A stretch of DNA of 64,000 nt, taken from the sequence record MN850633.1; one strand, given 5' to 3'. A program made the position numbers and the translations under genes. This document shows, piece after piece, positions 1-64,000 of this stretch (within the stretch, counting starts at the first letter, position 1; each line of letters opens with the position of its first letter). The DNA comes from Escherichia phage allfine. The notes beneath the pieces are model-generated. The model was given only the letters and a program-made list of their open reading frames with translations, had not been told where the DNA came from and made no database searches.

Positions 1-24
1 ACAAGAACTTATTGACATTGAGTA

Positions 25-258
25 TTGGAGACATCAAAAATGACACTTGCAGACGTTATTCAGCAACTTCACGACAATTGCTACACTCCAGAGATGATTC
101 AGGAGATGCTTATTGTAGTGATGCCTAGTAAGTTCGTAAAAGGTTTTAATAGTGACTCTTTAAGGTCTGCACACATTCTTATTGTTGAAGGGAAGATTGC
201 AAAAGACCGCACTGGAGTCCTTAAGGGTGAACGTATTGATATTGGCTTATCCTTTTAA
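25..258 (+). CDS. hypothetical protein (77 aa)
   Basis: ORF in track; co-oriented with downstream early genes; no recognisable motif. Confidence 0.35.
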   Translation: METSKMTLADVIQQLHDNCYTPEMIQEMLIVVMPSKFVKGFNSDSLRSAHILIVEGKIAKDRTGVLKGERIDIGLSF

Positions 259-267
259 GGGAAAACT

Positions 268-474
268 ATGCAAGTCTTAGTAAACTATACCTATCGTTAT
301 GATGTTGTTCACTCCACTACAACTGTAGCTCAACGTAATCCAATAGTTCCACGAGAAGGTGAGTTTGTTCGCATTGAGGGTTGGACTTACACTGTGGAAA
401 GCATCATTCATAAGTTTGATGTTGCTGGTGATGTTCAAGTTATCGACGTAGAGATTGGTGGTAAGAGAAAATGA
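268..474 (+). CDS. hypothetical protein (68 aa)
   Basis: ORF in track; stop overlaps ligase start (ATGA coupling at 471-474). Confidence 0.4.
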   Translation: MQVLVNYTYRYDVVHSTTTVAQRNPIVPREGEFVRIEGWTYTVESIIHKFDVAGDVQVIDVEIGGKRK

Positions 475-1574
475 CAATTCTGTACAAACAAAATAAAGAT
501 GGTTCCTTCAACGTCTGGTCATGTGTTGCTGTAGGTGACAAAGTTATTACAACCTACGGTAAAGAAAATGGCAAGATGATGTTTGAAGAGTACACAGCAG
601 AACCGAAAAACATCGGTAAAAAGAATGAGCGTAACGCTGAACAGCAAGCTCTCTTTGAAGTTGCTGCTAAGTATAAAAAGCAAGTTGACCGTAAAGGCTA
701 CGCTTACACAAAAGAGTCTGCAAAGAATACTGAGAAGGTAGGTGTACAGCTTGCTCATGATGCTGCAAAGGTTAGCCATGCAAAGTATCTGAAGTTCCCT
801 GCTGATGCTCAACCGAAGCTTGATGGTGTACGTTGTAGGATTTCAAGGCACTTGAGTATTGGAAGTGTATTTACAGCATATTCTCGTGAGAATACTGTTT
901 ACAAAATCCCTACTGAACTAATACCTGACATTATGGCAATGTTAAGGCTCCACAAAGATGTTGATGAATTTGATGGAGAGATTTATGCTCATGGGTGGGA
1001 CTTAGAAGATATTGTATCCATGATTAAAAATGAAGACAATCCTGACAGACACTTACTTAAGTTCTACTGGTATGATATCTGTGACAGTACTAAAACGTGG
1101 CCTGAGCGTAGAGATATTATTGAGACTTCACCATTGAATGACTTTAGAGACGGCTGTAAAGTTGTCCCTGTTAAATCTCGTCGTGTAAATTCTTGGGAAG
1201 AGTTTGATGAAGCTCATGATAAGTGGGTTGAAGCTAAGTTTGAAGGTGCAATGTACCGTTCAATCTCTGAAGAATCTTTCTACGAGTGTGGTCACCGTTC
1301 ATACTTCTTGATTAAACACAAGAAGATGCACACTGAAGAGTTTAAAGTGACTGGTGTAAAGACCGATAAGCGTGGTCATGGCAAGTTCGTTGTAGAGACT
1401 CTTCCTAATGTCTTTGTAGATGTTTCATGGAAAACTACCCATGAGAAGAAGAAGTATCTTGCTGAACATCCTGAAGAGTTTATCGGGAAACCTTTAACGG
1501 TTCAGTTCCAGAAGATGACTCGTAAGGGGTCTTTACAGTTCCCTGTAGGGCTAGTTATTAGGGATTATGAATAA
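471..1574 (+). CDS. ATP-dependent DNA ligase
   Basis: Adenylation motif I KxDGxR present as PKLDGVRC; size 367 aa typical of phage ATP-dependent ligases. Confidence 0.75.
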   Translation: MTILYKQNKDGSFNVWSCVAVGDKVITTYGKENGKMMFEEYTAEPKNIGKKNERNAEQQALFEVAAKYKKQVDRKGYAYTKESAKNTEKVGVQLAHDAAKVSHAKYLKFPADAQPKLDGVRCRISRHLSIGSVFTAYSRENTVYKIPTELIPDIMAMLRLHKDVDEFDGEIYAHGWDLEDIVSMIKNEDNPDRHLLKFYWYDICDSTKTWPERRDIIETSPLNDFRDGCKVVPVKSRRVNSWEEFDEAHDKWVEAKFEGAMYRSISEESFYECGHRSYFLIKHKKMHTEEFKVTGVKTDKRGHGKFVVETLPNVFVDVSWKTTHEKKKYLAEHPEEFIGKPLTVQFQKMTRKGSLQFPVGLVIRDYE

Positions 1575-1577
1575 ACT

Positions 1578-1724
1578 ATGTTCAGTACAGTCATTCTGTT
1601 TATACTGGTTGTCTTTGTATTGTCATACGTTGCAAGTAAGCTTTTGGACACATCTTTTGCAATGGGTGTCTTGTTTACAATCTTTTGTTTCGTGACACAT
1701 ATAGCTATCAGAACTTTTTTATAA
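1578..1724 (+). CDS. small hydrophobic peptide (48 aa, two predicted TM segments)
   Basis: Read by eye: ATG at 1578 directly after ligase stop, translation MFSTVILFILVVFVLSYVAS...; below 60 aa track cutoff; opposite-strand track ORF 1565-1795 considered spurious. Confidence 0.3.
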   Translation: MFSTVILFILVVFVLSYVASKLLDTSFAMGVLFTIFCFVTHIAIRTFL

Positions 1725-1731
1725 AAAGTTG

Positions 1732-1759
1732 TTGACATAGAAAATTTGGTGAGTATACT
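1732..1759 (+). promoter_or_regulatory. sigma70-like promoter TTGACA-16-TATACT
   Basis: TTGACA at 1732-1737, TATACT at 1754-1759, 16 nt spacer. Confidence 0.45.
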
Positions 1760-1789
1760 GAGCAGCATAAACCAACGGGTACTCACCAG

Positions 1790-2150
1790 CATCACTTAAG
1801 AGTCTTCTAAGAGGGTTTTTAAGTGATGTCCGGTAGGGCGAGGTCGGGTTTGGTATTGTCCGGTATGGTCGGGTAAAGTACAGTACGGCAAGGTAAAGTA
1901 GGGTATGGGTAGTTAATCGGAGCTACATTAAAATTCGATTGCATCACTTAAGAGCCTTTAAATTATACTCGATAGGTTATCTCATAGGGTTTTTAAGTAA
2001 TGTTTGGCAAGGCAAGGTGCAGCCCGGTCGGGTAAGGCGCGGTGAGGTATGGTAAAGTGTGGGTGGATGGTAGTAGCCACGTTAAAAATCTACCAAGTTT
2101 CTAAAGAGTCTTCTGTTGAGGGTTCTTTACAAACAACTTAACAATCAACT
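1790..2150 (+). repeat. structured non-coding element, copy 1: hairpin, GGT-periodic tract, conserved ~50 nt box, second hairpin, second GGT tract, hairpin TGGTAG/CTACCA
   Basis: 10 bp inverted repeat CATCACTTAA/TTAAGTGATG at 1790-1828; box 1904-1955 identical to 3313-3363 apart from one substitution; G/T-rich GGT-phased tracts; no ORF. Confidence 0.6.
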
Positions 2151-2152
2151 AA

Positions 2153-2758
<606 letters not shown>

Positions 2759-2760
2759 TT

Positions 2761-3201
2761 ATGAATACAAAAGCATTAGCAGCAAAGTTTAGTTACGGTG
2801 ATACTGTATCACATTCTGAGATGGACACCTTCTTAGGTATTGTGAAGCCAACTTATCAAGGTGACATTGTTAAGTACGAAGATGAAATGAAGGCTTATGC
2901 ACTTACACGTCTAAACCGACTTGAGAAGTTTATTGAAAAGCTTCTTAAAGAAGAGAAGATTTATCTGGTTGCTTCAATGGGTGTTGGTTATCGTGTGGTT
3001 GAACCTAAGCATCAAGCAACTATTGCAAAACGTAAAATGTCTGGTAAGATTGGTCGTGCTTTAAAGCAAGCCACTCAAGCGATTGAGAATGTGAACACTA
3101 TGGCACTTAGTCATCAAGAACGTTCACGACTGATTGAACAGCAAAACCATTTAGCTGCTATGAAAGCTAACATTAACAAGCAACGTAGAAAACCTTTCTA
3201 A
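2761..3201 (+). CDS. hypothetical protein (146 aa)
   Basis: ORF in track, tightly packed with upstream gene. Confidence 0.5.
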   Translation: MNTKALAAKFSYGDTVSHSEMDTFLGIVKPTYQGDIVKYEDEMKAYALTRLNRLEKFIEKLLKEEKIYLVASMGVGYRVVEPKHQATIAKRKMSGKIGRALKQATQAIENVNTMALSHQERSRLIEQQNHLAAMKANINKQRRKPF

Positions 3202-3210
3202 GTTGACTAG

Positions 3211-3236
3211 GAAGCCTCTTCGGAGGCTCCTTTTTA
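3211..3236 (+). terminator. intrinsic terminator
   Basis: Hairpin AGCCTC-TTCG-GAGGCT followed by TTTTT at 3231-3235. Confidence 0.55.
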
Positions 3237-3239
3237 AAA

Positions 3240-3500
3240 GGTCTTTAAACAGGGTCTTTTAATAAGGTAGGATAGGGTGGTGTATGGTTTGGTAAGGTTG
3301 TGTAAGGTAAGGTATGGGTAGTTAATCGGAGCTACATTAAAATTCGATTACATCACTTAAGAGTCTTCTAAGAGGATTTTTAAGTGATGCTCTGTCGGGT
3401 TTGGTCGGGTTTGGTAGGGTGTGGCTCGGTATGGTGTGGTTTGGTGTGGTAAGGTATGGAAGGATGGCAGTAGCCTTATAAAAAATCTGCCAAATAAGCT
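3240..3500 (+). repeat. structured non-coding element, copy 2 (paralog of 1790-2150)
   Basis: Same module order: GGT-periodic tract, conserved box 3313-3363, hairpin 3351-3389, GGT tract, hairpin TGGCAG/CTGCCA 3465-3492 with compensatory change relative to copy 1. Confidence 0.6.
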
Positions 3501-3510
3501 ATAAAATCTG

Positions 3511-3539
3511 TTGACAAGTCAGGTGTTATAGCTTATTTT
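3511..3539 (+). promoter_or_regulatory. candidate sigma70-like promoter TTGACA-17-TATTTT
   Basis: TTGACA at 3511-3516; weak -10 at 3534-3539; RBS GAGG before ATG 3584. Confidence 0.3.
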
Positions 3540-3583
3540 TATACTCAATGTAATACAAAATTTAATATAACTTTGAGGTCATT

Positions 3584-3967
3584 ATGAAAAAGATTTTATT
3601 AGCTGCTGCAATGGTTATGGCAATGAATTTACCAGTCAATGCAACAGAACTCCCAAATGTGGACTTATCAGGTGTTCCAGAAGACACTTGCCAGATTGTT
3701 AAAGGTGTTGCTCTAGCTAATGGTGAGCTACTTAAACCAATCTCTGAAGAGTCTTTGACAGAGATGACTGATAAGGTAACTGACTATCAATATCGCGTTC
3801 TTGCAGAGTATTTCCTGCAATCTGCAAACATTAAAGAGAAACACCATGATGATATTGATGTACAGGCGATGCTCAACCACCGTATCCAGTTTAAAGAAGA
3901 TTTGATGCAAAAAGCTATGTACGGTGTTGAGTATTTCTTAGAAAACAGAAGCTGCACAGGTATTTGA
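3584..3967 (+). CDS. secreted/periplasmic protein with N-terminal signal peptide
   Basis: N-terminus MKKILLAAAMVMAMNLPVNA is signal-peptide-like. Confidence 0.5.
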   Translation: MKKILLAAAMVMAMNLPVNATELPNVDLSGVPEDTCQIVKGVALANGELLKPISEESLTEMTDKVTDYQYRVLAEYFLQSANIKEKHHDDIDVQAMLNHRIQFKEDLMQKAMYGVEYFLENRSCTGI

Positions 3968-3968
3968 T

Positions 3969-4181
3969 ATGGCTCTTAAAAAGTTACATCCCAGAAGCGG
4001 TTATGGTAAGATAATTGACGATACAGATGGCTTTACAGTCTTTACAGTTATCTGTCAAGATGATTCACAGATTGAAAAGGCTCTTGATGATTATCTTAAC
4101 GATGAACGTGAAAAGGTTAGGGCTACAAACATAGATTCATTGATTGACACTTCACGCAAACGGAAGAAGAAAGATGAATGA
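3969..4181 (+). CDS. hypothetical protein (70 aa)
   Basis: ORF in track. Confidence 0.4.
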   Translation: MALKKLHPRSGYGKIIDDTDGFTVFTVICQDDSQIEKALDDYLNDEREKVRATNIDSLIDTSRKRKKKDE

Positions 4182-4473
4182 GGTTTTTGACCCTTATGCC
4201 CCACAAGATGATTGGGAGGCTGATAGAGAGACTGAAATGGAGAGTTATATTTGTCCAATGGATGTAGACGAAATGAGAGGCTTCGTTGCACATCGTTTTA
4301 AGAGAGAGATTAAATCCAGAGGTCTTTCTCAAGAGCAAGTTGCTAAAATTTGTGGTATCTCTCAAGCTCGTGTATCCAACATAATCCACCTCACTGGGAA
4401 TGTTTCTCTTGAGTATATGTTGGAAGTATGTGAAAAATTTGGTGTTAATTTCAATTTAAGGTTGGCAGATTAA
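4174..4473 (+). CDS. helix-turn-helix DNA-binding protein
   Basis: Track ORF 4144-4473, start moved to internal ATG 4174; HTH-like segment LSQEQVAKICGISQARVSNIIHL. Confidence 0.45.
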   Translation: MNEVFDPYAPQDDWEADRETEMESYICPMDVDEMRGFVAHRFKREIKSRGLSQEQVAKICGISQARVSNIIHLTGNVSLEYMLEVCEKFGVNFNLRLAD

Positions 4474-4474
4474 T

Positions 4475-4834
4475 ATGAAACGTGAAAACATTATCCACTC
4501 TGAAAACTTCGCATTAGGCTTTTATGGTGTACCTACTCACCTTGAAAAGTATTATGGTGTAAAGATTCTTTCCAATCTCATTACGGCTTACAAAGATGGT
4601 AAGATTAAGCATACTGAGAAGAAACGTGTCATGGGTTATATGGCTGTAGGTTCAGCAATCTCGAACATTAAGTTGGAAACAACTAGCAGTCAGATTGTAA
4701 AAGACCACTTCATCAAAGAGCTTTACCAAAATCTTGATGGTGTAGATGTTCAGGCTGTTTGGCTGGATGTTGATGGTCATAACTACACAAGTTTTGTTTT
4801 CAAAAACGATGACATTAAGTGCTTGTTCCCATAA
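4475..4834 (+). CDS. hypothetical protein (119 aa)
   Basis: ORF in track. Confidence 0.45.
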   Translation: MKRENIIHSENFALGFYGVPTHLEKYYGVKILSNLITAYKDGKIKHTEKKRVMGYMAVGSAISNIKLETTSSQIVKDHFIKELYQNLDGVDVQAVWLDVDGHNYTSFVFKNDDIKCLFP

Positions 4835-4847
4835 TAGGTGATTAACT

Positions 4848-5363
4848 ATGATTGATATCTTCTTACAAGATGCTCATGCAGATTTCCTTAAAGAGATGCT
4901 TAAAAAGTTTATGGCTTCACAGTATGAGAATGAAGCATCTTTTAAAATAGTTACATGTGGCGATGAAGCTGGTTTTGTTGAGATTGAGCATGAAGGTACT
5001 GGAAAGACTGTTTGTAAGTTACCTGATAGTATGTTCTCTAAAACGTTCTTAACAAAGACTAGTATAAATGTTAAGCTTGTACCACAGATTGAAACATACT
5101 CTGGTACAGATTACCCTAAAGGGTTTAAGTCACTGATGAAGTACTTCTTAGATGACTTTGTGGGTAATCTTCTGAGGGAGGTAAAAGAAAGTCGTACAGT
5201 GTTAACTGTAGAGAACATGGGAGGAACTATAAAGGTTACTTCTGACTGTTTTGTTATGAGCCTCTTCGACTTCGTTCCTAAGAACTTTGATGGTATTCTG
5301 GATGAAGAAGATGACTGTGTAGACTTTATATTGGTTCTTGAGCCAGTTTTTGAGGTTAAATAG
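4848..5363 (+). CDS. hypothetical protein (171 aa)
   Basis: ORF in track. Confidence 0.45.
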   Translation: MIDIFLQDAHADFLKEMLKKFMASQYENEASFKIVTCGDEAGFVEIEHEGTGKTVCKLPDSMFSKTFLTKTSINVKLVPQIETYSGTDYPKGFKSLMKYFLDDFVGNLLREVKESRTVLTVENMGGTIKVTSDCFVMSLFDFVPKNFDGILDEEDDCVDFILVLEPVFEVK

Positions 5364-5624
5364 ATGAAAATTGAACACTGCTATGAGTCTGATGGAACAC
5401 CTATCCGATGCCCACATTGTGGATGTACAGACTTACAAGGTGAAGTTCATGTGATTGTTAATGGTCATATAGCTGAAGAGAGTACAACATGTGTTGGTTG
5501 TGGTGAGCATCTATCATTCTGGGCTTATGGTTCATACCAACCTACACCACACTTAATCTACCATAGCAATAAAGCTGTGAAGAATGTTATCAACTGGTTT
5601 ATTAAGAAAGGATTTACAAAATGA
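5364..5624 (+). CDS. zinc-ribbon protein
   Basis: CPHCGC ... CVGCGEH, two CxxC pairs. Confidence 0.45.
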   Translation: MKIEHCYESDGTPIRCPHCGCTDLQGEVHVIVNGHIAEESTTCVGCGEHLSFWAYGSYQPTPHLIYHSNKAVKNVINWFIKKGFTK

Positions 5625-6166
5625 TTAAATTAATCTTTGCAAGTGGTGAAAATGGTGAGTTTGGTACTCCAACTGGTATGCCGTGGCCTCGACATAAACA
5701 GGACATGCAAGAGTTTAAGAGACTCACTAAAAATAACTTAGTAGTCATGGGTAATGAGACTTTTAAGACTCTGGGTAGTAAACCTTTACCAGAACGTGCA
5801 AACCTCATCTTAACAAATTCTGTACCATACTTAGGCATAGACTTTGGCAAAGATGATGTAATGTATGCTAAAGCCAGTAAAGAGTCATTTGGAGCATTTT
5901 TGAAGTATCTTGATAGCTCTATTGATGAAGATGTCTTTGTAATTGGTGGTGCAGGTATCCTTGTCAATGCTTTACCGTATGCTAGTGTGGTGTTCCATAC
6001 TGTTTTCCATAAAGTTACTGAAGAGGCCACTGTGCATTTACCTTTTGAAAACTTCTTTGAGAAGCTGTATGATAACCGTGTGTTTACAAAGGTACAGTCA
6101 AAACCATCAGAGGATGGTAAAGCAACTTTTGAAATTTATGTTCCACAAGTAAAAGGACACTTTTGA
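5621..6166 (+). CDS. dihydrofolate reductase
   Basis: N-terminal LIFA...MPW signature and length 181 aa typical of DHFR; immediately upstream of thymidylate synthase. Confidence 0.75.
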   Translation: MIKLIFASGENGEFGTPTGMPWPRHKQDMQEFKRLTKNNLVVMGNETFKTLGSKPLPERANLILTNSVPYLGIDFGKDDVMYAKASKESFGAFLKYLDSSIDEDVFVIGGAGILVNALPYASVVFHTVFHKVTEEATVHLPFENFFEKLYDNRVFTKVQSKPSEDGKATFEIYVPQVKGHF

Positions 6167-6167
6167 T

Positions 6168-7067
6168 ATGTCACAAGCAGATACAAGTTACAAAAATATC
6201 CTGAACCATGTTTTATCAGTCGGTGAACTGCGTACTACACGAACTGGGGATGTTATCTCTGCATTTGCTCCACCTAAGTTTCGTTTTGATATGCGAACTG
6301 GTTTCCCGCTCTTAACATCTAAACAGGTGTTTACACGGCAAGTTATTGGGGAAGCTTTATGGTTCCTGAATGGCGAGAATAAACTTGGTGAACTCCGTTA
6401 CCGTACTTGGGGTGAAAATGATGGAGAACGCTGGACTATCTGGTCAGATGATTTTAAACGCTGGTTAAGTTCTAACTATTCTTCTGAACAAGACTGGTTA
6501 GAAGATGCAGGTGGGAGAATCTACGGGGTTCAGTGGAGAAACTTTGAAGGTCATAACGGTTGTGTTGTAGACCAGCTAGAGACCTTAGTAACGAAGATGA
6601 AGGGTGATATCACAGACCGTTACATGCTTGTGAATGCTTGGAATGCAGCAGATATTGCAGCAAACTCAATGGCTCTAGCACCTTGCCATGTTCTGTTTCA
6701 GATTTATATTACTAACGAGGGTGAAGTTGACTTACAGTGGTATCAGCGTTCAGTAGACACCTTTTTAGGACTTCCGTTTAATATTGCATCTTATGGTTTT
6801 ATTCTGGAAGTTCTTTGTAAGATGACTGGATACACTCCACGGTACTTGATAGGTGTCTTTGGAGATACTCAGATTTATCAGAATCATATGAAGCAGGTTT
6901 ATGAACTGATGAACAATGAAGAGTTCCATGCACCAACTTTTGAGATTGGTCTACAACTTAATACTTTAAGTGACCTGAAACATCTTACTGCAAGTGACTT
7001 TATCGGTGGAATTAGTAACTACCAACATGCAGGAAAGATTGAAGCACCTTTGTCAGTAGGCAAGTAG
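6168..7067 (+). CDS. thyA: thymidylate synthase
   Basis: Catalytic-site motifs ALAPCH and RSVDTFLGLPFNIASY. Confidence 0.9.
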   Translation: MSQADTSYKNILNHVLSVGELRTTRTGDVISAFAPPKFRFDMRTGFPLLTSKQVFTRQVIGEALWFLNGENKLGELRYRTWGENDGERWTIWSDDFKRWLSSNYSSEQDWLEDAGGRIYGVQWRNFEGHNGCVVDQLETLVTKMKGDITDRYMLVNAWNAADIAANSMALAPCHVLFQIYITNEGEVDLQWYQRSVDTFLGLPFNIASYGFILEVLCKMTGYTPRYLIGVFGDTQIYQNHMKQVYELMNNEEFHAPTFEIGLQLNTLSDLKHLTASDFIGGISNYQHAGKIEAPLSVGK

Positions 7068-7076
7068 AAACAAAAA

Positions 7077-7096
7077 GGCTCCCGTAAAAAGGAGCC
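7077..7096. terminator. bidirectional intrinsic terminator between convergent gene blocks
   Basis: Hairpin GGCTCC-CGTAAAAA-GGAGCC flanked by A/T runs on both sides. Confidence 0.55.
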
Positions 7097-7104
7097 TTAA
7101 AATT

Positions 7105-7476
7105 TTATTTTTCAGTATTCTTTGTGTTCTTTTCAGTAATAGCTTGGAGGGCTGATACTGATTGAGCCAGATTGTTCACACTATCAGAGAATTTATCAAG
7201 AGTCTTAGTAAGTTTTGCGTTCTCTCCCTTAACATTCTCTAACTGGACTTTCTGGTTCTCCATCCCTAGCTGAAGCAGCCTCATATCAGACTGTAAATCA
7301 CGAATAGCTGAATAATTGCTTTTGGAATAATTATCTAGCTGTTGTAACTTTGTTGTGATAGACACTTCTTGTTTACCATCCGAAACTTGCATGGTGGTAT
7401 ACATCCCAATAACACTAAAAATACCAACTACAATTGCACCAATATTATTTTTAAAAGCTTCCTCCAGCCACTTCAT
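7105..7476 (-). CDS. membrane-anchored coiled-coil protein
   Basis: N-terminal hydrophobic segment IGAIVVGIFSVIGMY then heptad-like region; downstream of tail fibre genes. Confidence 0.4.
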   Translation of the reverse strand: MKWLEEAFKNNIGAIVVGIFSVIGMYTTMQVSDGKQEVSITTKLQQLDNYSKSNYSAIRDLQSDMRLLQLGMENQKVQLENVKGENAKLTKTLDKFSDSVNNLAQSVSALQAITEKNTKNTEK

Positions 7477-7671
7477 TTATTTCTCCCCCTTAAAAGCTTT
7501 TTCTAAGTTATCTACGAACTCATCATCAATAGGTGTGTCTGTCTTACTCGCAAGGTATCTTGCAAGCCTAAAGAACACTTTCTCAATCATGTATTCACTT
7601 AGAAGGGATAAAATGAGTTTCCAGAAGAAGCTACCTAGATTTTTTAGAAGAATTGCTAGGATTGTAGGCAT
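7477..7671 (-). CDS. small membrane protein (64 aa)
   Basis: Hydrophobic N-terminus; abuts next gene. Confidence 0.35.
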   Translation of the reverse strand: MPTILAILLKNLGSFFWKLILSLLSEYMIEKVFFRLARYLASKTDTPIDDEFVDNLEKAFKGEK

Positions 7672-7750
7672 TTAATCACCTCATCAGCCAAGATGGTGAG
7701 AATACCCATAAAGAATATTAACACCATCTTAACAATCAGTCAACAAGGGA

Positions 7751-10090
7751 TTAAGCAGTTCTCACCCAAGCCATTAACTTGTAGAACTGGTTAGTGACAC
7801 TAAATGCTGAACCAGAACCTGTACCACCAGTGTTACCACTAACTGTATGCCTGTGAGCACCAATACCAACACTGTGAGCATGGTTACCAGCAGAAGCAGC
7901 AGTACCACTTACAGAGTGGGTGTGAGCACCGTTAGCATCAGTGTAACCCGGCCCTGAACCAACGTATGCACCACCACCACCAGAATAGTGCTGTGAGTTC
8001 TGACCAATCCACGAAATGGAATGGTTGTGGTTACCAGCAGATGAAGTAGAGCCACTTACAGAGTGTGTGTGAGCACCAGTCGTGTTAGTGTTTTTTGTTC
8101 CGTAGTCAAACGATGAGGTAGTCGCAGAAAAACTGTGAGTGTGTGAAGGTAAGTTACCAACAGCTAACGTCACAGAGTCTGAACCACCAGTTGTAGCAAC
8201 ATCTGAACCGTTTGCTGCTGCAATTCTGATAGTTCTACCAACACCATTGTTCAGATACGTCCAAGTTAGACCAGGCAGTGCTGTATTAGGGTCAACATTA
8301 CTGTTAAACCATGTCACAATACCCACTGGGTAGATTTTATTAAGGTCTGTAGAGTCACTTACCGCCTGTGCAATCTTCTGGTCAGTTTCTGCTTTAGTGT
8401 ATGCACCAAGCTCTGAAGGGGTTGGTTTCTGAGCTTCAGTGTAAACCTTAGACCATTCAACCTCAAAGCCAAGTGTGTCTCTGGCTGACCTGTACCACAT
8501 CCCACCATTTTTCGATTCAAATCTTAATTGTGCAGATGGTGTTAGGGCTTTCGCATTAGAGGCCATGTGCAAGACTAAACGGTTTTGCCCGCTAGATTTT
8601 GTCTCAAGATAGATTCCTGAGGGTTGGTCCCAAGCCACACCACCAGCAGCCTCGGTCTTCGAAGCTCTGAATGCTGACCAGAAATACTTTGAATCGGCTT
8701 CGGCTTTACCGTAATACCTTGCATCAAAGTTTGTGAAGTTGCTAGGTTGTACTTGACCACCAATTACTAAGGTTGCATTAATTGCTACTTCGGAACCAAT
8801 GCTTAGGGTTTTACCAGTTTTATAGTTATATACATTAAGAGTGTCACTCTCACTGTTATTACCAACATACCACCTATTCGTTCCATCATAGTCCTTACCT
8901 CTAATGTAAAGTGCTGCGGTTGTCTTTCCTTGTAACGTAAGAGCTTCACCATCAGTGTTAATAACCTGCTTTGCAGTGAACGTGTTACTTGCATTAGTTC
9001 TTGCAATTGTACTTAATGTTGCTGCTGGAATGTATCTAGAGTCAATGTTAGTCCAATCTGAAGGTTGAACTTGACCAGTGATTTTTAGTGTTGTATTGAT
9101 AGCGGCATTTGAACCAATAGTGAGTTTACCACCAGTTTTGTAATTCTCTAGTGATACATCATCACCGCCGTTGGCGCATCCAACATACCACCTGTTAGCA
9201 CCAGAAGAGTCAATAGCCTTGATGTACAATGGCTGGCTAACTGATGAATTTTGCAACCTTAACACTTCACCATCACGTTTAATTGTGTTAAAGCCATTAA
9301 ACACATTTGCACCACTAAAGGTATTATTACCAGTTAACTGTGCAAATCTCTGATTAGCTGCTGTCTGAGTAAAATATCTAGCATCTAAGTTAGAGAAGTC
9401 AGAGGGTTGAACTTGACCAGTAATAGCAAGGGTTTTATTAATAGCAACACTTGTGCCTAGAGTAATGGTTGAACCTTGTTCACTCTCAATTTGAACATCA
9501 CGGCTGCCTTTAATTAGGTTCCCGATAGCCCAAACTTTTTCATTACTAGCATCCCTAGCTACAACAGCAGTGTATGCCTCACTAGCACTTGCAGGGTTTC
9601 TTAGTGTTAGAATCTCTCCATTTGCTGTAATAGTCTGCTTGACGTTAAACGTGTTTGAGTTAGCCAACCTTGCATACCTTGCATCATTCTCTTCATTAGT
9701 TCTCATCCCAAGTTCATTAGGGCTTGGCTTATTCAAAGTATGGTAAACAGTTGCTGACCTTGAAGCATCTGCAATAGTTAGTTTAAGGCCATTTGCGTTG
9801 ATTTTAAAAGACTTTAAAACATCCCCCATAGTAATCTCAGAAGAGCCTGTAGGGTCAAATACTGCCTTACCACCATAAAGTAACTTGACAATTCCTAAGT
9901 CACCCGTCATAGTGCTACCAGCAATCTGGACAAATCTTTCTAGTTTAAAAGATGCTAAGAAGTCTTGATAGGTCATTCGACGGTCTTCATCACCCAGCAT
10001 TTCAGGTCTCTTTTTAACCCTGACATGAAGAAGGTCGTCTGAACGAATTGTATCAATTGAGTTTAATTCACTCAACTTGTAATCTGCCAT
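7751..10090 (-). CDS. tail fibre protein with His-x-His repeat tip
   Basis: 779 aa; C-terminal repeats GAHTHSVSG / NHNHS / NHAHS like metal-binding HxH tips of myovirus fibres. Confidence 0.7.
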
Positions 10091-10136
10091 TATAAATTTT
10101 CCTCTTAAAAGGGGCTATAAAGCCCCTGTAAAGAAA

Positions 10137-11285
10137 TTAAGCTGTTCTCTGCCATACATACAATACGAAGGATGGCTGTTCAACGCTAAATGCTTGACCA
10201 GAACCAGTTGTGCCAGTTGTGCCAGAGTGCGAATGCTCACCTGCTCCGGTTACTGTTACTGTTGCTGAGTGGTTGTGGGAGCCAATTGCAACAGAATGAC
10301 TGTGAGCACCAATACCAACTGTGTGATTATGCGCACCAATTGCTACAGAGTGAGTGTGGTTGTTAGCTGTTGTCAGCGTAGCTCTTGGGTCATAGCTTGC
10401 CCCCTCAACTGATAAACCTCTCCAACCACCATCAGCATAACCACGATTAATGAATGTTGTTTGTGTTAAACCAGCAGCACTGGTTGTTCTGTTACCATAG
10501 TCATAAGTAGATACAGTCTTTGTTCCATAGTCAAACGTTGTAGTCCCTTTAGTACCGTAGTCAAAAGCACTGATAGAGGCCGTTGCACCGTGTGTGTGAC
10601 CACCACCAGTGACGTATACTGAGTGAGTATGTGCAGGAATGTTGTTAACTGTCAGTGCAGTAGTCTGCGAACCAAACGTTGAGCCAACTGGCCTAGAAGC
10701 ACTATCATAACCTACAAGTGCTCTTCCTTTTGAAACTAACTCCCAAGTACCTCCACAAATTAAATATGTAGAAGGGTTTGCAGGATTCATAGAGAGATGG
10801 ATAGTACCTACTGGATAAGAAGCCTGAACAGCCTTGTACAAGTTATTTACTGCTCTTGCTGTAGCATACTTATCTGCATCCTCGTTATAAAGGTTAGATG
10901 TCACCCAGTTCTGAACATTACTTAACCCAACCTGTGCCTTAGTGGTATTGTGTGGGTTGCTCTTATCATCAATATGTTGTTGAATAAGATTATTAACCTC
11001 TTCTGAAGACATAATCTGTAGATTTGCTCTTGCCTCAGCTACATTAACAATGTCTGATAAGTTATTTTCAGCAACTAACTGGAGAGCATTAATAACGTTA
11101 TCTAGACCAATTTGTGTCTTAGTAACACCATGTGGGTTATTTCTTAGGCTTGAGTGTGGAGCAAGTAATTGCTCAAGAGTACATCTCTTATCCTCGATAC
11201 CCTGTTTAAGATGGAAGATATCACTAAGGTCAATTGGTAAGGCTGCTTGAGGCAAGGCACTGATTTGAATTTCACCTACTGCCAT
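10137..11285 (-). CDS. tail fibre protein (second), same HxH tip type
   Basis: 382 aa; C-terminal HTHS / HNHT / HSHS repeats and ending similar to 7751-10090. Confidence 0.65.
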   Translation of the reverse strand: MAVGEIQISALPQAALPIDLSDIFHLKQGIEDKRCTLEQLLAPHSSLRNNPHGVTKTQIGLDNVINALQLVAENNLSDIVNVAEARANLQIMSSEEVNNLIQQHIDDKSNPHNTTKAQVGLSNVQNWVTSNLYNEDADKYATARAVNNLYKAVQASYPVGTIHLSMNPANPSTYLICGGTWELVSKGRALVGYDSASRPVGSTFGSQTTALTVNNIPAHTHSVYVTGGGHTHGATASISAFDYGTKGTTTFDYGTKTVSTYDYGNRTTSAAGLTQTTFINRGYADGGWRGLSVEGASYDPRATLTTANNHTHSVAIGAHNHTVGIGAHSHSVAIGSHNHSATVTVTGAGEHSHSGTTGTTGSGQAFSVEQPSFVLYVWQRTA

Positions 11286-11287
11286 TA

Positions 11288-19303
<8,016 letters not shown>

Positions 19304-19304
<1 letters not shown>

Positions 19305-19543
19305 TACATTTTTCCTGCTCTTCTAAGTTCGTTGTAAGCAATTTCCTCTTTATACGACCTCTGAATCTCAAGAAATTGTCTCAATGATAATAAATCAGAG
19401 AATGTCATAGCAAAGAGTTGGTCAAGTGTTTCTTTACACCCTTCCATACCATAAATAGCAAGCACAAATTTCATCTCGTCTGCTTCTTCATAGGTTGCCT
19501 CTACAGCAGCATCAGTCAGTGGTGTCTGTAGAGTATTACCCAT
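19304..19543 (-). CDS. tail assembly chaperone
   Basis: Small acidic ORF between tube and tape measure. Confidence 0.4.
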
Positions 19544-19545
19544 GT

Positions 19546-19944
19546 TTACTGAGAAGTTAGGCTTTTGAAAATGCTTGCTTCGAAAAAACTTCCGAAGTTT
19601 GCCTCCAGCGCAAATGCTAAGTAATCAATAAACTCACCGTAGTTTGCTTGGAAGTACGTATCAATATTAAGTGGGAAGTCATCAACAGTTGCCCCTTGAA
19701 ATAACAGGGTTGCCATCTCTTCAAGGTTAATTTCTTCAATTCTGTCAAAACAAGCTTCAACAAGCTCTTTAAATGGAACCATTGGAGCTTCTTTCTTATC
19801 TTTATCCGTAAGACTTGATAGCATCTGTGCAAAGGTTGGGACAACAATCTTACCCAACTTCATAGACATCTTAATACCATCTCTTGCCCCAAGCAGAACG
19901 ATATTTACTTTCTTACCATTAATTACTCTAGATTCTGTTTTCAT
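19546..19944 (-). CDS. tail assembly chaperone
   Basis: Position only. Confidence 0.4.
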   Translation of the reverse strand: MKTESRVINGKKVNIVLLGARDGIKMSMKLGKIVVPTFAQMLSSLTDKDKKEAPMVPFKELVEACFDRIEEINLEEMATLLFQGATVDDFPLNIDTYFQANYGEFIDYLAFALEANFGSFFEASIFKSLTSQ

Positions 19945-19967
19945 TGTGATTCCTTAATACTTTAAAA

Positions 19968-19998
19968 GAAACAAAAAAGGGGAAGACCTTTTAAAGTC
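19968..19998 (-). terminator. intrinsic terminator after tail tube gene
   Basis: Hairpin GGGGAAGAC...GTCTCCCC; on minus strand followed by TTTTTTG. Confidence 0.5.
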
Positions 19999-20016
19999 TC
20001 CCCCTTATAGGATTTA

Positions 20017-20463
20017 TTAAACACTTGACGCTGGAATTGTAGAAGTGTAGTCTAACTTCTCACAACCAAAAATCCAAGTTTTAGAGTTCTGGTCACGACC
20101 AAGTTCAATCTGTGGTAACTCCTGCAACCAAGCGTTAATACCAGTTGCCAGAACAGAGCCTGATGGGTCGTAGATTACGAAGTTAGAAGAGATATCTTCT
20201 TCAAGTTCCATATTGTCTTGTTTAGCTTGAATTGCAGAAAGCATCTGGTTAGAGAGAGAAGTCTGCATTAGCTCAATCTCAATAGTACCTGTCTTGTCTG
20301 CATTTCTTGTCAGAGCCACTTGACCACCTGCACCAACAACTGGTGTTACTAGTGGTGATGTTCTCTGTAGACGTAAGAATGAGTCTGGGGCAAAGCCTTC
20401 AATGGCAATACCATTCCAGCTACATACAACGTCTTTAGGGGAATATTGCTGATACATAGCCAT
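20017..20463 (-). CDS. tail tube protein
   Basis: 148 aa directly downstream of sheath gene. Confidence 0.55.
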   Translation of the reverse strand: MAMYQQYSPKDVVCSWNGIAIEGFAPDSFLRLQRTSPLVTPVVGAGGQVALTRNADKTGTIEIELMQTSLSNQMLSAIQAKQDNMELEEDISSNFVIYDPSGSVLATGINAWLQELPQIELGRDQNSKTWIFGCEKLDYTSTIPASSV

Positions 20464-20478
20464 TCCAATTTACCTCTA

Positions 20479-21831
20479 TTATTCGTAAGCCACTGTACCT
20501 TTCAAGTCAACATCCAAGATAGCCCCTGCTAAGACACCTGCGAAGGTAACATCTTTCAGGATACGTGCTTTCTTGTCTGCTAAAGCAACTTGAGAGGCTT
20601 TAGGAACATTAACTGTGTAAGATGACAGGAAGTTTCTGTTGACTGCTCTTTGCAGAGAGGTTTCAATGACTTGACGAATACGGGTAATACCAGTATCATC
20701 ATAAGTAATCTTACCACCCTTCTGGTTAATTAGCAAGTCTCTCAGAGAAGTTTTCAGGTCTGATTCTAACCAGTCAACACCACGGACGATATCAATCCAT
20801 TCCCCACCAGAAGTAATCCCTCTACGAACCACTGGAACACCACCATCAAGGTCAATAAAGTTACAGTGACGTACATCTAAAGCAGATTTCTGAATACTTG
20901 TCAGAGGTCTCTGATTAGATGGTTGTAGAGAAGCTGCTACGCCAGTTAGCTGAGCATTACCCCAAGCAATTGAACCTGCATCATATGGAGCACCATAAGC
21001 AATGTATGCCATCTCTGGATAATCTTCTGCTGCTGCGTGATGCCACAAGCAAACTGTACGAGTGTACATATTCTTAGCAAGCTGTGCTGGAACATCATTT
21101 GCACTGGCTAATTCTGTACCTTGCAGGGCTGTTACATCGGAGTTAGCCGTAAAGAAGATTTTCTTACGAGCCTGAATCTCAGAAGCCATTGCTAAGACAA
21201 ACTGTTGCGTTCTGTCTTCTGCTGCAATGAAATACCAGTCAGTAGAGTAAGCTTCGATAGCTGCCAGAGCAGTTGCTGCTGTATCGGCAGTTGTACTTGC
21301 AATATATACAGTCTGTGCTGTGGTTGTTACTTTCACAAAGTCATTATCACCAGCTTTGGTAATAATCATTGTGGCAGAGCCATTGCTACCAGTTACATTC
21401 ACAGAAACCTTATCTTTGATTGTTGGGTCAGCTTCAATCTGTGTTTTAAACTGTTGCAACACTACCTCAGCAGTGTCTGAATCTTGTGCTGTGTACTGGT
21501 ATGGTTGAGAAATTCCACCGCCAACAGCTACAGTAATTGAGTAGTCTGTACTTTCGGTAACGGCATCAGGAATTGATACAGTGTACTGCATAGCGCGTCT
21601 ACCGATATAAAGCTGAGTTACTTTAGGAGTCTGACTCCAAAGTTGTTTAGCAGCCTTATATGCAGCAGTATTCTCATCGAAATCTTCAGCAACTTCAGTT
21701 AAGGAAGTGTAACCACGTACTCTTTCTTCAAAGTTATCTGTTGAAGCTAAGAATAGTGGCAAACCAAAACCTTCTCTTGTAGTTCCTGCGGTGTTCAATG
21801 TAATATCTACATTAACAATTGGATTCCACAT
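20479..21831 (-). CDS. tail sheath protein
   Basis: 450 aa upstream of tube, myovirus order. Confidence 0.6.
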   Translation of the reverse strand: MWNPIVNVDITLNTAGTTREGFGLPLFLASTDNFEERVRGYTSLTEVAEDFDENTAAYKAAKQLWSQTPKVTQLYIGRRAMQYTVSIPDAVTESTDYSITVAVGGGISQPYQYTAQDSDTAEVVLQQFKTQIEADPTIKDKVSVNVTGSNGSATMIITKAGDNDFVKVTTTAQTVYIASTTADTAATALAAIEAYSTDWYFIAAEDRTQQFVLAMASEIQARKKIFFTANSDVTALQGTELASANDVPAQLAKNMYTRTVCLWHHAAAEDYPEMAYIAYGAPYDAGSIAWGNAQLTGVAASLQPSNQRPLTSIQKSALDVRHCNFIDLDGGVPVVRRGITSGGEWIDIVRGVDWLESDLKTSLRDLLINQKGGKITYDDTGITRIRQVIETSLQRAVNRNFLSSYTVNVPKASQVALADKKARILKDVTFAGVLAGAILDVDLKGTVAYE

Positions 21832-22431
21832 TTATTTTACCCCTTTGGAGTCTACATCTAGATGGATAGTATATTCTGGTGGCTCTTGTCCTTCTTCATA
21901 AACCAACTCACCATCAACAATGACACGCTCAATAATACTTCCACGTTCATCCTTCAGGACTGAGTTTTTTACAAGAGTTACAACAAGAGGTGCAGAATTT
22001 TCGAAATCTGTATTGAGATAAGTATAGTCATTCGGGATAGCTCCAGTGTCTAGTACTGTAGCTCCTGTTTCTTCAAGGATTAAATCTCTGACTGAACTCA
22101 TCTCTAATCGTTGTTTAAGCTCAAGCATAATACTGTGAGCACCTTTACCATTCACCGTAATTAATACTGGAATCTGAAAAGCAATTCTGTAACAAACTAC
22201 ATCATCCTCAACAAACTTATCAAGAACCCAACCATAAGGTGTTGCAGCATCTTGACAGTATACGGTGATAAATGGTTGGTCAGGTTTTAAACCTTTGTCA
22301 TTTGAGTTATCAGAAGGGTAAGCTCTAATTACGTTTGGCCTATTATTTTTATCACGAGCTAGTCTGTGACCAATAACATCCACTAAGGTTCTAACTAGAC
22401 CTTTTTCAAGTTCTGCTGTTTCTAACTGCAT
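21832..22431 (-). CDS. neck/tail completion protein
   Basis: Position only. Confidence 0.35.
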   Translation of the reverse strand: MQLETAELEKGLVRTLVDVIGHRLARDKNNRPNVIRAYPSDNSNDKGLKPDQPFITVYCQDAATPYGWVLDKFVEDDVVCYRIAFQIPVLITVNGKGAHSIMLELKQRLEMSSVRDLILEETGATVLDTGAIPNDYTYLNTDFENSAPLVVTLVKNSVLKDERGSIIERVIVDGELVYEEGQEPPEYTIHLDVDSKGVK

Positions 22432-22807
22432 TCATTTTATCCCTTCTAATAATGATATATTCATAATGGGACGTGTGGGCTAATTGTTGTGACCAATCCA
22501 TAGTCATAAATACTTCATACTCATGACCATCAATCATAACAATATCAGACTCATTCCACTCTACATCATCTGAAGTTCTAAGTTTATATGTGGTATACAG
22601 GATTCTTGTATCGGTAAGCCTAATACCTTCCGGTAAAGCAATCTGTGTACCATTCTTTACAGAACCTTTGATATATGGCTGAATATTACCTTTACAGTTA
22701 ACCTCTACAATATCTTGTGAAGCTACCCAATCACCATCATCATTATAATAACCATCTTCAGAGACTTTACGCTTTACTACAAAGCTGTGCCTGTTTAAGA
22801 GTCTCAT
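22406..22807 (-). CDS. head-tail joining protein
   Basis: Position only. Confidence 0.35.
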   Translation of the reverse strand: MRLLNRHSFVVKRKVSEDGYYNDDGDWVASQDIVEVNCKGNIQPYIKGSVKNGTQIALPEGIRLTDTRILYTTYKLRTSDDVEWNESDIVMIDGHEYEVFMTMDWSQQLAHTSHYEYIIIRRDKMNAVRNSRT

Positions 22808-23286
22808 TTCTTAATACCCTTCTTAGTAGAAATTTTATAAGCAAGGTTATCCCTTAAGTCACCTGTCTCAACAAGAGGTGCGTTAAAGCCTTTTTTCTTG
22901 ACTGTGGAAGGTGCGTTAGGAGGGAGGATAGCAGAGTTACCAAAGCCCCTTTTAATTGCCTTTTGAGCATTCTTTGCAAATGCTTCTAAGGTATTTGAAG
23001 GGTCTGTGTTGAGACTGCTAAGTTGCTTATATAGATTCTTCTTAGTCTGCTCTAACAAGGTCTGTTTGTTTAGCATCATAGTGATTTCAAACAACCTACG
23101 ATATACTTTACCAGAAGCTGAAGGAACCCCAATAACTTCTTGTAAATACATTAAAGCAGGATAAGAAAAACCAGAGCTATGTTGACCTTGTTCTTGAAAA
23201 TACCCAACTTGAGCATTAGCCGTTTGCAAGTTCTTCATAGCCCCGACTAATTTTGCTCTAGCGGGGTGAATAACCCTTTTAACCAT
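22804..23286 (-). CDS. head-tail joining protein
   Basis: Position only. Confidence 0.35.
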   Translation of the reverse strand: MVKRVIHPARAKLVGAMKNLQTANAQVGYFQEQGQHSSGFSYPALMYLQEVIGVPSASGKVYRRLFEITMMLNKQTLLEQTKKNLYKQLSSLNTDPSNTLEAFAKNAQKAIKRGFGNSAILPPNAPSTVKKKGFNAPLVETGDLRDNLAYKISTKKGIKK

Positions 23287-23735
23287 TATTCATCTCGCTC
23301 GATAATAAATACGCCATTAACACGGTTGCAGTAATCTCTGCCTTCGTATCTGGCAGCATCACCATATTCTGTGTATTTCTTGACAGAGCAAGGATTCTGA
23401 CGACGCATGTCAATATCACACTGATTAATACCACCTGCATAGGGTAGTCCTGAAACAGAGCTTTTAACAAGGTCATCATAAACAGCTTTCAGAGATTTGA
23501 ATCTGGAAGAGTTACGTAAATAAACACCACCAACCTTCTCATCTCCCATCTTGGCTACTTGAAAGAGTAAATATTTAAGAGCTTTGATGGCTGCTTTCTT
23601 TTCATCCTTTCCAGATTCTAGATAGAACCACTCTAGCACAGACTGCTCAATAAGAATTTCATCGTTATTGGTGTCTGTGCAGAGGATTCTTACTCTATCA
23701 AGAGGGTTATTGGCTGGGTCGCCTGTATAACACAT
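23286..23735 (-). CDS. head-tail connector/head completion protein
   Basis: Position only. Confidence 0.35.
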   Translation of the reverse strand: MCYTGDPANNPLDRVRILCTDTNNDEILIEQSVLEWFYLESGKDEKKAAIKALKYLLFQVAKMGDEKVGGVYLRNSSRFKSLKAVYDDLVKSSVSGLPYAGGINQCDIDMRRQNPCSVKKYTEYGDAARYEGRDYCNRVNGVFIIERDE

Positions 23736-23756
23736 TCATAACCCTCCTTAAGAATA

Positions 23757-24863
23757 TTAGTCAGCTTTAGCGTCAGCGCGAACATCTACCAGCAACTGAG
23801 GACGGGTGCAGTATGGCAGCATGTAAGAGTGAGCTTCGAAGTCAATACCTTCGTCACGGTCTTTTTCGTATTCGAATACGTACAGTTCCTGACCAAGTGT
23901 ATTTGCATAACCCATCTTAGGACATGGACCATATGCAACTTCGAAGATGTTGTTTGCTTCACCCAGCATAGAAACGTTAGGGAAAGCATGACCAACACCA
24001 ACAGTGTCTGCTACGCTATCAATGCTCACCAGAGTGTGAACCTTACCACGCTTGTCTTTGAACTTACCGTTGTACTGGACAAACTTAACACCACCGTAGT
24101 AGAAAGTGTTCATATGAGCCTGAACGCCGTCAGTACCACCAGTTCTCAGAGAACCAGTAATCTGTTGCCAAGCCAGTGGAGTCTGCTGTGCAAGATAAGC
24201 GTCACGAATCTTAGGGTGTTTAGTCAGCTTGCTGAAGAACACACGGTCAACAACTACGTGAATTTCTTCACCGTTGATTACAGTGCCAGTCTTAGCTTCA
24301 TCTTCCATGTGCATACGCAGTTCTTCGATAGAAGCGTCGATGTCAGCATTAGGGTTGTCAAGGTCGAAGTAGATAGTCTTCTTAGTTACATCGAACTGTT
24401 TGTACAGGTCTGCGTACAGCGTACCACGAGCATCAACAACTTTACCCTTCAGAGCTTGCATAAATAGGAACTCACGAGTAATATCGAACTTGGTACGAAT
24501 CTTCATCAGCTTCTTAGCACGTACTACAGCTTCAGTAGTCAGTTCGTTTGCAGTGCCTGGCTGACGTACACCCTGAATTTCATCAGGAGTGATGCTTTCA
24601 ACTTCTTTGAAGTACATCATTGGGAAGCTGATTTGACGAACACGCTCAGGTGCGCTAGTCTCTGCTTTACGGCTATCACGGTCTACCGCATCAAGCAAGC
24701 TAACATCCCAATCAGTCAAGTCCATAAGGAAAGTAGTTTGGGTGATTGGTGCTGAACGGAACAGACCTAAGTTGGAAATATACCCATAAGTATTTGGGAT
24801 AGACTGGACTTCACCAGTCAGGTCAGCAAGGAAAAATCTGCTTTTTTCAGAATTAGTCAACAT
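23757..24863 (-). CDS. major capsid protein
   Basis: 368 aa downstream of protease and small head protein; higher GC and codon usage of a highly expressed gene. Confidence 0.6.
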   Translation of the reverse strand: MLTNSEKSRFFLADLTGEVQSIPNTYGYISNLGLFRSAPITQTTFLMDLTDWDVSLLDAVDRDSRKAETSAPERVRQISFPMMYFKEVESITPDEIQGVRQPGTANELTTEAVVRAKKLMKIRTKFDITREFLFMQALKGKVVDARGTLYADLYKQFDVTKKTIYFDLDNPNADIDASIEELRMHMEDEAKTGTVINGEEIHVVVDRVFFSKLTKHPKIRDAYLAQQTPLAWQQITGSLRTGGTDGVQAHMNTFYYGGVKFVQYNGKFKDKRGKVHTLVSIDSVADTVGVGHAFPNVSMLGEANNIFEVAYGPCPKMGYANTLGQELYVFEYEKDRDEGIDFEAHSYMLPYCTRPQLLVDVRADAKAD

Positions 24864-24896
24864 TGTAAAATTCTCCAGAATGTCTTATTATTGTTA

Positions 24897-25274
24897 TTAC
24901 AGGCCAGTTGGTACGAAATCAATACCTTTAGCAGCCAGAGCTTTCTTGACTTCATCAGCATTAACGCTTGATTCAAGAGTTAGCATGTCTTTCAGTTCTG
25001 CGTCACGGTAAATACCAACAACTTTCAACTGACCGTGGTAAGACAGTTGCAGGTCTGCATAAAAGTTAACGATACATACAGAATCAGCCTGAGCTTCTTC
25101 CCCTGCTGCAACTTTAGTACCATCTGCTTTCAGAACTTCACCTACACGATATTCTGTGGATGCCTGTGGAGTGTACTCTTTACGAGAGTGGCCTGTTGGG
25201 GTAACCTGTTCCCAAAGAATGATATCATTCAGAGGTTCTCTTTTACCTAACTTAGTAAAACCTTGATATGCCAT
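24897..25274 (-). CDS. head protein (decoration or minor)
   Basis: Position between protease and major capsid. Confidence 0.35.
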   Translation of the reverse strand: MAYQGFTKLGKREPLNDIILWEQVTPTGHSRKEYTPQASTEYRVGEVLKADGTKVAAGEEAQADSVCIVNFYADLQLSYHGQLKVVGIYRDAELKDMLTLESSVNADEVKKALAAKGIDFVPTGL

Positions 25275-25285
25275 TATTGTGTTCC

Positions 25286-26632
25286 TTATTTGATAAGAGA
25301 TTTTAGAGCATTCTGGAGAGCCAGTTTGCGTTGTTCAGCGGTGTCTTCGGAAGCATTCTTAGCTGGTTCTTTTTCTTCTTCAACCAAATCAGCTTCGCCG
25401 TCATTACCCACTTCTTCCATAGCGTTGGAGTGTTCAAGAACAGCACCAGCAGTTTCTTTCAGCTTGGTAATTTCTGATTCTTTTTCTTCCATTGCAGAAG
25501 CGTGGGATGCGATAGTTTCATTAAGTTTCTGGTTAGCACCTTCCATAGCATTCATAAACAGAACACTCAGAGGGTTATCAAGACCAGCACCTAAAATAGT
25601 CGTTGCAGCTTCTTTTGCATCAAATCCAAAAGCTTCAGCAGAAGCAGAAATCTTATTAGTCAAATCTGACAAAGCAGCTTCCTGTTCTTTAGCTTTCATT
25701 TGAGCAACCTGAAGACGCAAAGCTTCTAGTTCTTGCTTTTCTTGTTCAGTCATTTCTTCACCTGAATTGTTAACGTTTAAACTTACAGGAGCCTCTTCAG
25801 AACCTTGTAAGTAATTTAAGAAATCATCTTGAGACATGATTGAGTTAATTAAACCAAGTTCAAGAGCTTCCTGAGCAGAATAAACATTCGCCTCAGTATT
25901 CTTTACAGCTTCTTCAGAGAGATTACGAGATTCGGCTACAAAACCTGTAAAGGTTGCGTAGGTATCATTAATTCTCTTTTGAAGTCTTTCTTTGCTTTCT
26001 TCTGAAAGTGCTTGGAATGGTGAACCCATACCTTTAAACTCACCAGCTTTAATGACGTTAATTGTTACGCCATTCTTTTCAAATGCCTTAGTTAATTCCT
26101 GATGAACCATGATTACACCAATAGAACCAACATCTGCATCTGGTGATGCAATAATTTCTTCAGCAGAAGATGCAAGAGCGTATGCAGCGGAACAAGCGAA
26201 CTCATCTACATAAGCAATAATTTTCTTTTGGCCTCTTGAAGCCATAATGTGACGTGCTAATTCAAAGCAACCTGAAGCTTCACCACCACCAGAATCAATG
26301 TGCAGAACAATAGTCTTAATTGACTCATCTGCTAAAGCTTCGTCAAAGCCTCTACGCAAACCTTCATAAGAGCTTAAACCACCTGTACACATTGCATCAA
26401 TGAATGTCATACGATGGGTTAAACCACCCATAATAGGGATAATAGCAATGTCATCTTTCACTTTTAAAAGACTTCTTGCTTCACCTTTGGGTTTATCAAA
26501 GTTTACTGCTGCTTGGACATCACCCAGCAATCTGTTATTCACATAAGTTGCTGCTGAGTGAGCTAATGATTCAGTGGCTAGTAAAGGTTGGTTGAACAAT
26601 CTATCAGCAAGTCTGAAGATATTCGAACTCAT
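25286..26632 (-). CDS. prohead protease, S49/ClpP-fold, with C-terminal coiled-coil (scaffold-like) region
   Basis: SppA-like segment HIDSGGGEASG ... EFACSAAYALAS; acidic coiled-coil C-terminus. Confidence 0.7.
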   Translation of the reverse strand: MSSNIFRLADRLFNQPLLATESLAHSAATYVNNRLLGDVQAAVNFDKPKGEARSLLKVKDDIAIIPIMGGLTHRMTFIDAMCTGGLSSYEGLRRGFDEALADESIKTIVLHIDSGGGEASGCFELARHIMASRGQKKIIAYVDEFACSAAYALASSAEEIIASPDADVGSIGVIMVHQELTKAFEKNGVTINVIKAGEFKGMGSPFQALSEESKERLQKRINDTYATFTGFVAESRNLSEEAVKNTEANVYSAQEALELGLINSIMSQDDFLNYLQGSEEAPVSLNVNNSGEEMTEQEKQELEALRLQVAQMKAKEQEAALSDLTNKISASAEAFGFDAKEAATTILGAGLDNPLSVLFMNAMEGANQKLNETIASHASAMEEKESEITKLKETAGAVLEHSNAMEEVGNDGEADLVEEEKEPAKNASEDTAEQRKLALQNALKSLIK

Positions 26633-26643
26633 TTTTACTCACC

Positions 26644-26976
26644 CTATTTGTTTAAATCTACAGAGACTGAAGAGATAACATAGATACCTTCTTCAGCGAA
26701 GAATTGAGGTTTGCTAAGAGCACCAGTTGCCACGCATTTATCGTTAGCATCCCACAAGCTATAGTGTGAGACCGTTGCAGAAGCTGGAACAGTAATATTA
26801 ACTGTGTCTTCTGAGGCAATTAAGCCATTATCCGGTTCAGAAAAATAAATAGCCACTGGCTGAGTAACCTTATTTGCTGTAGGGTCTGCCGTTGGGTCTA
26901 CATTGTGTAAAATAATAGTCGTTGGGGTTAGCGTGGCGAGGATTTTATTCTTACCATCAATAGTTAATGTTCCCAT
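26644..26976 (-). CDS. hypothetical virion protein
   Basis: ORF in track. Confidence 0.35.
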   Translation of the reverse strand: MGTLTIDGKNKILATLTPTTIILHNVDPTADPTANKVTQPVAIYFSEPDNGLIASEDTVNITVPASATVSHYSLWDANDKCVATGALSKPQFFAEEGIYVISSVSVDLNK

Positions 26977-27476
26977 TAATTAAACCTTACTTTTTGTTTA
27001 AGGACTGTTGAATGGTTACCAGATTCATCTACCACATTTACAATCATATCATATACTTTGCCTTTGACAAGTACTTTGTAATCATTTTGTGAAAAAATGT
27101 ATTCAAGTCTGTTTGTTTCTTTATTAACCGTCATTGGAGATTGAAATGCAGTGTCGAGGGTAATGAAAGCGGCTTCAATGCTATTAACATTGATACGTTT
27201 ATTCTCGCAGTTATATAACTTTACACCCAAAAGGCATGAACTGTCAAATGGAATTTTAACAATTTCACTACAATTTCCTGAAATAAACGGTTTTCCACTC
27301 ATTGGTGCATCAAGTAACCTGCAAATAGTGAAAACGTCAGAGGTTCCACCATCACTTACATAACCTGAAAGGCTGACCCTTGAGCCAGCCTCTACAGATA
27401 ACTTGTCAGTAATGATAAGAACACCTCTATACGAATGCACTCGTGTAGCATTTGAAATAGAGATAACTTCAGCCAT
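26976..27476 (-). CDS. hypothetical virion protein
   Basis: ORF in track. Confidence 0.35.
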   Translation of the reverse strand: MAEVISISNATRVHSYRGVLIITDKLSVEAGSRVSLSGYVSDGGTSDVFTICRLLDAPMSGKPFISGNCSEIVKIPFDSSCLLGVKLYNCENKRINVNSIEAAFITLDTAFQSPMTVNKETNRLEYIFSQNDYKVLVKGKVYDMIVNVVDESGNHSTVLKQKVRFN

Positions 27477-35841: not shown

Positions 35842-35918
35842 TGGTCTCTGTTGGAGGACTTGAACCTCCGGCCTTACCGCCCCAAACGGAACGCTCTACC
35901 AAGCTGAGCTAAACAGAG
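35842..35918 (-). tRNA. tRNA-Pro (anticodon UGG)
   Basis: T-arm GGAGG-ACTTGAA-CCTCC, acceptor CTCTGTT/AACAGAG exact, loop UUUGGGG. Confidence 0.55.
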
Positions 35919-36042
35919 ATAAATTTTTCAAACTCTATGTAACCACTTTAACATTATTTTTTAGTGATTGTCAAGAACTTTTTTAAAATATCTTTCAGTA
36001 TCTTAGAAAAGCTCTCGTTTCGTTTCTATGTAGAACATATTA

Positions 36043-36077
36043 AAGGGTATTAAACACATTGTCAATACCCTTTTTAA
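36043..36077. other. perfect 10 bp inverted repeat AAAGGGTATT-N15-AATACCCTTT
   Basis: Immediately 3' of the vWA gene stop; spacer contains TTGTCA. Confidence 0.35.
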
Positions 36078-36083
36078 AACTTT

Positions 36084-37499
36084 TTACCAGATGTAACGGT
36101 CAATCATTACTGCTTTGAGCATTACGCTGATTGGGTCAAACTTCTCACCACCAAGCAGAGCTTTTAAAGTGGCTGGAGAGAACCCTGATACCATTGCTAC
36201 ACCGTTATCCTTAACAGATACTTCGCAAGTACCATTACGGTTTGCTAAGTACCAGAATACCAGTTGTGGCATCTCATATCCAGCTTTTTTGTACTTACTC
36301 TGAATTGCTTCAAAGTTTGTACGACCGTTAGCTCCATCAACCTGATTGAACTCCATATCGGAGAAGATGATAAGCTTACTTGGCATATCTTTCTGAGTCA
36401 AGTTGTTTCTTTTACCTGTTTCAAGAATGCGGTCAAAAGCTGCTTGTAAGTTAGTTGAGCCATATTCAACGTGTCGCATCACCTGACGATGACGGTTTCG
36501 TAAATCACCACTCAGTTCGATGAAGTGAGGGTTTGTTGAGTAAACCATTAACTCATTCTTAAAGCAACCAGTATTGCGTTCTGCTACATACAAGGCAAGT
36601 GATACACCAATATCAAGGGCAGTGATTGAACCAAGATTCACCCAAGACATTGAGCTTGAAACATCGGTCATACACAAGATGTTCTCACCTTCTGCCATCC
36701 AGTTTGGTAGTGCTTTCCACTGCTCATTGGCAACATCTGCATTACCATGCTTGATAGACTTAATCACATCGTATGGGTAAACAGCACCAGCGTTAATCTT
36801 AGCCTCACCCTTTGAGAGTGATTCGATGTAAGCTTTGTAACGTTCTCCATCTTTACGGTTAAAGAGCTTTTGGTAACGTGCAGCAGCGAGTGAAGGAATC
36901 TTGCTGTAGTCAATCTTACCAAACTCATTAGCAGAGATTTTTTGCTCAACTGTATCAGATAGTGCAGACAACAGTGTGCGGTACTCTTTCTCACTCAAGT
37001 TGGCAAACTTGCAGAAACGTTTTATAAACTGCTTATGACGTGGTTTGACTCGTGGTAACCACTTAGCCGCCAAACCTGCTGTTGCAGGGTCTAGTAATGC
37101 TGCTTCTAGATGTTTGAAGGCATCTGTCTCGAAACGAGTACCTACGAAGATTTTGAAGTCATCAAAACGACCAAGTTCTGCAATCTTATCCATAATGCGA
37201 AGAACCTGCGTAGGCTCTAAAACTTTGTCTTCAATCGCTTGAAGTAAAACAGTTCTGAAGGCTTTACGCTCACCCATACCTTCTCGTACATCTCGCATAT
37301 GAAGCAAAATACGAACTGCAACATCAACATCCTCACGCAAAGCTTTGTAGAACAGGTCTGGTAAGATTTCTACGTTGCTACGGCTTGAACCAGCAGCTTT
37401 GTAAAAGTCTACAAGAGCAGACATTGATGAAGTATGGTTTACAGCACCATTTTCAGTTCGACCTGCATGAAGGTGCGCATGTTTAAATAATTCGCTCAT
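36084..37499 (-). CDS. vWA-domain protein with MIDAS motif and N-terminal helical domain (Ro60/TROVE-like or DUF2828-like)
   Basis: MIDAS DxSxS present as MTDVSSSM about residue 278; about 270 aa N-terminal helical region; 471 aa. Confidence 0.55.
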   Translation of the reverse strand: MSELFKHAHLHAGRTENGAVNHTSSMSALVDFYKAAGSSRSNVEILPDLFYKALREDVDVAVRILLHMRDVREGMGERKAFRTVLLQAIEDKVLEPTQVLRIMDKIAELGRFDDFKIFVGTRFETDAFKHLEAALLDPATAGLAAKWLPRVKPRHKQFIKRFCKFANLSEKEYRTLLSALSDTVEQKISANEFGKIDYSKIPSLAAARYQKLFNRKDGERYKAYIESLSKGEAKINAGAVYPYDVIKSIKHGNADVANEQWKALPNWMAEGENILCMTDVSSSMSWVNLGSITALDIGVSLALYVAERNTGCFKNELMVYSTNPHFIELSGDLRNRHRQVMRHVEYGSTNLQAAFDRILETGKRNNLTQKDMPSKLIIFSDMEFNQVDGANGRTNFEAIQSKYKKAGYEMPQLVFWYLANRNGTCEVSVKDNGVAMVSGFSPATLKALLGGEKFDPISVMLKAVMIDRYIW

Positions 37500-37580
37500 A
37501 TTTTACTCTCTTCTCTCATTTGTTTGTTGATGTGACAGACTTTAGAGCAACTTTGTAGAGTCTGTCAACACCTTTTAAAA

Positions 37581-37952
37581 TTATTTTTTGAGAGTCGCTA
37601 CAGCAGAGAACGTTGGTTTGTTATCTGTCTGAGACTGACCACCATTATCAGGGGTCTTCTTAGTGTCTGCTGCAATCGCTTTCATCTCACCTGCTGAGTG
37701 AGTCATGATGGTTTTACCAGCCTCCATCATCGACTTCAGGTTTACATCGTCAGTCGTCAAACCGAACTCTGCAAGCTTAGCAGCATCCCTTGTAACAACC
37801 GCCTCAAACAACTTTGCAGCAAACTCAGCAGAATTATCAATGGTCAGTTGAGCTTTTACAAGTGAGCTTTTGTTACGAGAGCCTTTTGGTCTTCCAGATG
37901 GGTTTCCAGACTGGCCTTTTTTAAACTGGCCTTTGTTTGTTCTGTTTTTCAT
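37581..37952 (-). CDS. basic protein with GNPSGRPKGS motif
   Basis: ORF in track; Lys/Arg-rich N-terminus. Confidence 0.45.
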   Translation of the reverse strand: MKNRTNKGQFKKGQSGNPSGRPKGSRNKSSLVKAQLTIDNSAEFAAKLFEAVVTRDAAKLAEFGLTTDDVNLKSMMEAGKTIMTHSAGEMKAIAADTKKTPDNGGQSQTDNKPTFSAVATLKK

Positions 37953-37989
37953 TGGTATGCCTCTTATAAGACCTCTTAAAAGGCTTTTA

Positions 37990-38020
37990 AGATAAAAGAT
38001 AGATATCCAGAAAGATATCT
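37990..38020. promoter_or_regulatory. palindromic operator-like site in divergent intergenic region
   Basis: AGATATC-CAGAA-AGATATCT centred near 38005, between divergently transcribed genes. Confidence 0.4.
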
Positions 38021-38127
38021 GTTTAAATAGCCTTTTTAGAGGAACCTTTTAAGTTATCTTCTAAGTATTTATAAGCCTACACCTTGTCAAGTACTTTGTC
38101 AACAACTTTTTTAACTTGCAATAGTTC

Positions 38128-38156
38128 TTGACTTGTTGTATGGATTACTGTACCAT
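38128..38156 (+). promoter_or_regulatory. candidate sigma70-like promoter TTGACT-17-TACCAT
   Basis: Hexamers at 38128-38133 and 38151-38156; GGAG RBS before ATG 38203. Confidence 0.35.
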
Positions 38157-38202
38157 CTTACTTAAAGCTGTAGGTCTGCCTTGTTCTACAAAGGAGACTT
38201 AA

Positions 38203-38363
38203 TGAGAAAATCAAACAACCCGAAGAAAGGTAAAAATACCAATCACTGTAAGGAATCAAAAAGGGTAGAGTTACTCTACTATTCATCCTCTGAAATTGGT
38301 CTGTACCTGTTCTTTCAAAATTACAGAAGACAAGAGGATTATCTATGTGTAGTTCCCAATTAG
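38203..38363 (+). CDS. small basic protein (53 aa)
   Basis: Track ORF 38181-38363; ATG 38203 preceded by AAAGGAG. Confidence 0.4.
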
Positions 38364-38578
38364 AAATCGCAGATATTATAGATTTATATCAAACTGCAAA
38401 GAGTCATGGCTATATAACCTCAATTGGAAAGAATAGTCACTATGATGCTTTGACTGGAATGTATTTCAGGGCAATGGCTCAATCTAGTGAACAACACTTA
38501 ATGGTTTCTTCCAGTGAGTTTACTTCGTTTCTCTATTGCAGCAAAATTATAAATCGCAGGAGAACTGAAAAATGTTAA
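38345..38578 (+). CDS. hypothetical protein (77 aa)
   Basis: ORF in track. Confidence 0.4.
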   Translation: MCSSQLEIADIIDLYQTAKSHGYITSIGKNSHYDALTGMYFRAMAQSSEQHLMVSSSEFTSFLYCSKIINRRRTEKC

Positions 38579-39162
38579 CAGTAAGTTTTAATTACAATAG
38601 TGATGGCTCTGTATCAATTAACTCACCTTATGCAAATGACCTACTTAAAGAGCTAGTCAATCAGTGTGAGAGGGGTCTTCACTATGTTCAAAATTCTTTT
38701 AAACAGAAGACTATTGCTAATAACTTGATGCGTGTAACAGTGACGGCATCGAATCCAAATTATGACTTTGATAGCGAAAGTCCGTACTCATTAGTTGCGC
38801 TTGGAGAGAGCAGCCAATTCAAACTTGTTTGCCACGACTCAGAAACATTTCTTAAGGTATTTTCCAACCTTATCCATAATAATAAGTACAGCTACGTTGA
38901 TGGTAGTGTAAACTTCTATCCAGCAAACTATACATGTTTGTTGGTTGATAATATGAGAAAAAGTAAGCAAGAGCCTACAGAAATTTCATTTGATGTGAAC
39001 TCTAGTCCAGACGCAGAAACAAGTAAGAACTTTGATATGAGTTACGCATTGTCACTCAGTAAGAAATCCGAGTTCATTGATTATGTCAATGGATTTGGTT
39101 TTAAGTTTGATGAGAGTATGAATCTTAAAAAACTTAAGAACCTACTTAAGACCAAAGCTTAA
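38572..39162 (+). CDS. hypothetical protein (196 aa)
   Basis: ORF in track. Confidence 0.45.
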   Translation: MLTVSFNYNSDGSVSINSPYANDLLKELVNQCERGLHYVQNSFKQKTIANNLMRVTVTASNPNYDFDSESPYSLVALGESSQFKLVCHDSETFLKVFSNLIHNNKYSYVDGSVNFYPANYTCLLVDNMRKSKQEPTEISFDVNSSPDAETSKNFDMSYALSLSKKSEFIDYVNGFGFKFDESMNLKKLKNLLKTKA

Positions 39163-39209
39163 GTGTGAATAGGGGCTGATGCCCCTTTAACTATTTATAA
39201 GGATATTTA

Positions 39210-39581
39210 ATGAAAGCTAAGAGTGCAAAAGACTTTTATTGCTTCCTACAATCCTATATCAATTCCGTGCAAAATGGTGAAAGGTACAACCTTAATGATG
39301 TTATCCCAACACCTTTGACATGGAGACTCAGTAAATGGCCTGAAGAAGATATTACACCAACAAGCGAACAGCGTACCTACAAACCTGAAATCAATATTCC
39401 AGATTCTGAGAATCTATTATATCCAATGTTCCATATCGTTGGTCTTGGAAGATTCCTTATGGATATCCAGTATGTAATTGGTAAAGGTTATAAGGTTAAA
39501 GTTATTGTTGTTGGTGATGTATCTCCGCATCACAAAGGTTATTTTAGACTAAACGCACATTTAGAGGCTAAAAAGAAATGA
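39210..39581 (+). CDS. hypothetical protein, paralog of N-terminal domain of next gene
   Basis: Alignable by eye to N-terminus of 39578-40462 (shared W-P-E-x-D-I and F-x-M-D-x-Q-Y segments). Confidence 0.45.
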   Translation: MKAKSAKDFYCFLQSYINSVQNGERYNLNDVIPTPLTWRLSKWPEEDITPTSEQRTYKPEINIPDSENLLYPMFHIVGLGRFLMDIQYVIGKGYKVKVIVVGDVSPHHKGYFRLNAHLEAKKK

Positions 39582-40462
39582 TTAAAGCAAAGACTTACCC
39601 AGACTTCAAAGAGTTTGTGAAGGGTTTCATTGCAAATGTAAAGGCTGGTAAGAGATATGATTTTAGAACATATCAAGAGGCTATTTTACCACTTACCTAT
39701 AGTTCATATTGGCCTGAAGCTGATATTGCAGAAGTTGAGAAGTTTGACTACAAACCAGACTACAAAGTTCCATTTAGTGATGAATTGCTTTACAGTGTTG
39801 GTGCACAGATGAGAACTGCTGATTTCTTCATGGATTTGCAGTATGCAATCATCAATGGTAAAGATGTTGACACAATTTACTGTGAATGGTTGGCAAGAGT
39901 TAAGCCGTTCTCAATGTTGAATGCTAAGTTGAAGGATGCTATTAAGCCACCATCAATTACTCAGCAACCAACAGGTCAAACAGTCAATGAGGGTGGCACA
40001 CTTACTCTAAGCATTCTAGCAACTAACGCCACTGGATATCAATGGAAAAAGGATGGTGAGGACATCCCTAGTGCCAATTCTGCAACTTACACAAAACAGT
40101 CAGTAGCACCTTCTGACGCTGGTTCATACACTTGTGTTGTATCTGGAGAGGGTGGAACAAGTGTTACCTCAGATGCAGCAACAGTTACTGTGAATGCACT
40201 TCCAGTAATCACTCAACAGCCAACCAATCAAGAAATCACTGAAGGTGATACCTTAACGCTGAATGTTGTGGCAACAGGTGCAACAAGTTACCAGTGGAAG
40301 AAAGGTGAGGAAGACATCCTCGATGCAACTACTGCAACTTACACCAAAGAAGGTGCAACCGCTGCTGATTCAGGAAGCTACACCTGTGTAGTTACTGGTG
40401 CAGGTGGCTCTGTAACATCTAACGCAGCAACAGTTACAGTTAATCCAGCAGGGGAGGCATAA
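39578..40462 (+). CDS. protein with two tandem Ig-like domains
   Basis: Two ~85 aa repeats each containing ITQQPT...GxTLTL...YQWKK...TATYTK...DSGSYTCVV...ATVTVN, an Ig-like strand pattern. Confidence 0.55.
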   Translation: MIKAKTYPDFKEFVKGFIANVKAGKRYDFRTYQEAILPLTYSSYWPEADIAEVEKFDYKPDYKVPFSDELLYSVGAQMRTADFFMDLQYAIINGKDVDTIYCEWLARVKPFSMLNAKLKDAIKPPSITQQPTGQTVNEGGTLTLSILATNATGYQWKKDGEDIPSANSATYTKQSVAPSDAGSYTCVVSGEGGTSVTSDAATVTVNALPVITQQPTNQEITEGDTLTLNVVATGATSYQWKKGEEDILDATTATYTKEGATAADSGSYTCVVTGAGGSVTSNAATVTVNPAGEA

Positions 40463-40926
40463 TGCAACTCTCAAGAAAAGGTTTAGAGGCTATTAAGTTC
40501 TTTGAAGGTCTGAAGTTAGAGGCTTACGAAGACTCTGCCGGAATCCCAACAATCGGTTATGGAACAATCCGTATTGGTGGGAAGCCTGTTAAGATGGGTA
40601 TGAAAATTACGGCTGAACAAGCTGAACAGTATCTTCTTGCAGATGTTGAAAAATTCGTTGCAGCAGTTAACAAAGCTATCAAGGTTCCAACTTCTCAGAA
40701 TGAGTTTGATGCACTTGTAAGTGAAACATACAACATTGGTATCACGGCTATGCAGGACTCCACATTTATCAAGCGCCACAATGCTGGTAATAAGGTTGGT
40801 TGTGCAGAAGCTATGCAGTGGTGGAACAAGGTCACAGTCAAAGGTAAGAAGGTCACTTCAAACGGCCTGAAAAACAGACGTAGAATGGAAGCTGACATTT
40901 ATCTTGACAGTGTATATCCAAAGTAA
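40462..40926 (+). CDS. endolysin, GH24 (T4-type) lysozyme
   Basis: N-terminal GLKLEAYEDSAGIPTIGYG catalytic region of phage lysozymes. Confidence 0.75.
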   Translation: MQLSRKGLEAIKFFEGLKLEAYEDSAGIPTIGYGTIRIGGKPVKMGMKITAEQAEQYLLADVEKFVAAVNKAIKVPTSQNEFDALVSETYNIGITAMQDSTFIKRHNAGNKVGCAEAMQWWNKVTVKGKKVTSNGLKNRRRMEADIYLDSVYPK

Positions 40927-40935
40927 TATCTTCAT

Positions 40936-40960
40936 AGGCTCCTTCGGGAGCCTTTTTTAT
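40936..40960 (+). terminator. intrinsic terminator after endolysin
   Basis: GGCTCC-TTCG-GGAGCC followed by TTTTTTATTTT. Confidence 0.6.
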
Positions 40961-40977
40961 TTTCTAAGGAGAAAACT

Positions 40978-41376
40978 ATGAAGCTTTGGGCTAGTGACTT
41001 TGGGACTTTTAAGTACACTCGTGATGGTTCAATGGTGAGAATTATTGGCAGCCAGATTGTAGTAATGGGTGATGAGGTTTGTACAAAGTTCACTGTAGAG
41101 TTAGCTGAACTATCACCTATTACCCGTGCTAAGAATGGGTTTTTCAGGTTCGAGACTTACAAAGTAGATGAGTACGGGAGGTTCAACCCTCTTGGAGAGA
41201 GTGGATTAGATATTATTTCTGAACACCCATTGACAGCAGAGCAATTGTCAGGTTATTATAAAACTCTACTTGAAAGAGAGTTAGCAACCCATGAGTGTGA
41301 AGCAAAATACCACATAGAGCGTTGTGAAACTCTCAAAGAAAAGATAAAACTAGCAGAGAGAGGTTTTTATGAATAA
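40978..41376 (+). CDS. hypothetical protein (132 aa)
   Basis: ORF in track. Confidence 0.45.
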   Translation: MKLWASDFGTFKYTRDGSMVRIIGSQIVVMGDEVCTKFTVELAELSPITRAKNGFFRFETYKVDEYGRFNPLGESGLDIISEHPLTAEQLSGYYKTLLERELATHECEAKYHIERCETLKEKIKLAERGFYE

Positions 41377-41764
41377 TAACAGTCATATCCATGTTAAAGT
41401 TGATGTCAGTCGTTACAGCGAAAATGAGGAACTAGACCTGCAAGATGCTCTTCTCTTTGAGAAGAATGGCAATCTTCATTTGCATTTTGAAGGTACGAAT
41501 ACATATCTCCACAGATGCCGAGATGATGCAGACGGTTGTCCTGTTTTTGCTTGGTATAATTTAGAGTTTCCTCTTTATGCAATCCACTATCCAGATGGTG
41601 GAGAAGACTGGACAACTCAATCAATCTTTGATGAGCTTAATGGTGTTCCCGTTGAGCAAGAAGAGCAAGAACCTGTTGAACTTACATTCACTTTTATCAA
41701 AGAAGAGAAAGTAGGTGACTTGTCAGTAACTGAAGCAATTCAAGTCTCACAGGTTATTCGTTAA
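41369..41764 (+). CDS. hypothetical protein (131 aa)
   Basis: ORF in track. Confidence 0.45.
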   Translation: MNNNSHIHVKVDVSRYSENEELDLQDALLFEKNGNLHLHFEGTNTYLHRCRDDADGCPVFAWYNLEFPLYAIHYPDGGEDWTTQSIFDELNGVPVEQEEQEPVELTFTFIKEEKVGDLSVTEAIQVSQVIR

Positions 41765-42057
41765 TGAGTAAATTACAGGTTGTTTTCCCTATTTGTGACT
41801 TCTCACTAGAGCGTGAACTTGACCTGTACGAAGAAATTACTGACGAAATTATCTGGTCTGTTGTAGAAGAGGCTATCAAGAAGCTGTATGGTGGCCTCTT
41901 AAATCCATCAAGTAAGAAGTTAAGCACTAAGCAAGTAGCTGACCCATATATTTCATACGATGCCTACAACAAACCTTTTGAAAATACCTGCTTTGACCTT
42001 ATGGTAGGTAATAACAAAGTCAACTATTTCTTCGTCAGAGAGTTTAACGATGAGTAA
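41764..42057 (+). CDS. hypothetical protein (97 aa)
   Basis: ORF in track. Confidence 0.45.
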   Translation: MSKLQVVFPICDFSLERELDLYEEITDEIIWSVVEEAIKKLYGGLLNPSSKKLSTKQVADPYISYDAYNKPFENTCFDLMVGNNKVNYFFVREFNDE

Positions 42058-42394
42058 GCTCCATGTCACAGTGTACAAAAACTTCTCAGATATTAAAGAG
42101 TCTTTAACAAATAAGCTTGACTTACAACGTAAAAGACTCTTTTTAATGTACGATATAGACAACTACAACCATCCTAAAGAGTTTAACTACAAAGATGGTA
42201 CAAAGGTTGTTGAGTTTGAAGATTCTGTGACGGTATATGTCAAGCATGACTTACCAGCAAAGTACATAGGGATGCTAGAGTACTACATATTCAAACATAC
42301 TGGTATGCGTGGTGAATCTGTCAAGATATCTTCTATAGAAGTTTTTGAGAAACCTAACACACAACTTAAAAAGTATTTAATGAGGAAACTGTAA
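42050..42394 (+). CDS. hypothetical protein (114 aa)
   Basis: ORF in track. Confidence 0.45.
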   Translation: MSKLHVTVYKNFSDIKESLTNKLDLQRKRLFLMYDIDNYNHPKEFNYKDGTKVVEFEDSVTVYVKHDLPAKYIGMLEYYIFKHTGMRGESVKISSIEVFEKPNTQLKKYLMRKL

Positions 42395-42975
42395 TGTCCG
42401 AAGAGCAACAGGATATCATTCCACAAGTAACACTTGTACAACACTTTGGAAATATTGAAGGGTGTGTTGCACTTTTTCAACCAAGCATCAACTCTCCTGC
42501 AAAAGTTTGCAAGCTGACTATGAATGTTAACAACATCAGTGTTTGCCTTGTGGAAGAAGTTCAATATTTCAAGTTTAATGACAGAGAGGTTGATGCTGCA
42601 CTCTTGAAGTATCGAGCAAACCTCGAAAAAGATATTGACCACAAAGAACTTGTAACATTGTTTGGTGACCTTCACAAGCTTCTTGAAAAGGTTATTAAGC
42701 GCACATATTACATGAACAATGGTTCAATCATCACCACTTTGATTTCACCATGTATTTCAGAGCCAATTTTAACTGATGACGGTGGATACTACGTGGTAGC
42801 ATCAGCAGACTCTGATTGGTGGATGAAGAACACAGCACTTAAAACAGTGATTGAGGCTATCCGCGAACATATCCCTTCATTCAGCCCGTGGAAAGGTAAA
42901 AGTGATGATTTCATTGCACTATTGAGTGAAGAGAGTAACAAGCGCAGTGCATTGCTGCCTAAAAAATACTCTTGA
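42394..42975 (+). CDS. hypothetical protein (193 aa)
   Basis: ORF in track. Confidence 0.45.
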   Translation: MSEEQQDIIPQVTLVQHFGNIEGCVALFQPSINSPAKVCKLTMNVNNISVCLVEEVQYFKFNDREVDAALLKYRANLEKDIDHKELVTLFGDLHKLLEKVIKRTYYMNNGSIITTLISPCISEPILTDDGGYYVVASADSDWWMKNTALKTVIEAIREHIPSFSPWKGKSDDFIALLSEESNKRSALLPKKYS

Positions 42976-43058
42976 CCGAGTATACAATATTGACTATGAT
43001 GGGAGCTATCGAGAGGTAGTTCCCTTTTTAGTTTCTAGATAAGAGACATGGTAAAAGA

Positions 43059-43277
43059 ATGAAAAAGTTAACTACAGTTGAAGATTACTACAAACTTTCC
43101 CTGTTAGAACAGTATCGTAGAAGCCAGAATATCAGAAAATGCTACGGTAAACACGCTGAAGGTGACTTTTACCGTTGCTATGATGCAGATTTAAAAGGCG
43201 TAACACCTAGAGGGAAAGTCCTGCAAAGACTTGTTGACCTTGAGTGGAACAAACGATTGAGAGGGGTTGGAAAATGA
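43059..43277 (+). CDS. hypothetical protein (72 aa)
   Basis: ORF in track. Confidence 0.4.
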   Translation: MKKLTTVEDYYKLSLLEQYRRSQNIRKCYGKHAEGDFYRCYDADLKGVTPRGKVLQRLVDLEWNKRLRGVGK

Positions 43278-43777
43278 TTTACGAAGAAAGATACAAGATA
43301 GATTTTCAAGATACTTGCCATCATACTTCTTTAAGAGTGACGAAACCAAATGGAGAGGTTGGTATCATAGCACATTTTGGTGGTGATTATTGGTATGGTA
43401 CAGGTTGCTTTGAAGGCTACACTCAAGAATACCTGAAAGCTTTCTACAGAGACTTTGCAAATGACTACAACAGAGTTGTTGACGAAAAGAATAAGTGCAT
43501 TAAGCATGAACACCATGCCAGAGGCTGCCTAAGTATTGTTATGGTACTGGCGTTCTTCTTAGCAATGCTACTGGCAGTATCAGCAATTAGCTGCATAGCT
43601 CAAGATTTGACAATTACACAGATTACTACAAAGATACACGATATCTGGTACTTGTATGCTGTTCCTTTAGCTGGTATCATCATCTCACTAATAAGGTTCA
43701 GAGTTCATAAGAAACGCCTTAAGGACTCTGAGGTTAAACTTGAAGAGGTAAGTAAAGAATGCAACCTACAATTATAG
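43244..43777 (+). CDS. membrane protein (177 aa)
   Basis: Two hydrophobic segments in C-terminal half (VMVLAFFLAMLLAV, LAGIIISLI). Confidence 0.45.
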   Translation: MEQTIERGWKMIYEERYKIDFQDTCHHTSLRVTKPNGEVGIIAHFGGDYWYGTGCFEGYTQEYLKAFYRDFANDYNRVVDEKNKCIKHEHHARGCLSIVMVLAFFLAMLLAVSAISCIAQDLTITQITTKIHDIWYLYAVPLAGIIISLIRFRVHKKRLKDSEVKLEEVSKECNLQL

Positions 43778-43853
43778 CTGTATGTGTTCGTTTTGCAATC
43801 GCTGAAATGATTAACAAGGCAATCTTAAAAGATGCCTATGGAGAGACTAAGTA

Positions 43854-44078
43854 ATGATTAAAACACCTGTACCAATTTTTGGATTTCCTTCTATAGAAGA
43901 GTTTAAAGTTTATCTTGACAAAAACTTCTACAACGAGCAGCCTGTTACTTTGCTGAAGAGTGACTTATCAGAGCTTCTTGATATGGTTATCAAGGCAACT
44001 CCTGAGAAGGAGCCTGAACAGAAAGCTGAGAAGAAGACTAGTAAGAAATCCGATAAGAAGACTGAAAAGTCTGAGTAG
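43854..44078 (+). CDS. hypothetical protein with Lys/Glu-rich tail (74 aa)
   Basis: ORF in track. Confidence 0.4.
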   Translation: MIKTPVPIFGFPSIEEFKVYLDKNFYNEQPVTLLKSDLSELLDMVIKATPEKEPEQKAEKKTSKKSDKKTEKSE

Positions 44079-44132
44079 TAACTTGAGGGGTTACTTGATA
44101 GCCCCTTTGTAGAAACTTAGAAGGTAGCGAAT

Positions 44133-44684
44133 ATGCAAGTTTTTAAAGATGTAAAAGAGGTTGAAGGTAACTACCTAGTACTTGATTGGAATGATATTCG
44201 GGAAGCACTCTCCGAAGAAAATCTTGACTGGTTTGAACAAATTATCTTTGCAGTACGGCATAACAGAGAAGTTGAAAATGGTAAAGAGCCATTAGAAGGA
44301 ATCTTTGTAGAGAAGTCTTATCAGTTCTATGAAGACACTTTACAGAAAGTTAAAATGTACTTCAGACAGAAGAACCGTAAAGTGGTCACTATGGTGTCTC
44401 TTGGTGGACAGAGTATGTCTATTATGGAAGATATCAACCCTAAGAGGCCGAGTAAAGGTGTCTGTATAAAAATCACAGGCCATGAAGAGTATATCTCAGC
44501 AAGTGATTTTAGTGTATTCTGTAATGGTTCTGCTGTATTTAATGGGTTTCATTATGATATCCGAGTGTACCCAATTAAGGGAGATGATATCATGATGCAG
44601 GTATTCGATAACAACAATGGGTTCACTCATTTTTACCAGACAACTAAGTCATCCTTGAAGACAGTTTTAGAAAGCCTGATTTAA
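44133..44684 (+). CDS. hypothetical protein (183 aa)
   Basis: ORF in track. Confidence 0.45.
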   Translation: MQVFKDVKEVEGNYLVLDWNDIREALSEENLDWFEQIIFAVRHNREVENGKEPLEGIFVEKSYQFYEDTLQKVKMYFRQKNRKVVTMVSLGGQSMSIMEDINPKRPSKGVCIKITGHEEYISASDFSVFCNGSAVFNGFHYDIRVYPIKGDDIMMQVFDNNNGFTHFYQTTKSSLKTVLESLI

Positions 44685-44699
44685 AATATCTTAAGAGCC

Positions 44700-44726
44700 T
44701 CCTTAATTGGGGGTTTTTTAATTTTT
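44700..44726 (+). terminator. intrinsic terminator closing the plus-strand block
   Basis: GC-rich stem then TTTTTTAATTTTTT. Confidence 0.45.
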
Positions 44727-44769
44727 TATAAAATTTTATCGGTTGTCCCAACCTCTGGGTCACCATCAT

Positions 44770-45890
44770 ATGTGAATAAAGTATCTATCCTTTTTAACAA
44801 CCTTCTTAATCTTACTCTCTATATAGTTATATAGTACTATATAGTATCTTAGTATCTATCTAGTGGTCTTAATAGCCCCTCTGTATAACCCTTCTAACAA
44901 GCCCTCTAACAAGCCATCTAAACACTCTTCTAACAAGCCTTCTAAACAACCTATACAATCATCTTAACCATCTCTCTATATCCTCTTAGAAGCTCCTATA
45001 CACCTCTTAATCTCTAGGTTAGCTATGTTACCCTCTATAGGTGTTCACTAGGTACTACTAAGCCTCTATATAGACTGTTTTAACAAACTTAACAGGAATA
45101 TCTTCACAGACCTTATCTCACAAGGTCTAACACGGTACTAACAAGGTATCTTATAAGCCTGTTATTACCTGTATTTTTAAAAGACTGTCTAGGTAATTAT
45201 TCAGAATCTTAAAATTTTTATAAAATAGGACTATCAAGTCATTTTTTAGGGTCTTTGAAGGAACTGAAAAATATCTGATTAGGATGTATATCTGCTTGGT
45301 AGCCCTTAACAGCTCCCTTACAAGTACTTTGCAAAATTTTAAAATATCCTTAACAATTTCTTAACAACTCTCTCAAGCTCTTAACAAATCTTCAAAGGTC
45401 TTAACAGATTCTTAACAGAACTAACAAGGATGTAACAGTTTCTTAACAGTTGATACATAGTCTTTACAGAGTCTTAACAGATGACTAACAAGAGTTAATT
45501 AGTTAATTTTAAAGAGTTATTTTGTTAAGATAATTAACAAGTTCCTAACAAGTGTTTAATCTTTTTAACAAGCTATTAACATGGTCACTATCTCTTGGTC
45601 TATAGTTCCCTTTCCTTCTTAGTGATTCTTTAAACATACCTCTTAAAAGCTCTCTATAGCTCTTCATAGGCTCTTTTAAGTCTCTTCCTAGTAGTTACAC
45701 CCCAACTGTACAGACACCTCTTTATAGGGCTTTACAGGAGCTTTTAAGGCTATGTCAAAGACTCTTACAAGGCTTTTACGTGGTCTTAACAGAGATTTAA
45801 CAAGGGGCTAACAAGTTGCTAACAAGTGCCTTAAAAGCATAACTATGTAGGGATTGTTAAGAAATTGTTAAGAAAATGTTAAGGGGGCTA
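44770..45890. repeat. array of more than 30 TTAACAR / CTAACAAG heptamer motifs, densest at 45349-45590, partly phased at 10-11 bp
   Basis: Direct reading: CTTAACAATTT CTTAACAACTC ... CTTAACAGATT CTTAACAGAA CTAACAAGGA ...; inverted copies TTGTTAAG at 45851-45880; no ORF of 60 aa or more. Confidence 0.6.
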
Positions 45891-45900
45891 GCATTTACGT

Positions 45901-45950
45901 AACTTTTAAACTACTTCAAAATAACTTTTAAACTACTTCAAAATAACTTT
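45901..45950. repeat. 22 bp tandem direct repeat, 2.3 copies
   Basis: AACTTTTAAACTACTTCAAAAT twice, then partial third copy. Confidence 0.6.
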
Positions 45951-46274
45951 ATAGCCCCCTTCTTAGATATTCACAAGATAGCTAACGAGATAATAAAGCT
46001 TACACCCTTATAAGATTCTTTTAAGTCTCTGGGAAGCTTTATAAAGGGCTTTTTAGGGTGAGTTAATGCAATCCCTTAAGTTAGGTTGATAAGGCTGTTA
46101 TAGAGCTTTATAGAGCGTTTAAACGGTTGCCCTTCCCTTTCGGGTTATGGGCTTATATTTAAGTTGATTTGATAAAAGGCTATAGAGTAGACTATAGAGT
46201 TATTGCTTTTTAAGGTCTGATAAGATTCTGGAAAGGAAAGGGAAAGGGTTGTATAAGGGATTTGATAAGACGTA

Positions 46275-46299
46275 AAAAAGCCCCTATGGGAAAGGGGCT
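46275..46299 (-). terminator. intrinsic terminator at end of minus-strand small-gene array
   Basis: AGCCCCT-TTCCCAT-AGGGGCT followed by TTTTTT on minus strand. Confidence 0.55.
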
Positions 46300-46337
46300 G
46301 TAAAGGTATCTGGGGCTATTTAGCCCCGTTGCGGCGT

Positions 46338-46586
46338 TTAGTTAGTGCCTTTTTTGTCGTAGTACAGGGAGACAATTTTTTCACCCCAGTAGTGGTATGT
46401 ATAACCCTCTTTGAGAACTTCCTGTTTTGTTTCTTTCCAGAATTCATCAGAGGGGTTGTAGTCACTGATGGTCTGGCTGATAAGGCCTTTCACCATTTCA
46501 AAGGTGTTATCAGTACCTACAAGGTCAAATTTAACGTCCAGAGAGTAGAAGCCGAATTCGTTAACAGTTGCGCGGATAGTAGCCAT
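46338..46586 (-). CDS. hypothetical small protein (82 aa)
   Basis: ORF preceded by family-A cassette and GGAG RBS. Confidence 0.5.
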   Translation of the reverse strand: MATIRATVNEFGFYSLDVKFDLVGTDNTFEMVKGLISQTISDYNPSDEFWKETKQEVLKEGYTYHYWGEKIVSLYYDKKGTN

Positions 46587-46665
46587 TTTAGAATCTCCAG
46601 TTTAGGAAGTTGATTAAGGGTTTTATTTAGTGGGGAAGGTCATTCCCTCCCCGTTGATTGACAAT
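46587..46665 (-). promoter_or_regulatory. family-A upstream cassette
   Basis: Conserved hairpin GGGGAAGGTCATTCCCTCCCC and shared leader CTAAACTGGAGATTCnAAAATG; copies also at 47197-47290, 47759-47848, 48983-49082, 49847-49933. Confidence 0.5.
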
Positions 46666-47196
46666 TTACAGACTTTTGATTGTCTCGTCAATATCTTTTT
46701 CAATATCTTTTAAAGTTTTTTCTAAGTTCTTGATATTGAAAGATAAGCCCTCTCCTAGTGTCTTAGAGTAACCGCTAGGACGTGAGTTATATAGTTCGAT
46801 TTCTTCCACTTCGAAGAGACTAACCAACTCACCGCTTACACTGTAAGCCATTGAAACAGTATTTACAGGGGCTTTATAAAACTTGTTTAAGGACTTGATA
46901 GAACGTTCATAAGCCATTTTATAACCGTTTAAAAGGTTTTTAACGTGGTTACGAACGTTTTTGCACTCATCTAAGTAAATCTCTAAGAATAACGGTAATA
47001 ATTCCGCTACAGCTTGCATAAAGTGAGAGACTACAACAGTAGAAACATTACGGCGATGAATGTAATAAGCCCCGTTTTCTGACTTAGTGATGGTTGCAAA
47101 GTGTACCCCATTGCAGCGAAATTCGTATGTGTCTTTTACAGGTTTTGACATTACAGCATTTGAACGAATGAAGTTGATAGCTTTAAACTTGTTCAT
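46666..47196 (-). CDS. hypothetical protein (176 aa)
   Basis: ORF preceded by family-A cassette. Confidence 0.5.
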   Translation of the reverse strand: MNKFKAINFIRSNAVMSKPVKDTYEFRCNGVHFATITKSENGAYYIHRRNVSTVVVSHFMQAVAELLPLFLEIYLDECKNVRNHVKNLLNGYKMAYERSIKSLNKFYKAPVNTVSMAYSVSGELVSLFEVEEIELYNSRPSGYSKTLGEGLSFNIKNLEKTLKDIEKDIDETIKSL

Positions 47197-47416
47197 TTTG
47201 ACTCTCCTAGTTTAAGGATTTTATTTAGTGAGGAAGGTCATCCCTCCCGTTGATTAGTAATTTACTTGTTTTGATAGCTGATTGCAAGCAATTTTTTAAG
47301 CTTATCTATAAAGAATCTTTTAAGTGAATCCCTTTTAGATAAACCCCCTCGAACAAAGTTACCAATGTCAAGGGGTATTGTCAACACTTTTTTAAAAGTT
47401 TTTTGTAAGTTATTGA

Positions 47417-47758
47417 TTAACTGATGAATATTTTTTCAGGCTTTACATAGCTGATACGTTGACTTTTTAGAAGGTCATCCCAGATTATCGCGGCAATGTG
47501 ACCATATCCGGCCTCACGTAAGAGCTTCATTGCTTTACTTCTCGTTTCAAAACGGCTTGCGTAGTACTCACTATTCAGAGTTGTTTTCTTCCCTTCATTG
47601 TCTACATGAATAATCTGCATTACGTGAAAGGGGCTTGTGTCCTCGCCTTTGTTCCACTGTTCAAAGTATTTTAGGCACTGCATAGGCGACATCTTATCAC
47701 TAACCTGAGTTGACCAAGATGCGCCAGCTTTATCGGTAATTACGGTTACATAAGCCAT
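47417..47758 (-). CDS. hypothetical protein (113 aa)
   Basis: ORF preceded by family-A cassette. Confidence 0.5.
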   Translation of the reverse strand: MAYVTVITDKAGASWSTQVSDKMSPMQCLKYFEQWNKGEDTSPFHVMQIIHVDNEGKKTTLNSEYYASRFETRSKAMKLLREAGYGHIAAIIWDDLLKSQRISYVKPEKIFIS

Positions 47759-47848
47759 TTTTAGAATCTCCAGTTTAGGACTTCATTTAGTGGGGAAGGT
47801 CATTCCCTCCCCGTTGATTGACAATTTACAGACTTTTATCAGGCTTGT

Positions 47849-48082
47849 CTAGTCTTTTTCAATGATAATTTCATATTGACCGTCAACGCTGTCAAAATAG
47901 ATGCCGTCTTTATCTTCTGTCTTAAAGTAGCATTGTATATCATCACTTGCGGGATAGTCTTGCCGTGCTATCTGGCAAACTTGAATAGCATTTTCTTTAC
48001 TTCCTGTAAACTCTTCAAGCCCTTTAAAATCGCATGAATGACCATTACAGATGGAAAGGATGAGGTAAACGGTTGTAAGCAT
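47849..48082 (-). CDS. hypothetical small Cys-containing protein (77 aa)
   Basis: ORF in track. Confidence 0.4.
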   Translation of the reverse strand: MLTTVYLILSICNGHSCDFKGLEEFTGSKENAIQVCQIARQDYPASDDIQCYFKTEDKDGIYFDSVDGQYEIIIEKD

Positions 48083-48125
48083 GATTTAAGCCCCCTAAAA
48101 GCCCCTACAAGGGGCTGATTAGTGT

Positions 48126-48692
48126 TTATAAGGTGATTGCATAGGTTTTTAAAAAAAAGCTCTTTAAATCCTCTTCTGCGATGTTTCCTGCCAGTGTATC
48201 CATGATGTCACAAAAAACCTGAATGCTGTCCGACTGTTGAACGCTTTTAGCAAGAAGCTCCAGAGACTCATCAAGATAGTTTAAATTTGGGTTATCCAAT
48301 GAAGGAAGACAAAAAGGCGAAAACATCGCATTAAACTCGGTTACGTAAACCTTTTTAATCCAATTTAAATCGAAGTATTCTGTAAAACTTGCTACGCCAG
48401 ACATATTATCACAAGAATAATCATCATTTAATTCGTCCTCTGGAATATCAAGTTCCAAGATAACAATGTTTTGGGTTTTCATCTGGAAAGCTGCCGTGAT
48501 AGTGGCATTTCCTAACGCCTGTTGAATACCTTCGGATACTATCTCTTCCTCATCGTCACCATAGATTTTATTTTCTGGGTATACGTAAAAATTGCCATCC
48601 ATATCCGAACAATTCCATGCACCTGATGGCTTATCACCATTATTAATCAGGTTGATAAAGTTTTCTTGAGTAGTACCGTGAAAGCATTTCAT
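48126..48692 (-). CDS. hypothetical acidic protein (188 aa)
   Basis: ORF preceded by family-B cassette. Confidence 0.5.
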   Translation of the reverse strand: MKCFHGTTQENFINLINNGDKPSGAWNCSDMDGNFYVYPENKIYGDDEEEIVSEGIQQALGNATITAAFQMKTQNIVILELDIPEDELNDDYSCDNMSGVASFTEYFDLNWIKKVYVTEFNAMFSPFCLPSLDNPNLNYLDESLELLAKSVQQSDSIQVFCDIMDTLAGNIAEEDLKSFFLKTYAITL

Positions 48693-48778
48693 TTTTTGAA
48701 TCTCCAGTTTAGGATTTAGTGGTAAAGCTCTTTATCTGGGGCTTACTTTATCGAACTATAAGCCCCTTGTAAAGTACT
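48693..48778 (-). promoter_or_regulatory. family-B upstream cassette with promoter-like TTTACA-17-TAAAGT inside a 29 bp palindrome
   Basis: Minus-sense AGTACTTTACAAGGGGCTTATAGTTCGATAAAGTAAGCCCC...CTAAACTGGAGATTCAAAAATG; copies at 49488-49573, 50557-50648 (variant), 51162-51249, 51523-51596, 51978-52065. Confidence 0.5.
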
Positions 48779-48982
48779 TTATTTGTTATTTTTGACAACT
48801 TTTAAGACTGCAAGATACCCTAAGCAATAAGAATCACCGAAGAGAGTCCTACCCATGAAAGAATCCTCTTTGATATCCTTTGTAGTGACAGTTTTTTCTA
48901 CGCCGTGGGAAAGGACTATATCGCCAACTTTGATATCTTTGATGTGTGTAGTTTCAATGTTTAAGCCGTTAATAATAGCCAT
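48779..48982 (-). CDS. hypothetical small protein (67 aa)
   Basis: ORF preceded by family-A cassette. Confidence 0.45.
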   Translation of the reverse strand: MAIINGLNIETTHIKDIKVGDIVLSHGVEKTVTTKDIKEDSFMGRTLFGDSYCLGYLAVLKVVKNNK

Positions 48983-49082
48983 TTTAGAATCTCCAGTTTA
49001 GGACTTTACTTAGTGGGGAAGGTCATTCCCTCCCCGTTGATGTGTAATTTAATCTATCTAAAAACCGGTGTCAACAAAATTT

Positions 49083-49487
49083 TTAGAGTTCTGCATAAAT
49101 TGCATCACAGACATCACGAAAATCGTGATTTGTCAAATTACGTTGTAACCAAGTGGCAAAGAAATCAGCGATTGCAAAATTAGCGTCATACTCGACGGAT
49201 AGCCATACTTTAACAGCAAATCGAAACATTTTTAAATCAAGCTCTTTATTCATTATCTTTGATTTGCCTAACATGTCAGCCATTTCATATTGTGCGCCGT
49301 CTAGCGTGATACCTGATGCAACGTCAGCCAATGATTTTTTTACGTTTTCAACGTCTAAGATAACGCTTTGAATCTTCCCGATAATGTTGTGCAATGTCTC
49401 ATCAGGCGCTGATGACGTGATAACATTAATCCGGTTAACGGTCAAACGTGCTTTTAAGATTGATAATTCACGGTTATTAATAGCCAT
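49083..49487 (-). CDS. hypothetical protein (134 aa)
   Basis: ORF preceded by family-B cassette. Confidence 0.5.
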   Translation of the reverse strand: MAINNRELSILKARLTVNRINVITSSAPDETLHNIIGKIQSVILDVENVKKSLADVASGITLDGAQYEMADMLGKSKIMNKELDLKMFRFAVKVWLSVEYDANFAIADFFATWLQRNLTNHDFRDVCDAIYAEL

Positions 49488-49573
49488 TTTTAAGTTCTCC
49501 AGTTTAGGATTTAGTGGTAAAGCTCTTTATCTGGGGCTTACTTTATCGAACTATAAGCCCCCTGTAAAGTACT

Positions 49574-49846
49574 TTACACTAAATGCAGCTTTTTACCTTT
49601 TACTATGATGTAACTCGATGCGCTATTGCTTTGCACATCCTGATAAATTCTGCGCAAACGGCCTTCGTAGTATACTTTCCAACTGGTTGGAATCTTTTTC
49701 CCGTATCCTGTAGCAGTTTTTTGTAGTCCTGCAAGTTGCCAATCTAAGATATGTTGTTCGGCTTGTAAATCTTCGAAGTGCATTACACCGTTCACATAGT
49801 GACGAATGGTTACGTTTAAGGTGCGACCGTTGTTAGTAGTGTACAT
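49574..49846 (-). CDS. hypothetical protein (90 aa)
   Basis: ORF preceded by family-A cassette. Confidence 0.5.
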   Translation of the reverse strand: MYTTNNGRTLNVTIRHYVNGVMHFEDLQAEQHILDWQLAGLQKTATGYGKKIPTSWKVYYEGRLRRIYQDVQSNSASSYIIVKGKKLHLV

Positions 49847-49933
49847 TTTGAATCTCCTAGTTTAAGGACTTTACTTAGTGGGGAGGTTATTACCTCCCGT
49901 TGATTAGTAATTTACTTGTTTTAAAAACCAAAA

Positions 49934-50266
49934 TCAAGAGGAATTTTTTCGTTTGCTCAATTCTTGAACAATTACAGCGTAGTAGTCTTTTAAGTCACTG
50001 ACATTTAAAGCATTTATCAGAGAATTATAATCATCGACTAACTGAAAATCATCTTTGAAAATGTCGCTGATTTGATAAGTTTTTGATTGAAATCTGAAGC
50101 TCATTTCTAACCGTTTTATTTGTTCATCACTTAAACGCTCCAGAAAGCTCATTACAAGGCTATTATTGACCTGTTGCGTGATTGCCTTATTTGCTAGATT
50201 ATAGGCTTTATATGCCTTATATAGCGCGAAAATGGCAAGGATTGCGGTGATGCCAGTCATTAACAT
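49934..50266 (-). CDS. membrane-anchored protein (110 aa)
   Basis: N-terminal hydrophobic segment LMTGITAILAIFALY. Confidence 0.45.
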   Translation of the reverse strand: MLMTGITAILAIFALYKAYKAYNLANKAITQQVNNSLVMSFLERLSDEQIKRLEMSFRFQSKTYQISDIFKDDFQLVDDYNSLINALNVSDLKDYYAVIVQELSKRKNSS

Positions 50267-50556
50267 GGTGTTTCCTCTTTACGTGATACTTTGCCATTTA
50301 CAGTTATCTCATAGGATTCTAATAAGTCACTTTTAGACTTTACTGGACTTTTAAAAGTATCATCATAAATATTTACTTGCAATACAGGTTTTTTATACTC
50401 CCTGCAACTATTCCATAAGCAAATCACTACGCGACGGCCTTTTATTTTGCCGTGCAACCATTCCATAACATCATGATTATTTCTTGATGTCTCGATAAAA
50501 TCAATTTTGTTGAGTAATTTGCTCAGATTTTCACGCACTTGATTTGATAATTTCAT
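50260..50556 (-). CDS. hypothetical protein (98 aa)
   Basis: ORF preceded by family-B-variant cassette. Confidence 0.45.
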   Translation of the reverse strand: MKLSNQVRENLSKLLNKIDFIETSRNNHDVMEWLHGKIKGRRVVICLWNSCREYKKPVLQVNIYDDTFKSPVKSKSDLLESYEITVNGKVSRKEETPC

Positions 50557-50648
50557 TTTAGAATCTCCTAGTTTAAGGGCTTTATTTGATAAATCTCTTT
50601 ATCTGGGGCTATCTTACCAGCTTGATAACCCCGTGTAAAGAAATCTAT

Positions 50649-51161
50649 TTAGTTCTTAAAGATATTCATCACTGAGTCTTTCAACGATTCCAAACGTTCT
50701 AATACTTCAGTTTCTGCGTCTGAATTGTTCACCTCTTCTTTTAGTCTATCTTCTAAATCCTCACCGTCACTATAGCACCAATCGAAAGCGTAACCAATAT
50801 AAAAGCTGTCTAAAACCGTTTTACCGTTTGCATCTACAACTTTCGCGGCAATGTTATACTCTGAAGCTTCTAAATCTCTTTCTAGTTCTTTTTGTAAGCT
50901 GATGTAAGCCTCTTTTGATGGATTTTCCCGGCCTTGTTTTGCATAGTCACTTGAAAGCTGTTTAAGGCTGTAATGCAAAGGGATTGCATATTTAAATGCA
51001 TTATGCTGATAGTTAGGATTTTTAACAGTCACGCCGCCTTGATGGTCATCTGTAAACTTCCAATTATCAAGGTTATGGCTTGCTTCGTAGCAATTTACCG
51101 CTTCATAGATAATGGTGAATTTTTCTTTTACAACTTCAAAAGTAGCGTCTACAGTTTTCAT
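50649..51161 (-). CDS. hypothetical protein (170 aa)
   Basis: ORF preceded by family-B cassette. Confidence 0.5.
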   Translation of the reverse strand: MKTVDATFEVVKEKFTIIYEAVNCYEASHNLDNWKFTDDHQGGVTVKNPNYQHNAFKYAIPLHYSLKQLSSDYAKQGRENPSKEAYISLQKELERDLEASEYNIAAKVVDANGKTVLDSFYIGYAFDWCYSDGEDLEDRLKEEVNNSDAETEVLERLESLKDSVMNIFKN

Positions 51162-51249
51162 TTTTGAATCTCCAGTTTAGGATTTAGTGGTAAAGCTCTT
51201 TATCTGGGGCTTAAGATATCAACTTTTAAGCCCCTTGTAAAGTACTTTA

Positions 51250-51522
51250 TCAGATTAAATTGCCAGTTAATGATAAGTGCATTTTATAGCCTTTTTTGGT
51301 AAAGACGTTCACTTTACCGAGTGATTTTACACCTTTAAAAAGGTTGTTTGAACTGCGTTTTAAGGTTAGTTGTTTATCAGCCTTTACTCCCCATCTTACA
51401 GCGGATTGTTTTCCGTTGTCAACCACTTTCCCGCATAACTTTTTAGCCATAACGCGAGCGTCATCACGAGTTTTTGCAGCAATTACAACGTTTTTGATAA
51501 TAGCCATTTTTAAGTTCTCCAA
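51250..51522 (-). CDS. hypothetical basic protein (90 aa)
   Basis: ORF preceded by family-B cassette. Confidence 0.5.
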   Translation of the reverse strand: MENLKMAIIKNVVIAAKTRDDARVMAKKLCGKVVDNGKQSAVRWGVKADKQLTLKRSSNNLFKGVKSLGKVNVFTKKGYKMHLSLTGNLI

Positions 51523-51596
51523 TTTAGGATTTAGTGGTAAAGCTCTTTATCTGGGGCTTACTTTATCGAACTATAAGCCCCTTGTAAAGTACTTTA

Positions 51597-51977
51597 TCAG
51601 TTAATTTTGAAAATTGTCACATAGCCGTCACTGCCGATTATTTGAGACACTCCAGCTTTTTCCACTGAATAGCCCATATTTTCAAGATGATAAACAGCAT
51701 CATCATAACCATATGCGCCACCCTGATAACGTCTCTTATCGCATCTTATCAGGTTTTTACCACGTCCTGCAAGTGCATTCAGTACAGCTTTTTCACTTGA
51801 TAGCGTACCATCTAACATGGTTGCCGTGTAATGGTTGATTTTATTCCCGTTAATATCATACTTAAAATTGAATGCGTGAATAACAATCAATTTGCCGTTA
51901 AATTTTTCATCAAGTGACTTCTCCAGTGCGTTGCGGAAGTTGTCTTTGTTGATGAATTTCGGTGCACGATAAGCCAT
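51597..51977 (-). CDS. hypothetical protein (126 aa)
   Basis: ORF preceded by family-B cassette. Confidence 0.5.
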   Translation of the reverse strand: MAYRAPKFINKDNFRNALEKSLDEKFNGKLIVIHAFNFKYDINGNKINHYTATMLDGTLSSEKAVLNALAGRGKNLIRCDKRRYQGGAYGYDDAVYHLENMGYSVEKAGVSQIIGSDGYVTIFKIN

Positions 51978-52065
51978 TTTTGAATCTCCTAGTTTAAGGT
52001 TAATGTAGTAAAGCTCTTTATCTGGGGCTTACTTTATCGAACTATAAGCCCCTTGTAAAGTACTT

Positions 52066-52287
52066 TTATCTATCGTAATAGTAAACCGCTGTCTGTTTTA
52101 TATGTCGCTTTGTATTCTTCGTAAGGTAGCAATTAGAGTTGATTGCCGTTTCTACATAGTTGCAATAATCAGCTTCTGATATTCTACGCCATGCGCCGCA
52201 CACTTGCATGTAAAAACGTTTTACCTTTGTATTAACGTTGGTTGTAACCATCAATTCACGGCTGTAAATCATTATTTCGCGCTCCAT
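52066..52287 (-). CDS. hypothetical Cys-containing protein (73 aa)
   Basis: ORF in track. Confidence 0.4.
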   Translation of the reverse strand: MEREIMIYSRELMVTTNVNTKVKRFYMQVCGAWRRISEADYCNYVETAINSNCYLTKNTKRHIKQTAVYYYDR

Positions 52288-52460
52288 TTCTCAAAGAGTT
52301 CAGCAGGGAAACGTTCGCTATAACCTTTTAAGGAAAAAGTGTTATCTTTGTGGATAGCTTCCACCTGATAAACCTTATAAGAACGTATAGTTAGCATTTT
52401 GTAAGAGTATTCGTGCTTAATGTTAACCTCATCGCCAACTTTAATTTTTCTTGATGCCAT
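52272..52460 (-). CDS. hypothetical small protein (62 aa)
   Basis: ORF preceded by shared leader GAATCTCCAGTTTAGGAAG. Confidence 0.4.
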   Translation of the reverse strand: MASRKIKVGDEVNIKHEYSYKMLTIRSYKVYQVEAIHKDNTFSLKGYSERFPAELFEKWSAK

Positions 52461-52699
52461 TTCTTAGATTCTCCAGTTTAGGAAGTGGGCTTGATTGCCC
52501 GTCTGATGCAGATATTAGATAACCATACTCAAAGAGTCAATAGGAATTTTAAAAATATTTTTTTTTGCAAAGATTGTAATGAAACGGGTGCGCGCGACTA
52601 CCATAAAACAGAACTACAATCAAGAATTATTTTTCAATCCGCTACAAATTTTTCTGTTGACTTTTATTTCCAGATGTGGTAGCCTTGTGAGAAATGGCG

Positions 52700-52925
52700 A
52701 CATCCCTACCTGCACCCACCTACCTGCACAATTCTAAAATGATTTTTCTTGCCCGACCTGATTTTTCTCTGCACGTTTTGAAAATGAAAAAGCTCTTTGG
52801 AGATTACCTGCACAGTTTGAAAATGAATTTTCCCTTTGGAGTTCAAAATTTTCTCTACAGATTTCTCTACAGAACTCTACCTGCACAATCCTGAAATGAA
52901 AAAGCCCCCCTTACCTGAAAAATTT
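52700..52925. repeat. iteron-like array: four to five copies of TACCTGCACA...AAAATGA units plus 11 bp tandem TTCTCTACAGA
   Basis: TACCTGCAC at 52707, 52721, 52805, 52878 and TTACCTGAAA at 52911; TTCTCTACAGATTTCTCTACAGA at about 52852-52874. Confidence 0.5.
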
Positions 52926-52972
52926 ACCAGATAAGAAAGGCTTAGTCTATTGTGAATACTATACAGAATTTC

Positions 52973-53758
52973 TTAGTTCTTTGCGTCTAAGAAGGTTACT
53001 TCCGGTGAAGAGAAAACCGTCTCGATATCCTCATCATTTCTTGCATAGATGTAAGCATCTGCATCACTGCCAAATGTTACTGCAATTCTGTGATTGCTCT
53101 TCGACAGGTGGGTAACTAGAGCGTTACTTAGAGACATCTTCTCAACCGGAGGGTTACTTTGATGTATCTTACCTTTTCTTCGTCTGAAGAGGGTAACTGT
53201 ATCATCTGTGAACATTACTACACCTGCAAAGTATTCTGGTTCACAGTAGTTATTCCAACCTGAGCGTAACTTGTGGTACATCTCTCCTTCGTAGACATAC
53301 AGATAAACATCTACACTCTTCATCACCTGATTAATGATAACTGTGACGGCTTGAGGGTCTAGCCCACCGATACCTGCACCAATCATAGGTAGACCAACTT
53401 TCTTCAACTGATTGACTTCACAGTATCTGTTAAGCTGTTTCAAAGATGATTCTAAAGCACTGTATCGGGCATCTTTACCAGTCTTAAGCTGAGTGTAAAG
53501 GTTAGCTATTCGACCTTGTTTTAAACGTGCTACAGAGAAATTACCCAGTAAATTTTCACAGGGTTTGTGTCCTATACCACCTGCATATAGATAAACTTCT
53601 GTATCGGTCTCATATGCTTTTGGGTAAAGTTTAGAAATCTTGTCAGCGATACCTGCACCCATTAAATTCATACAGTTGCAACCGTGACCGATGATGTCAA
53701 ACTTACCTTTATCAAATGCGGCAAAGATATCACCATTGATTATTTTTACAATACCCAT
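52973..53758 (-). CDS. macro-domain protein of TARG1/OARD1/DarG type (ADP-ribose hydrolase fold) with about 110 aa C-terminal extension
   Basis: INGDIFAAF ... HGCNCMNLMGAGIA ... LPMIGAGIGGLD parallels TARG1 KGDLFA ... HCISEDCRMGAGIA ... MPRIGCGLD (TARG1 recalled from memory). Confidence 0.6.
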   Translation of the reverse strand: MGIVKIINGDIFAAFDKGKFDIIGHGCNCMNLMGAGIADKISKLYPKAYETDTEVYLYAGGIGHKPCENLLGNFSVARLKQGRIANLYTQLKTGKDARYSALESSLKQLNRYCEVNQLKKVGLPMIGAGIGGLDPQAVTVIINQVMKSVDVYLYVYEGEMYHKLRSGWNNYCEPEYFAGVVMFTDDTVTLFRRRKGKIHQSNPPVEKMSLSNALVTHLSKSNHRIAVTFGSDADAYIYARNDEDIETVFSSPEVTFLDAKN

Positions 53759-53959
53759 TTAACATCTCTCCCAAGATTCTTTATCTTCTGAAGGTTTTAC
53801 ACGTTGTCCTTCGTGGTCTACCCAGATACATCCACAACCTTCACAGATTACTGGCATTGCATAGCCAGCTTTAAAGTCATCTTCAGTGATAAGACCTTTT
53901 AAGTCACCTGTATCACGTCCGAACATTTCGATAGAACAGTCTTTGCAGAAGTCAGCCAT
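53759..53959 (-). CDS. small zinc-ribbon protein (66 aa)
   Basis: Track ORF 53759-54049 truncated to MADFCKDCS start preceded by AGAGG; CxxC ... CxGC pairs. Confidence 0.4.
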   Translation of the reverse strand: MADFCKDCSIEMFGRDTGDLKGLITEDDFKAGYAMPVICEGCGCIWVDHEGQRVKPSEDKESWERC

Positions 53960-54179
53960 GAATAATTGCCTCTTGAATGATGATGCCTTTACCACAACGA
54001 CTTTTAAAGTCTTCCAACGGTTGGGAGATGAAGCCGCGCAAGCAATCACTAAATACTAAGTTTTTCCTGTAAGCTATCACAAAGTTTGTTGTAAACGGGA
54101 TGACTTCATTTCTTCCAATGAATACTGCTGACCGGATGAGTTTCCGTGTCTTTTTATCTCTGGCTAGAATTACTCTCAT
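53952..54179 (-). CDS. hypothetical protein (75 aa)
   Basis: ORF fills otherwise empty interval; start uncertain. Confidence 0.3.
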   Translation of the reverse strand: MRVILARDKKTRKLIRSAVFIGRNEVIPFTTNFVIAYRKNLVFSDCLRGFISQPLEDFKSRCGKGIIIQEAIIHG

Positions 54180-54480
54180 AATTTACCTTCTCAGTTAGCT
54201 CATATAAATCAACATGCTCAATACTATCAATGTTGATATCAATCTTTTTGAAACGTTCCATCACTTCATTGTCAGTCATCCATATCAGACACCAATGATT
54301 GTGGATGGATTCTTCAAGAAGGTCAACACAATCTTTAAAAGTTTTTGTATCACTTCTTGTTCCTACTACTGCGATTGTTCCATATAGCCACTTACCATTG
54401 CCATAGGTTACCTGTGCTACACCAACTTCTTTATTGTTATCATAGTAAACGGCTACAAAGTCTCTTCCATTAATCTGCAT
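54154..54480 (-). CDS. hypothetical protein (108 aa)
   Basis: ORF in track. Confidence 0.45.
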   Translation of the reverse strand: MQINGRDFVAVYYDNNKEVGVAQVTYGNGKWLYGTIAVVGTRSDTKTFKDCVDLLEESIHNHWCLIWMTDNEVMERFKKIDINIDSIEHVDLYELTEKVNYESNSSQR

Positions 54481-54482
54481 AG

Positions 54483-54752
54483 CTACTTCCTCGTTTTAAG
54501 AACTGCTAAGATTTCTTTAGAATCTGGTAAGAACCATGTGTAGTGATTCTCTTTGATTTCTGGATGAGTGTCAACCTTTATTTTGCACTCTTTGCCAACA
54601 TGCTTAAGTTGTGCTGTGACACCTTGCATAAAGATATGACACATCACGTTATCCATAATGGTTGGTGAGAAATCAATTCGCATATAAGTCTCTTTTGGTC
54701 GTGGTAGCAGTAAGTACCCTTCTACGTAAAAAGTATCTTGATTCTCTGTCAT
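54483..54752 (-). CDS. hypothetical protein (89 aa)
   Basis: ORF in track. Confidence 0.45.
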   Translation of the reverse strand: MTENQDTFYVEGYLLLPRPKETYMRIDFSPTIMDNVMCHIFMQGVTAQLKHVGKECKIKVDTHPEIKENHYTWFLPDSKEILAVLKTRK

Positions 54753-55018
54753 TGCTGCTTATTCCCTAATAAAATCATGTCAATAAGGTTATTAGCTTTG
54801 ATTGTACACTGGTAAAATCCGTCACGGTAGAACTCAAGTGCTGCTGCTACATCACTACCTGTGTTGCCTTTGATGATATACCGTGATTCTTCTTGAGTGT
54901 ACTTATCACTCTCACTTACTTGGGAGTTTTTGAATGTACTGCTCACTTTGTTCGTTGAACACCCTGACATAATTATCAGTAACACAAACATTATAAAACT
55001 CTGGCTTAGTCTTTTCAT
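54749..55018 (-). CDS. lipoprotein, candidate o-spanin
   Basis: Lipobox-like LLIIMSGC; overlaps 3' end of upstream membrane protein gene in another frame. Confidence 0.4.
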   Translation of the reverse strand: MKRLSQSFIMFVLLIIMSGCSTNKVSSTFKNSQVSESDKYTQEESRYIIKGNTGSDVAAALEFYRDGFYQCTIKANNLIDMILLGNKQQ

Positions 55019-55259
55019 ACGTTAGTACCTCTTTTGTATGCTTATTCTTAGCAAGCACATCTTTCAAATCATTTTTGTAATTGGTGCTCAGTGTGGCTAA
55101 ACCTTCCTGATAAGCATCTTTGGCAACACTTATTAGTTTCTCATTATTTAGCTCAGTTTCAGCAACTTGATAGTCTCTGTAAGAGTATCCTCCCCAGACA
55201 CCTGCACCAACTAAGAAAACAATTATGAAAGTAGCTTGACAGAACTCTTTAAATGTCAT
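54912..55259 (-). CDS. type-II membrane protein, candidate i-spanin
   Basis: N-terminal TM FIIVFLVGAGVWGGY then helical periplasmic domain; overlapped by lipoprotein gene. Confidence 0.4.
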   Translation of the reverse strand: MTFKEFCQATFIIVFLVGAGVWGGYSYRDYQVAETELNNEKLISVAKDAYQEGLATLSTNYKNDLKDVLAKNKHTKEVLTYEKTKPEFYNVCVTDNYVRVFNEQSEQYIQKLPSK

Positions 55260-55283
55260 TTAACAATCTCCTAAAATGAAAAA

Positions 55284-55299
55284 GGCTCCCGAAGGAGCC
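55284..55299 (-). terminator. intrinsic terminator
   Basis: GGCTCC-CGAA-GGAGCC; minus strand followed by TTTTTCATTTT. Confidence 0.5.
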
Positions 55300-55311
55300 T
55301 GTATCTTAACC

Positions 55312-55776
55312 TTAACCGAGGACTTTAGCAAGGATATTCGCAGCCATCGAAGAAGCTTTTGCAGCAGCAACTACGCCAGCTTTGACAGTGCTATCCTTAA
55401 TAGCAGATACCGTTGCAGCATCAGTAAAGAGATAAGTGATTGTTTTAGAACCACTTGTAAAGGAAAGCATAAGAGTAGTTTCCAGATTGAAAGAGCGATA
55501 CGGAGCACCTTCTTTAACGATACCTTCAGCACCTAACTCTGAAGCCTTGCCCATATCATAGATAGTCATCAGGTTTTCTTTGTGTGCAGTCGTTGAACCA
55601 GCACCTTTGACGTGTTTCTTAACATTTAAAAGAGCACGATACTCCCGAATGTTACCGTCTGCTTTTACATTGACAGCACGGAAGATTTTACCCTCAAAGT
55701 TGCTCTTGATAATGTTACGAACTACTTCAGATTTGTTTGCTGTAACGTCCAGTGCTACCGTGATAATGTTGTTCAT
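55312..55776 (-). CDS. hypothetical protein (154 aa)
   Basis: ORF in track. Confidence 0.45.
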   Translation of the reverse strand: MNNIITVALDVTANKSEVVRNIIKSNFEGKIFRAVNVKADGNIREYRALLNVKKHVKGAGSTTAHKENLMTIYDMGKASELGAEGIVKEGAPYRSFNLETTLMLSFTSGSKTITYLFTDAATVSAIKDSTVKAGVVAAAKASSMAANILAKVLG

Positions 55777-55786
55777 AAGTTTTCTC

Positions 55787-56482
55787 TCAATGTTTAACTA
55801 ACATGGTTTTGATGTGTGGAAGGATTCTATTCACCTTCTGCACATTCTTCTCTGTATCTTCTATAAAACATACTATATTAAAGTAAGGCAGAATGCAAGA
55901 CTGAATCATCCTCACTTTCAAACTTTCTGCACTTATAGAGTTAGTCCCAAAACCACGCATAAAAAGCATGTAGTCATGCTCTGTGTTATGCCTTAAAAAC
56001 ATCTCAGTAGGTATTCTCTGAGATTCGCCTCTCGCTGTCAAGAGTCCAACGGCAGCATGATTAGCAATTGCATCAATGATATTGAAAACATACGTTGGTT
56101 TTGCTCTTACAGAGTCAAGAAGATTAGTGTACTGTGAAAATGAACCATCAGTCAGTTCCGTTGAACAATCTTCGTGATTAAAATTTGTAAGAACACCATC
56201 AATATCTGCTAAGATGAGATTCCCTTTTTCTATAAGGTCTTTATTGACTATGACTAAACTATCACGTTTTACACCTATGGATTGTCCAGTCTTTTTGTCC
56301 ACAACGTTCACAATTGGTTCTGACGTGTGGAACTCTTCAAGTGAACATACAACTTCTCTTGCGGTGTCTTCAAAGTCTCTACACTGTTCTGGAGTCCATA
56401 CACAGGAATCAAGACCTAACTCATGAGGATGTAAGTCATAAGCATGACACAGTACTTCATCAGACTTTTTTAATTTTTTCAT
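55787..56482 (-). CDS. HAD-superfamily phosphatase/nucleotidase-like protein with N-terminal extra domain
   Basis: HAD motif I DxDG present as LADIDGVLT. Confidence 0.5.
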   Translation of the reverse strand: MKKLKKSDEVLCHAYDLHPHELGLDSCVWTPEQCRDFEDTAREVVCSLEEFHTSEPIVNVVDKKTGQSIGVKRDSLVIVNKDLIEKGNLILADIDGVLTNFNHEDCSTELTDGSFSQYTNLLDSVRAKPTYVFNIIDAIANHAAVGLLTARGESQRIPTEMFLRHNTEHDYMLFMRGFGTNSISAESLKVRMIQSCILPYFNIVCFIEDTEKNVQKVNRILPHIKTMLVKH

Positions 56483-57008
56483 GGTTTACCTTAGAAATGT
56501 TTGTTGCAAATTCACATTGAGCAATAACTTTCATGTTGTTATAGACATCTTGAGAATATTTCTTAGCTTTAGGGATTTTGTACGAATACCCAGCATTATA
56601 TGATGCTAAAACTTTTTGTAAAGTCTTCTTTGACTTTGGCTGACCATGCACCTTTGTCCAAAACTCAAGCTCTTTGTGAGTTTCCTTCGCAGCATAATCA
56701 AAGTCTCTTAAGAGTTTCTTTTTAGCCACATTAGGACTAATTTTGTTACGCTTTACAACAGTCTTCAAGTGATTCTGGAAGATACCATAATCATGTGTCT
56801 TTTTATTCTCTACCTTCAGACCTAACTCTGACTCTTGTAAGGCTATAGCAGCTAGAGTGATACCCCAACCTTTACCCATGTTATTCTCACCATACTGGTA
56901 AGCTTTTAACATGTTTACTTTTTGGCTAATTGATAGCTCTGGGCAGTCAACTGCATAAGATAAGTGTGCTGTAAACATTAAGCACAAACCTAGAATCAAT
57001 TTCTTCAT
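56460..57008 (-). CDS. secreted lytic transglycosylase-like protein
   Basis: Signal peptide MKKLILGLCLMFTAHLSYA; QESELG and YGIFQ resemble SLT-domain catalytic region. Confidence 0.45.
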   Translation of the reverse strand: MKKLILGLCLMFTAHLSYAVDCPELSISQKVNMLKAYQYGENNMGKGWGITLAAIALQESELGLKVENKKTHDYGIFQNHLKTVVKRNKISPNVAKKKLLRDFDYAAKETHKELEFWTKVHGQPKSKKTLQKVLASYNAGYSYKIPKAKKYSQDVYNNMKVIAQCEFATNISKVNHEKIKKV

Positions 57009-57075
57009 TGGTTCTCCTGTTTAGTTTATCGTGACAACAATTATACAGCACTCTGCACAAAATACAAATAAAAAA

Positions 57076-57091
57076 GGCCGCCGAAGCAGCC
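57076..57091 (-). terminator. intrinsic terminator
   Basis: GGCCGCCGAAGCAGCC hairpin; minus strand followed by TTTTTTATTT. Confidence 0.5.
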
Positions 57092-57108
57092 TTTTAAGAA
57101 ATTACTTA

Positions 57109-58218
57109 TTAGATTTCACGTTTACGTTGGGAGATTAGTTCACCAGCAGTGCCAACGATGACATGCAAAGCTTCAGTCTTGCCATCCCATTCTTTCAGCA
57201 CTTTACGTTGATTATCAACGATTGCTGCAACTTCATAACGAGACGAACGCATCTTCATATCGTTGTAATCAGTTGGAACAGATACAACATCTCGTGGATG
57301 GACACGAACCTTCAGGATTGTATCACCTGAGAAGCAACGAACATAATCCCAAGCACCAACGTGAAGACCCTGAGAGCAAGTCACGTTACGGTTATTATCA
57401 ACCATCCAACGTGGCATTTCTACAATGTTACCCAAATCATTAGGTACTCTGTAGGTGTGGGAGTCAACCAGCTTGCCTTCATGAGTAGAGACTTTCTTCC
57501 AACCAATGATGTAGCCTTCTTCATCAATTTCAACATCAAGGTGAGATACGAATCCCCAAAGTTGTTCTACAGAGTCTTTAGATGGGTTTTCCATCAGTTT
57601 TTCGAAGAACATCACAAGGCGTTCAAAACCCTTATCTCCAGTCTTCATCATGTGAAGAATACGGTCAACCAGAGTAGAACGCATCTCAACAGCACCGTAG
57701 AATAACTTGTCACCTTTGATGGTGATAGCACCCTGAGTGAAGTTTTCGATAGACTTACGAATGTTCATCAGTTCGAAAGCTTTCTTATACTCACCGGATA
57801 CAACAGCCATCACGATTTCTTTGTAGTTCGGATGGGTAGATTCAACGATTTCAGAATCTGCACCGAAAGTCATGATAACAGAGTCGCCAGTAATCATGTA
57901 CTCAATCTGGTTGCCATTCTGCATAGCTTCATGCAGTTTATTTACCGGAGCTTTCTGTACATCCTCGTTAACAGCCTTTTTAACTGGCTTGTCAGCTTTC
58001 TTTTTAACTGATTTAGCAACTTGCTTCAAAGTCTTCGTAGCTGGTTTAGAAGCTACCTTTTTCTTACCTTTTAAGGTTGCTTCATGACGCTCTACAGCAC
58101 GACCAACTGAACGGGTTGAGGTGTTAAATTTCTGTGCAATAGCTGTTTTAGTCAGCTTACCCTCTTTAACCAGTTTGTAAATTTCTGCGTCAATCTGTGC
58201 TTTAGTTTTAGTAGTCAT
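57109..58218 (-). CDS. rIIB: rIIB-like protein
   Basis: Immediately downstream of rIIA-like gene; N-terminal HTH-like region; assignment rests mainly on synteny. Confidence 0.4.
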   Translation of the reverse strand: MTTKTKAQIDAEIYKLVKEGKLTKTAIAQKFNTSTRSVGRAVERHEATLKGKKKVASKPATKTLKQVAKSVKKKADKPVKKAVNEDVQKAPVNKLHEAMQNGNQIEYMITGDSVIMTFGADSEIVESTHPNYKEIVMAVVSGEYKKAFELMNIRKSIENFTQGAITIKGDKLFYGAVEMRSTLVDRILHMMKTGDKGFERLVMFFEKLMENPSKDSVEQLWGFVSHLDVEIDEEGYIIGWKKVSTHEGKLVDSHTYRVPNDLGNIVEMPRWMVDNNRNVTCSQGLHVGAWDYVRCFSGDTILKVRVHPRDVVSVPTDYNDMKMRSSRYEVAAIVDNQRKVLKEWDGKTEALHVIVGTAGELISQRKREI

Positions 58219-58262
58219 CTTATTACTCTCTCTTGTTAGTTAATAAATCATTTTGTGAGACT

Positions 58263-58292
58263 ATTCTAAGGGGCTTCAAAGCCCCTTGTCAA
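58263..58292 (-). promoter_or_regulatory. sigma70-like promoter TTGACA-18-TAGAAT with spacer forming a hairpin
   Basis: Minus-sense TTGACA (rc of 58287-58292) and TAGAAT (rc of 58263-58268); spacer is palindrome AGGGGCTTTGAAGCCCCT. Confidence 0.45.
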
Positions 58293-58297
58293 ACACT

Positions 58298-60664
58298 TTA
58301 ATCGTAAATTGTAGTCCCTTCTGGAACACACTTCACATCAAAGCCCAAGAACTTACTCACTTCGATGGGTGACACTTTATTCCAATCTAAATGAGAAAGC
58401 AAGAAGTTTTCTTGTTTCCTTTTTGAGAAGTAGTTTGTCACCTTAATAAACATACGGTCACCAGCTTTCTTAATTTTCTTGTAAAGCTTTGTATCATTAT
58501 CAAGACACCTTTTCAAATCTTGCAACACACTAATAGTGTAAGTGTATGCAAATTGTGCAGCAATGTATTGGATTTTACCGAACATTGCCTCAACAGCATC
58601 TTCATTACCTTCTAGGAAGATAGTTTTGTTTGTATCCCGTGAATAGCAATAACCATCAGAAATCTTCCTGTTATTGAACGTAAAGTTTCTGGTAATAATC
58701 CAACAGCTTGTAAGGTCTAGGACACCACGCATACAGACGCGTGTCATATACCTGTTATGATTAATCCAATGAACATCAGTTAAGCTGTCGTTCAAGAGCT
58801 TCTCATCTACTTCAATCCAGTCTTCTGGTATCTTTTTCCAATTTGCTTTTCGGAAAACATAGACTGTCTTTCCAATGACATTGGCAACTGACTTAGCTAC
58901 ATCATCTGGAGATGAGCAAAAACATTCGCCATCAACTGTGTCACCTACTGCCTTAATATAAAGCTGAGGCTCTTCAATCGTGTCTAAGTCTTCTGACACC
59001 TCTGTGTATGAGGCTACACCTTCTGCTGGAACAGCTTTCCAGAGTTTTACAACACCTCTTACAGCTTCTTTACGCTGATAGTGATGTTCCTTATCAGACA
59101 TCTTCACAATCTTTAACAAGCTTTTATCAAGTTTGTGTAGGTTGATTAAGTCATCTAGCTCTTTTTCAGTCGAGAATACAAACACAATACCATTATATCT
59201 GTGAAACAGACTTGACTCACTGGCGTAATCTCGACATGCACCACGCAGAATCTGATTGCGGCCTACAGTCTTCTCAGTGCCATTTTTATTACGACGGTCA
59301 TTAATCACGAACAAAAACTGTTCAATTTGGCTTTTACGCATTGCACCAAAGATATTGAACATACTTGCCTCTTGAGTGTAGGAAAGTGCTGTTGCACGAA
59401 TCTTACTCTCTAAAGAGTTGAACTTGACATAAGCAACTGGATTATAAAGATAATCCACTTTAGGGATATTGTTCCCGTTCCTATCAACCTTGATATTACC
59501 TTTACCGTCACGTTCATAAATGACTGAGCCGTCTTCTGCGTAGATAATCCCACGACGGATGTTTAGTAATTCTACTTCCAGAGAATCAAGCTTAACGCCT
59601 CCCCACTCTAGCTTTGGACACACAACATTAAACATCTCTCGTGAGTTCAAACGTAACTCAGCATAAGCCTGTGCAGCATCCATGAGTGTAGGTTGGCTGT
59701 TAACTTTCTTGATAACATCCTTTGTAATGGCTTCAGTTATCTTTTTAGTAGCCTCAATGATAACATTTTTTGTCGTATCATTCATCTGCAATGCTTCACG
59801 AGAAGCTGCAATAGCAACTGAACCAATAGGCATGTAAATGTTTACAAGGTCTACGCTCCTACGGAAAAACTCTGGCAAGACTTTGAAGAAATCATCACCA
59901 AGTAATGCTTCCATATTAACTGGATAGGCAATATTACCCATCACCACATTAAACTCTGTCCTGTTACCACTAGAACGCCAGCTTTGCTTATGAATCATAG
60001 CGTCATAAACACCTTCTTCACGAGCAATGACATTCATGTCTGCTAACACGTCATCATATACAATATTACTTTCTGGTTTTACAGCAAAGTATGAGTATAC
60101 GTGACCAGCCTCTTCAAAGAACTTTGAAATACGGTGGTCAGCAACTGCCACACGTACAGCTAAACCATTAGGTTCTTTTGTTGGGTTAGTGGTCAGCTTA
60201 GTTACTTGAGGGATACCATTCTCAAGGTAAACAGAGTACTTATTAACAACACCATCAACATAGCTAGATACTGTGAATGACTGAGCAATTGCAAATGGAG
60301 ATTTTGAACCGATACCCATTGCACCAATGTAATCATTAGAGTCATTCTTCGTAGAAGCCCCGTAGTTTAGGTACAAACTCATAACTTTATCATGAGTCAA
60401 TCCAGTTCCAAAATCACGGACTTCAAAGTAAGGCTCAAAACGAGTAGGTAAATGCACATGGAACGGGATATTCTCTTTTCCAGCTTCTTTCTGAGCATCT
60501 ACTGCGTTACATGACAGTTCACGAATCACTGCCCTTTCTTTAAAGGTATATACACCAGAACTCAAAAGGCTGAACATTTCAGGTGTCATTGTAATCTGTG
60601 CTTGAGATGTCTCCAAAGAAGTTGAACTCTTAATCACTTCTGCGTGGTCATTTACCATGCGCAT
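58298..60664 (-). CDS. rIIA: rIIA-like protein with GHKL/Bergerat ATPase fold
   Basis: N-box-like ELSCNAVDA and G1-box-like DFGTGLTHD near N-terminus; 788 aa. Confidence 0.6.
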   Translation of the reverse strand: MRMVNDHAEVIKSSTSLETSQAQITMTPEMFSLLSSGVYTFKERAVIRELSCNAVDAQKEAGKENIPFHVHLPTRFEPYFEVRDFGTGLTHDKVMSLYLNYGASTKNDSNDYIGAMGIGSKSPFAIAQSFTVSSYVDGVVNKYSVYLENGIPQVTKLTTNPTKEPNGLAVRVAVADHRISKFFEEAGHVYSYFAVKPESNIVYDDVLADMNVIAREEGVYDAMIHKQSWRSSGNRTEFNVVMGNIAYPVNMEALLGDDFFKVLPEFFRRSVDLVNIYMPIGSVAIAASREALQMNDTTKNVIIEATKKITEAITKDVIKKVNSQPTLMDAAQAYAELRLNSREMFNVVCPKLEWGGVKLDSLEVELLNIRRGIIYAEDGSVIYERDGKGNIKVDRNGNNIPKVDYLYNPVAYVKFNSLESKIRATALSYTQEASMFNIFGAMRKSQIEQFLFVINDRRNKNGTEKTVGRNQILRGACRDYASESSLFHRYNGIVFVFSTEKELDDLINLHKLDKSLLKIVKMSDKEHHYQRKEAVRGVVKLWKAVPAEGVASYTEVSEDLDTIEEPQLYIKAVGDTVDGECFCSSPDDVAKSVANVIGKTVYVFRKANWKKIPEDWIEVDEKLLNDSLTDVHWINHNRYMTRVCMRGVLDLTSCWIITRNFTFNNRKISDGYCYSRDTNKTIFLEGNEDAVEAMFGKIQYIAAQFAYTYTISVLQDLKRCLDNDTKLYKKIKKAGDRMFIKVTNYFSKRKQENFLLSHLDWNKVSPIEVSKFLGFDVKCVPEGTTIYD

Positions 60665-60692
60665 AATACTTTCCTCTTAGTTTACTGTTAAA

Positions 60693-60869
60693 TTACTTAT
60701 TAAACATTTTACCAGAACCACCACACATAGGGCAACAACCTGCTCTTGTATACCCTTCCCCATTGCAGTAATCACACTTCTTGTACTCTGCATAGTACTT
60801 GCAAAGAAGGTAAACAAAAACTGCTACACTACTAAGTGACAGTAAAATTTCTATCCAATATGCTTGCAT
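60693..60869 (-). CDS. small membrane-anchored zinc-ribbon protein (58 aa)
   Basis: Read by eye: MQAYWIEILLSLSSVAVFVYLLCKYYAEYKKCDYCNGEGYTRAGCCPMCGGSGKMFNK; below track cutoff. Confidence 0.4.
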   Translation of the reverse strand: MQAYWIEILLSLSSVAVFVYLLCKYYAEYKKCDYCNGEGYTRAGCCPMCGGSGKMFNK

Positions 60870-61186
60870 GACTCACCTCTCATATTTTTGTAAAGGATAA
60901 AGCTTCTGTCATGGACGATACTTGTAGATACTGCAAAGTTACTTTCAAGCATCTGTTTGTTTGGATTGTAGAAGCTTTCTTTAAACTCGTCAAGCGCAAA
61001 TTGGTGATGTTGTGGAAGACCTTTTACACATATTTTTATTGTGATTGCTGCTGCAATCTTGCCAGTCAGTTCTTCTTTAGCTGCTACTAGAATTTTGCTA
61101 AGGAACTTTTTACCATCTTCAGGTTTCTTAATGTTCTCCCAACGTTCTTCTAAGACAATGTTGATATTCATCTCTTTGATTTTCAT
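60851..61186 (-). CDS. hypothetical protein (111 aa)
   Basis: ORF in track. Confidence 0.45.
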   Translation of the reverse strand: MKIKEMNINIVLEERWENIKKPEDGKKFLSKILVAAKEELTGKIAAAITIKICVKGLPQHHQFALDEFKESFYNPNKQMLESNFAVSTSIVHDRSFILYKNMRGESCKHIG

Positions 61187-61207
61187 AGTTTTCTCCAGAA
61201 ATTAAAA

Positions 61208-61225
61208 AGGCTCCCGTAGGAGCCT
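61208..61225 (-). terminator. intrinsic terminator
   Basis: AGGCTCC-CGT-AGGAGCCT; minus strand followed by TTTTTAAT. Confidence 0.5.
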
Positions 61226-61239
61226 CTTATCATATACTT

Positions 61240-63021
61240 TTAAAGCTGCTTGTCAATATTATTTCGAATATCACCAAGAGTTGTGTAACCGAACTGTTCA
61301 GAGTCACTAAAAATTAAGCGTAGAGCACAAGCTGGGTGGTCAAGTGCATCTGCAAAGCTCTGGAATCCATAGCCATCTACAGCTTTCAGCTTCTCACCAT
61401 CCCACATAGGTGCTACACCACCAAAGGCAGATTTCTTAACACCACTATCTGTTTTAGGGTCTTTTGCAAGCATAATCTCTTTACCACCAATGCTTGCAAG
61501 AGTTGCTTTGACAGCAAATGCAAAGGTGTCACGAGTCATGTACTGGTAAGTGTAAGAACCTACGCCAAACACTACGTTAGAGCTTGCAAAACCCATTTCA
61601 TACAGACGCTTCAGGATTTCGTTTGCACGTTCCAGCGTGATAGAGTCACCATAGATAAGTCCGATATGCTCATCCAGTACCTTAAACCCTTTAGAGTTAA
61701 TAGTTCCCCCAAAGATGTTGTACAGTGTCTTAATAGCTCCATCAATCTCAGCTACAGGACGTGTTACAACGTTTGCAGAACCAACCATATAAGCATTTTT
61801 CAACAGCACTGTATCAGCAACTTCAAAGTCTTCTCTGTCAACAACCATTTCGTAGCCTTCTGACAGTAGCCATCCAGCAATACCATAATTGATGTTTTCA
61901 AGCTTCATGTTCAGGACAGAGTTCAGCATTGTGTCACTTGCCTCTAGCTTGCTTAGGTGCTCGTAATAAGCCTTCTTAGCACACTCTAAGTGGATTGCTT
62001 TATAGCCTGTGACAATATGTACAGGGTCTCCAGAGTCAGGACGAATTACCAGTTTGCCATCACGTTCCATAATTTCTTTACGGAGTGCTGGTAAGATTTC
62101 TGACACAGTTCTCCAGAAGTTATAAGTATCTGAAACAATACTTACAATACCAGTTGGGTAAGTTTCTGTTAAGAAACGACGGAAGGTTTGTAACTCACCT
62201 TTAAAGCGTCTTTCTTCTTCAATCAGTTCATTACCACCTTCCCAAGCAATGTTTGCACACATTACAGAGTGTTCAGTGGCTGGTACAGAACTACCAATAT
62301 CAGAAATTGGGTAAGACTGTCCATAGATGCGTTTAGCCGTGTATACAGCAGGGAAACTATCAGTTCCTTTAAAGCTGGTTAAGTGACCTACAGCATTAAA
62401 TGCGTCATCGGTAAAGCCGGACATACCACGCATAGCAAAGTCATGGCACTGATAAGGTAAATGTAAGTCGTTATCGCAAGTAAGGTCAGCCCACTTCTTA
62501 CAGATACGTTTGTAGTGCAATGCGATAGTTGCAATGGTGCAAGCCTTCCAAATCTCAGCAGAGAAAGCATCTTCCAGATAACCTGCTACCCAATGGAAAC
62601 CTGAAACAGTGTTCTGGAAGACAATCATTGGGACACGCATCGGGACAACTGTGCCTTCTTCTACAGCGTATACTTCAACTGGCAGATAACCTAAGTCGTG
62701 AAGTGCTTCCCAATGCTCTCGACCGATAGCATCTTTACCCAGAACACCATTCATGACTTCTAAGATTTCGTCAATTGCTTCTTTTTTATCACGTTCAAAG
62801 AAAGTGGCGTTCCAGTGGTCTATCAAGTAATCTTTAACAAAACGTTGAATACCAAAAGCCACTACACCATCAATTGCTAAAGGGCTGTTAAACCATTTGT
62901 CGCTACGTGGTGTCAGGTTGAACATCAAGTACTCTGTTGCACTAGGATACTGGTAAACATGACCAGATTTGTAAGCATCTGCGTTTAAACCTGCTGGTAC
63001 TGCATAAAGCGATTTAGTCAT
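61240..63021 (-). CDS. nadV: nicotinamide/nicotinate phosphoribosyltransferase family protein (NAMPT/NadV-like)
   Basis: Type-II PRTase signature HDFxxRG present as HDFAMRGMSG; 593 aa; adjacent to PRPP synthetase. Confidence 0.75.
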   Translation of the reverse strand: MTKSLYAVPAGLNADAYKSGHVYQYPSATEYLMFNLTPRSDKWFNSPLAIDGVVAFGIQRFVKDYLIDHWNATFFERDKKEAIDEILEVMNGVLGKDAIGREHWEALHDLGYLPVEVYAVEEGTVVPMRVPMIVFQNTVSGFHWVAGYLEDAFSAEIWKACTIATIALHYKRICKKWADLTCDNDLHLPYQCHDFAMRGMSGFTDDAFNAVGHLTSFKGTDSFPAVYTAKRIYGQSYPISDIGSSVPATEHSVMCANIAWEGGNELIEEERRFKGELQTFRRFLTETYPTGIVSIVSDTYNFWRTVSEILPALRKEIMERDGKLVIRPDSGDPVHIVTGYKAIHLECAKKAYYEHLSKLEASDTMLNSVLNMKLENINYGIAGWLLSEGYEMVVDREDFEVADTVLLKNAYMVGSANVVTRPVAEIDGAIKTLYNIFGGTINSKGFKVLDEHIGLIYGDSITLERANEILKRLYEMGFASSNVVFGVGSYTYQYMTRDTFAFAVKATLASIGGKEIMLAKDPKTDSGVKKSAFGGVAPMWDGEKLKAVDGYGFQSFADALDHPACALRLIFSDSEQFGYTTLGDIRNNIDKQL

Positions 63022-63041
63022 CTTTTAATCTCTCTCAAAAT

Positions 63042-63058
63042 GGGGCTTAAAAGCCCCC
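63042..63058 (-). terminator. hairpin, weak terminator candidate
   Basis: GGGGCTT-AA-AAGCCCC between prs and NAMPT genes; T-run weak. Confidence 0.3.
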
Positions 63059-63067
63059 TATAAAGTT

Positions 63068-63967
63068 TTAATCAAGGTTTGCTACAGTAACTTGACCATA
63101 ATGTGTTAAGCCACGGTCTTTAGCTTCCCCTAAAGAGTTTGTAGTGTAAATGTGGTCAATACCATTGTCAAGAAGGTTTTCAACACCTTTAGAGAAGATA
63201 CCATGTGTTACATAGAGTTCCACACGTTTTGCACCTGCTTCACGAAGATGTTTAGCTGCTTCTATGAATGTTCGACCACCATCACAGATATCGTCGAGAA
63301 TCATAACAGTTTTATCGGTCAAATCAACATCATCAAGGATTCGCATACCAGTAATTTCACCAGTCTTAAGGTTACGTACTTTAGACATTGTGATGTATGG
63401 TTTATCCACCTCTTTAGCAGTCTCTGCAATCTTCTTAGAAGCACCTGCATCTGGGGCTACTAAGTAATCAACCAGAGGGTCATTCGCATAGTGAACTGCG
63501 ACTTCCTTTTGAGGAATGCTTTGGAAGCAGTTAAATAGGTTGTCTGGTACATAACTGTGAGGGTCAACTGCACAGACTGCACCAAACCCCATTGCATTAA
63601 CCTGTTTAGCAAAAACCTTCAAAGCTGCTGCATCACCTTTAAACATGTGACGGTCATATCGTGCATTTGGTAAGTAGTAAAAAATGACAGTCTTTAAGGC
63701 ATATTCATGAGGAACTAAATCATCAATTGCTTCTTTAGCAAGTGCCACAGCAAACAATGTGTCTTTATCATAACCTTTTACAATCATAATCACATTGTTG
63801 ATGGATGATGCTGCGTGAGCAGTAAAGTCAACAAGCTCTTGTGAAAAGTGTCCACCAATCTCACCAGAAGGGAACTGGATGAGGTTAAACTCTTCTTCAT
63901 GAGACCCTTTTGTCGGTGAATGAATTATAACACGGATAGATGTTTTCATAGTTTTACTCTCAATCAA
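63068..63967 (-). CDS. prs: ribose-phosphate pyrophosphokinase (PRPP synthetase)
   Basis: PRPP-binding loop VMILDDICDGGRTF; about 299 aa; true start may be internal Met. Confidence 0.75.
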   Translation of the reverse strand: MIESKTMKTSIRVIIHSPTKGSHEEEFNLIQFPSGEIGGHFSQELVDFTAHAASSINNVIMIVKGYDKDTLFAVALAKEAIDDLVPHEYALKTVIFYYLPNARYDRHMFKGDAAALKVFAKQVNAMGFGAVCAVDPHSYVPDNLFNCFQSIPQKEVAVHYANDPLVDYLVAPDAGASKKIAETAKEVDKPYITMSKVRNLKTGEITGMRILDDVDLTDKTVMILDDICDGGRTFIEAAKHLREAGAKRVELYVTHGIFSKGVENLLDNGIDHIYTTNSLGEAKDRGLTHYGQVTVANLD

Positions 63968-64000
63968 AAGTCACGAATGTCACAGCCATAGCTGTTTTGC

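Follow-up and report, generated by a model that had tools for sequence, protein, structure and literature searches.

Two adjacent genes in the 64-kb stretch of DNA analysed here (the window) very probably encode the short and the long baseplate fibre of a Felixounavirus virion, each bearing at its C-terminal end a receptor-binding tip of the T4 gp37 type, a reading to which we assign a probability of about 0.88. It rests on the open reading frames (ORFs) themselves and the H-x-H motifs clustered within them, on homology to the crystallized T4 gp37 tip (2XGF), on orthologs in conserved gene order in Bas63, Sf14 and Felix O1, and on how conservation is distributed along the proteins among relatives. 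We refer to the two products as STF and LTF. The window is 98.3% identical at the DNA level to Escherichia phage vB_EcoM_LNA6, and represents 64 kb of a Felixounavirus (Ounavirinae) genome of approximately 88 kb. The STF/LTF pair, its homology to T4 gp37 and the di-histidine counts are already known from publications on VpaE1 (2015), Sf14 (2025) and the Bas63 cryo-EM structure (2025), and with the published orthologs 98% (STF) and 70% (LTF) identical to the proteins described here, the finding adds little beyond a correct annotation.

Both reading frames have exactly the ends and lengths assigned to them in an earlier, sequence-only reading of this DNA (Table 1). The STF gene lies upstream of the LTF gene, not downstream, and the two are separated by 46 nt. 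The 100-aa protein encoded next to STF equals in length and position Bas63 gp25, the gp9-like LTF platform, a role known from cryo-EM of Bas63 (PMC12609058), and the wedge proteins of 285 and 489 residues match Bas63 gp24 and gp23 exactly in size. Downstream of the LTF gene are two ORFs for membrane proteins of 64 and 123 aa. This order, which runs from the wedge genes through the 100-aa platform, STF, LTF and the two small membrane proteins to a convergent thyA, is the same in all eight genomes compared, namely Bas63, JH2, FO1a, KhF2, Sf15, Mijalis, DaR-2019b and ULIM3. The STF and LTF genes are both kept in 8 of 8 Felixounavirus and Mooglevirus genomes examined, and an ortholog of STF is also found in Kolesnikvirus.

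Table 1. Features of the fibre locus, with positions in the window.
Feature	Position (strand)	Basis or identifying property
STF gene, 382 aa; ortholog of Bas63 gp26, Sf14 gp52, VpaE1 gp74	10137..11285 (-)	ORF, identity, PHROGs
STF 1-142, predicted N-terminal baseplate-binding region and short shaft	10860..11285 (-)	mean pairwise identity 84.7% in 10 Ounavirinae
STF 143-214, collar domain (T4 gp10 C-terminal / gp37 collar type)	10644..10859 (-)	Pfam Gp10_C, PDB
STF 215-270, descending needle strand	10476..10643 (-)	H-x-H at 219, 230; aligned to T4 gp37 descending needle in 2XGF
STF 271-306, distal hypervariable segment, presumed head (receptor-contact) domain	10368..10475 (-)	boundaries approximate
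STF 307-356, ascending needle strand	10218..10367 (-)	H-x-H at 310, 319, 328, 337, 351
STF 357-382 and stop, Gly-rich linker and conserved C-terminal strand ...GSGQAFSVEQPSFVLYVWQRTA	10137..10217 (-)	common to LTF
LTF gene, 779 aa; ortholog of Bas63 gp27, Sf14 gp53, VpaE1 gp75	7751..10090 (-)	ORF, identity, PHROGs
LTF 1-140, predicted N-terminal baseplate-binding domain	9671..10090 (-)	mean identity 88.6% in 9-phage panel
LTF 141-470, three tandem ~106-114-aa shaft repeats (Pfam gp37_trimer)	8681..9670 (-)	PF20744, E 5.6e-55, 3 stretches
LTF 471-580, exchangeable cassette (Pfam gp37_C) and conserved linker	8351..8680 (-)	PF12604, E 2e-13
LTF 581-645, collar domain	8156..8350 (-)	aligns with STF collar; 86.5% identity in panel
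LTF 646-692, descending needle strand	8015..8155 (-)	H-x-H at 650, 674, 688; one FDYGTK
LTF 693-720, distal hypervariable segment, presumed head (receptor-contact) domain	7931..8014 (-)	boundaries approximate
LTF 721-760, ascending needle strand	7811..7930 (-)	H-x-H at 723, 737, 746
LTF 761-779 and stop, conserved C-terminal strand	7751..7810 (-)	88% identity in panel; common to STF
100-aa protein, directly upstream of STF gene	11288..11590 (-)	phrog_4141, E 3e-62; synteny with bas63_0025
Baseplate wedge genes, 285 aa 'wedge 1' and 489 aa Baseplate_J 'wedge 2'; predicted fibre attachment carriers	11590..13919 (-)	Pfam, PHROGs, synteny

LTF matches phrog_4277 ('tail fiber protein') from end to end (1273 bits) and is 70.4% identical to Bas63 gp27. 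STF is 100% identical to the Alf5 protein and 98.2% identical to Bas63 gp26; it matches phrog_2097, also annotated 'tail fiber protein' (E 1e-127), and its PHROGs matches are to tail-fibre families only. The cryo-EM study of Bas63 (Sci Adv 2025) described gp26 as an STF of 430 Å and gp27 as an LTF of 630 Å, both with collar-needle-head tips, retracted along the sheath and attached to the baseplate at separate sites, and counted seven di-histidine motifs in STF and six in LTF (PMC12609058). By analogy with these orthologs, the proteins of the window are expected to reside on the virion as fibres of such lengths and in the same retracted posture. The earlier proposal of two tail fibres with the same tip architecture and different shafts therefore corresponds to the Bas63 STF and LTF. 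Two retracted fibres, gp52 and gp53, have likewise been described in the Mooglevirus Sf14 (PMC11821841), and VpaE1 gp74 and gp75 have gp37-like C-termini and appear in a figure that shows which virion proteins mass spectrometry identified (PMC4690856); these are the same two-fibre pair as STF and LTF. Our panel alignments include the Mooglevirus Sf15, a close relative, rather than Sf14 itself, and the fibres of Sf15 and Mijalis are about 53-67% identical to the window proteins and have other distal segments.

Bas63 (Escherichia phage JohannRWettstein) resembles the window in genus, gene order, and the counts and positions of H-x-H motifs (7 and 6). STF is 382 aa long in both, and LTF has 779 aa in the window versus 784 in Bas63. 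The N-terminus, collar and C-terminus of LTF are 95-100% identical between the two phages, whereas identity falls to 27-67% in the shaft repeats and cassette (approximately residues 141-553) and to about 80% in the tip's distal segment; the window carries the LNA6 allele of LTF (98.6% identity to the LNA6 protein). Bas63 also has an extra His by the head (HHxH), where the window has NHNH. The main text of the PhageMaP preprint on Bas63 contains no fibre-specific content.

That both proteins end in clustered H-x-H repeats is borne out by the counts. LTF has six such motifs (650 HTHS, 674 HTHS, 688 HNHS, 723 HTHS, 737 HAHS and 746 HRHT), which contain 12 of its 16 histidines, and STF has seven (219 HTHS, 230 HTHG, 310 HTHS, 319 HNHT, 328 HSHS, 337 HNHS and 351 HSHS), containing 14 of its 20; in both proteins they are confined to the last 130-165 residues or so. 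Shuffled versions of LTF and STF held on average 0.31 and 1.0 motifs, respectively, and the observed count was reached in 0 of 20,000 shuffles for each. The motifs are laid out around a central variable segment as 3+3 in LTF versus 2+5 in STF. STF terminates in GSGQAFSVEQPSFVLYVWQRTA, and the similar final segment noticed earlier, AFSV...W-RTA, is indeed common to both proteins. An alignment of the two tips, which the sequence-only reading had suggested as a check, pairs LTF 587-779 with STF 157-382 at 33% identity (BLASTP, E 1e-16), indicating that the tips are homologous and share an architecture but are far from identical. At the other end of the proteins, EDRRMT in LTF corresponds to EDKRCT in STF.

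The tips had been likened to the metal-coordinating tips found on long fibres of myoviruses, and both proteins do match the crystal structure of the T4 gp37 tip (2XGF) by sequence. LTF 645-758 aligns to residues 94-218 of the chain (E 7.2e-18; family profile 4.2e-17), and STF 146-352 to residues 18-229 of 242 (E 3.2e-14; family profile 1.1e-27). In alignments with T4 gp37 and lambda Stf the H-x-H motifs fall in register, LTF having six of T4's seven and STF five. The LTF motifs at 650, 674 and 688 align to T4 H883, H915 and H929, and those at 723, 737 and 746 to H966, H980 and H989; T4's last motif, at H998, is absent from LTF. In STF, 219 corresponds to 883 and 310, 319, 328 and 337 to 966, 980, 989 and 998, while FDYG repeats stand in place of T4's second and third descending motifs and two extra motifs of its own (230 and 351) are added. 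The ascending-strand stretch HSVAIGAHNHTVGIGAHSHSVAIGSHNHS of STF aligns to its T4 gp37 counterpart in 2XGF. The likeness to T4 gp37 and lambda Stf further includes the collar-needle-head-needle topology at the sequence level, and the FDYGTK and (S/A)(V/F)(G/A)IGAH-x-H repeats. The Felixounavirus tips differ in having a longer, Gly-rich C-terminal extension (...GTGSG-AFSV...W-RTA, compared with ...NIAFNYIVRLA in T4), and in that one gene encodes the whole fibre that carries them, whereas the T4 tip terminates a fibre made of four proteins.

The N-terminal region of STF contains two NPH-x-TK-x-Q(I/V)GL-x-NV motifs, at residues 50 and 110. The STF collar is recognized by Pfam Gp10_C (PF21939) above the gathering threshold (E 1.6e-17, 65.2 bits versus a cutoff of 27) and matches the gp10 entries 2FKK and 5HX2 in the PDB as well as 2XGF from residue 18 onward; the LTF collar falls just under the same cutoff (E 7e-5, 24.2 bits). 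In the descending strand of STF there are three FDYG(T/N)(K/R) repeats (241-266). Each shaft repeat of LTF consists of a variable body and a conserved linker, (I/V)TGQVQPS(D/N)(F/W)(S/T)N(L/I/F)D(A/S)RY; the repeats are 38-49% identical to one another (E 1e-23 to 1e-29), with a period of 318/342 nt in the DNA, and in the panel their bodies are 36-39% identical versus 73-86% for the linkers. A profile search of the PDB returned a weak match of this shaft to the T7 gp17 fibre (4A0T/4A0U). Within the cassette that follows, residues 483-574 show homology to the S' fibre of phage Mu (8JU3, E 1.9e-17; profile 2.4e-19), to P2 gpH and to Pfam gp37_C. In LTF this Mu S'-like module is internal, followed by collar and needle; in JH2/KhF2 and in Mijalis/DaR-2019b its place is taken by modules that are unrelated or longer. 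The mean identity of the cassette region in the panel is 25.9%.

Variation among relatives is concentrated at the presumed heads. The distal segments have mean pairwise identities of only 21.8% in STF (271-306, with many indels, at the position of the head turn of T4 gp37) and 16.1% in LTF (693-720, the lowest value in the protein), that is 16-22% compared with 85-89% for the N-termini; the collars and C-terminal strands are also conserved (74.2% for STF 357-382). A hypervariable distal segment between H-x-H clusters, in otherwise conserved surroundings, fits a receptor-binding head, whose boundaries, set from alignment and variability, are approximate. The PDB copy searched held no identical or near-identical fibre chain. 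Single-sequence AlphaFold2 gave a pLDDT of 33.9 and a pTM of 0.13 for STF 143-382, modelled as one chain of a presumed intertwined trimer. For the Bas63 orthologs, the collar, needle and head fold was derived from low-resolution density together with AlphaFold models, and the authors considered the fibre density unsuitable for modelling rotamers (PMC12609058).

These comparisons suggest how the fibres may be built. Each would be a homotrimer whose chains pass through the collar, run down a thin needle, turn at a small distal head, return up the needle and end in the collar, with H-x-H motifs on both the descending and the ascending strands. In T4 gp37, also a homotrimer, Fe is octahedrally coordinated by six histidines per H-x-H layer (as reported in PMC12609058). 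By homology, each motif in the STF and LTF tips would supply six histidines, drawn from the three chains, for the octahedral coordination of one metal ion (Fe), and such sites, six in LTF and seven in STF, would staple the six-stranded needle. LTF has in addition its three tandem beta-helix repeats and the exchangeable Mu S-like cassette, joined by conserved linkers. The two fibres are alike at their ends and unlike in the middle. In Bas63 the N-terminal end of STF is located on domain 2 of wedge-2A and that of LTF attaches to the gp9-like platform (PMC12609058); the window proteins probably bind likewise, STF to wedge-2 and LTF to the 100-aa protein encoded just upstream. The hypervariable distal segments would set receptor specificity, the receptors most likely being LPS-core sugars in this group of phages.

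Dual receptor specificity, as the sequence-only reading put it, is plausible given distal segments that are unrelated between the two tips and hypervariable among relatives in each. A stronger version, in which the fibres bind different receptors in parallel and either can trigger infection, thereby broadening host range, stands against a T4-like scheme in which LTF first binds reversibly and STF then commits the phage. Parallel use draws support, besides the unrelated distal segments, from differences between STF and T4 gp12. STF is like gp12 in being called a short tail fibre and in attaching to the baseplate wedge, but gp12 is tucked under the baseplate, and the 430-Å STF of Bas63 is folded up along the sheath, where both of its fibres are retracted. 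No T4 gp12 chain (1H6W, 1OCY or baseplate entries) was among the PDB matches of STF at E<=0.01, by sequence or by profile, and we rejected membership of the gp12 family on this ground. The Sf14 authors, moreover, name both proteins 'long tail fibers' (PMC11821841). Against parallel use, the two Bas63 fibres have distinct baseplate attachment sites, and retention of both genes together in all eight genomes suggests that both are needed rather than being alternatives. On balance we regard independent triggering by either fibre as possible but rather doubtful.

The smaller protein, which the sequence-only reading also considered as a shortened paralog, is very unlikely to derive from a recent duplication within this genome, whether by truncation of the long gene or the reverse, which would leave a redundant tip of the same specificity. 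The adjacency of the genes and their common N-terminal (EDKRCT/EDRRMT) and C-terminal features would be expected of such an event. The tips are, however, just 33-35% identical, the LTF needle shares more identity with T4 gp37 (46%) and lambda Stf (49%) than with its neighbour STF (35%), the number and layout of H-x-H motifs differ, and the pair is conserved in the Felixounavirus and Mooglevirus genomes examined, with the STF ortholog present in Kolesnikvirus as well. Any duplication was therefore ancient, the tips having since been exchanged or diverged; recent tandem duplication, rejected on the tip identities, appears very improbable. Still less credible is a role of the 382-aa protein as a tail-fibre chaperone or assembly factor, an outcome that the sequence-only reading had named as refuting its interpretation. 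Fibre genes often precede chaperone genes (T4 gp38 and lambda Tfa are examples), and the window shows no other evident chaperone; yet the 382-aa gene is located upstream, not downstream, of the gene for the long fibre, its product has a predicted baseplate-binding N-terminus and a complete tip of collar, needle and head with homology to 2XGF, and it matches only fibre families. Published virion data on its orthologs refute the chaperone role: the 98%-identical one is seen as a 430-Å fibre on the Bas63 baseplate (PMC12609058), and VpaE1 gp74 is included in the mass-spectrometry figure of virion proteins (PMC4690856).

T4 gp37 requires the chaperones gp38 and gp57A (PMC3004832), and in T4 and lambda a gp38 or Tfa gene adjoins the fibre gene, whereas none is adjacent in the window. 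A tblastn search of the 64-kb window for T4 gp38 and lambda Tfa homologs gave nothing below E 0.17, and a crude screen by composition for small gp57A-like proteins, devoid of aromatics, Cys and Pro, yielded no credible candidate. No 'tail fiber assembly' gene is annotated in the 43.6 kb inspected of the relative LinBro, which has only tail (tape-measure) assembly chaperones, and for Sf14 no homolog of the Mu U/U' chaperone was reported (PMC11821841). The failure to detect a gp38/Tfa homolog in the window suggests that folding may differ from that of T4. The C-terminal extension (Gly-rich linker and AFSV...W-RTA strand) is lineage-specific, occurring in both fibres and absent from T4 gp37 and lambda Stf. 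It is conceivable, though we think it unlikely, that the gp37-type needle tips of Ounavirinae fold and trimerise without a chaperone of the gp38/Tfa/Mu-U type, with this extension acting as a built-in trimerisation clamp.

STF and LTF serve a Felix O1-like coliphage in recognizing its host, and the Felix O1-like group is used in Salmonella diagnostics and phage-therapy collections. The allele-variable distal head segments, the bodies of the shaft repeats and the cassette at LTF 471-555 are obvious targets for host-range engineering. Natural alleles of STF exist with 7 versus 9 H-x-H layers, and comparing them could show how many metal sites a needle requires.

The sequence-only reading had proposed two consecutive tail-fibre genes with a common, metal-coordinating type of His-x-His repeat tip. 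The coordinates and lengths of both open reading frames proved exact (see table), with a spacing of 46 nt. The LTF (long tail fibre, ortholog of gp27 of Escherichia phage Bas63) has six H-x-H motifs (650 HTHS, 674 HTHS, 688 HNHS, 723 HTHS, 737 HAHS and 746 HRHT), and the STF (short tail fibre, ortholog of Bas63 gp26), which ends in GSGQAFSVEQPSFVLYVWQRTA, has seven (219 HTHS, 230 HTHG, 310 HTHS, 319 HNHT, 328 HSHS, 337 HNHS and 351 HSHS). These motifs contain 12 of the 16 LTF histidines and 14 of the 20 in the STF. The mean count after shuffling was 0.31 for the LTF and 1.0 for the STF (20,000 permutations of each), and none of the permuted sequences reached the observed number. The last ~195 residues of the LTF and the last ~225 of the STF share 33% identity (BLASTP, E 1e-16), so the tips have a common architecture but are not the same in sequence. 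The N-termini have no significant similarity by BLAST (E 0.30); a short N-terminal element common to both, EDKRCT in the STF and EDRRMT in the LTF, was pointed out by the authors of the Sf14 study (PMC11821841).

Positions of features in the window
Feature	Position	Strand	Remarks
Bidirectional hairpin terminator	7075-7098		strong; AAGGCTCCC...GGGAGCCTT; separates the 3' end of the fibre/membrane-protein operon from convergent thyA
Two small membrane-protein ORFs	7105-7671	minus	directly 3' of the LTF gene
LTF ORF	7751-10090	minus	779 aa
Exchangeable LTF cassette	8426-8680		residues 471-555
Hairpin in the STF stop-LTF start gap	~10100-10125	minus	GGGGCT-TTAT-AGCCCC then TTTT
STF ORF	10137-11285	minus	382 aa
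STF segment differing from JH2	10476-10643		residues 215-270
25 clustered tRNA genes	31005-35918	minus	

Our analysis shows that both proteins are tail fibres, with a domain layout that ends in a tip homologous to that of T4, and with hypervariable distal segments. The supposed likeness to myovirus long-fibre tips is borne out by sequence matches of both fibres to the crystal structure of the T4 gp37 receptor-binding tip (PDB 2XGF). LTF residues 645-758 match it directly (E 7.2e-18), and STF residues 146-352 match chain positions 18-229 of 242, almost the whole crystallised fragment (E 3.2e-14, or 1.1e-27 with a profile of the Ounavirinae ortholog panel). STF residues 143-221 form a collar-type domain matching the T4 gp10 C-terminus (Pfam Gp10_C, 65 bits; PDB 2FKK/5HX2); the LTF collar scores slightly below the Pfam threshold, yet can be aligned with that of the STF.

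The motif register was read from an alignment of both fibres with T4 gp37 and lambda Stf. The six LTF motifs align with T4 H883, 915 and 929 on the descending strand and 966, 980 and 989 on the ascending strand, while the repeat bearing T4 H998 is absent. In the STF, H219 corresponds to T4 H883 and motifs 310, 319, 328 and 337 to 966, 980, 989 and 998, but a third FDYG(T/N)(K/R) repeat occupies the positions of 915 and 929, and motifs 230 and 351 have no T4 counterpart. Recent duplication of one fibre gene into the other is very unlikely: the LTF needle has 35% identity to the neighbouring STF, against 46% to T4 gp37 and 49% to lambda Stf, which indicates that the tips are old or horizontally acquired paralogs. 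Single-sequence AlphaFold2 gave an unusable model of the STF tip (pLDDT 33.9), and the PDB copy searched held no deposited chain for these fibres.

Mean pairwise identities were calculated for panels of 10 genomes (STF) and nine genomes (LTF). For the STF and LTF, respectively, they are 85% and 89% in the N-terminus, 76% and 87% in the collar, 74% and 88% in the C-terminal strand, and 22% and 16% in the segment between the H-x-H clusters, which in both alignments also has many indels and lies at the position of the turn of T4 gp37, in its receptor-contacting head. STF alleles differ in their H-x-H layers, with seven in the type found in the window, Bas63 and Alf5 and nine in the JH2 type (locus 3201-4370); in the former an extra FDYG repeat replaces two descending-strand motifs. 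The Erwinia Kolesnikvirus ortholog lacks FDYGTK repeats entirely.

Upstream of its tip the LTF has three tandem repeats of ~106-114 aa (Pfam gp37_trimer, E 5.6e-55; 38-49% mutual identity; DNA period 318/342 nt), followed by a region (471-580) with homology to Pfam gp37_C and to the S' fibre of phage Mu (8JU3, E 1.9e-17). In the nine-genome panel the repeat bodies (36-39%) and the cassette 471-555 (26%) are also highly variable and the inter-module linkers are conserved (73-86%), a layout that lends itself to the swapping of modules by recombination. A Mu-S/gp37_C-like cassette occurs in the window, Bas63, FO1a, Sf15 and ULIM3; it is replaced outright by a different sequence type in JH2 and KhF2 and by a version ~60 aa longer in Mijalis and DaR-2019b. 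The cassette may serve as an additional site of host contact away from the fibre end; the Sf14 authors speculate likewise on an internal C24-like domain of gp52 (PMC11821841).

At the DNA level the region shares 98.3% identity with Escherichia phage vB_EcoM_LNA6; its matches number 259 phage records, nearly all Felix O1-like, from Escherichia, Salmonella, Shigella and Citrobacter hosts. The minus-strand order is Baseplate_J wedge (489 aa), wedge (285 aa), a 100-aa protein, STF, LTF, and 64-aa and 123-aa membrane proteins, convergent with thyA and dhfr. This order is kept in Bas63 (JohannRWettstein), JH2, FO1a (Felix O1 species), KhF2, ULIM3 and DaR-2019b, and also in the Moogleviruses Sf15 and Mijalis. 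Erwinia phage Panisse (Kolesnikvirus, locus 3601-8271) keeps an STF ortholog (50% identity), and in place of the single LTF gene has a set whose annotations read proximal tail-fibre subunit, tail fibre and large structural protein; within the subfamily the STF is thus the better conserved of the two fibres.

The STF shares 100% identity with the Alf5 protein and 98.2% with Bas63 gp26; for the LTF the values are 70.4% with Bas63 gp27 and 98.6% with the LNA6 protein. Alleles of the pair, exact or nearly so, have been published and structurally described; the initial observation is confirmed and its interpretation supported, in agreement with the published description. The tail-fibre proteins gp74 and gp75 of VpaE1 are included in a figure that shows the virion proteins detected by mass spectrometry; their N-termini are conserved, whereas their C-termini vary and in both cases have homology to the T4 gp37 adhesin (PMC4690856). 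Sf14 retracts two fibre sets along its sheath, gp52 (391 aa, 430 A) and gp53 (792 aa, 630 A) (PMC11821841). Cryo-EM of Bas63 placed gp26, the short fibre, on wedge-2A domain 2 and gp27, the long fibre, on the gp9-like platform gp25, and described the tips and LTF beta-helix repeats as highly variable across the genus (PMC12609058). The GenBank record of Bas63 (MZ501086, 3750-7299) reverses this assignment: 'long tail fiber protein' is its label for the product of 382 aa, and that of 784 aa is called 'tail fiber protein'; in many related records the two genes have only generic names or are unannotated.

By comparison with these orthologs, each fibre would attach by its N-terminus to its own distinct baseplate site and be stowed along the sheath. 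Homology to T4 suggests that each H-x-H layer may hold one metal ion through six histidines from three chains, that these layers would stiffen the very thin needle, and that the distal head is the probable receptor binder. We consider it rather unlikely that the two fibres act in parallel on different epitopes, as opposed to a T4-like scheme in which the LTF senses first and the STF commits.

The tips may fold differently from that of T4 gp37, which needs both gp38 and gp57A as chaperones (PMC3004832); no gp38/Tfa homolog or gp57A-like protein was found within the 64-kb window. Sf14 likewise has no Mu-type chaperone homolog (PMC11821841). Both Felixounavirus tips differ from T4 gp37 and lambda Stf in a longer Gly-rich C-terminal extension, which, speculatively, could be relevant to folding. 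The membrane proteins 3' of the LTF gene might conceivably take part in fibre assembly. The 64-aa protein belongs to phrog_402, of unknown function. The 123-aa protein (phrog_4038) has a weak DivIC-like match and an N-terminal hydrophobic, TM-like segment, and is annotated as 'putative holin' in Sf15 and Mijalis; its Sf14 equivalent was detected in virions and called 'holin or lysozyme' (PMC11821841).

The hairpin in the STF-LTF gap lies just 5' of the LTF ribosome-binding site and could attenuate LTF expression relative to STF. A simple scan did not call it as a terminator (only 4 T); the KhF2 record has a rho-independent terminator annotated at this position. Elsewhere in the window, the tRNA genes cover most amino acids, with two each for Met, Gln, Lys and Ser and three for Leu; large tRNA sets have been reported in Felix O1-like phages, with 22 in VpaE1 (PMC4690856).

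What the first reader, a model, noticed from the sequence alone, without database searches (positions are those of the whole stretch)
36084..37499. vWA/MIDAS protein with helical N-terminal domain adjacent to a tRNA cluster containing non-canonical tRNA-like RNAs: possible Ro60/Y-RNA-like system
The 471 aa protein has a clear MIDAS motif (DVSSSM) in its C-terminal half and a helical N-terminal region of about 270 aa, the domain order of Ro60/TROVE proteins. Bacterial Ro60 partners with Y-RNAs that contain tRNA-like modules. Within 3 kb on the same strand there are tRNA-sized elements that do not fold canonically (33182-33268, 34265-34346) and an orphan T-arm motif (35037-35053). This is a hypothesis, not a demonstrated link.
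Basis: inference. Interest (0 to 1): 0.65.

Follow-up and report, generated by a model that had tools for sequence, protein, structure and literature searches.

The report
Phage Ro60-like protein with Y-like RNAs
A Felix O1-type phage encodes a ring-shaped Ro60-like RNA-binding protein, and hidden among the tRNA genes just downstream are four small structured RNAs, one of them a tRNA mimic, that look like its Y-RNA partners; the protein part was already published, but these RNAs seem not to have been identified before.

Summary

The new part is the RNAs. Four elements (E1-E4, 34975-35752, minus strand) lie in inter-tRNA spacers, and none is an annotated tRNA. All share a covarying closing stem followed by CAGCAA. 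The same RNA module abuts homologous genes in many unrelated phages and prophages. Every model hit is on the gene's strand, mostly within 500 nt, including loci with no tRNAs. Binding and expression are untested. Verdict: hypothesis supported; new variant of a known kind.

The parts
36084..37499 (-). Gene for a 471-aa Ro60-like ring protein (DUF2828 N-terminal helical repeat domain, residues ~1-265; DUF7788 vWA/MIDAS domain, residues ~270-471). Ortholog of Bas63 gp130.
36648..36665 (-). MIDAS motif DVSSSM (DxSxS, residues 279-284); T349 and D381 complete the site.
   Evidence: D279, S281, S283, T349 and D381 invariant in 66 homologs
35945..36065 (-). Two sigma-70-like promoter matches (perfect -35 TTGACA; 36065-36037 and 35974-35945) between the gene's stop codon and the first tRNA. 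Probable start of the tRNA/Y-like RNA transcript.
   Evidence: consensus matches only, not enriched over shuffles
35675..35752 (-). E1: short Y-like RNA between tRNA-Glu and tRNA-Met. Outer stem UGAC/GUCA, internal loop AGA/G, 7-bp stem AGACCAA/UUGGUCU, then UUA-CAGCAA.
   Evidence: R2 49.6 bits; leave-out R3 26.1 bits, E 0.001, rank 1 in the window
35522..35586 (-). E2: short Y-like RNA between tRNA-Met and tRNA-Asn. Stem AGACCGU/ACGGUCU (two compensatory pairs relative to E1/E3), then AUU-CAGCAA.
   Evidence: 47.0 bits; 21.3 bits, rank 2
35120..35199 (-). E3: short Y-like RNA in the tRNA-Asp/tRNA-Lys spacer. Outer stem GAGC/GCUC, stem AGACCAA/UUGGUCU, then AUA-CAGCAA.
   Evidence: 48.4 bits; 16.4 bits, rank 6
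34975..35112 (-). E4: long YrlA-like RNA. Outer stem UUAC/GUAA, stem AGACCGUU/AACGGUCU, then UA-CAGCAA. tRNA-like domain in permuted order: V hairpin 35058-35074, T-arm 35037-35053, 7-bp acceptor-like hairpin 35019-35036, U8-G9, D-arm 35002-35016.
   Evidence: R1 85.5 bits, in training; R3 19.0 bits, rank 3
31005..35918 (-). Cluster of 25 canonical tRNA genes in which E1-E4 are embedded. Processing of the flanking tRNAs would release E1 and E2 directly.

Best explanation
The ORF encodes a Ro60-type protein: a closed helical-repeat ring fused to a vWA/MIDAS domain. It belongs to a divergent, mostly phage-borne branch (Pfam DUF2828+DUF7788). Immediately downstream, four small non-coding RNAs (E1-E4) are embedded in the tRNA operon, which is probably transcribed from its own sigma-70-like promoters. 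They are most likely cut out of the precursor by the same RNase P and 3'-end processing that matures the neighbouring tRNAs. Each RNA pairs its 5' and 3' ends into a stem that opens into a loop beginning with the near-invariant CAGCAA. This module is proposed to be the docking site for the protein, as the stem plus CGAA-containing bulge is for canonical Y RNAs. E4 additionally presents a tRNA-shaped head (T-arm/D-arm elbow plus a 7-bp acceptor-like stem) in place of a Y RNA's effector-binding loop, as in bacterial YrlA. By analogy with Deinococcus, Salmonella and Thermus phage phiLo, the RNAs would gate the protein's ring and tether it to a host RNA enzyme such as PNPase or a tRNA-recognising factor, redirecting RNA surveillance during infection. 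The published phenotype of the ortholog, countering the Ppl defence system, is one output of this protein. Shown here: the fold, the RNA structures by covariation, the genetic linkage of RNA and protein, and orthology to gp130. Inferred: expression and processing of the RNAs, protein-RNA binding, the partner enzyme, and the mechanism of the anti-Ppl effect.

For: RNA. The motif pair AGAAGACC...GGTCTGG occurs four times on the minus strand within 34978-35748; GGTCTGG occurs 11 times in the window against 3.8 expected. The permuted-tRNA scanner gave 31 same-strand hits, 1 opposite-strand hit and 1 hit in shuffles over 1.08 Mb; in the window it found only E4. Seventeen long elements from unrelated phages all have a stem followed by CAGCAA. 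RNAalifold, unguided, finds the four helices, with 21 of 24 pairs compensatory. 96.8% of cells are paired, against 61% in shuffles and about 40% with slid partners. In the flank-swap control, Watson-Crick stems of at least 7 bp occur in 16 of 17 native pairings against 0.4% of 256 swapped ones. The short-form stem is 100% paired, with 6 of 7 pairs compensatory.

Linkage. Every covariance-model hit at the stated thresholds is on the gene's strand: 48+71 hits in 83 phage loci, 32+32 in 10 cultured phages, and 45+27 in 80 loci from bacterial assemblies. 43 of 75 distant phage loci carry an element, 33 of them within 500 nt of the gene. All 14 element-bearing loci that lack tRNAs have the element within 500 nt.

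Other. A leave-out model with no Ounavirinae sequence ranks E1, E2 and E4 first to third and E3 sixth in the window. Mycobacteriophage homologs have an Rfam YrlA match (E about 1e-5) 120 nt downstream of the gene, and those RNAs score 90-108 bits with my model. Within Ounavirinae the module is conserved while interiors diverge, and stem changes are G-U-compatible only on this strand.
Against: No experiment shows that E1-E4 are expressed as discrete RNAs or bind the protein. Rfam YrlA and Y_RNA do not hit E4 even in a 166-nt search at E<=10. The canonical Ro-binding motif GNCGAA(N)G is absent; only a loose CAGAAG resemblance exists. gp130 alone, expressed from a plasmid or inserted in T7, restored plaquing on Ppl hosts without the Bas63 RNAs, so the RNAs are dispensable for that phenotype or are substituted by host RNAs. 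About 40% of homolog loci show no element with these models, including Vibrio phage ValKK3. Leave-out scores for E1-E4 are individually modest (16-26 bits). E1-E4 were in the training sets of R1 and R2. No sequence-level match to TROVE.
Confidence: 0.7

Rival explanations
1. The protein works alone. It is a Ro60-shaped vWA/MIDAS protein that neutralises the Ppl defence system, or another host factor, by protein-protein contact. E1-E4 have nothing to do with that activity.
For: gp130 expressed from a plasmid or from the T7 genome rescues T7 on Ppl hosts without any Bas63 RNA. MIDAS sites are classical protein-ligand sites, and the site is invariant here. About 40% of homolog loci lack a detectable element.
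Against: It does not explain why a covarying RNA family sits next to homologs of this gene, on its strand, across unrelated phages, including loci without tRNAs. Host RNAs could substitute in the T7 experiment. The Ro60 ring fold is an RNA-binding architecture in every characterised case. This rival is compatible with the RNAs serving a different function of the same protein.
Confidence: 0.3
2. The elements are cis-acting parts of mRNAs, such as autoregulatory leaders, 3' UTR stabilisers or binding sites for the protein on its own transcript, rather than free-standing Y-like small RNAs.
For: In many loci the units lie directly upstream of the gene, in a 5' UTR-like position within 400 nt, especially in prophage-like loci, or directly downstream of it.
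Against: They occur upstream in some lineages and downstream in others. They form tandem arrays of up to about 7 units (Aeromonas LAh_6). In this window they are separated from the gene by promoter-like sites and by tRNAs that must be excised. The long forms carry a complete tRNA-like domain as in the trans-acting YrlA.
Confidence: 0.12
3. E1-E4 are processing spacers, or punctuation, of the tRNA operon (RNase E/III/P guide structures). They are linked to tRNA clusters, not to the protein, and the adjacency is a by-product of both lying in the early region.
For: In this window all four lie between tRNAs. Other structured spacers exist in the same cluster.
Against: The same module abuts the gene in loci with no tRNA within 7 kb: 14 loci, all within 500 nt. 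It does so too in Listeria, Staphylococcus, Campylobacter and Aeromonas phages. Within the window's 25-tRNA cluster the elements occur only in the part nearest the gene.
Confidence: 0.08
4. E4 is just a decayed junction of two tandem tRNA genes (the 3' half of one plus the 5' half of the next), i.e. a pseudogene without function.
For: The permuted order T-arm/acceptor/D-arm is what such a junction produces. My model R1 gives weak artefactual hits on real tandem tRNA pairs.
Against: The acceptor-like strands pair with each other over 7 bp and are closed by a 4-nt loop. The hairpin is maintained by compensatory change in SUSP2 and Sf14. The whole is enclosed by a covarying stem plus CAGCAA shared with 16 analogous RNAs in unrelated phages.
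Confidence: 0.03

Closest known systems
Bas63 (Escherichia phage JohannRWettstein) gp130, PhageMaP preprint PMC11482910
   Same: Orthologous gene: 463/471 identical, with the same position upstream of the same tRNA order. Published as structurally similar to Ro60, as lying upstream of the tRNAs, and as a counter to the Ppl defence system.
   Different: The preprint only guessed that 'some tRNA genes are possibly Y RNAs'. The candidates found here are not annotated tRNAs. In Bas63 they lie in unannotated spacers, and E4 lies under the spurious opposite-strand CDS bas63_0137.
Bacterial Ro60 (Rsr) with YrlA/YrlB Y RNAs (Salmonella, Mycobacterium smegmatis; Chen et al. 2014, PMC4201824)
   Same: A ring protein plus vWA/MIDAS domain. 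RNAs encoded next to the gene on the same strand. More than one RNA per locus. One long RNA with a V/T/acceptor/D tRNA-like domain enclosed by a 5'-3' stem, plus shorter RNAs lacking it.
   Different: The protein is not a Pfam TROVE member. Rfam YrlA does not hit E4. The conserved loop motif is CAGCAA rather than GNCGAA(N)G. The RNAs are embedded in a phage tRNA operon.
Mycobacteriophage 'Ro-like RNA binding protein' with YrlA (cluster L phages; mentioned in Chen 2014 and PMC12135203)
   Same: Same protein family (31-34% identity, E about 1e-72, DUF2828+DUF7788). Same RNA family: 90-108 bits with my model, with stem plus CAGCAA and a second short unit downstream.
   Different: In mycobacteriophages the RNAs directly follow the gene and no tRNA cluster is involved. 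They are close enough to bacterial YrlA to score 38-40 bits with Rfam, below the gathering score.
Thermus phage phiLo Ro60 with Yrl1/Yrl2 and host PNPase (PMC12135203; PDB 9KOP, 9L5Y)
   Different: phiLo Ro60 is deposited in the PDB as a TROVE domain-containing protein, and its RNAs carry the CGAA motif. Here the protein is DUF2828-type and the RNAs are CAGCAA-type, and one of them is a tRNA mimic.

Membership tests
Ro60 / TROVE proteins | Overall architecture: N-terminal alpha-helical (HEAT-like) repeat ring followed by a C-terminal vWA domain | tested here: met
Ro60 / TROVE proteins | Sequence membership in Pfam TROVE (PF05731) | tested here: not met
   No TROVE hit at E<=1 for the window protein or at E<=10 for 8 distant family members; only one faint vWA_Ro60 hit at E 0.03. 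HMMER single-sequence and profile searches of PDB sequences find no Ro60.
Ro60 / TROVE proteins | Intact MIDAS site (DxSxS...T...D) in the vWA domain | tested here: met
   D279, S281, S283, T349 and D381 are invariant in 66 homologs.
Ro60 / TROVE proteins | Binds Y RNAs or misfolded RNAs | not testable with these tools
   Only genetic linkage to a structured RNA family was shown.
Pfam DUF2828 + DUF7788 / PHROG 850 | Scores above the curated Pfam thresholds for both domains, with full-length PHROG coverage | tested here: met
   DUF7788 148 bits (cut-off 27.1) and DUF2828 104 bits (cut-off 29). phrog_850 613 bits over residues 1-471.
YrlA (Rfam RF02553), for E4 | tRNA-like domain in the order V, T-arm, acceptor-like stem-loop, D-arm, with T-loop and D-loop consensus residues | tested here: met
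   Structural scanner. Hand mapping and the partial Rfam tRNA alignment. Consensus and covariation over 17 sequences.
YrlA (Rfam RF02553), for E4 | 5' and 3' ends pair to enclose the tRNA-like domain | tested here: met
   8-bp stem AGACCGUU/AACGGUCU plus a 4-bp outer stem. Helix 1 has 7 of 8 pairs with compensatory changes. Flank-swap control.
YrlA (Rfam RF02553), for E4 | Reaches the Rfam covariance-model gathering score (69 bits) | tested here: not met
   No YrlA hit at E<=10 in 7.4-kb or 166-nt searches. The related mycobacteriophage RNAs reach only 38-40 bits.
YrlA (Rfam RF02553), for E4 | GNCGAA(N0-1)G motif near the 5' end (the proposed Ro60 contact) | tested here: not met
   The 5' region reads UUACAGAAGACC, only a loose resemblance. 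The family-wide conserved motif is CAGCAA instead.
YrlA (Rfam RF02553), for E4 | Encoded adjacent to, and on the strand of, a Ro60-type gene | tested here: met
   E4 begins 972 nt downstream of the stop codon on the same strand. The same holds family-wide.
YrlA (Rfam RF02553), for E4 | Bound by Ro60 in vivo and carrying tRNA-type modifications | not testable with these tools
   Requires immunoprecipitation and modification mapping.
Metazoan-type Y RNA (Rfam RF00019 and relatives), for E1-E3 | Match to the covariance model, and the bulged helix with GGUCCGA | tested here: not met
   No Y_RNA hit at E<=10 over 30800-38200. The architecture (terminal stem plus a loop with a conserved motif) is analogous only.
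Canonical tRNA, for E4 and 34268-34346 | Cloverleaf in normal order, recognised by tRNA finders | tested here: not met
   ARAGORN calls neither. Rfam tRNA gives E4 only a partial 22-23 bits. 34268-34346 scores 31.7 bits, just above gathering, but lacks a D-arm.

The most novel reading that the evidence does not exclude
DUF2828-type proteins and CAGCAA-type RNAs form a widespread, previously unrecognised class of phage and prophage Ro-like ribonucleoproteins. Homologs occur in about 1.4% of deposited phage genomes, across Gram-negative, Gram-positive and mycobacterial hosts. Protein family and RNA recognition motif have switched together relative to TROVE with GNCGAA. In tRNA-rich phages the RNAs are produced by tRNA-operon processing. 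The tRNA-mimic member acts in counter-defence, for example as a decoy or adaptor that diverts a host RNA or tRNA-directed enzyme such as PNPase, or the trigger or effector of Ppl.
Probability: 0.35. Interest if true: 0.8.

Novelty: new variant of a known kind. Interest (0 to 1): 0.6.

Why it matters
Ro60 with Y RNA is a conserved RNA-surveillance particle and a major human autoantigen, and its role in phages is only beginning to be studied. The ortholog of this gene already has a counter-defence phenotype (anti-Ppl) but no mechanism, and its RNA partners were only guessed at. Exact coordinates for four candidate RNAs, a defined recognition module (covarying stem plus CAGCAA) and a tRNA-mimic member make the hypothesis directly testable in a tractable E. 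coli phage by RIP, EMSA and deletion. The same module next to homologs in Listeria P100-like, Staphylococcus, Campylobacter, Klebsiella, Bacillus, Aeromonas and mycobacterial phages, and in gut Clostridia prophages, suggests a general phage RNP. It also corrects annotation: spurious small CDSs such as bas63_0137 overlie these RNAs, so genome-wide knockout screens may already contain unnoticed RNA deletions.

Tried and rejected
1. Rfam scans found only tRNAs and noise, with no Y_RNA or YrlA hit: the whole window at gathering score, 7.4 kb at E<=10, and 166 nt around E4 at E<=10.

2. HMMER of the protein and of a 66-sequence profile against PDB sequences gave no Ro60 hit. Only fold comparison shows the relation.

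3. A generic regex scan (any 7-bp stem flanking CAGCA within 220 nt) gave 306 same-strand hits, 258 opposite-strand hits and 268 in shuffles on both strands. It has no discriminating power and was rejected.

4. The search for a conserved protein partner (RtcB, PNPase and the like) found no ORF family in more than 18 of 79 loci. An RtcB-like ligase is nearby only in the Listeria phage.

5. The weak model hit at 4391-4458(-) lacks CAGCAA and lies inside a coding region, so it was dismissed. R1 hits at 33294-33599 and similar sites are tandem-tRNA artefacts.

7. Literature: DUF2828 has no functional literature, and no paper was found describing these RNAs or the CAGCAA motif. Supplementary tables of Chen 2014 and of PhageMaP are not held, so I could not check which phages Chen et al. 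listed or the fitness of the bas63_0137 knockout.

Full report
WHAT THE WINDOW IS. The region 30800-38200 is 95-98% identical to more than 180 Felix O1-like myoviruses (Felixounavirus); 240 records cover at least 80% of it. In this window the terminase gene ends at 30575. A block of 25 tRNA genes occupies 31005-35918 on the minus strand. The ORF of the finding, 36084-37499(-), lies directly upstream of that block in the direction of transcription.

THE OBSERVATION. The ORF is real. It encodes 471 aa, is conserved across the genus, and is annotated inconsistently as hypothetical, 'vWFA protein', 'DUF2828 family protein' or 'RNA-binding protein'. DVSSSM is residues 279-284. In an alignment of 66 homologs at 40-89% identity, D279, S281, S283, T349 and D381 are invariant, which is a complete MIDAS signature. 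So are many basic residues of the N-terminal half, including R40, R69, R72, R78, R111 and K146. The 'orphan T-arm' at 35037-35053 is there. Of the two 'non-canonical tRNA-sized elements', 34268-34346 is a tRNA-like gene with a UCU anticodon loop, a good acceptor stem and T-arm, but no recognisable D-arm. Rfam tRNA scores it 31.7 bits and ARAGORN does not call it. The other, 33177-33272, is a conserved 96-nt hairpin with no tRNA features.

THIS PART IS ALREADY PUBLISHED. Bas63 (JohannRWettstein, MZ501086) is a Felixounavirus. Its gene bas63_0130 encodes a 471-aa protein 98% identical (463/471) to the window's. It is followed by tRNA-Pro, Glu, Met, Asn, Tyr and Asp in the same order. [quoted passage not shown] It also reports that deleting g130 sensitises the phage to the Ppl defence system. 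gp130 alone, from a plasmid or inserted into T7, restores T7 plaquing on a Ppl host. No RNA was identified there.

THE RNAS. Reading the minus strand, I noticed that four inter-tRNA spacers contain 5'-CAGAAGACC(AA|GU)...(UU|AC)GGUCUGG-3'. AGAAGACC and GGTCTGG each occur four times on the minus strand between 34978 and 35748. Over the whole window, GGTCTGG occurs 11 times against 3.8 expected. Each pair folds into the same module: a 4-bp outer stem that differs between copies (UGAC/GUCA, GAGC/GCUC, UUAC/GUAA), an AGA/G internal loop, and a 7-8-bp stem (AGACCAA/UUGGUCU in E1 and E3; AGACCGU/ACGGUCU in E2 and E4, i.e. two compensatory pairs). Two or three nucleotides and the invariant CAGCAA follow at the start of the enclosed loop. 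E1 (35675-35752) fills the gap between tRNA-Glu and tRNA-Met. E2 (35522-35586) fills the gap between tRNA-Met and tRNA-Asn. E3 (35120-35199) and E4 (34975-35112) lie between tRNA-Asp and tRNA-Lys.

E4 encloses, in this order:
- a V hairpin (35058-35074);
- a T-arm, GAAGG-UUCGAUU-CCUUC (35037-35053);
- a 7-bp acceptor-like hairpin, ACUCGGC-AGAU-GUCGAGU (35019-35036);
- U-G at the positions of tRNA nucleotides 8 and 9;
- a D-arm, GUGU-AAUGGUA-GCAC (35002-35016).

That is a circularly permuted tRNA lacking the anticodon arm. Chen et al. 2014 describe this layout for bacterial YrlA (V, T, AS, D).

COMPARATIVE EVIDENCE FOR THE LONG FORM. Homologs of the protein occur in 709 of 50,697 deposited phage genomes. 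Hosts include Escherichia, Salmonella, Mycobacterium, Vibrio, Listeria, Staphylococcus, Campylobacter, Enterococcus, Bacillus and Aeromonas. The mycobacteriophage homologs (31-34% identity, E about 1e-72) are the proteins annotated 'Ro-like RNA binding protein'. Each is followed by an unannotated gap of about 370 nt. In that gap Rfam's YrlA model matches full length at E about 1e-5 in two of the three loci, below the gathering score.

I fetched 80 IMG/VR loci carrying homologs and wrote a scanner for T-arm, then hairpin, then D-arm. It gave 31 hits on the gene's strand, 1 on the other strand and 1 in shuffled sequence over 1.08 Mb. In the window it found only E4. Every hit that was not a tandem-tRNA artefact has, upstream, a 7-10-nt segment followed by (A/U)CAGCAA and, downstream, an A-rich run followed by the exact complement of that segment. 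The stem sequence is different in each phage.

On a MAFFT alignment of 17 such RNAs, RNAalifold predicts exactly four helices without guidance: closing stem, T, acceptor-like and D. Of the 24 pairs, 21 show compensatory changes. 96.8% of cells are paired, against 61% when partners are shuffled and 37-46% when partners are slid by 1-3 columns. The closing stem, which the scanner did not use, has 7 of 8 pairs with double changes. Because I located the closing stems by complementarity, I controlled for search bias by pairing each 5' flank with the 3' flanks of other phages. Watson-Crick runs of at least 7 bp occur in 16 of 17 native pairings but in only 0.4% of 256 swapped ones.

THE SHORT FORM AND GENETIC LINKAGE. 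A covariance model of the long form (R1) finds new full-length members that were not in its training set, at 52-79 bits. It also finds matches of 65-85 nt with the tRNA domain deleted, next to the gene in loci without tRNAs. These short RNAs, three mycobacteriophage units that follow YrlA, and E1-E3 align in perfect register. The 7-bp stem is 100% paired, with 6 of 7 pairs compensatory, and CAGCAA is invariant.

A model of the short form (R2) gives 71 hits at E<=0.01 in the 83 phage loci, all on the gene's strand. In the 64-kb window only E1, E2 and E3 are significant. After merging hits and removing tRNA artefacts, the result for the 75 distant loci is as follows:
- 43 carry at least one element, and in 33 an element lies within 500 nt of the gene.
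- 44 of 74 elements lie within 500 nt of the gene.
- 45 loci have no tRNA within 7 kb; 14 of these carry an element, always within 500 nt.

The linkage is thus to the gene, not to tRNA clusters. No protein family is a comparably constant neighbour.

Cultured phages confirm the pattern, with all hits on the gene's strand:
- SUSP2 and Sf14 (two other Ounavirinae genera) have all four elements.
- Klebsiella FBKp34 has an 86-bit long form plus short units between the gene and its tRNA cluster.
- Bacillus vB_BcoS-136 has two long forms.
- Listeria (P100-like), Staphylococcus, Campylobacter and Aeromonas phages have 2-7 tandem short units abutting the gene.
- Vibrio ValKK3 has none.

An independent set of 80 loci from bacterial genome assemblies (likely prophages, proteins 33-42% identical) gives 45 R2 hits and 27 R1 hits. 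Again all are on the gene's strand. They fall in about 47 loci, mostly in the 400 nt upstream of the gene.

TESTS OF CIRCULARITY. E1-E4 were in the training sets of R1 and R2. I therefore built a third model from nine short forms, none from Ounavirinae. Over both strands of the window it ranks E1 (26.1 bits, E 0.001), E2 (21.3) and E4 (19.0) first to third and E3 (16.4) sixth, with exact boundaries. The scores are modest one by one, but four of the six best hits fall in 0.8 kb next to the gene. Within Ounavirinae, the stem-CAGCAA module is nearly invariant while the interiors of E1 and E2 diverge. Substitutions inside stems (A to G in the E2 stem of Sf14; C to U in the outer stem of E3) keep G-U pairs only on this strand. 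E4's acceptor-like hairpin is rebuilt by compensatory change.

IN BAS63 the four elements are at 16069-16143, 16236-16301, 16691-16766 and 16778-16911 of locus L085. None coincides with an annotated tRNA gene. E4 lies under the small opposite-strand CDS bas63_0137. The published guess therefore needs refining: the candidate Y RNAs are between the tRNA genes, not among them.

HOW IT MOST LIKELY WORKS. Shown: a Ro60-fold protein, a family of structured RNAs with a covarying terminal stem and an invariant loop motif, and tight, strand-specific genetic linkage of the two across distant phages. One member of the RNA family in this phage is a tRNA mimic of the YrlA type. Inferred: the RNAs are transcribed with the tRNAs. 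Two promoter-like sites with perfect TTGACA lie between the gene and the first tRNA, though these are consensus matches only. The RNAs are then released by tRNA processing and bind the protein through the stem/CAGCAA module. They would gate or tether it as Y RNAs do for Ro60 and PNPase in Deinococcus and Salmonella and in phage phiLo.

CAGCAA occupies the place that the (GN)CGAA motif has in TROVE-associated Y RNAs, which suggests that protein family and RNA motif changed together. The anti-Ppl activity of gp130 does not need the phage RNAs in the T7 transplant. So either that activity belongs to the protein alone, or host RNAs can substitute. I put 0.7 on 'E1-E4 are the cognate RNAs of this Ro60-like protein', and considerably less on any specific downstream mechanism.

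COMPARISON AND NOVELTY. The kind of system, a phage Ro60 with Y-like RNAs, is known from mycobacteriophages, CcrColossus, Bacillus phage G and phiLo. The Ro60-like nature and counter-defence role of this very gene are published as a preprint. I found no description of three things (the library is incomplete):
- the identity and coordinates of the Felixounavirus RNAs;
- the stem-CAGCAA signature;
- its association with the DUF2828/DUF7788 branch across Gram-negative, Gram-positive and mycobacterial phages and prophages.

The system fails two membership tests for the canonical families, Pfam TROVE and the Rfam YrlA score and motif, while matching them in architecture. I therefore file it as a new variant of a known kind.

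Noticed in passing
window 34268-34346 (-): A tRNA-like gene with a UCU (Arg) anticodon loop, a 7-bp acceptor stem plus ACCA and a good T-arm, but no recognisable D-arm and a long variable region. Rfam tRNA scores it 31.7 bits; ARAGORN does not call it. At the same position Bas63 has a canonical tRNA-Arg(TCT) of unrelated sequence, so the locus has been replaced by a non-canonical allele.
   Followed up: partly
window 34045-34125 (-): Another tRNA-like sequence: acceptor UGGGACG/CGUCCCA, and CCA within an enlarged anticodon-like loop. No tRNA finder calls it (Rfam tRNA-Sec 21 bits, E 1.4). No tRNA-Trp is called anywhere in the cluster, so this may be a degenerate or unusual tRNA-Trp.
   Followed up: partly
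window 33177-33272 (-): A 96-nt structured spacer between tRNA-Val and tRNA-Thr (-29.4 kcal/mol), conserved in Bas63. Its centre, CUGAAGACCGUAACAAA, resembles a decayed copy of the 5' module of E1-E4, but it has no CAGCAA and no model hit.
   Followed up: partly
window 34829-34977 (-): A 149-nt near-perfect hairpin (-47.7 kcal/mol) immediately 3' of E4 and before tRNA-Lys. In Bas63 the equivalent stretch is annotated as the small opposite-strand CDS bas63_0138. Function unknown; possibly a processing or stability element.
   Followed up: no
window 33680-33935 (-): A 256-nt strongly structured spacer (-72 kcal/mol) inside the tRNA cluster, including a terminator-like hairpin AAAGACCUUUUUAGGUCUUUUU.
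   Followed up: no
L085 16749-16901 (Bas63 bas63_0137); L086 4368-4538 (SUSP2 gp132); L093 3971-4060: Small annotated 'hypothetical protein' CDSs overlie the Y-like RNA elements in deposited genomes. They are probably spurious gene calls, and knockouts of them in genome-wide screens would in fact delete the RNAs.
   Followed up: partly
L091 5200-6455 (Listeria phage vB_Liva_VAfA18): An RtcB-like 'putative tRNA splicing ligase' lies 1.2 kb downstream of the Ro-like gene, reminiscent of the bacterial rsr-yrlBA-rtcBA RNA-repair operon. It is not a general neighbour in other lineages.
   Followed up: no
L088 4503-4616 (Klebsiella phage vB_KpM_FBKp34): An annotated 114-nt 'tRNA-Asp' directly after a normal tRNA-Asp and just downstream of the 86-bit YrlA-like RNA. 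It is unusually long for a tRNA and is possibly another tRNA-derived RNA or an intron-containing gene.
   Followed up: no
L095 1486-2461 (Aeromonas phage LAh_6): About seven tandem short stem-CAGCAA units directly upstream of the Ro-like gene in a locus without tRNAs. This is the largest array seen, and the annotated CDS start (2375) overlaps the last units, so the start may be mis-called.
   Followed up: no

Follow-up and report, generated by a model that had tools for sequence, protein, structure and literature searches.

The closest described counterparts of the protein studied here are the hexamer decoration proteins (Hex-Dec) of Escherichia phage JohannRWettstein (Bas63; 9NCF_S) and of the Mooglevirus Shigella phage Sf14 (gp20; 9C2D_S). 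[quoted passage not shown] In Sf14 gp20, whose CapBD spans aa 1 to 118, Arg79 and Arg107 form salt bridges with Asp221 of the capsid protein (PMC11821841). The Bas63 protein carries four Ig units and the Sf14 protein three; the Ig count is variable, and its range of one to four units across the genus is published. A further member, Felix O1 gp36, was found in purified virions by mass spectrometry (MS) in 2010, with 14 peptides and 44% coverage (PMC3185647), and Sf14 gp20 has likewise been detected by virion MS (PMC11821841). According to the Bas63 paper of 2025, the Hex-Dec gene lies “more than 10 kb outside of the structural module” (PMC12609058).

Like Hex-Dec, T4 Hoc decorates hexamer centers as a monomer and bears several acidic Ig-like domains in a row. 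This nonessential protein has been proposed as a functional analog of Hex-Dec in adhesion and aggregation. Unlike Hex-Dec, it has its capsid-binding domain at the C terminus, i.e., in reversed order, and with a distinct topology (PMC12609058), and it is present on every hexamer of the T4 head, whereas the Hex-Dec orthologs occupy only the 60 pentamer-proximal ones. T5 pb10 (PDB 5LXK and 8ZVI) has a single Ig domain that is detectably similar to the Ig domains of Hex-Dec (E = 2e-12 to 3e-12). A profile search detected homologous CapBDs (E = 2e-10 to 8e-5) in gp38 of the Kolesnikvirus group (Erwinia phage phiEa104/phiEa21-4) and in proteins from myophages of Pectobacterium and Yersinia. In phiEa104, too, the gene immediately precedes that of the endolysin. 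In these Kolesnikvirus-type proteins, the display module, as read from the sequence, would be a Big_2-type domain or a Lys-rich tail and not an I-set Ig domain, and the Kolesnikvirus, Pectobacterium, and Yersinia genomes have one CapBD copy each and no paralog. A CapBD profile search of 1.84 billion representatives returned only 12 clusters, and outside the Ounavirinae, the domain occurs only in a few related enterobacterial myophages of ∼90 kb.

Results

The window, by which we mean the whole 64,000-nt stretch of Escherichia phage allfine analyzed here (MN850633.1), is a Felixounavirus genome with 92 to 98% identity to many Felix O1-like phages. The locus comprises two open reading frames (ORFs) whose coordinates were confirmed, one of 123 aa at positions 39210 to 39581 and one of 294 aa at positions 39578 to 40462, both on the plus strand and joined by a stop/start overlap (ATGA). 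The stop codon of the 294-aa ORF in turn overlaps by one base (TAATG) the start of the next ORF (40462 to 40926, plus strand), which encodes a T4-lysozyme-type endolysin, Felix O1 gp35 (Phage_lysozyme, Pfam PF00959, E = 6.7e-41; phrog_7, endolysin). The preliminary description had placed the Ig-like protein directly upstream of the endolysin, and this was correct.

The three genes form a cassette between two terminators. Its left boundary, between a 196-aa ORF and the 123-aa ORF, is a G+C-rich hairpin read from the sequence as a putative rho-independent terminator (39171 to 39188, plus strand; A-GGGGC-TGAT-GCCCC-T and then TT). The terminator consensus scan did not call this hairpin because of its short T-run; in the Felix O1 paper, Table 2 includes this sequence among the terminators (dG −10.9). 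On the right, the cassette is closed by a strong intrinsic terminator found by the scan (40936 to 40953, plus strand), with a 7-bp stem containing five G-C pairs and a T-run. Promoter searches were uninformative, as the late-promoter-like motif CTATTTATAAG upstream of the 123-aa ORF had two matches versus 2.1 expected by chance and a sigma-70 scan yielded fewer sites than in shuffled sequences.

The same synteny is present in Felix O1, pinkbiff, ESCO49, Sf13, CHB7, Moogle, EC6, and phiEa104. The structural genes of the window lie on the minus strand, at about 7.7 to 30.6 kb, and the conserved Hex-Dec locus is outside this module, directly upstream of the endolysin gene. The displaced map position is real, but it is already in print.

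The 294-aa ORF encodes the ortholog of Bas63 Hex-Dec, Felix O1 gp36, and Sf14 gp20, a Hoc-like decoration protein. In a phmmer search of the PDB, the protein matched 9NCF_S over residues 1 to 289 (E = 8.8e-245) and 9C2D_S (E = 1.4e-166), and its model gave a Foldseek TM score of 0.81 against 9NCF_S, normalized to the target. Its CapBD (aa 1 to 123; 39578 to 39946, plus strand) is ∼97% identical to residues 1 to 122 of 9NCF_S, which is encoded at the same locus, and about 88% identical to the CapBD of Sf14 gp20. Both Arg79 and Arg107 are present in the translation; in the Hex-Dec alignment, R79 is invariant and R107 occurs in 90% or more of the sequences. The binding partner, the major capsid protein (368 aa; 23757 to 24863, minus strand), is nearly the same as that of Bas63, differing from 9NCF_A at a handful of positions (E = 8.6e-248) and retaining D221 in the alignment. 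No Pfam family matched residues 1 to 120, and the “Hoc-like” PHROG matches were confined to residues 120 to 292. The CapBD has no detectable sequence similarity to the capsid-binding domain of T4 Hoc, and neither it nor the 123-aa protein has sequence similarity to that of T5 pb10.

Carried over from the orthologs, the virion location of the window protein would be on the hexamers. The CapBD (∼120 aa, largely helical, and pseudo-two-fold) would dock as a monomer in the centers of the 60 pentamer-proximal hexamers, with Arg79 and Arg107 anchoring it to Asp221 on three of the six capsid subunits, and the two acidic, I-set-like Ig domains would extend outward as a flexible fiber. By analogy with T4 Hoc and T5 pb10, these domains probably mediate weak attachment to surfaces, mucus, or cells or else control particle aggregation. 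There is no evidence contrary to the identification as Hex-Dec.

The C-terminal part of the protein consists of two Ig-like repeats, as the preliminary description had read from the strand pattern. Residues ∼124 to 290 matched Pfam Ig_3 (E = 1.4e-23), Ig_2 (E = 1.6e-18), and I-set (E = 3.8e-16), in two stretches each. The AlphaFold2 model had a pLDDT of 95 to 97 over residues 121 to 290, and a Foldseek search with it retrieved tandem Ig structures (Robo, MuSK, and titin; E = 1e-12 to 1e-14). Domain 1 corresponds to aa ∼124 to 207 (39947 to 40198, plus strand), and domain 2 corresponds to aa ∼208 to 290, with a short tail and the stop codon completing the segment (40199 to 40462, plus strand). 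The Ig part has a pI of 4.05. With its two units, the window protein differs from T5 pb10, with one, and from Sf14 gp20, which has three and belongs to another genus. The expected role of such domains as surface-exposed modules fits capsid decoration; only the gene is displaced.

The two repeats have 54 of 84 aa in common (64%) and, in a codon-aware alignment, 64.7% of their bases. An ungapped comparison is thrown off by a 1-aa indel and yields a misleading 40.6% nucleotide identity. For adjacent 249-mers drawn at random from the window, ungapped identity is 27% ± 3%. Synonymous sites are saturated between the repeats (pS, 0.72), and a repeat search recovered only short seeds at a spacing of 249 (e.g., 37 nt at 78%). 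Tandem Repeats Finder, run on positions 38500 to 41500 with a minimum score of 30, returned no rows because the duplication is too old. The tandem duplication claimed earlier at the DNA level is thus real, as the shared bases attest, but it is old and not of a kind that such a program sees.

Comparison with the four-unit protein of Bas63 and pinkbiff identified Ig domain 1 as unit 1 (89% identity) and Ig domain 2 as unit 4, the last (95% identity). Unit-by-unit identities across the locus revealed Ig1/Ig4, Ig2/Ig4, and Ig1/Ig2 chimeras, several with their junction at GYQWKK. In a 60-record sample, locus spans varied by about ±250 and about +500 bp, with the Ig counts derived from these megablast spans being indirect estimates. 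The pattern shows what appears to be in-register unequal recombination between repeats, which would change the Ig copy number while the ends of the first and last repeats are always kept. The variation from one to four units, together with a split Hex-Dec gene in phage Z31, suggests that the Ig part may be dispensable. A search for protein clusters with the CapBD found 210-aa (one-Ig) clusters almost exclusively and did not recover paralogs, which makes it unfit for a census.

The 123-aa ORF (Felix O1 ORF37; phrog_4463) encodes a stand-alone CapBD fold without Ig domains. The preliminary description had proposed that it shares a domain with the N terminus of the 294-aa protein, and the two are indeed 38% identical over 101 aa within the N-terminal ∼120 aa (BLASTP E = 2e-16). 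The 123-aa protein also matched 9NCF_S directly (phmmer E = 8.6e-12). Its model, of moderate confidence (pLDDT, 66.7; pTM, 0.69), matched only 9NCF_S and 9C2D_S in the PDB (TM score, 0.69 to 0.72; probability, 1.0), the next match having an E value of 1, and T5 pb10 was not among the top 50 Foldseek hits. In all lineages the paralog ends after the CapBD, at 122 to 124 aa, and has no C-terminal display module. The ORF is intact in Felixounavirus, Mooglevirus, Suspvirus, and an uncultured lineage (P0098).

The paralog differs from the CapBD in the residues that anchor the latter to the capsid. The R79 column is Gly and the R107 column His or Gln in all 14 aligned paralogs, and the divergent P0098 paralog likewise has no Arg at the R79 column. 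The loss of both arginines disfavors hexamer-center binding of the gp20 type and leaves the term “capsid-associated” weakly founded. When the paralogs were aligned with the CapBDs, 30 columns were invariant in both groups and another 31 were invariant but different. The paralog has long invariant stretches of its own, e.g., LLYPMFHIVGLG.FLMDIQ, and a pI of 9.1 versus 6.3 for the CapBD; its best-conserved part is the equivalent of the capsid-contacting R79 loop and helix. The paralog dN/dS ratio is 0.12 to 0.19 at a dS of 0.66 to 1.3, compared with 0.01 to 0.05 for the CapBD, and its nonsynonymous evolution is two to three times faster. Judged by these ratios, the paralog is evidently under purifying selection in the three genera.

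About 233 of the 252 matching phage records contain the paralog, and in about 19 it is deleted. In REP5, CECAV_041, and Z31, it is a pseudogene, with an internal deletion and no start codon. As phages without the paralog are viable, any role that it has is dispensable in culture. In Felix O1, expression of ORF36 and ORF37 is maximal at 60 min, and the neighboring ORFs 35 and 38 peak at 25 min (Felix O1 paper). The virion MS list of Felix O1, cut at 25% coverage, does not include gp37 (PMC3185647), and the text of the VpaE1 paper does not place the paralog among the virion proteins of that phage. Sf14 encodes the paralog; it is neither modeled nor mentioned in the Bas63 and Sf14 cryo-EM papers (PMC12609058, PMC11821841) or in the Sf14 supplement. 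A conserved, late-expressed CapBD copy without the anchoring arginines, the paralog is the only part of the locus that has no earlier report.

Discussion

The locus as a whole is very probably explained by a 294-aa Felixounavirus hexamer decoration protein and, upstream of it, an old duplication of the CapBD alone. Most GenBank records annotate the 294-aa product instead as “tail protein,” “major tail protein,” or “HK97 major tail subunit,” and phrog_3995, labeled “tail protein,” and weaker matches to major-tail-protein PHROGs agree with them. These PHROG matches are, however, confined to the Ig domains (stretches within 120 to 292), which are common to many phage tail and head proteins. Two cryo-EM structures show the orthologs on the capsid and refute a tail location for them, and the Bas63 paper explicitly calls the tail annotation wrong (PMC12609058), so that a tail protein or major tail subunit is scarcely credible here. 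The preliminary description had hinted at a nonstructural Ig protein. Such a protein might work with the endolysin in lysis, for example, by binding the cell envelope. The one-base overlap with the endolysin start, the shared cassette between two terminators, and an adjacency that holds even in Kolesnikvirus all speak for such a role. Yet the ortholog sits on the capsid by cryo-EM, and the virion proteomics named in that description as a check places Felix O1 gp36 in virions (44% coverage) (PMC3185647). Expression in Felix O1 also peaks later than that of the lysin (60 versus 25 min), and neither a signal peptide nor a membrane segment is evident from reading the 294-aa sequence. A part in lysis is highly improbable; the adjacency is conserved subfamily synteny with no functional link to lysis, and the endolysin is a mere neighbor. 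Ig domains are sometimes joined to phage structural proteins through frameshifting. In the window, the sequence GCT AAA AAG AAA TGA would allow a −1 slip on AAG, at an AAAAAG run two codons before the paralog stop, into the frame of the Hex-Dec ATG, giving a fused decoration protein with two CapBDs. The slippery run is not conserved, reading gctaaaagaa in ESCO49, gctaagaa in Moogle and Sf13, and gctaataaaa in CHB7, and the relative frame of the two genes varies by lineage, with 4-nt and 8-nt overlaps. The element that is conserved near the paralog stop is the GAGG ribosome-binding site of Hex-Dec, and the Felix O1 virion list gives gp36 a calculated mass of 31.6 kDa, that of the unfused protein, and contains no peptides of gp37 (PMC3185647). 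Since neither the run nor the frame is conserved, the fusion was rejected, and we give it almost no credence.

For the paralog, one alternative is a second, Ig-less decoration protein that caps the 20 true three-fold hexamers left empty by Hex-Dec or binds procapsid hexamers transiently. The modeled fold, which appears to be that of the CapBD, would suit this, as would late expression with coupling to Hex-Dec, a basic protein (pI 9.1) facing an acidic hexamer center, and a most-conserved region equivalent to the R79 loop and helix. The three-fold hexamers also present a different Asp221 geometry (PMC11821841), and icosahedral averaging would blur a monomer that sits on a true three-fold axis. 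However, neither structure paper describes density on these hexamers (PMC12609058, PMC11821841), the protein is missing from the Felix O1 virion MS and, going by the text, from the VpaE1 virion proteins, both anchoring arginines are lost, and the gene is deleted in viable phages, which together make a second decoration protein quite unlikely. A decaying, functionless duplicate would account for the losses by deletion and start-codon loss in about 19 of 252 records and for nonsynonymous change two to three times faster than that in the CapBD. It is nevertheless very unlikely, as the ORF has stayed intact at 122 to 124 aa in Felixounavirus, Mooglevirus, Suspvirus, and P0098, dN/dS remains at 0.12 to 0.19 over saturated synonymous divergence, and the paralog has its own extended invariant segments, among them the one given above.

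We tentatively regard the paralog as most likely a nonessential accessory of head morphogenesis that is nonvirion or substoichiometric. It is an old duplication of the capsid-binding domain alone, is expressed late with Hex-Dec, with translational coupling to it being probable, and keeps the fold while both anchoring arginines are replaced and the surface is different and strongly conserved. Such a protein might touch the capsid protein or Hex-Dec in another way or bind another state of the capsid.

Hex-Dec itself is already known biology, and the main feature of the locus adds nothing new to it, except that “Hoc-like hexamer decoration protein” should replace the common but incorrect label “tail protein.” The paralog and the mechanism of Ig copy-number change are modest additions for phage structural biologists and users of display scaffolds. 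In-register recombination answers the question of gain or loss that the Sf14 paper left open, and the natural deletion lineages REP5, CECAV_041, and Z31 are ready-made controls for the paralog. It is unlikely that the paralog is an unrecognized head protein, whether as an Ig-less protein capping the 20 true three-fold hexamers or as a transient procapsid or maturation factor. As a cap, it would have been smeared out by the icosahedral averaging and have escaped shotgun MS; if it is a procapsid or maturation factor, it could restrict the loading of Hex-Dec to the 60 pentamer-proximal hexamers.

Identity of the 294-aa protein

The 294-aa open reading frame (ORF; positions 39578 to 40462, plus strand) is preceded by a 123-aa ORF (39210 to 39581, plus strand; junction ATGA, a 4-nt overlap). 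As the preliminary description stated, it lies directly upstream of an endolysin gene (154 aa; 40462 to 40926, plus strand; junction TAATG, a 1-nt overlap), whose product is of the T4 lysozyme type by Pfam and PHROG. A hairpin included in the terminator list of the Felix O1 paper lies 5′ of the 123-aa ORF, and a strong terminator lies 3′ of the lysin gene. The N-terminal regions of the two proteins are paralogous (38% identity over 101 aa; E = 2e-16), as was also claimed before, and a Pfam search gave no match in residues 1 to 120 of the longer protein or in the 123-aa ORF.

Residues ∼124 to 290 of the 294-aa protein form two Ig domains (Pfam Ig_3, E = 1.4e-23; Ig_2, 1.6e-18; I-set, 3.8e-16). 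The Ig-like fold proposed for both repeats is thus predicted by Pfam and by an AlphaFold2 model (pLDDT of 95 to 97 over both repeats) that resembles tandem Ig structures in the PDB. The two domains are acidic (pI 4.05) and well folded in this model. Between the two repeats, 64% of residues and, in a codon alignment, 64.7% of bases are identical, and synonymous sites are saturated. TRF detected nothing for this duplication, and a DNA repeat search found short seeds only, at a spacing of 249. The duplication is therefore visible in the DNA, as first noticed, yet ancient.

In a sequence search of the PDB, two chains matched the 294-aa protein over nearly its full length. One, from phage Bas63, is 9NCF chain S (E = 8.8e-245), entered as “Immunoglobulin-like domain protein”; the other, from Shigella phage Sf14, is 9C2D chain S (E = 1.4e-166), entered as “tail protein.” Two 2025 cryo-EM papers describe these as hexamer decoration proteins (PMC12609058, PMC11821841). 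The Bas63 protein, Hex-Dec, is an ordered monomer from which four predicted, not resolved Ig domains reach outward; one to three are predicted for other felixounaviruses, and the annotation “tail protein” was judged incorrect (PMC12609058). The Sf14 orthologue, gp20, was detected by mass spectrometry (MS) and occupies pentamer-proximal hexamers only, leaving the true three-fold hexamers vacant. Its capsid-binding domain (CapBD) comprises the first 118 residues, with Arg79 and Arg107 forming salt bridges to Asp221 in three of the six capsid subunits (PMC11821841). In Felix O1, the counterpart gp36 was found in CsCl-purified virions in 2010 (14 peptides; 44% coverage) (PMC3185647).

The CapBD encoded in the window is about 97% identical to that of the Bas63 chain and has both R79 and R107, and the major capsid protein (23757 to 24863, minus strand; E = 8.6e-248 to the Bas63 capsid protein) keeps D221. 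The 294-aa protein shows every feature of the Ounavirinae Hex-Dec/gp20 family that sequence and model can reveal and is a member of that family. Since its orthologues sit on the capsid and gp36 is present in Felix O1 virions, it is very probably a virion component, and the earlier hint that it might be nonstructural is not supported; it is a capsid decoration protein already solved and published. By orthology to the solved structures, the CapBD would plug the hexamer center, with both arginines anchoring onto the Asp221 ring. The Ig fiber may provide weak adhesion or modulate aggregation, a role proposed in both structure papers and drawn here from T4 Hoc and T5 pb10.

Genomic setting and relatives

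A nucleotide search with a 3-kb stretch around the locus matched 250 phage records, 232 of which covered at least 80% of it; the best were 92 to 95% identical along its whole length. Nearly all are Felixounavirus or other Ounavirinae, with Escherichia, Salmonella, Shigella, and Citrobacter as hosts. A tighter 1.7-kb query gave 98.6% identity with Escherichia phage LinBro and 93.4% with Felix O1, where the counterparts are ORF37 (NP_944851, “hypothetical”), ORF36 (gene 12, NP_944848, “tail protein”), and then ORF35, the endolysin. A Felix O1-type locus (92% identity) also occurs at 141269 to 144266 of GU169904.1, labeled as the 147-kb “Staphylococcus phage SA1,” which suggests a chimeric or contaminated assembly.

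The Bas63 gene sits “more than 10 kb outside of the structural module” (PMC12609058), and the order Hex-Dec to endolysin is also found in Mooglevirus, Suspvirus, and even Kolesnikvirus; the subfamily is already known for this unusual map position. As in Felix O1, a tRNA cluster (24 matches at the Rfam gathering score; 31008 to 35918, minus strand) separates the structural module from the Hex-Dec locus. Directly adjoining it is a gene (36084 to 37499, minus strand) whose 471-aa product contains DUF2828 and DUF7788 domains and is labeled “RNA-binding protein” by PHROG and vWFA in some records. Two genes past the endolysin, a 131-aa ORF (41369 to 41764, plus strand) is called “D-alanyl-D-alanine carboxypeptidase” in many relatives. 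This annotation looks unsupported, as the ORF had no Pfam match at E ≤ 0.01 and its sole PHROG match is of unknown function.

Recombination within the Ig array

Across a spread sample of 60 records, some loci were longer than that of the window, by about 249 or 500 bp, and others were shorter by about 250 bp; annotated Hex-Dec lengths are 210, 294, 377, and 461 aa. The spans in this sample give an indirect, rough estimate of 16 loci with one Ig domain, 24 with two, 13 with three, and 2 with four. For a unit-by-unit comparison, we used the four units of pinkbiff (Bas63 type) as the reference. The window units correspond to unit 1 (89%) and unit 4 (95%). The second Felix O1 unit joins the N-terminal half of unit 2 to the C-terminal half of unit 4, and the lone EC6 unit joins the corresponding halves of units 1 and 4 at GYQWKK; REP5 and CECAV_041 carry further mosaics. 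Mosaic units were seen at window positions 39947 to 40450 and in loci L001 to L003, L005, L007, and L011, with several junctions at the conserved GYQWKK. These mosaics indicate that copy number (one to four) is altered by in-register unequal recombination between repeats, keeping the ends of the first and last units. Whether Ig domains were gained or lost was left undecided in the Sf14 paper (PMC11821841), and we did not find this mechanism stated in either structure paper (PMC12609058, PMC11821841); the mosaic is a small, checkable addition.

In Shigella phage Z31, Hex-Dec (locus L004, 2998 to 3570) is annotated as two ORFs of 405 and 168 nt, suggesting that its only Ig domain contains a frameshift. 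Either the record has a sequencing error or Z31 naturally makes a decoration protein consisting of the CapBD alone.

The stand-alone CapBD paralogue

The 123-aa paralogue is the only part of the locus without coverage in the literature searched: we found no relevant passage in the Bas63 or Sf14 structure paper or the Sf14 supplement (PMC12609058, PMC11821841). Sequence searches identify it as a CapBD homologue, and its model (pLDDT 66.7; pTM 0.69) matched only 9NCF_S and 9C2D_S in Foldseek (TM 0.70; probability 1.0; next match, E = 1), so that a CapBD fold is predicted. The gene is intact (122 to 124 aa) in Felixounavirus, Mooglevirus, and Suspvirus, and a more divergent stand-alone copy from uncultured material (P0098) is 48% identical to the Mooglevirus copies. 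Its dN/dS is 0.12 to 0.19 (dS, 0.66 to 1.3), versus 0.01 to 0.05 for the Hex-Dec CapBD; one close pair (ESCO49) gave 0.55, but with a dS of just 0.08. When paralogues and CapBDs were aligned, 30 columns were invariant in both groups, mostly in the core (WPE.DI, LLY, F.MD.Q), and 31 further columns were fixed within each group but different between them. All aligned paralogues have Gly in place of R79 and His or Gln in place of R107, so both anchors are gone, and the protein is basic (pI 9.1 versus 6.3 for the CapBD). We rejected a frameshift that would fuse both ORFs at the AAAAAG run at their junction, because the run and the relative frame both vary between lineages.

In Felix O1, transcription of ORF36 and ORF37 is maximal at 60 min, together with the tail fiber genes, whereas the neighbors on either side, ORF35 and ORF38, reach their maximum at 25 min; the virion MS list lacks gp37 (PMC3185647). 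By the text of the VpaE1 virion MS study, a search of all ORFs of >50 codons added only gp54, gp58, and gp68 to the Felix O1 set. These two proteomes, the reported lack of density on the three-fold hexamers, and the loss of both arginines all speak against the more interesting alternative that the paralogue caps the 20 vacant three-fold hexamers or acts on procapsids. We consider this improbable, even though averaging would erase a monomer bound on a true three-fold axis, and a 25% coverage cut could miss a 14-kDa protein present in 20 copies. Most simply, and with low confidence, the paralogue would be a nonessential accessory of head morphogenesis: selected, late, and probably translationally coupled, with a CapBD fold whose remodeled surface would bind either the capsid protein or Hex-Dec in another manner than Hex-Dec does.

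In REP5 (L007, 1664 to 1855), vB_CECAV_041 (L005, 2813 to 2997), and Z31 (L004, 2806 to 2997), the paralogue is reduced to ∼70 nt of the 5′ end, without the start codon, and ∼75 nt of the 3′ end. The shared ∼230-nt internal deletion and start codon loss mark one felixounavirus sublineage, and the 3′ remnant holds GAGG, the ribosome-binding site for Hex-Dec. In about 19 of 252 records, a weak cross-match to Hex-Dec is all that appears in place of the paralogue. Because it is deleted in these phages, the paralogue is dispensable for plaque formation; its description is, again, a small and checkable addition.

Comparison with other decoration proteins

T4 Hoc works in a similar way, but the 294-aa protein does not belong to its family, as the capsid-binding domain of Hoc is unrelated and at the opposite end. 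T5 pb10 has the same order of parts, with relatedness detectable in the Ig domain only (E of about 2e-12 to 3e-12). CapBD proteins form a very small family: when 1.84 billion representatives were searched with a profile, 12 clusters at 50% identity matched. In Kolesnikvirus and in the Pectobacterium and Yersinia relatives, a single CapBD gene is present. Distant homologues in Erwinia phage phiEa104 (L008, 2501 to 3115) and in P0100 to P0104 carry other display modules, a Lys-rich low-complexity tail in P0104 and Big_2-like domains in others of this set. From our reading of the sequences, display modules in the family thus vary among I-set Ig domains, Big_2-like domains, and a Lys-rich tail, which suggests that the capsid plug serves enterobacterial myophages of ∼85 to 92 kb as a portable anchor that can bear different surface modules.

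Follow-up and report, generated by a model that had tools for sequence, protein, structure and literature searches.

A helically phased heptamer array in the putative direct terminal repeat of the Felix O1-like Escherichia phage allfine

Background

What purpose could a phage genome have for more than a kilobase of DNA that encodes no protein and is filled with copies of a single heptamer? Such a region occurs in Escherichia phage allfine (MN850633.1), of which one stretch of 64,000 nucleotides, hereafter the window, was analysed. The window belongs to a Felixounavirus, a Felix O1-like myovirus, and all of the relatives that it matched were Ounavirinae. A preliminary description of the window had offered three proposals: that the region is an iteron-bearing replication origin, that it serves packaging or partition, or that it is an array to which a phage DNA-binding protein binds.

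In several phages the site of the terminase cut is bordered by short repeated boxes. The pacL and pacR boxes of SPP1, the hexamer clusters in the pac site of P1 and the R sites in cosB of lambda are bound by the small terminase subunit (TerS), and the phasing and bending of such arrays are thought to let an oligomer wrap the DNA. These phages use headful packaging or cohesive ends rather than exact direct terminal repeats (DTRs), and their boxes are few (3-7). In phage T7, Dunn and Studier reportedly described in 1983 arrays of the short repeat CCTAAAG flanking the 160-bp terminal repeat. We know of no resolution, since the sequencing of T7, of what one-strand heptamer arrays at phage concatemer junctions do.

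Felix O1-like phages are widely used in the typing of Salmonella and E. coli, in biocontrol and in therapy, and their genomes are usually deposited opened at an arbitrary position. In this paper, we report an analysis of the heptamer-rich region, its relationship to the genome ends of related phages and the explanations that may account for it.

Results

Extent and genomic setting

The ORF-free gap extends over 1.65 kb, from 44685 to 46337. The region first reported (about 1.2 kb, 44770-45950) was rightly called non-coding, and its size was underestimated. The longest ORF within it is at most 41 aa. It does lie between convergent transcription units, and two intrinsic terminators face each other across the gap. 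The left one (44693-44718, + strand), with a stem of 10 pairs and then a run of T, ends the left unit directly after a 183-aa ORF (44133-44684), and KhF1 and Michonne have a terminator annotated at the homologous position. The right one (46299-46279, - strand) ends the right unit after an 82-aa ORF (46338-46586) and is kept in all genera aligned. A non-coding RNA reading was rejected, as neither strand of the gap matched Rfam at E ≤ 1.

Heptamer abundance and helical phasing

The claim of more than 30 copies holds for the TAACA core, which occurs 33 times in 44770-45950, and fails for the patterns as they had been given, which have 22 exact matches: CTTAACA(G/A) 10 times on the + strand and 3 times on the - strand, and CTAACAAG 9 times on the + strand and never on the other. 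The bias towards one orientation was confirmed (27 cores on +, 6 on -). First-order Markov resamplings of the same interval gave 4.7 +/- 2.2 cores, with a maximum of 14. The whole gap holds 34 cores (27 on +, 7 on -), against about 1 per 300 bp elsewhere; the richest 300-bp segments carry 16, 8 and 7 cores, with a mean of 1.0 elsewhere. Over the whole window, the enrichment over random expectation that the preliminary description had wanted checked was found both for TTAACAR (69 observed, 40.8 +/- 6.1 expected) and for CTAACAAG (13 observed, 3.7 +/- 1.7 expected), and this excess falls entirely within the gap region.

The copies had been said to recur every 10-11 bp between 45349 and 45480. 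The exact copies at 45351-45486 are indeed spaced by 11, 20, 20, 11, 9, 11, 11, 31 and 11 bp, and degenerate copies fill the 20- and 31-bp intervals. For 14 sites in 45351-45577 the best period was 10.3 bp with a vector length R of 0.905, which none of 5000 random placements equalled. All 19 + strand copies in the DTR delimited below, spread over 513 bp, are coherent at 10.4 bp (R = 0.73; equalled by 4 of 5000 random placements). In the DTR the copies share one face of the helix, at a period of 10.3-10.4 bp.

Correspondence with a direct terminal repeat

What the preliminary description had missed is the place of the region at the physical end of the genome. In a close relative, the Felix O1-like phage UAB_Phi87, digestions with Bal31 and with SpeI together with run-off sequencing mapped the DTR as 608 bp (Bardina et al. 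2016, PMC4837284). Its sequence, given in Fig. S1 of that paper, is the reverse complement of approximately 45296-45880 of the window, with ends that agree within 2-8 bp. A megablast search with 45298-45888 matched 254 records, 246 of which cover at least 80% of the query. DTRs of 580-592 bp with the same boundaries are carried or annotated in at least six GenBank records, among them MW481326, PP886228, PP886229, OR498728 and PP461118. In PP886228 and PP886229 exact duplications of 581 and 580 bp stand at the ends, with boundaries identical to those in the window, and bases 1-581 of MW481326 are annotated as a "short direct terminal repeat" on the basis of PhageTerm.

The ends of other records agree. 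The segment stands at the record end, with a second copy, in ZX4221, ECP2307, SPJ41 and NBSal004. The first base of the D4, E9, ZX4221 and Pr103Blw records is exactly at GCCCCCTTAACA, the reverse complement of the sequence that ends at 45888, and that of ECP2307 is exactly at GGTAGCCCTTAACA, which corresponds to 45298. Compared with the window, the Felix O1-like DTRs are 90-95% identical and have the same boundary sequences and the same convergent neighbour genes. From this homology we infer that 45298-45888 is the DTR, duplicated in virion DNA, and that the gap around it is the genome end, or concatemer junction. The window holds a single copy of it, as expected of a collapsed or circularised assembly.

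One paper, at odds with the remaining evidence, reports, from PhageTerm, headful pac packaging for the relative SEP1. Headful pac packaging entails permuted, heterogeneous ends and a TerS gene beside that of the large subunit; the ends in the relatives are fixed and identical. Contig ends in IMG/VR were considered as independent evidence of the termini and set aside as too weak, since the one contig concerned halts about 15 bp before the boundary, inside the inverted copies.

Organisation of the gap

The repeats are real, but the region is not the single array that had been described: the DTR stands between two flanks, left and right. With the DTR at 45298-45888, the phased array and the inverted TTGTTAAG copies fall inside it, and the CTAACAAG array and the 22-bp tandem repeat fall just outside.

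The left flank opens with a cluster of CTATATAG palindromes (44818-44864), found as a tandem TATATAGTA array and kept in Mooglevirus and Suspvirus. It is followed on the + strand by a tandem array of 12-bp units, CCTTCTAACAAG, in 4.7 copies (44890-44945). This array, outside the DTR, is variable among relatives and is the least conserved part of the gap (0.57), with TAACA at 44895 and 44907 intact in just 12-16% of relatives; since it varies so freely, not every copy is constrained. The remaining, unique left flank (45035-45297, +) has a conservation of 0.91-0.96 in 50-bp windows and contains TAACA at 45081, 45090, 45128 and 45139, together with a conserved AT-rich stretch at about 45170-45260. 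The block GATGTATATCTGCTT (45283-45297), identical in 25 of 25 sequences from three genera, directly adjoins the DTR.

The putative DTR (45298-45888, 591 bp) starts with GGTAGCCCTTAACAG, finishes with AAAATGTTAAGGGGGC and holds 23 TAACA cores, 19 on + and 4 on -. Its main phased array (45351-45490, +) consists of about 14 units at a mean spacing of about 10.4 bp, ten of them exact (C)TTAACAR or CTAACAAG and four degenerate (CTCTCAAG, CTTCAAAG, GATACATAG and CTTTACAG); TAACA at these sites is intact in 80-100% of 25 aligned sequences. The second sub-array (45523-45581, +), with an inverted copy at 45523 and direct copies at 45535, 45546, 45566 and 45577, has TAACA intact in 92-100% of relatives. 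The middle of the DTR (45601-45780, +) has no exact TAACA and is made of degenerate 10-11-bp units (CTCTTAAAAG, CTCTATAG, CTTTTAAG, CTTTACAG). Autocorrelation there peaks at lag 11 (0.41) and lag 10 (0.38), values that shuffles of the whole DTR, never above 0.351, did not reach, and TRF reported a period-10 array at 45635-45675.

Near the right end of the DTR, four direct copies (TTAACAG, TTAACAAG, CTAACAAG and CTAACAAG; 45787-45824, +) stand exactly 11 bp apart, with TAACA intact in 60-100% of relatives. Three inverted copies follow (45854-45888, -), and then GGGGGC at the boundary. Three identical inverted copies had been noted earlier; all three are present at 45855-45881 with 11-bp spacing, but they read TTGTTAAG, TTGTTAAG and ATGTTAAG. 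Inverted TGTTAAGAAAA units number 2-5 among relatives. The segment 45854-45888 forms an inverted repeat with 45339-45367 (29 nt at 90% complementarity; another pairing covers 20 nt at 95%), so that both virion ends would read G..CCCTTAACA inward.

Outside the DTR, the variable right flank (45889-45955, +; conservation 0.69-0.72) begins with a conserved TAGCATTTACGTAACTTT, after which comes the 22-bp tandem repeat TAACTTTTAAACTACTTCAAAA, found as described (45900-45950, 2.3 copies, 100% identity); TTTACGTAACTTT-type units number 1-8 in this flank among relatives. The unique right flank (45956-46278), with units CTATAGAG, TTATAAG and CTTTTAAG, has a conservation of 0.89-0.92, is alignable across three genera and shows autocorrelation peaks at lags 11 and 22.

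Conservation among relatives

Comparison with related phages, which had been suggested as a check, found the motif, its phasing and the sequences of both boundaries kept in four Ounavirinae genera; the same phasing was seen in Michonne, Sf13, mistaenkt and an Erwinia phage. Against Mooglevirus and Suspvirus the gap is 77-80% identical, whereas the flanking genes are 62-68% identical in nucleotides and 48-57% in protein. Within the DTR, TAACA core columns are 97.7% conserved among 24 relatives, compared with 86.3% for the other columns, and both DTR boundaries are invariant in 25 sequences. These figures point to selection on the DNA itself, with cores kept over spacers and the gap over the flanking genes.

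In the Erwinia (Kolesnikvirus) phages, TCTTAACA arrays and the 10.4-bp phasing are kept and the remaining gap does not align. An Erwinia phage has GTATATCTACTT at the place equivalent to the GATGTATATCTGCTT boundary block. vEam_PM_6, the one Erwinia record checked, has a 412-bp repeat at its ends, and the record starts, after an adapter remnant, with GCCACTTTTACATTTCGTTAACAAC.

The terminase and the search for an array reader

The large terminase subunit (TerL) is encoded at 28959-30575 on the - strand (PHROG 979, E = 7.8e-234; Pfam Terminase_6N and Terminase_6C), outside the repeat region, and would be the enzyme that cuts at the DTR boundaries, acting in trans. TerL of Felix O1-like phages is reported to cluster in a DTR clade (Bardina et al. 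2016, PMC4837284). PHROG and Pfam searches recognised no TerS in the window, and the Pharokka annotation of D4 has none in bases 1-45000, the half that holds TerL and the structural genes. The PhageMaP study of Bas63 contains no data for the region.

Several proteins were considered as readers of the array. A 66-aa ORF upstream of TerL (30582-30782, -) was rejected as a DNA binder, being acidic and helical with only near-identical homologues. The 183-aa flanking protein is restricted to Felixounavirus, Suspvirus and Mooglevirus and is absent from the Erwinia phages that retain the array, and is therefore unlikely to be a conserved reader. The 82-aa flanking protein was set aside, having no similarity to its Erwinia counterpart. 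A 176-aa protein (46666-47196, -) keeps its near-end position in the Erwinia phages too, at 32% identity; its AlphaFold model (pLDDT 75.6) has a beta-meander and long helices and matched no PDB structure at E ≤ 0.001.

Discussion

A platform for end recognition

The reading that we prefer, to which we would give a probability of roughly 0.6, is that the gap is a concatemer junction with a DTR of about 591 bp, whose phased array guides the recognition and cutting of the genome ends. The array is most likely a protein-binding platform for these steps in packaging. Replicating concatemers would have a single copy of 45298-45888 at each junction, and packaged DNA a copy at either end; the convergent terminators would keep transcription out of the junction. 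The DTR and its flanks are built of 10-12-bp units around the core (C)TTAACAR or CTAACAAG, and the inverted copies at the right boundary would make the two ends read alike inward (GGTAGCCCTTAACA and GCCCCCTTAACA). A packaging protein, either a recognition subunit yet to be identified or TerL itself, may bind the phased copies cooperatively, head to tail, and bend or wrap the DNA. The resulting nucleoprotein complex would mark the junction and position the terminase nuclease, which would cut at the two invariant boundaries, GCTT^GGTAGCCC and GGGGGC^TAGC, 591 bp apart; regeneration of the DTR after cutting would leave a copy at both ends of each genome. Of the three functions suggested earlier, packaging is the one that the evidence favours, as the array lies in and around the DTR.

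A more specific form of this reading can be put forward tentatively. The terminase system would have no small subunit of the usual kind, and about 20 same-face heptamers of the 10.4-bp-phased TTAACA array would be read either by TerL or by an Ounavirinae core protein that has escaped recognition. This reader would wrap some 150-500 bp of the DTR, and the inverted boundary copies would set both cuts. We consider this possible but by no means probable. If true, exact DTR ends would be specified by a route not characterised before, in a lineage of myoviruses whose hosts include many Enterobacterales.

The invariant boundaries of a DTR at 45298-45888 would provide a simple rule by which Felix O1-like genomes could be oriented and completed. 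Its location would also point to the cis-acting packaging region needed for engineering or for transducing vectors, and would supply a well-delimited probe with which to look for the packaging machinery's missing recognition protein. In the Ounavirinae, moreover, the function of heptamer arrays could be tested on an independent case, one that is strongly conserved and helically phased.

Comparison with known systems

The existence of the DTR was already known. The sources on Felix O1-like DTRs go no further than stating how long the repeat is, what its sequence is or where it lies, and the heptamer arrays, their phasing, the inverted boundary copies and the conservation across genera seem undescribed in the literature searched.

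The layout matches that of T7, which also has a short exact DTR with a one-strand heptamer repeated many times inside the repeat and in both flanks. In the T7 junction sequence we counted 13 copies of CCTAAAG, and none on the other strand, in and beside the 160-bp terminal repeat. The T7 motif is, however, unrelated to CTTAACA, its spacing is mostly 13 bp and not a helical repeat, and no inverted set stands at the boundary. Phage promoters, phiOL and phiOR, lie on either side of the T7 junction, whereas the one described here is closed by terminators. T7 also has a small terminase, gp18, of which no counterpart was recognisable in the window. As T7 belongs to the Autographiviridae and the present phage to the Ounavirinae, the latter shares the one-strand heptamer without the relatedness and is an analogue, not a member, of the T7/T3 group. 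To our knowledge, the function of the T7 heptamers was never firmly established, so the analogy supports the location of the array and not its mechanism.

In SPP1, P1 and lambda the TerS gene adjoins that of TerL, while no TerS was found here. A structural model for the array may be found in parC of plasmid R1, where ten 11-bp direct repeats are bound cooperatively by ParR; as here, direct repeats of about one turn are read on one face, into a curved complex. That site, however, serves partition, adjoins parM and parR and overlaps a promoter. Profile searches of the neighbouring ORFs found no par-like families. The array was not assigned to the parC/parS centromeres, having no par genes beside it and belonging to a lytic lineage, and the partition site proposed earlier is implausible on the same grounds.

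Alternative explanations

The array may instead be an architectural platform on which a phage protein or a host nucleoid protein coats the DTR after ejection, and which could keep exonucleases off the ends, govern the entry of DNA, or help terminal repeats to anneal and recombine into concatemers. Phased copies lie about 50 bp or less from one virion end and directly at the other, the ends read alike inward, and a 10.4-bp phasing sustained over more than 500 bp would suit a continuous one-face protein filament or strong curvature. TAACAR-N4-TTA also differs at only one position from the IHF consensus, WATCAR-N4-TTR. Against this, the literature searched on Felix O1-like phages mentions neither two-step ejection nor an end-binding protein. 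Such coating is compatible with a packaging role and thus only weakly distinguishable from it by sequence; as an explanation of the array in its own right we regard it as unlikely.

Less probable again is that the DTR doubles as an origin or priming site of replication. The heptamers would be initiator-binding iterons and the AT-rich stretch at about 45170-45260 the unwinding element. Repeats in one orientation do stand beside this AT-rich, highly conserved segment, and the gap is lower in GC content than the window (34% vs 39%). The T7 record likewise annotates the promoters phiOL and phiOR beside the T7 terminal repeat, and these act as secondary origins. However, PHROG and Pfam searches found no initiator, helicase-loader or Rep-like domain in the flanking genes, and the units are 7-8-bp cores at 10-12 bp. 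Classical iterons are direct repeats of 17-22 bp, set at about two helical turns, with an initiator nearby. The copies moreover reach and define both DTR boundaries, the inverted set included, which an origin would not need. The GC-skew analysis proposed earlier gave no independent origin signal, since the cumulative skew merely mirrors the coding strand and shifts just where the coding strand shifts. The origin proposed in the preliminary description has thus gained no positive support.

That the copies are a by-product of replication slippage or tandem duplication with no sequence-specific function, only the length of the DTR being of consequence, we consider very improbable. Copy numbers in the sub-arrays do vary among relatives (the 12-bp left units, TGTTAAGAAAA and TTTACGTAACTTT), but the cores are better conserved than the spacers and the gap better than the adjacent genes, and the motif, its strand bias and a phase of 10.3-10.4 bp persist in four genera, the Erwinia phages included.

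Least credible of all are promoter or operator elements for the flanking genes: TTAACA is similar to a -35 hexamer and serves as such in a few promoter-like matches, but these sites number 7 against 5.2 +/- 2.3 expected, the gap has no ORF and no Rfam RNA, and the neighbouring units are transcribed toward it and end in terminators on both sides, so that nothing lies downstream to be driven, in agreement with the earlier judgement that a promoter role was unlikely.

A second motif family, CTCTATA/TATAG, is also enriched across the whole gap, where CTCTATA occurs five times on the + strand and four times on the - strand, compared with two and one in the other 62 kb.

Heptamer content and helical phasing of the gap

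The ORF-free stretch at 44685-46337 (here, the gap) has a 183-aa ORF on the + strand as its left neighbour and an 82-aa ORF on the - strand as its right neighbour, and the longest ORF in its interior is 41 aa. The preliminary description had reported a partly phased array of more than 30 heptamers at 44770-45950, and the array as a whole was confirmed by motif counts and phasing. The figure itself holds for the TAACA core common to both heptamer patterns and not for the patterns as written, because exact matches in this interval number only 13 for CTTAACA(G/A) and 9 for CTAACAAG. The core occurs 33 times there against 4.7 +/- 2.2 expected on resampling from the region's own dinucleotide composition. 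Over the gap, TAACA was counted 27 times on the + strand and 7 times on the - strand, compared with 108 and 101 in the remaining 62 kb, and a scan of the whole window found no second cluster.

Spacings in the main array were 11, 20, 20, 11, 9, 11, 11, 31 and 11 bp, with degenerate copies occupying the longer intervals. Its 14 sites gave a best period of 10.3 bp (R = 0.905), a value reached by 0 of 5000 random placements, which upholds the proposed 10-11-bp recurrence on one face of the helix. The 19 +-strand copies spread over 513 bp still shared a common 10.4-bp phase. The direct terminal repeat (DTR) and both flanks were self-similar throughout at lags of 10-12 and 20-22 bp, a pattern not seen in a coding control.

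Identification of the terminal repeat

The phage is a Felixounavirus, i.e. a Felix O1-like myovirus, and 256 phage records matched the gap, mostly at 80-95% identity. The ends of UAB_Phi87 were mapped by Bardina et al. using time-limited Bal31 digestion, SpeI restriction and run-off sequencing, giving a published direct terminal repeat of 608 bp (PMC4837284), whose sequence corresponds, in reverse complement, to window ~45296-45880. PP886228 and PP886229, two records opened at ends determined by PhageTerm, have both ends within the gap and exact end duplications of 581 and 580 bp respectively, and bases 1-581 of MW481326 are annotated as a short direct terminal repeat. ZX4221, ECP2307, SPJ41 and NBSal004 each have one copy of the segment at a record end and another copy elsewhere. 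The records of D4, E9, ZX4221 and Pr103Blw share an identical first nucleotide and start GCCCCCTTAACATTTTCTTAACAA, the reverse complement of the window sequence ending at 45888; the start of ECP2307, GGTAGCCCTTAACA, corresponds to window 45298. From these record ends and the UAB_Phi87 mapping, the terminal repeat is almost certainly the 591 bp of window 45298-45888, and the gap in its entirety is the concatemer junction.

A DTR is already known for the genus. From PFGE, the authors of the original Felix O1 paper inferred that the phage has short terminal repeats, yet they opened the genome at rIIA. For SEP1 (MW311372), also a Felixounavirus, heterogeneous termini and headful pac packaging were reported from PhageTerm alone (PMC13431587), which conflicts with the nuclease-mapped DTR of UAB_Phi87 and with the DTRs in several other records. 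The SEP1 record holds the same junction sequence internally (4664-5547).

Organization of the concatemer junction

The junction opens with a terminator at 44693-44718, followed in the left flank by CTATATAG palindromes and a variable array of 12-bp CCTTCTAACAAG units (44890-44945). The unique left flank is highly conserved and terminates in the invariant block GATGTATATCTGCTT, after which the DTR begins. Inside the DTR, the main phased array occupies 45351-45490 and is followed by a second sub-array at 45523-45581. Degenerate units of 10-11 bp make up the middle, and beyond them lie four direct copies, each exactly 11 bp from the next (45787-45824), and three inverted copies that reach the DTR boundary (45854-45888). 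To the right come TAGCATTTACGTAACTTT and a 22-bp tandem repeat, which is variable, and then a conserved flank and a facing terminator (46299-46279). The inverted copies, the tandem repeat and the convergent arrangement were all as first described. The left part and the right end of the DTR form an inverted repeat of 29 nt with 90% complementarity, therefore both virion ends read G..CCCTTAACA inward.

A second enriched and partly palindromic motif family, CTCTATA(G) / CTATAGAG, is distributed across both flanks and the DTR middle (44818-44864, 45066-45075, 45650-45660, 46098-46121 and 46170-46190). The gap has 5 (+) and 4 (-) copies of CTCTATA, compared with 2 and 1 in the rest of the window, and the family is kept in Mooglevirus and Suspvirus.

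Conservation among related phages

In an alignment of 24 relatives, including members of Mooglevirus (Michonne, Sf13) and Suspvirus (mistaenkt), the array proved conserved: TAACA columns in the DTR were 97.7% conserved compared to 86.3% for the other DTR columns, most individual copies were intact in 92-100% of the aligned sequences and both DTR boundaries were invariant. The left-flank 12-bp array varies freely, and the inverted boundary units number 2-5 and the right-flank TTTACGTAACTTT units 1-8 among relatives.

Nucleotide identity to other genera was 77-80% for the gap and 62-68% for the flanking genes (44133-44684, 46338-46586; 48-57% at the protein level); better conservation of a non-coding junction than of its adjoining genes is unusual for intergenic DNA.

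The boundary and array could still be matched in Erwinia phages (Kolesnikvirus), one Cronobacter phage and Pectobacterium phages. The junction of Erwinia phage vEam_PM_6 (PP079182.1) carries 18 TTAACA on one strand in the same 10.4-bp phase as the window, the record ends have a 412-bp repeat in common, and the record start after an Illumina adapter remnant, GCCACTTTTACATTTCGTTAACAAC, clearly follows the boundary design of the window. The remnant, a small contamination of the record, occupies positions 1-9 (TTCCGATCT, the 3' end of the adapter) with the end repeat directly after it, and hints that reads there began at a physical DNA end.

A hairpin-forming insert of ~24-27 bp, in the forms TTGATTCGGTAGAATCTACCTCAT and ATAGGATTCGATAGATTCCTATCTCAT, is present or absent by relative at differing junction sites, aligned to window ~45282/45283 (relatives L019 and L029), to ~45955 (L010, L015 and L028) and, in Michonne and mistaenkt, near 44700 in the region of the left-flank terminator. 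It is absent from the window itself and resembles a miniature mobile palindromic element.

Proposed role of the array and alternatives

The region is a terminal repeat region insulated from transcription, in which purifying selection acts at the DNA level on the heptamers and on their helical phase. Proteins that bind DNA head to tail along one face, for instance ParR at parC or the winged-helix response regulators, typically recognise direct repeats spaced by one helical turn. We propose that a protein of the packaging machinery would bind the same-face copies cooperatively and bend or wrap the junction, placing the terminase nuclease (TerL gene: 28959-30575). Cleavage would then take place at both invariant boundaries, separated by 591 bp, with subsequent regeneration of the repeat on each packaged genome, and the inverted boundary copies would give both cuts equal recognition geometry. 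The packaging site among the functions first suggested is thus supported, the region being the DTR mapped in relatives; for DTR identity and packaging role jointly we estimate a probability of about 0.6. The units at 11-bp spacing in 45351-45490 read TAACAR-N4-TTA, one position off the IHF consensus WATCAR-N4-TTR; given this single difference, a host architectural protein could contribute at the array.

The strongest alternative, an architectural or end-protection platform, is compatible with the data and by sequence alone hard to tell apart from packaging; we consider it unlikely. A replication origin within the terminal repeat, also suggested initially, is not supported and is slightly less likely still: the conserved AT-rich stretch and the repeats on one strand would fit, but there is no independent skew signal, no initiator nearby and the repeat unit size is atypical. 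That the heptamers are a by-product of slippage is highly improbable, being contradicted by the conservation of the TAACA core relative to its spacers and by the persistence of the array across genera. Least probable of all are promoter or operator elements, against which the ORF, promoter/terminator and Rfam results for the gap speak.

The closest functional analogue is the T7 concatemer junction, where we counted 13 CCTAAAG inside and alongside the 160-bp repeat, every one on the same strand and mostly 13 bp apart. The two junctions share their design but not their motif, spacing, boundary symmetry, transcriptional context or phage family; they are analogues and not homologues. The array, strongly conserved, helically phased and inside a known Felix O1-like terminal repeat, belongs with the short-repeat arrays at DTR concatemer junctions. 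No description of heptamer arrays in Felix O1-like DTRs was found in the searchable literature, which omits many subscription journals, and the array is apparently undescribed.

Candidate binding proteins

No small terminase subunit was recognisable, including in the stretch beside TerL (28959-31116, - strand). The 66-aa ORF directly upstream of TerL (30582-30782, - strand), at which the Bas63 record is opened, has homologues only among close relatives and was rejected as the binder for being acidic. A 176-aa protein (46666-47196, - strand) is encoded near the genome end in all genera, two genes from the end in both Felixounavirus and Erwinia Kolesnikvirus (32% identity). It had no match in a Pfam search, and its homologues are assigned PF26821 in the database's precomputed table. 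Its model, of moderate confidence, predicts a beta-meander plus long helices, a fold with no structural match in the PDB. The 183-aa flank protein (44133-44684) is an unlikely binder, as it is missing from Erwinia phages. A homologue 92% identical to it (P0043) is labelled Methanobrevibacter gottschalkii by NCBI and is carried on an 88,424-bp contig that matches the span of a Felixounavirus genome; this is probably phage DNA that contaminated an archaeal assembly.

Follow-up and report, generated by a model that had tools for sequence, protein, structure and literature searches.

The closest described counterparts of the elements reported here are the promoter-early stem-loops (PeSLs) of the T4-like phages RB49/phi1, T4/PST and KVP40/nt-1 (Arbiol et al. 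2010, PMC2839356; Comeau et al. 2014, PMC4122927). A PeSL contains a sigma70 promoter with an AT-rich upstream region, a GGGG..CCCC stem-loop with G-T pairs, located between -35 and -10, overlapping the -10 or following it, and an SD plus ATG at its end. The elements are clustered in ORFan regions and associated with indels, and for RB49 they were shown by experiment to be strong promoters, with attenuator and mini-circle activities in addition (PMC2839356, PMC4122927). For Felix O1-like phages we found no description of PeSLs in the literature. The Felix O1 genome paper lists direct repeats of 57 bp and 39 bp and describes both secondary promoters and temporal control as unknown (Whichard et al. 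2010, PMC3185647).

The window, the whole 64-kb stretch of DNA analysed here, derives from a Felixounavirus with 99.8% identity to Escherichia phage momo. It contains an array of 15 small unrelated ORFs (62-188 aa in the ORF list) on the minus strand from 52460 to 46338 (46338..52460), with canonical terminators at both sides. In the order of transcription the ORFs are located at 52272-52460, 52066-52287, 51597-51977, 51250-51507, 50649-51161, 50260-50556, 49934-50266, 49574-49846, 49083-49487, 48779-48982, 48126-48692, 47849-48082, 47417-47758, 46666-47196 and 46338-46586. The upstream boundary is the canonical intrinsic terminator of the preceding unit (52902..52943, minus strand), which is almost identical to t13 of Felix O1. 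The array is closed by the canonical intrinsic terminator AGCCCCTTTCCCATAGGGGCT plus TTTTTT (46279..46299, minus strand), whose position corresponds to t23 of Felix O1, after ORF23. An internal terminator-like hairpin, AGCCCCTTGTAGGGGCT then TTTT (48100..48116, minus strand), lies within the 43-nt spacer ahead of the gene 47849-48082. RT-PCR with Felix O1 placed array genes at 5 and 25 min post-infection; neighbouring genes do not peak together (5 vs 25 min), and a simple 'all early' model leaves this unexplained.

The genes had been described in an earlier note as encoding unrelated small proteins with no recognisable function, and this description was confirmed. The 15 proteins form 15 separate protein families with no related pair, every ORF matched a PHROG of unknown function (E 1e-32 to 1e-92), and searches of Pfam and NCBIfam with the array proteins gave no matches. 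One gene product has an ADP-ribosyltransferase-like fold. It is plausible that the array genes are candidates for host-takeover functions. A host-takeover module of the Bacillus phage SPO1, reportedly described by Stewart and coworkers in 1998, groups some two dozen small early genes, most of them without an assigned function, under numerous strong promoters of the host type and with strong ribosome sites, and resembles the array in this respect. It differs in the Gram-positive host, and neither a repeated promoter-hairpin cassette nor cassette-mediated shuffling is known to have been described for SPO1.

Eleven array spacers sort into two families, as the earlier note had recognised (at least 11 spacers), and a twelfth has its own promoter. 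Family A (five copies) precedes the genes ending at 46586, 47196, 47758, 48982 and 49846 and has the layout TTGNNN-17-TAAATT, then a GGGG..CCCC hairpin 10 nt downstream. Family B (six copies) precedes the genes ending at 48692, 49487, 50556, 51161, 51507 and 51977, and here TTTACA-17-TAnnnT is overlapped by the hairpin. The twelfth spacer (52461-52545) combines the first promoter of the array with a small GGGC..GCCC hairpin and the common leader. All 12 cassette spacers terminate in the leader CC(T)TAAACT(A)GGAGAnTC..ATG. This leader had been called identical in all copies; the pattern is indeed a single one, but it occurs in two variants, L1 (CCTAAACTGGAGA, eight copies) and L2 (CCTTAAACTAGGAGA, four copies). 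The leader is absent from the rest of the window and from the other 26 kb of the momo genome; cassette copies are confined to 46.5-52.5 kb of the window, and none was found in those other 26 kb. Matches to the leader pattern numbered 9, with 1.7 expected and 9 reached in 0 of 100 shuffles; for the A core there were 3 matches, with 0 expected. The repeat families are not due to chance. Of the Felix O1 repeats, that of 57 bp (CTTTACATGGGGCTTAAAAGTCTGTAAAGTAAGCCCCAGATAAAGAGCTTTACCACT) is the B cassette and that of 39 bp (TTGACACTGGTTTTTAGATAGATTAAATTACACATCAAC) the promoter part of an A cassette; in the genome paper both are reported only as repeats, are absent from its promoter list, and families, hairpins, leader and the link to gene turnover are not recognised (PMC3185647).

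The earlier note had further assigned a cassette to each gene. This applies to 12 of the 15 genes; of the three cassette-free genes two overlap the preceding gene and one follows the terminator-like hairpin. Otherwise genes, spacer families and leader are present in the sequence as claimed, with small corrections. The genes are on the minus strand, on which the B palindrome and the leader had been quoted, whereas the A hairpin had been given as the plus strand.

All cassettes lie on the minus strand. The first one (52461..52545) has the promoter TTGACT-17-TAATAT at 52540..52512, the hairpin GGGCAATCAAGCCC at 52487-52500 and L1 at 52458-52482; phage AYO145A has a full A-type hairpin after the same promoter. 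The B cassettes are located at 51978..52067 (-35 52054-52059, inner hairpin 52024-52052, extended hairpin 52009-52067, L2 51975-51999), 51508..51596 (-35 51583-51588, inner 51553-51581, extended 51538-51596, L1 51505-51528), 51162..51249 (-10 TATCTT, -35 51236-51241, inner 51206-51234, extended 51191-51249, L1 51159-51181), 50557..50648 (-10 TAAGAT, -35 50634-50639, inner 50605-50632, extended 50590-50647, L2 50554-50578, with the variant stem GGGGTTATC..GATAGCCCC), 49488..49576 (-35 49563-49568, inner 49533-49561, extended 49518-49576, L1 49485-49508) and 48693..48781 (-35 48768-48773, inner 48738-48766, extended 48723-48781, L1 48690-48713, predicted transcription start 48737-48738).

Four of the A cassettes are found at 49847..49937 (-35 TTGATT 49932-49937, -10 TAAATT 49909-49914, hairpin GGGAGGTAATAACCTCCCC 49880-49898, L2 49844-49867), 48983..49082 (-35 TTGACA 49069-49074, -10 TAAATT 49046-49051, hairpin 49015-49035, L1 48980-49002, predicted transcription start 49038-49039), 47759..47851 (-35 TAGACA 47846-47851, -10 47823-47828, hairpin 47792-47812, L1 47756-47779) and 46587..46691 (-35 TTGACG 46686-46691, within the upstream gene, -10 46663-46668, hairpin 46632-46652, L1 46584-46606). 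In AYO145A the site orthologous to 48983..49082 is annotated as 'promoter' in GenBank. The remaining A cassette occupies the gene-proximal (lower-coordinate) ~90 nt of the long spacer 47197..47416 (-35 TTGCAA 47282-47287, -10 47259-47264, hairpin GGGAGGGATGACCTTCCTC 47230-47248, L2 47194-47217). The upstream part of this spacer contains additional TTGACA-like sites; the AYO145A annotation has a second promoter in the equivalent spacer, and Mooglevirus phages have a 46-aa gene at this position.

Promoter and hairpin conservation was scored over 13 related loci from four genera. TTGNNN lies exactly 17 bp from TAnnnT in all 63 A-type sites, and TTTACA and TAnnnT are each present in 61 of the 62 B-type sites. 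The 17-bp spacing is kept in 125/125 cassettes, including those with the -35 box inside upstream coding sequence, and the middle bases of the B-type -10 vary freely (TAAAGT, TATCTT, TAAGAT, TAGTAT and others). The distance from the -10 is fixed at 10-11 nt to the hairpin in A and at 6-7 nt to AGATAAA in B, and GGAG stands 8-9 nt ahead of the ATG in 121 of 137 leaders. Each cassette combines a conserved sigma70-type promoter signature with a hairpin and a common translation start. Consensus matching by itself is weak, since a generic promoter scan of the array region gave 33 sites against 22.9 +/- 5.2 in shuffles; the cassette -10 hexamers match 4/6 consensus positions. No mapped transcripts of Felix O1-like phages were found in the searchable literature, and cassette promoters and start sites are therefore predictions.

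The conserved geometry bears on the possibility that the array is one polycistronic operon transcribed only from the first promoter (52540..52512), in which the repeats would act between cistrons at the RNA level, as REP-like stabilisers or as processing sites, and the hexamers would be incidental. We consider this unlikely, although selection on the hairpins acts on the sense strand, U-tracts are lacking, canonical terminators occur just at the ends plus one inside, and the B hairpin outline resembles that of RNase III sites in the T7 early operon. In the -10 the T, the A and the final T do not vary, nor does the -35 hexamer, amid varying neighbour bases, the spacing is retained even within coding sequence, and RB49 elements of the same layout are experimentally strong promoters.

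Folding of unique variants yielded -8 to -14 kcal/mol for all 32 B and 21 A hairpins. Pair 7 of the B hairpin is paired in 32/32 variants, of which 22 have T-A and 10 have A-T; the cassette stems also covary at CTTA/TAAG, TTATC/GATAG and TTTAA/TTAAG, and their frequent G.U pairs are tolerated on the sense strand only. The earlier note had TTTACA embedded in a 29-bp palindrome. The -35 lies 1 nt outside this inverted repeat, but the true B hairpin of ~58 nt encloses the whole promoter (-35 and -10). This extended hairpin folds with z = -4.7 and -4.1 (cassette 48693..48781: -24.3 kcal/mol, z = -4.66, 0/200 shuffles folded as well; cassette 50557..50648: -27.0 kcal/mol, z = -4.10). Its outer stem is 86% paired compared with 32-44% with the partner slid, and a compensatory pair G-C to T-A (38 vs 11) is paired in 51/54 variants. 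In outline, stems of 9 bp and then 11 bp are separated by a 3x3 internal loop. Rfam gave no match to the cassette hairpins.

Could the inverted repeats be DNA operators, at which a dimeric phage or host protein shuts off or times early transcription? The B palindrome overlaps -10 and spacer, the segment CCCCAGATAAAGAG is identical in 54/54 unique extended B variants, and adjacent Felix O1 genes differ in peak time. However, the stem sequences covary instead of staying conserved, G.T pairs on one strand only agree with a single-stranded fold and speak against a symmetric duplex site, pairing with the -35 region accounts for the invariant downstream segment, and the family A hairpin lies downstream of the promoter, which makes operators quite improbable. 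It is very doubtful that the A-type element, with its conserved ATCAAC and hairpin directly after early promoters, is a nut-like antitermination loading site for passing the terminator-like hairpin within the array: none of the neighbouring proteins that were scanned was N- or Q-like, five copies per array are unlike known nut systems, and loop and stem sequences of A vary freely.

None of the cassette hairpins has a U-tract at its 3' side, in contrast to the terminators at the array ends. Termination at these hairpins would therefore be of a non-canonical kind, and an efficient terminator at +3 of A transcripts would be self-defeating. U-tract-free hairpins that set mRNA ends are known from RNase III processing in the T7 early operon and from 5' stem-loop stabilisers of the ompA type. 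The cassettes resemble them in the two stems around an internal loop (B) and in a hairpin predicted to lie at most ~3 nt from the 5' end (A), but there is no sequence relation, the hairpins are fused to promoters, and cleavage is only hypothetical.

All six PeSL features that can be tested in sequence were found in the Felix O1-like cassettes: a sigma70-type early promoter, an AT-rich 5' side including the upstream stop codon and an SD plus ATG at the 3' side; a GGGG..CCCC stem-loop with G-T pairs and the same range of placements around the -10; tandem arrays among small ORFans of one plastic region, with indels and replacements bounded by the elements. RB49 PeSLs have the same layout and a nearly identical translation-start core (GGAGAATCAAAAATG, here GGAGATTCAAAAATG), and they include CTGGAGA as well as CTAGGAGA forms. 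They belong to Straboviridae and the present phage to Ounavirinae, and whole-cassette BLAST revealed no similarity in T4-like phages, so that the relation may be one of convergence. The Felix O1-like promoters are further from consensus (TAAATT, TAAAGT), and a longer leader (CCTAAACT) is conserved. The B stem-loop of 28-29 nt is part of the ~58-nt hairpin that also pairs the -35 region (RB49: ~17 nt), and the A stem-loop, 10-11 nt past the -10, would by prediction be part of the transcript from its own promoter. Promoter, attenuator and mini-circle activities are experimental findings for RB49 and putative for the present cassettes. The earlier note, whose overall interpretation is partly supported, had missed both this known kind of element and the longer hairpin containing the B palindrome.

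We assign a probability of about 0.7 to the reading that the spacers are PeSL-type composite regulatory cassettes and that the array represents a hyperplastic region of early genes in a Felix O1-like phage; the cassettes would add to the known PeSL kind, with putative promoters and hairpin roles. Each cassette would be an autonomous expression unit, transcribed by host sigma70 RNA polymerase and consisting of a promoter, a stem-loop selected in the sense-strand transcript and a fixed region for translation initiation. The start predicted for family B is directly after the inner hairpin, and the ~58-nt hairpin would therefore be present only in read-through RNA from upstream, where its role may be to mark or insulate the upstream message at its 3' end, either by attenuation or by blocking exonucleases or serving as a processing site. 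The family A hairpin begins ~3 nt past the predicted start and would therefore form the 5' end of the cassette's own mRNA, possibly as a 5' stabiliser and also as a barrier to read-through RNA. The ~12 near-identical ~90-bp cassettes in direct orientation would provide homology for recombination too, by which gene-plus-cassette modules may be deleted, inserted, replaced or reordered and cassettes homogenised. The cassettes seem to permit one-by-one gene expression and swapping among phages.

The idea of portable cassettes before swappable genes, for which the earlier note had proposed a comparison with related genomes, is well supported in the 13 loci. Relatives differ by whole gene-plus-cassette units, and in the genomes compared cassettes of the same type bound the gains, losses and replacements of genes and form clean hybrids at the junctions. 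Three genes of the window are missing from Felix O1 at a hybrid A junction and two more between B cassettes; an 87-aa gene of AYO145A, mio and Sf15 has an A cassette on both sides; gene replacement is seen in Mooglevirus and Suspvirus arrays. The comparison also shows exchange of cassette variants between positions: the nearest relative is the positional orthologue for only about a third of the cassettes, and the L1/L2 variant differs between orthologous positions. Homology blocks end in spacers, which make up ~20% of the array, in 24 of 32 cases, a statistic weakened because any whole-gene indel must end in a spacer.

Repetition, exchange between positions and restriction to one region could also be expected of selfish miniature mobile elements, or of what is left of a recent tandem duplication, without any part in regulation. 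The constant orientation, the exact register to the downstream ATG, maintenance across four genera with promoter-like conservation and the lack of terminal inverted repeats, target duplications and a transposase render this extremely improbable, and the repeats are not gene duplications because the flanking genes are unrelated. A conceptual analogue of the PeSL-type cassettes is provided by integron gene cassettes, unrelated small genes with structured repeats between them that are gained and lost at the repeats; the array differs in having no integrase, attC or attI and a putative promoter of its own per unit, and exchange would go by general homologous recombination. In an Erwinia phage the gene order of the array is shuffled. 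Inside a genus the order is largely conserved, and the turnover is therefore slow.

The small genes between 52.5 kb and 46.3 kb form an array of 15 ORFs (62 to 188 aa) that is transcribed from the minus strand. The 6.3-kb region shows 99.8% identity to Escherichia phage momo. Its matches comprise 255 phage records, almost exclusively of Felix O1-like phages with Escherichia, Salmonella, Shigella or Citrobacter as host; the window phage itself is a Felixounavirus of the subfamily Ounavirinae. All spacers of the array were extracted in sense orientation. Five of them belong to family A, with the layout TTGNNN, 17 nt, TAAATT, about 10 nt ending in ATCAAC, a hairpin, ACTAAnTAAAnnCC and a leader. 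The hairpin reads GGGGAGGGAATGACCTTCCCC in three copies and is a shorter variant in the other two. The six spacers of family B consist of AAAGTAC-TTTACA, one base, an inverted repeat of 28-29 nt, the invariant AGATAAAGAGCTTTAC and the leader. The inverted repeat (GGGGCTTA..TAAGCCCC and variants) holds the -10 box, which is located 17 nt past TTTACA. At its head the array has a twelfth spacer that combines TTGACT-17-TAATAT with a small GGGC..GCCC hairpin and the leader common to all cassettes. The small-gene array with two spacer families and a common leader that the earlier note had described was thus recovered in full (15 ORFs, 11 family spacers, far above chance). Its statement that each gene is driven by a cassette holds for 12 of the 15 genes, the one behind the head spacer included, and three genes have no cassette: two overlap the preceding gene and one is preceded by a terminator-like hairpin. 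A scan of the window demonstrated that the cassette motifs occur far above chance and that all copies are located within 46.5-52.5 kb. The other 58 kb of the window were free of them, and so was the rest of the momo genome (26 kb). The observation as a whole is real, non-random and well delimited.

For comparison the homologous region was taken from twelve further phages. Together with the window these 13 loci cover the genera Felixounavirus, Mooglevirus and Suspvirus and the Erwinia Kolesnikvirus, and they contain 63 A-type and 62 B-type cassettes. All 12 window cassettes have sigma70-like -35 and -10 boxes at a spacing of about 17 bp, and all 125 cassettes of the 13 loci share a 17-bp spacing. 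The T, A and final T of the -10 box (TAnnnT) are retained in 124 of 125 cassettes, with middle bases that vary freely (TAAAGT, TATCTT, TAAGAT, TAGTAT, TACCAT and others). The -35 box of family B is TTTACA in 61 of 62 copies; in family A TTG or nearly so is retained, even where it lies within the upstream coding sequence. An AT-rich segment including the upstream stop codon precedes the -35 box, (C)TGATAAAGTAC before TTTACA in family B and TAAAAATTTTG before TTGACA in family A. This conservation is the pattern expected of working sigma70 promoters, and as evidence for the predicted promoters it is far stronger than a generic promoter scan of the region, which returned 33 sites versus 23 expected. 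In GenBank a promoter is annotated only at the most consensus-like site, in phage AYO145A. RT-PCR data for Felix O1 place the expression maximum of the array ORFs 16, 20, 21 and 22 at 5 min and that of ORFs 17, 19 and 23 at 25 min; no link between cassette type and these expression times was seen. The literature searched yielded no transcriptome of a Felix O1-like phage.

Stem pairs of the hairpins were counted from the outside in with our own script and not from MAFFT columns, because MAFFT placed the length difference of family B into the 3' arm and thereby broke the pair register. A stable fold was obtained for all 53 unique variants (32 of 32 in family B, 21 of 21 in family A). Pair 7 of the B stem is formed in every variant, as T-A in 22 and as A-T in 10 of them, and the inner arms alternate between CTTA/TAAG, TTATC/GATAG, TTATA/TATAG and TTTAA/TTAAG. 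G.U pairs, which correspond to A.C mismatches on the opposite strand, are common in the stems, and the sense folds are usually more stable. The covariation together with the sense-only G.U pairs points to selection on the sense single strand, most simply RNA, and argues against an operator that is recognized as a duplex. In family B the structure extends further: AAAGTACTTTA, located upstream of and including the -35 box, pairs with the invariant downstream sequence TAAAGAGCTTTA. The resulting hairpin of about 58 nt has a folding energy of -24 to -27 kcal/mol (z = -4.7 and -4.1), and no shuffled sequence was equally stable. The outer stem reaches 86% pairing in 54 unique extended copies, compared with 32-44% when the partner is slid, and one pair switches from G-C (38 copies) to T-A (11 copies). 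The pairing with the -35 region in this outer stem accounts for the invariance of AGATAAAGAG. The palindrome reported for family B is therefore present as an inverted repeat, but it is the inner part of a larger element.

A U-tract is missing after the cassette hairpins, which are followed by ACTAAATA in family A and by AGATAAAG in family B, unlike the terminators at the array ends. The terminator scan called only the canonical intrinsic terminators that bound the array (52943..52902 and 46299..46279, minus strand) and a weaker one inside it (48116..48100, minus strand); no cassette hairpin was among them. Canonical rho-independent termination at the cassette hairpins is ruled out by the missing U-tract. 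A covariance-model search of Rfam 15 assigned the hairpins to no family and gave only a chance-level match (E 0.61, 22.7 bits versus a gathering score of 56).

The position of the hairpins relative to the boxes suggests how they could act. In family B the hairpin lies between the boxes and over the -10 box, which ends 6-7 nt before AGATAAA. This distance puts the predicted start directly after the inner hairpin, so that the hairpin should be present only in transcripts coming from upstream. On such transcripts it may serve for attenuation, insulation, or 3'-end protection and processing. The A hairpin begins 10-11 nt past the -10 box, about 3 nt past the predicted start, and is therefore expected to cap the 5' end of its own mRNA. 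5' stem-loops are known to stabilise messages, and by analogy the A hairpin would stabilise its own message; an efficient terminator at this position would be self-defeating. Between attenuation and stability or processing as the role of the hairpins we see roughly equal odds.

The 3' end of the cassettes provides the Shine-Dalgarno sequence and the start codon of the next gene, as found for all 12 leaders of the window (46584-52482). Over the 13 loci 137 leaders were counted, and GGAG is located 8-9 nt before ATG in 121 of them. The leader occurs in two forms, in the window as CCTAAACTGGAGA (eight copies) and CCTTAAACTAGGAGA (four copies). Form L2 differs from form L1 by an extra T and an extra A, one on either side of UAAACU, and these insertions are perfectly linked (neither in 94 leaders, both in 43, one only in none; n = 137). 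Both forms are able to form a mini-stem, CC(U)-UAAACU-(A)GG, that takes in the first Gs of the Shine-Dalgarno sequence. We treat this mini-stem only as a lead, since the linkage could be due to simple co-conversion. RegB of T4 is an endoribonuclease that cuts GGAG in early Shine-Dalgarno sites, and a homologue of the 182-aa ORF at 56460-57008 (minus strand) is annotated in Erwinia phage Panisse as "putative T4 RegB endoribonuclease". Searches with this ORF gave no Pfam RegB match and no PDB sequence match, only a sub-threshold SLT match. The GGAG leaders as RegB targets were dropped, as a RegB homologue was not detectable by these searches.

Elements of this kind have been described in T4-like phages as PeSLs (promoter-early stem-loop). 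A PeSL comprises a sigma70 promoter close to consensus, a stem-loop of the type GGGG..CCCC that contains G-T pairs and can occupy one of five positions, including between the boxes, over the -10 box and after it, a 5' part that is rich in AT and contains the upstream stop codon, and a Shine-Dalgarno sequence with ATG at the 3' end; PeSLs cluster between ORFans in hyperplastic regions and are tied to indels (Arbiol 2010, PMC2839356; Comeau 2014, PMC4122927). Experiments with RB49 demonstrated the promoter strength of PeSLs, showed that one stem-loop strongly reduces expression downstream, and detected mini-circles derived from recombination (PMC2839356, PMC4122927). All six PeSL features that can be checked in sequence were found in the window cassettes, promoter activity here being predicted. 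As in T4-like phages, many copies are located between small ORFans and confined to one region, and insertions, deletions and replacements between relatives are bounded by the elements. The RB49 cassettes, which we read directly, have the same layout and likewise no U-tract after the stem-loop. Their translation-start core is GGAGAATCAAAAATG, compared with GGAGATTCAAAAATG in the window cassettes, and CTGGAGA and CTAGGAGA forms are both present. Within RB49 (14500-32300) the PeSL-associated genes use the core GGAGAATCAAAAATG and cassette-free genes mostly GAGG.

The difference concerns distribution, not mechanism: PeSLs were described only in T4-like myoviruses, and the cassettes analyzed here belong to Ounavirinae. 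BLAST with whole cassettes found nothing outside this subfamily. Exact matches to 20 nt of the leader occur in the T4-like Erwinia phage Virsaitis27 and in Enterobacter phage IME523 at borderline E values (0.07-3). The Felix O1 genome paper lists direct repeats of 57 bp and 39 bp without interpretation (Whichard 2010, PMC3185647). These are pieces of the B and A cassettes, respectively, and are now explained. The wV8 genome paper is silent on promoters and repeats, and in the open-access literature we found no paper that pairs PeSLs with Felix O1-like phages; an earlier description elsewhere is possible. Taken together, the spacers are best explained as PeSL-type promoter/stem-loop/leader cassettes that organise a plastic early-gene array, with predicted promoters and putative hairpin functions. 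The kind of element is already known, and the phage group is new for it, going by the literature searched.

Turnover of genes at the cassettes was analyzed with protein-family maps of the 13 loci and junction sequences. Felix O1 lacks three consecutive genes, and the junction is a single A cassette whose promoter half matches the cassette preceding the first missing gene. Two further genes, between B cassettes, are absent from Felix O1 as well. In AYO145A, mio and Sf15 an 87-aa gene has an A cassette on each side. The first one or two array genes are variable, a 67-aa gene is exchanged for an unrelated 82-aa gene in Mooglevirus and Suspvirus, and the Erwinia phage has common families in a different order. 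In humlepung, a close relative (5388-5678; window 51250-51507; 96.6% identity), one array protein has a different C-terminal half, the replacement reaching as far as the next B cassette, and the homology at this junction extends into the last codons and the stop codon (..ATTAACTGATAAAGTAC). Several upstream genes have their last codons and stop codon (ATTAACTGATAAAGTAC) in common with the B cassette. Internal ends of homology blocks fall into spacers, which make up about a fifth of the array, in 24 of 32 cases, a figure of limited weight because whole-gene indels must end near spacers anyway. Block chaining left out the middle of the Felix O1 comparison, and those junctions rest on the family maps and junction sequences. 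Independent of the breakpoint statistic, the nearest relative is the positional orthologue for no more than 12 of the 35 B cassettes and 12 of the 29 A cassettes; the remaining ones resemble most closely a paralogue within their own genome or a cassette located elsewhere in another genome. Cassette variants have thus moved between positions. The leader forms L1 and L2 differ at orthologous positions. The proposal of portable cassettes in front of swappable genes is well supported by the 13 loci, in which whole modules are gained and lost.

With these results the range of PeSL-type cassettes, so far T4-like phages, grows to include the Felix O1 group, which has more than 250 genomes in the collection searched and includes many phages studied for biocontrol or therapy. 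The cassettes are a candidate source of the "missing" secondary promoters raised in the Felix O1 genome paper (PMC3185647). With them the modules of the accessory early genes, the best candidates for an action on the host, can be delimited precisely, so that systematic deletion or expression screens become straightforward. For work in E. coli and Salmonella they may serve as small expression parts with natural insulation. Should exchange and not convergence lie behind the similarity to RB49 PeSLs, this would bear on gene sharing among virulent phages. A wider reading, which we consider improbable as a whole, takes promoter-hairpin-leader cassettes as the common currency of unrelated virulent enterobacterial phages. 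The near-identical core and layout in Krischvirus PeSLs and Ounavirinae would then stem from cross-family exchange of ready-to-express modules, an integrase-free, integron-like pool, and the promoter-enclosing B hairpin of about 58 nt would be an RNA processing or insulation site with a cleavage product that shares the 5' end of the primary transcript.

All 15 array proteins belong to PHROGs of unknown function. Pfam and NCBIfam gave no match for any of them, and searches of Pfam, NCBIfam, PHROGs and PDB sequences revealed no function. For the largest one (48126-48692, minus strand, 188 aa) an AlphaFold model was built from 15 homologues (pLDDT 73.5), and Foldseek found only weak matches in the PDB. 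The protein has FHGT at its start and invariant residues Y36, Y38 and E80, which suggests a putative ADP-ribosyltransferase (ART)-like H-Y-E active site. The 261-aa gene directly upstream of the array (52973-53758, minus strand) encodes a Pfam Macro domain (PF01661, E 1e-7). It is annotated as "phosphatase" in relatives; the Macro domain is an ADP-ribose-binding or -hydrolysing module, here near the ART-like 188-aa gene. The idea of a host-takeover locus put forward in the earlier note thereby gains a first piece of support, for one gene only (the 188-aa protein, with putative H-Y-E residues and the Macro-domain gene nearby).

Several further features were observed in and around the array. The stretch at 52700-52915, between the upstream terminator and the first promoter, carries a TACCTGCACA..GAAAATGA unit in three to four copies, together with a TTTCTCTACAGA tandem. 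In Bas63 and UAB_Phi87 the equivalent place has annotated small ORFs on the opposite strand. The upstream part of a 220-nt spacer (47290-47416) contains two overlapping TTGACA sites and no gene in the window; a 46-aa ORF occupies this position in Mooglevirus phages. A matching array of Felix O1 type (92% identity) is located in GU169904 (130046-135391), a 147-kb record named "Staphylococcus phage SA1" that is probably a chimeric or contaminated deposit. The 1.6 kb at 44700-46300, which separate a convergent plus-strand unit from the array, have no ORF of at least 55 aa. This gap contains dozens of CTTAACA(A/G)/TAACAAG repeats in both orientations, many of them spaced by 11 nt, as well as a 22-nt perfect tandem repeat (45900-45943). 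Felix O1 has the gap too, and several GenBank records begin nearby or mark a repeat_region there; possible roles of the repeat stretch are a genome terminus, an origin or a protein-binding array.
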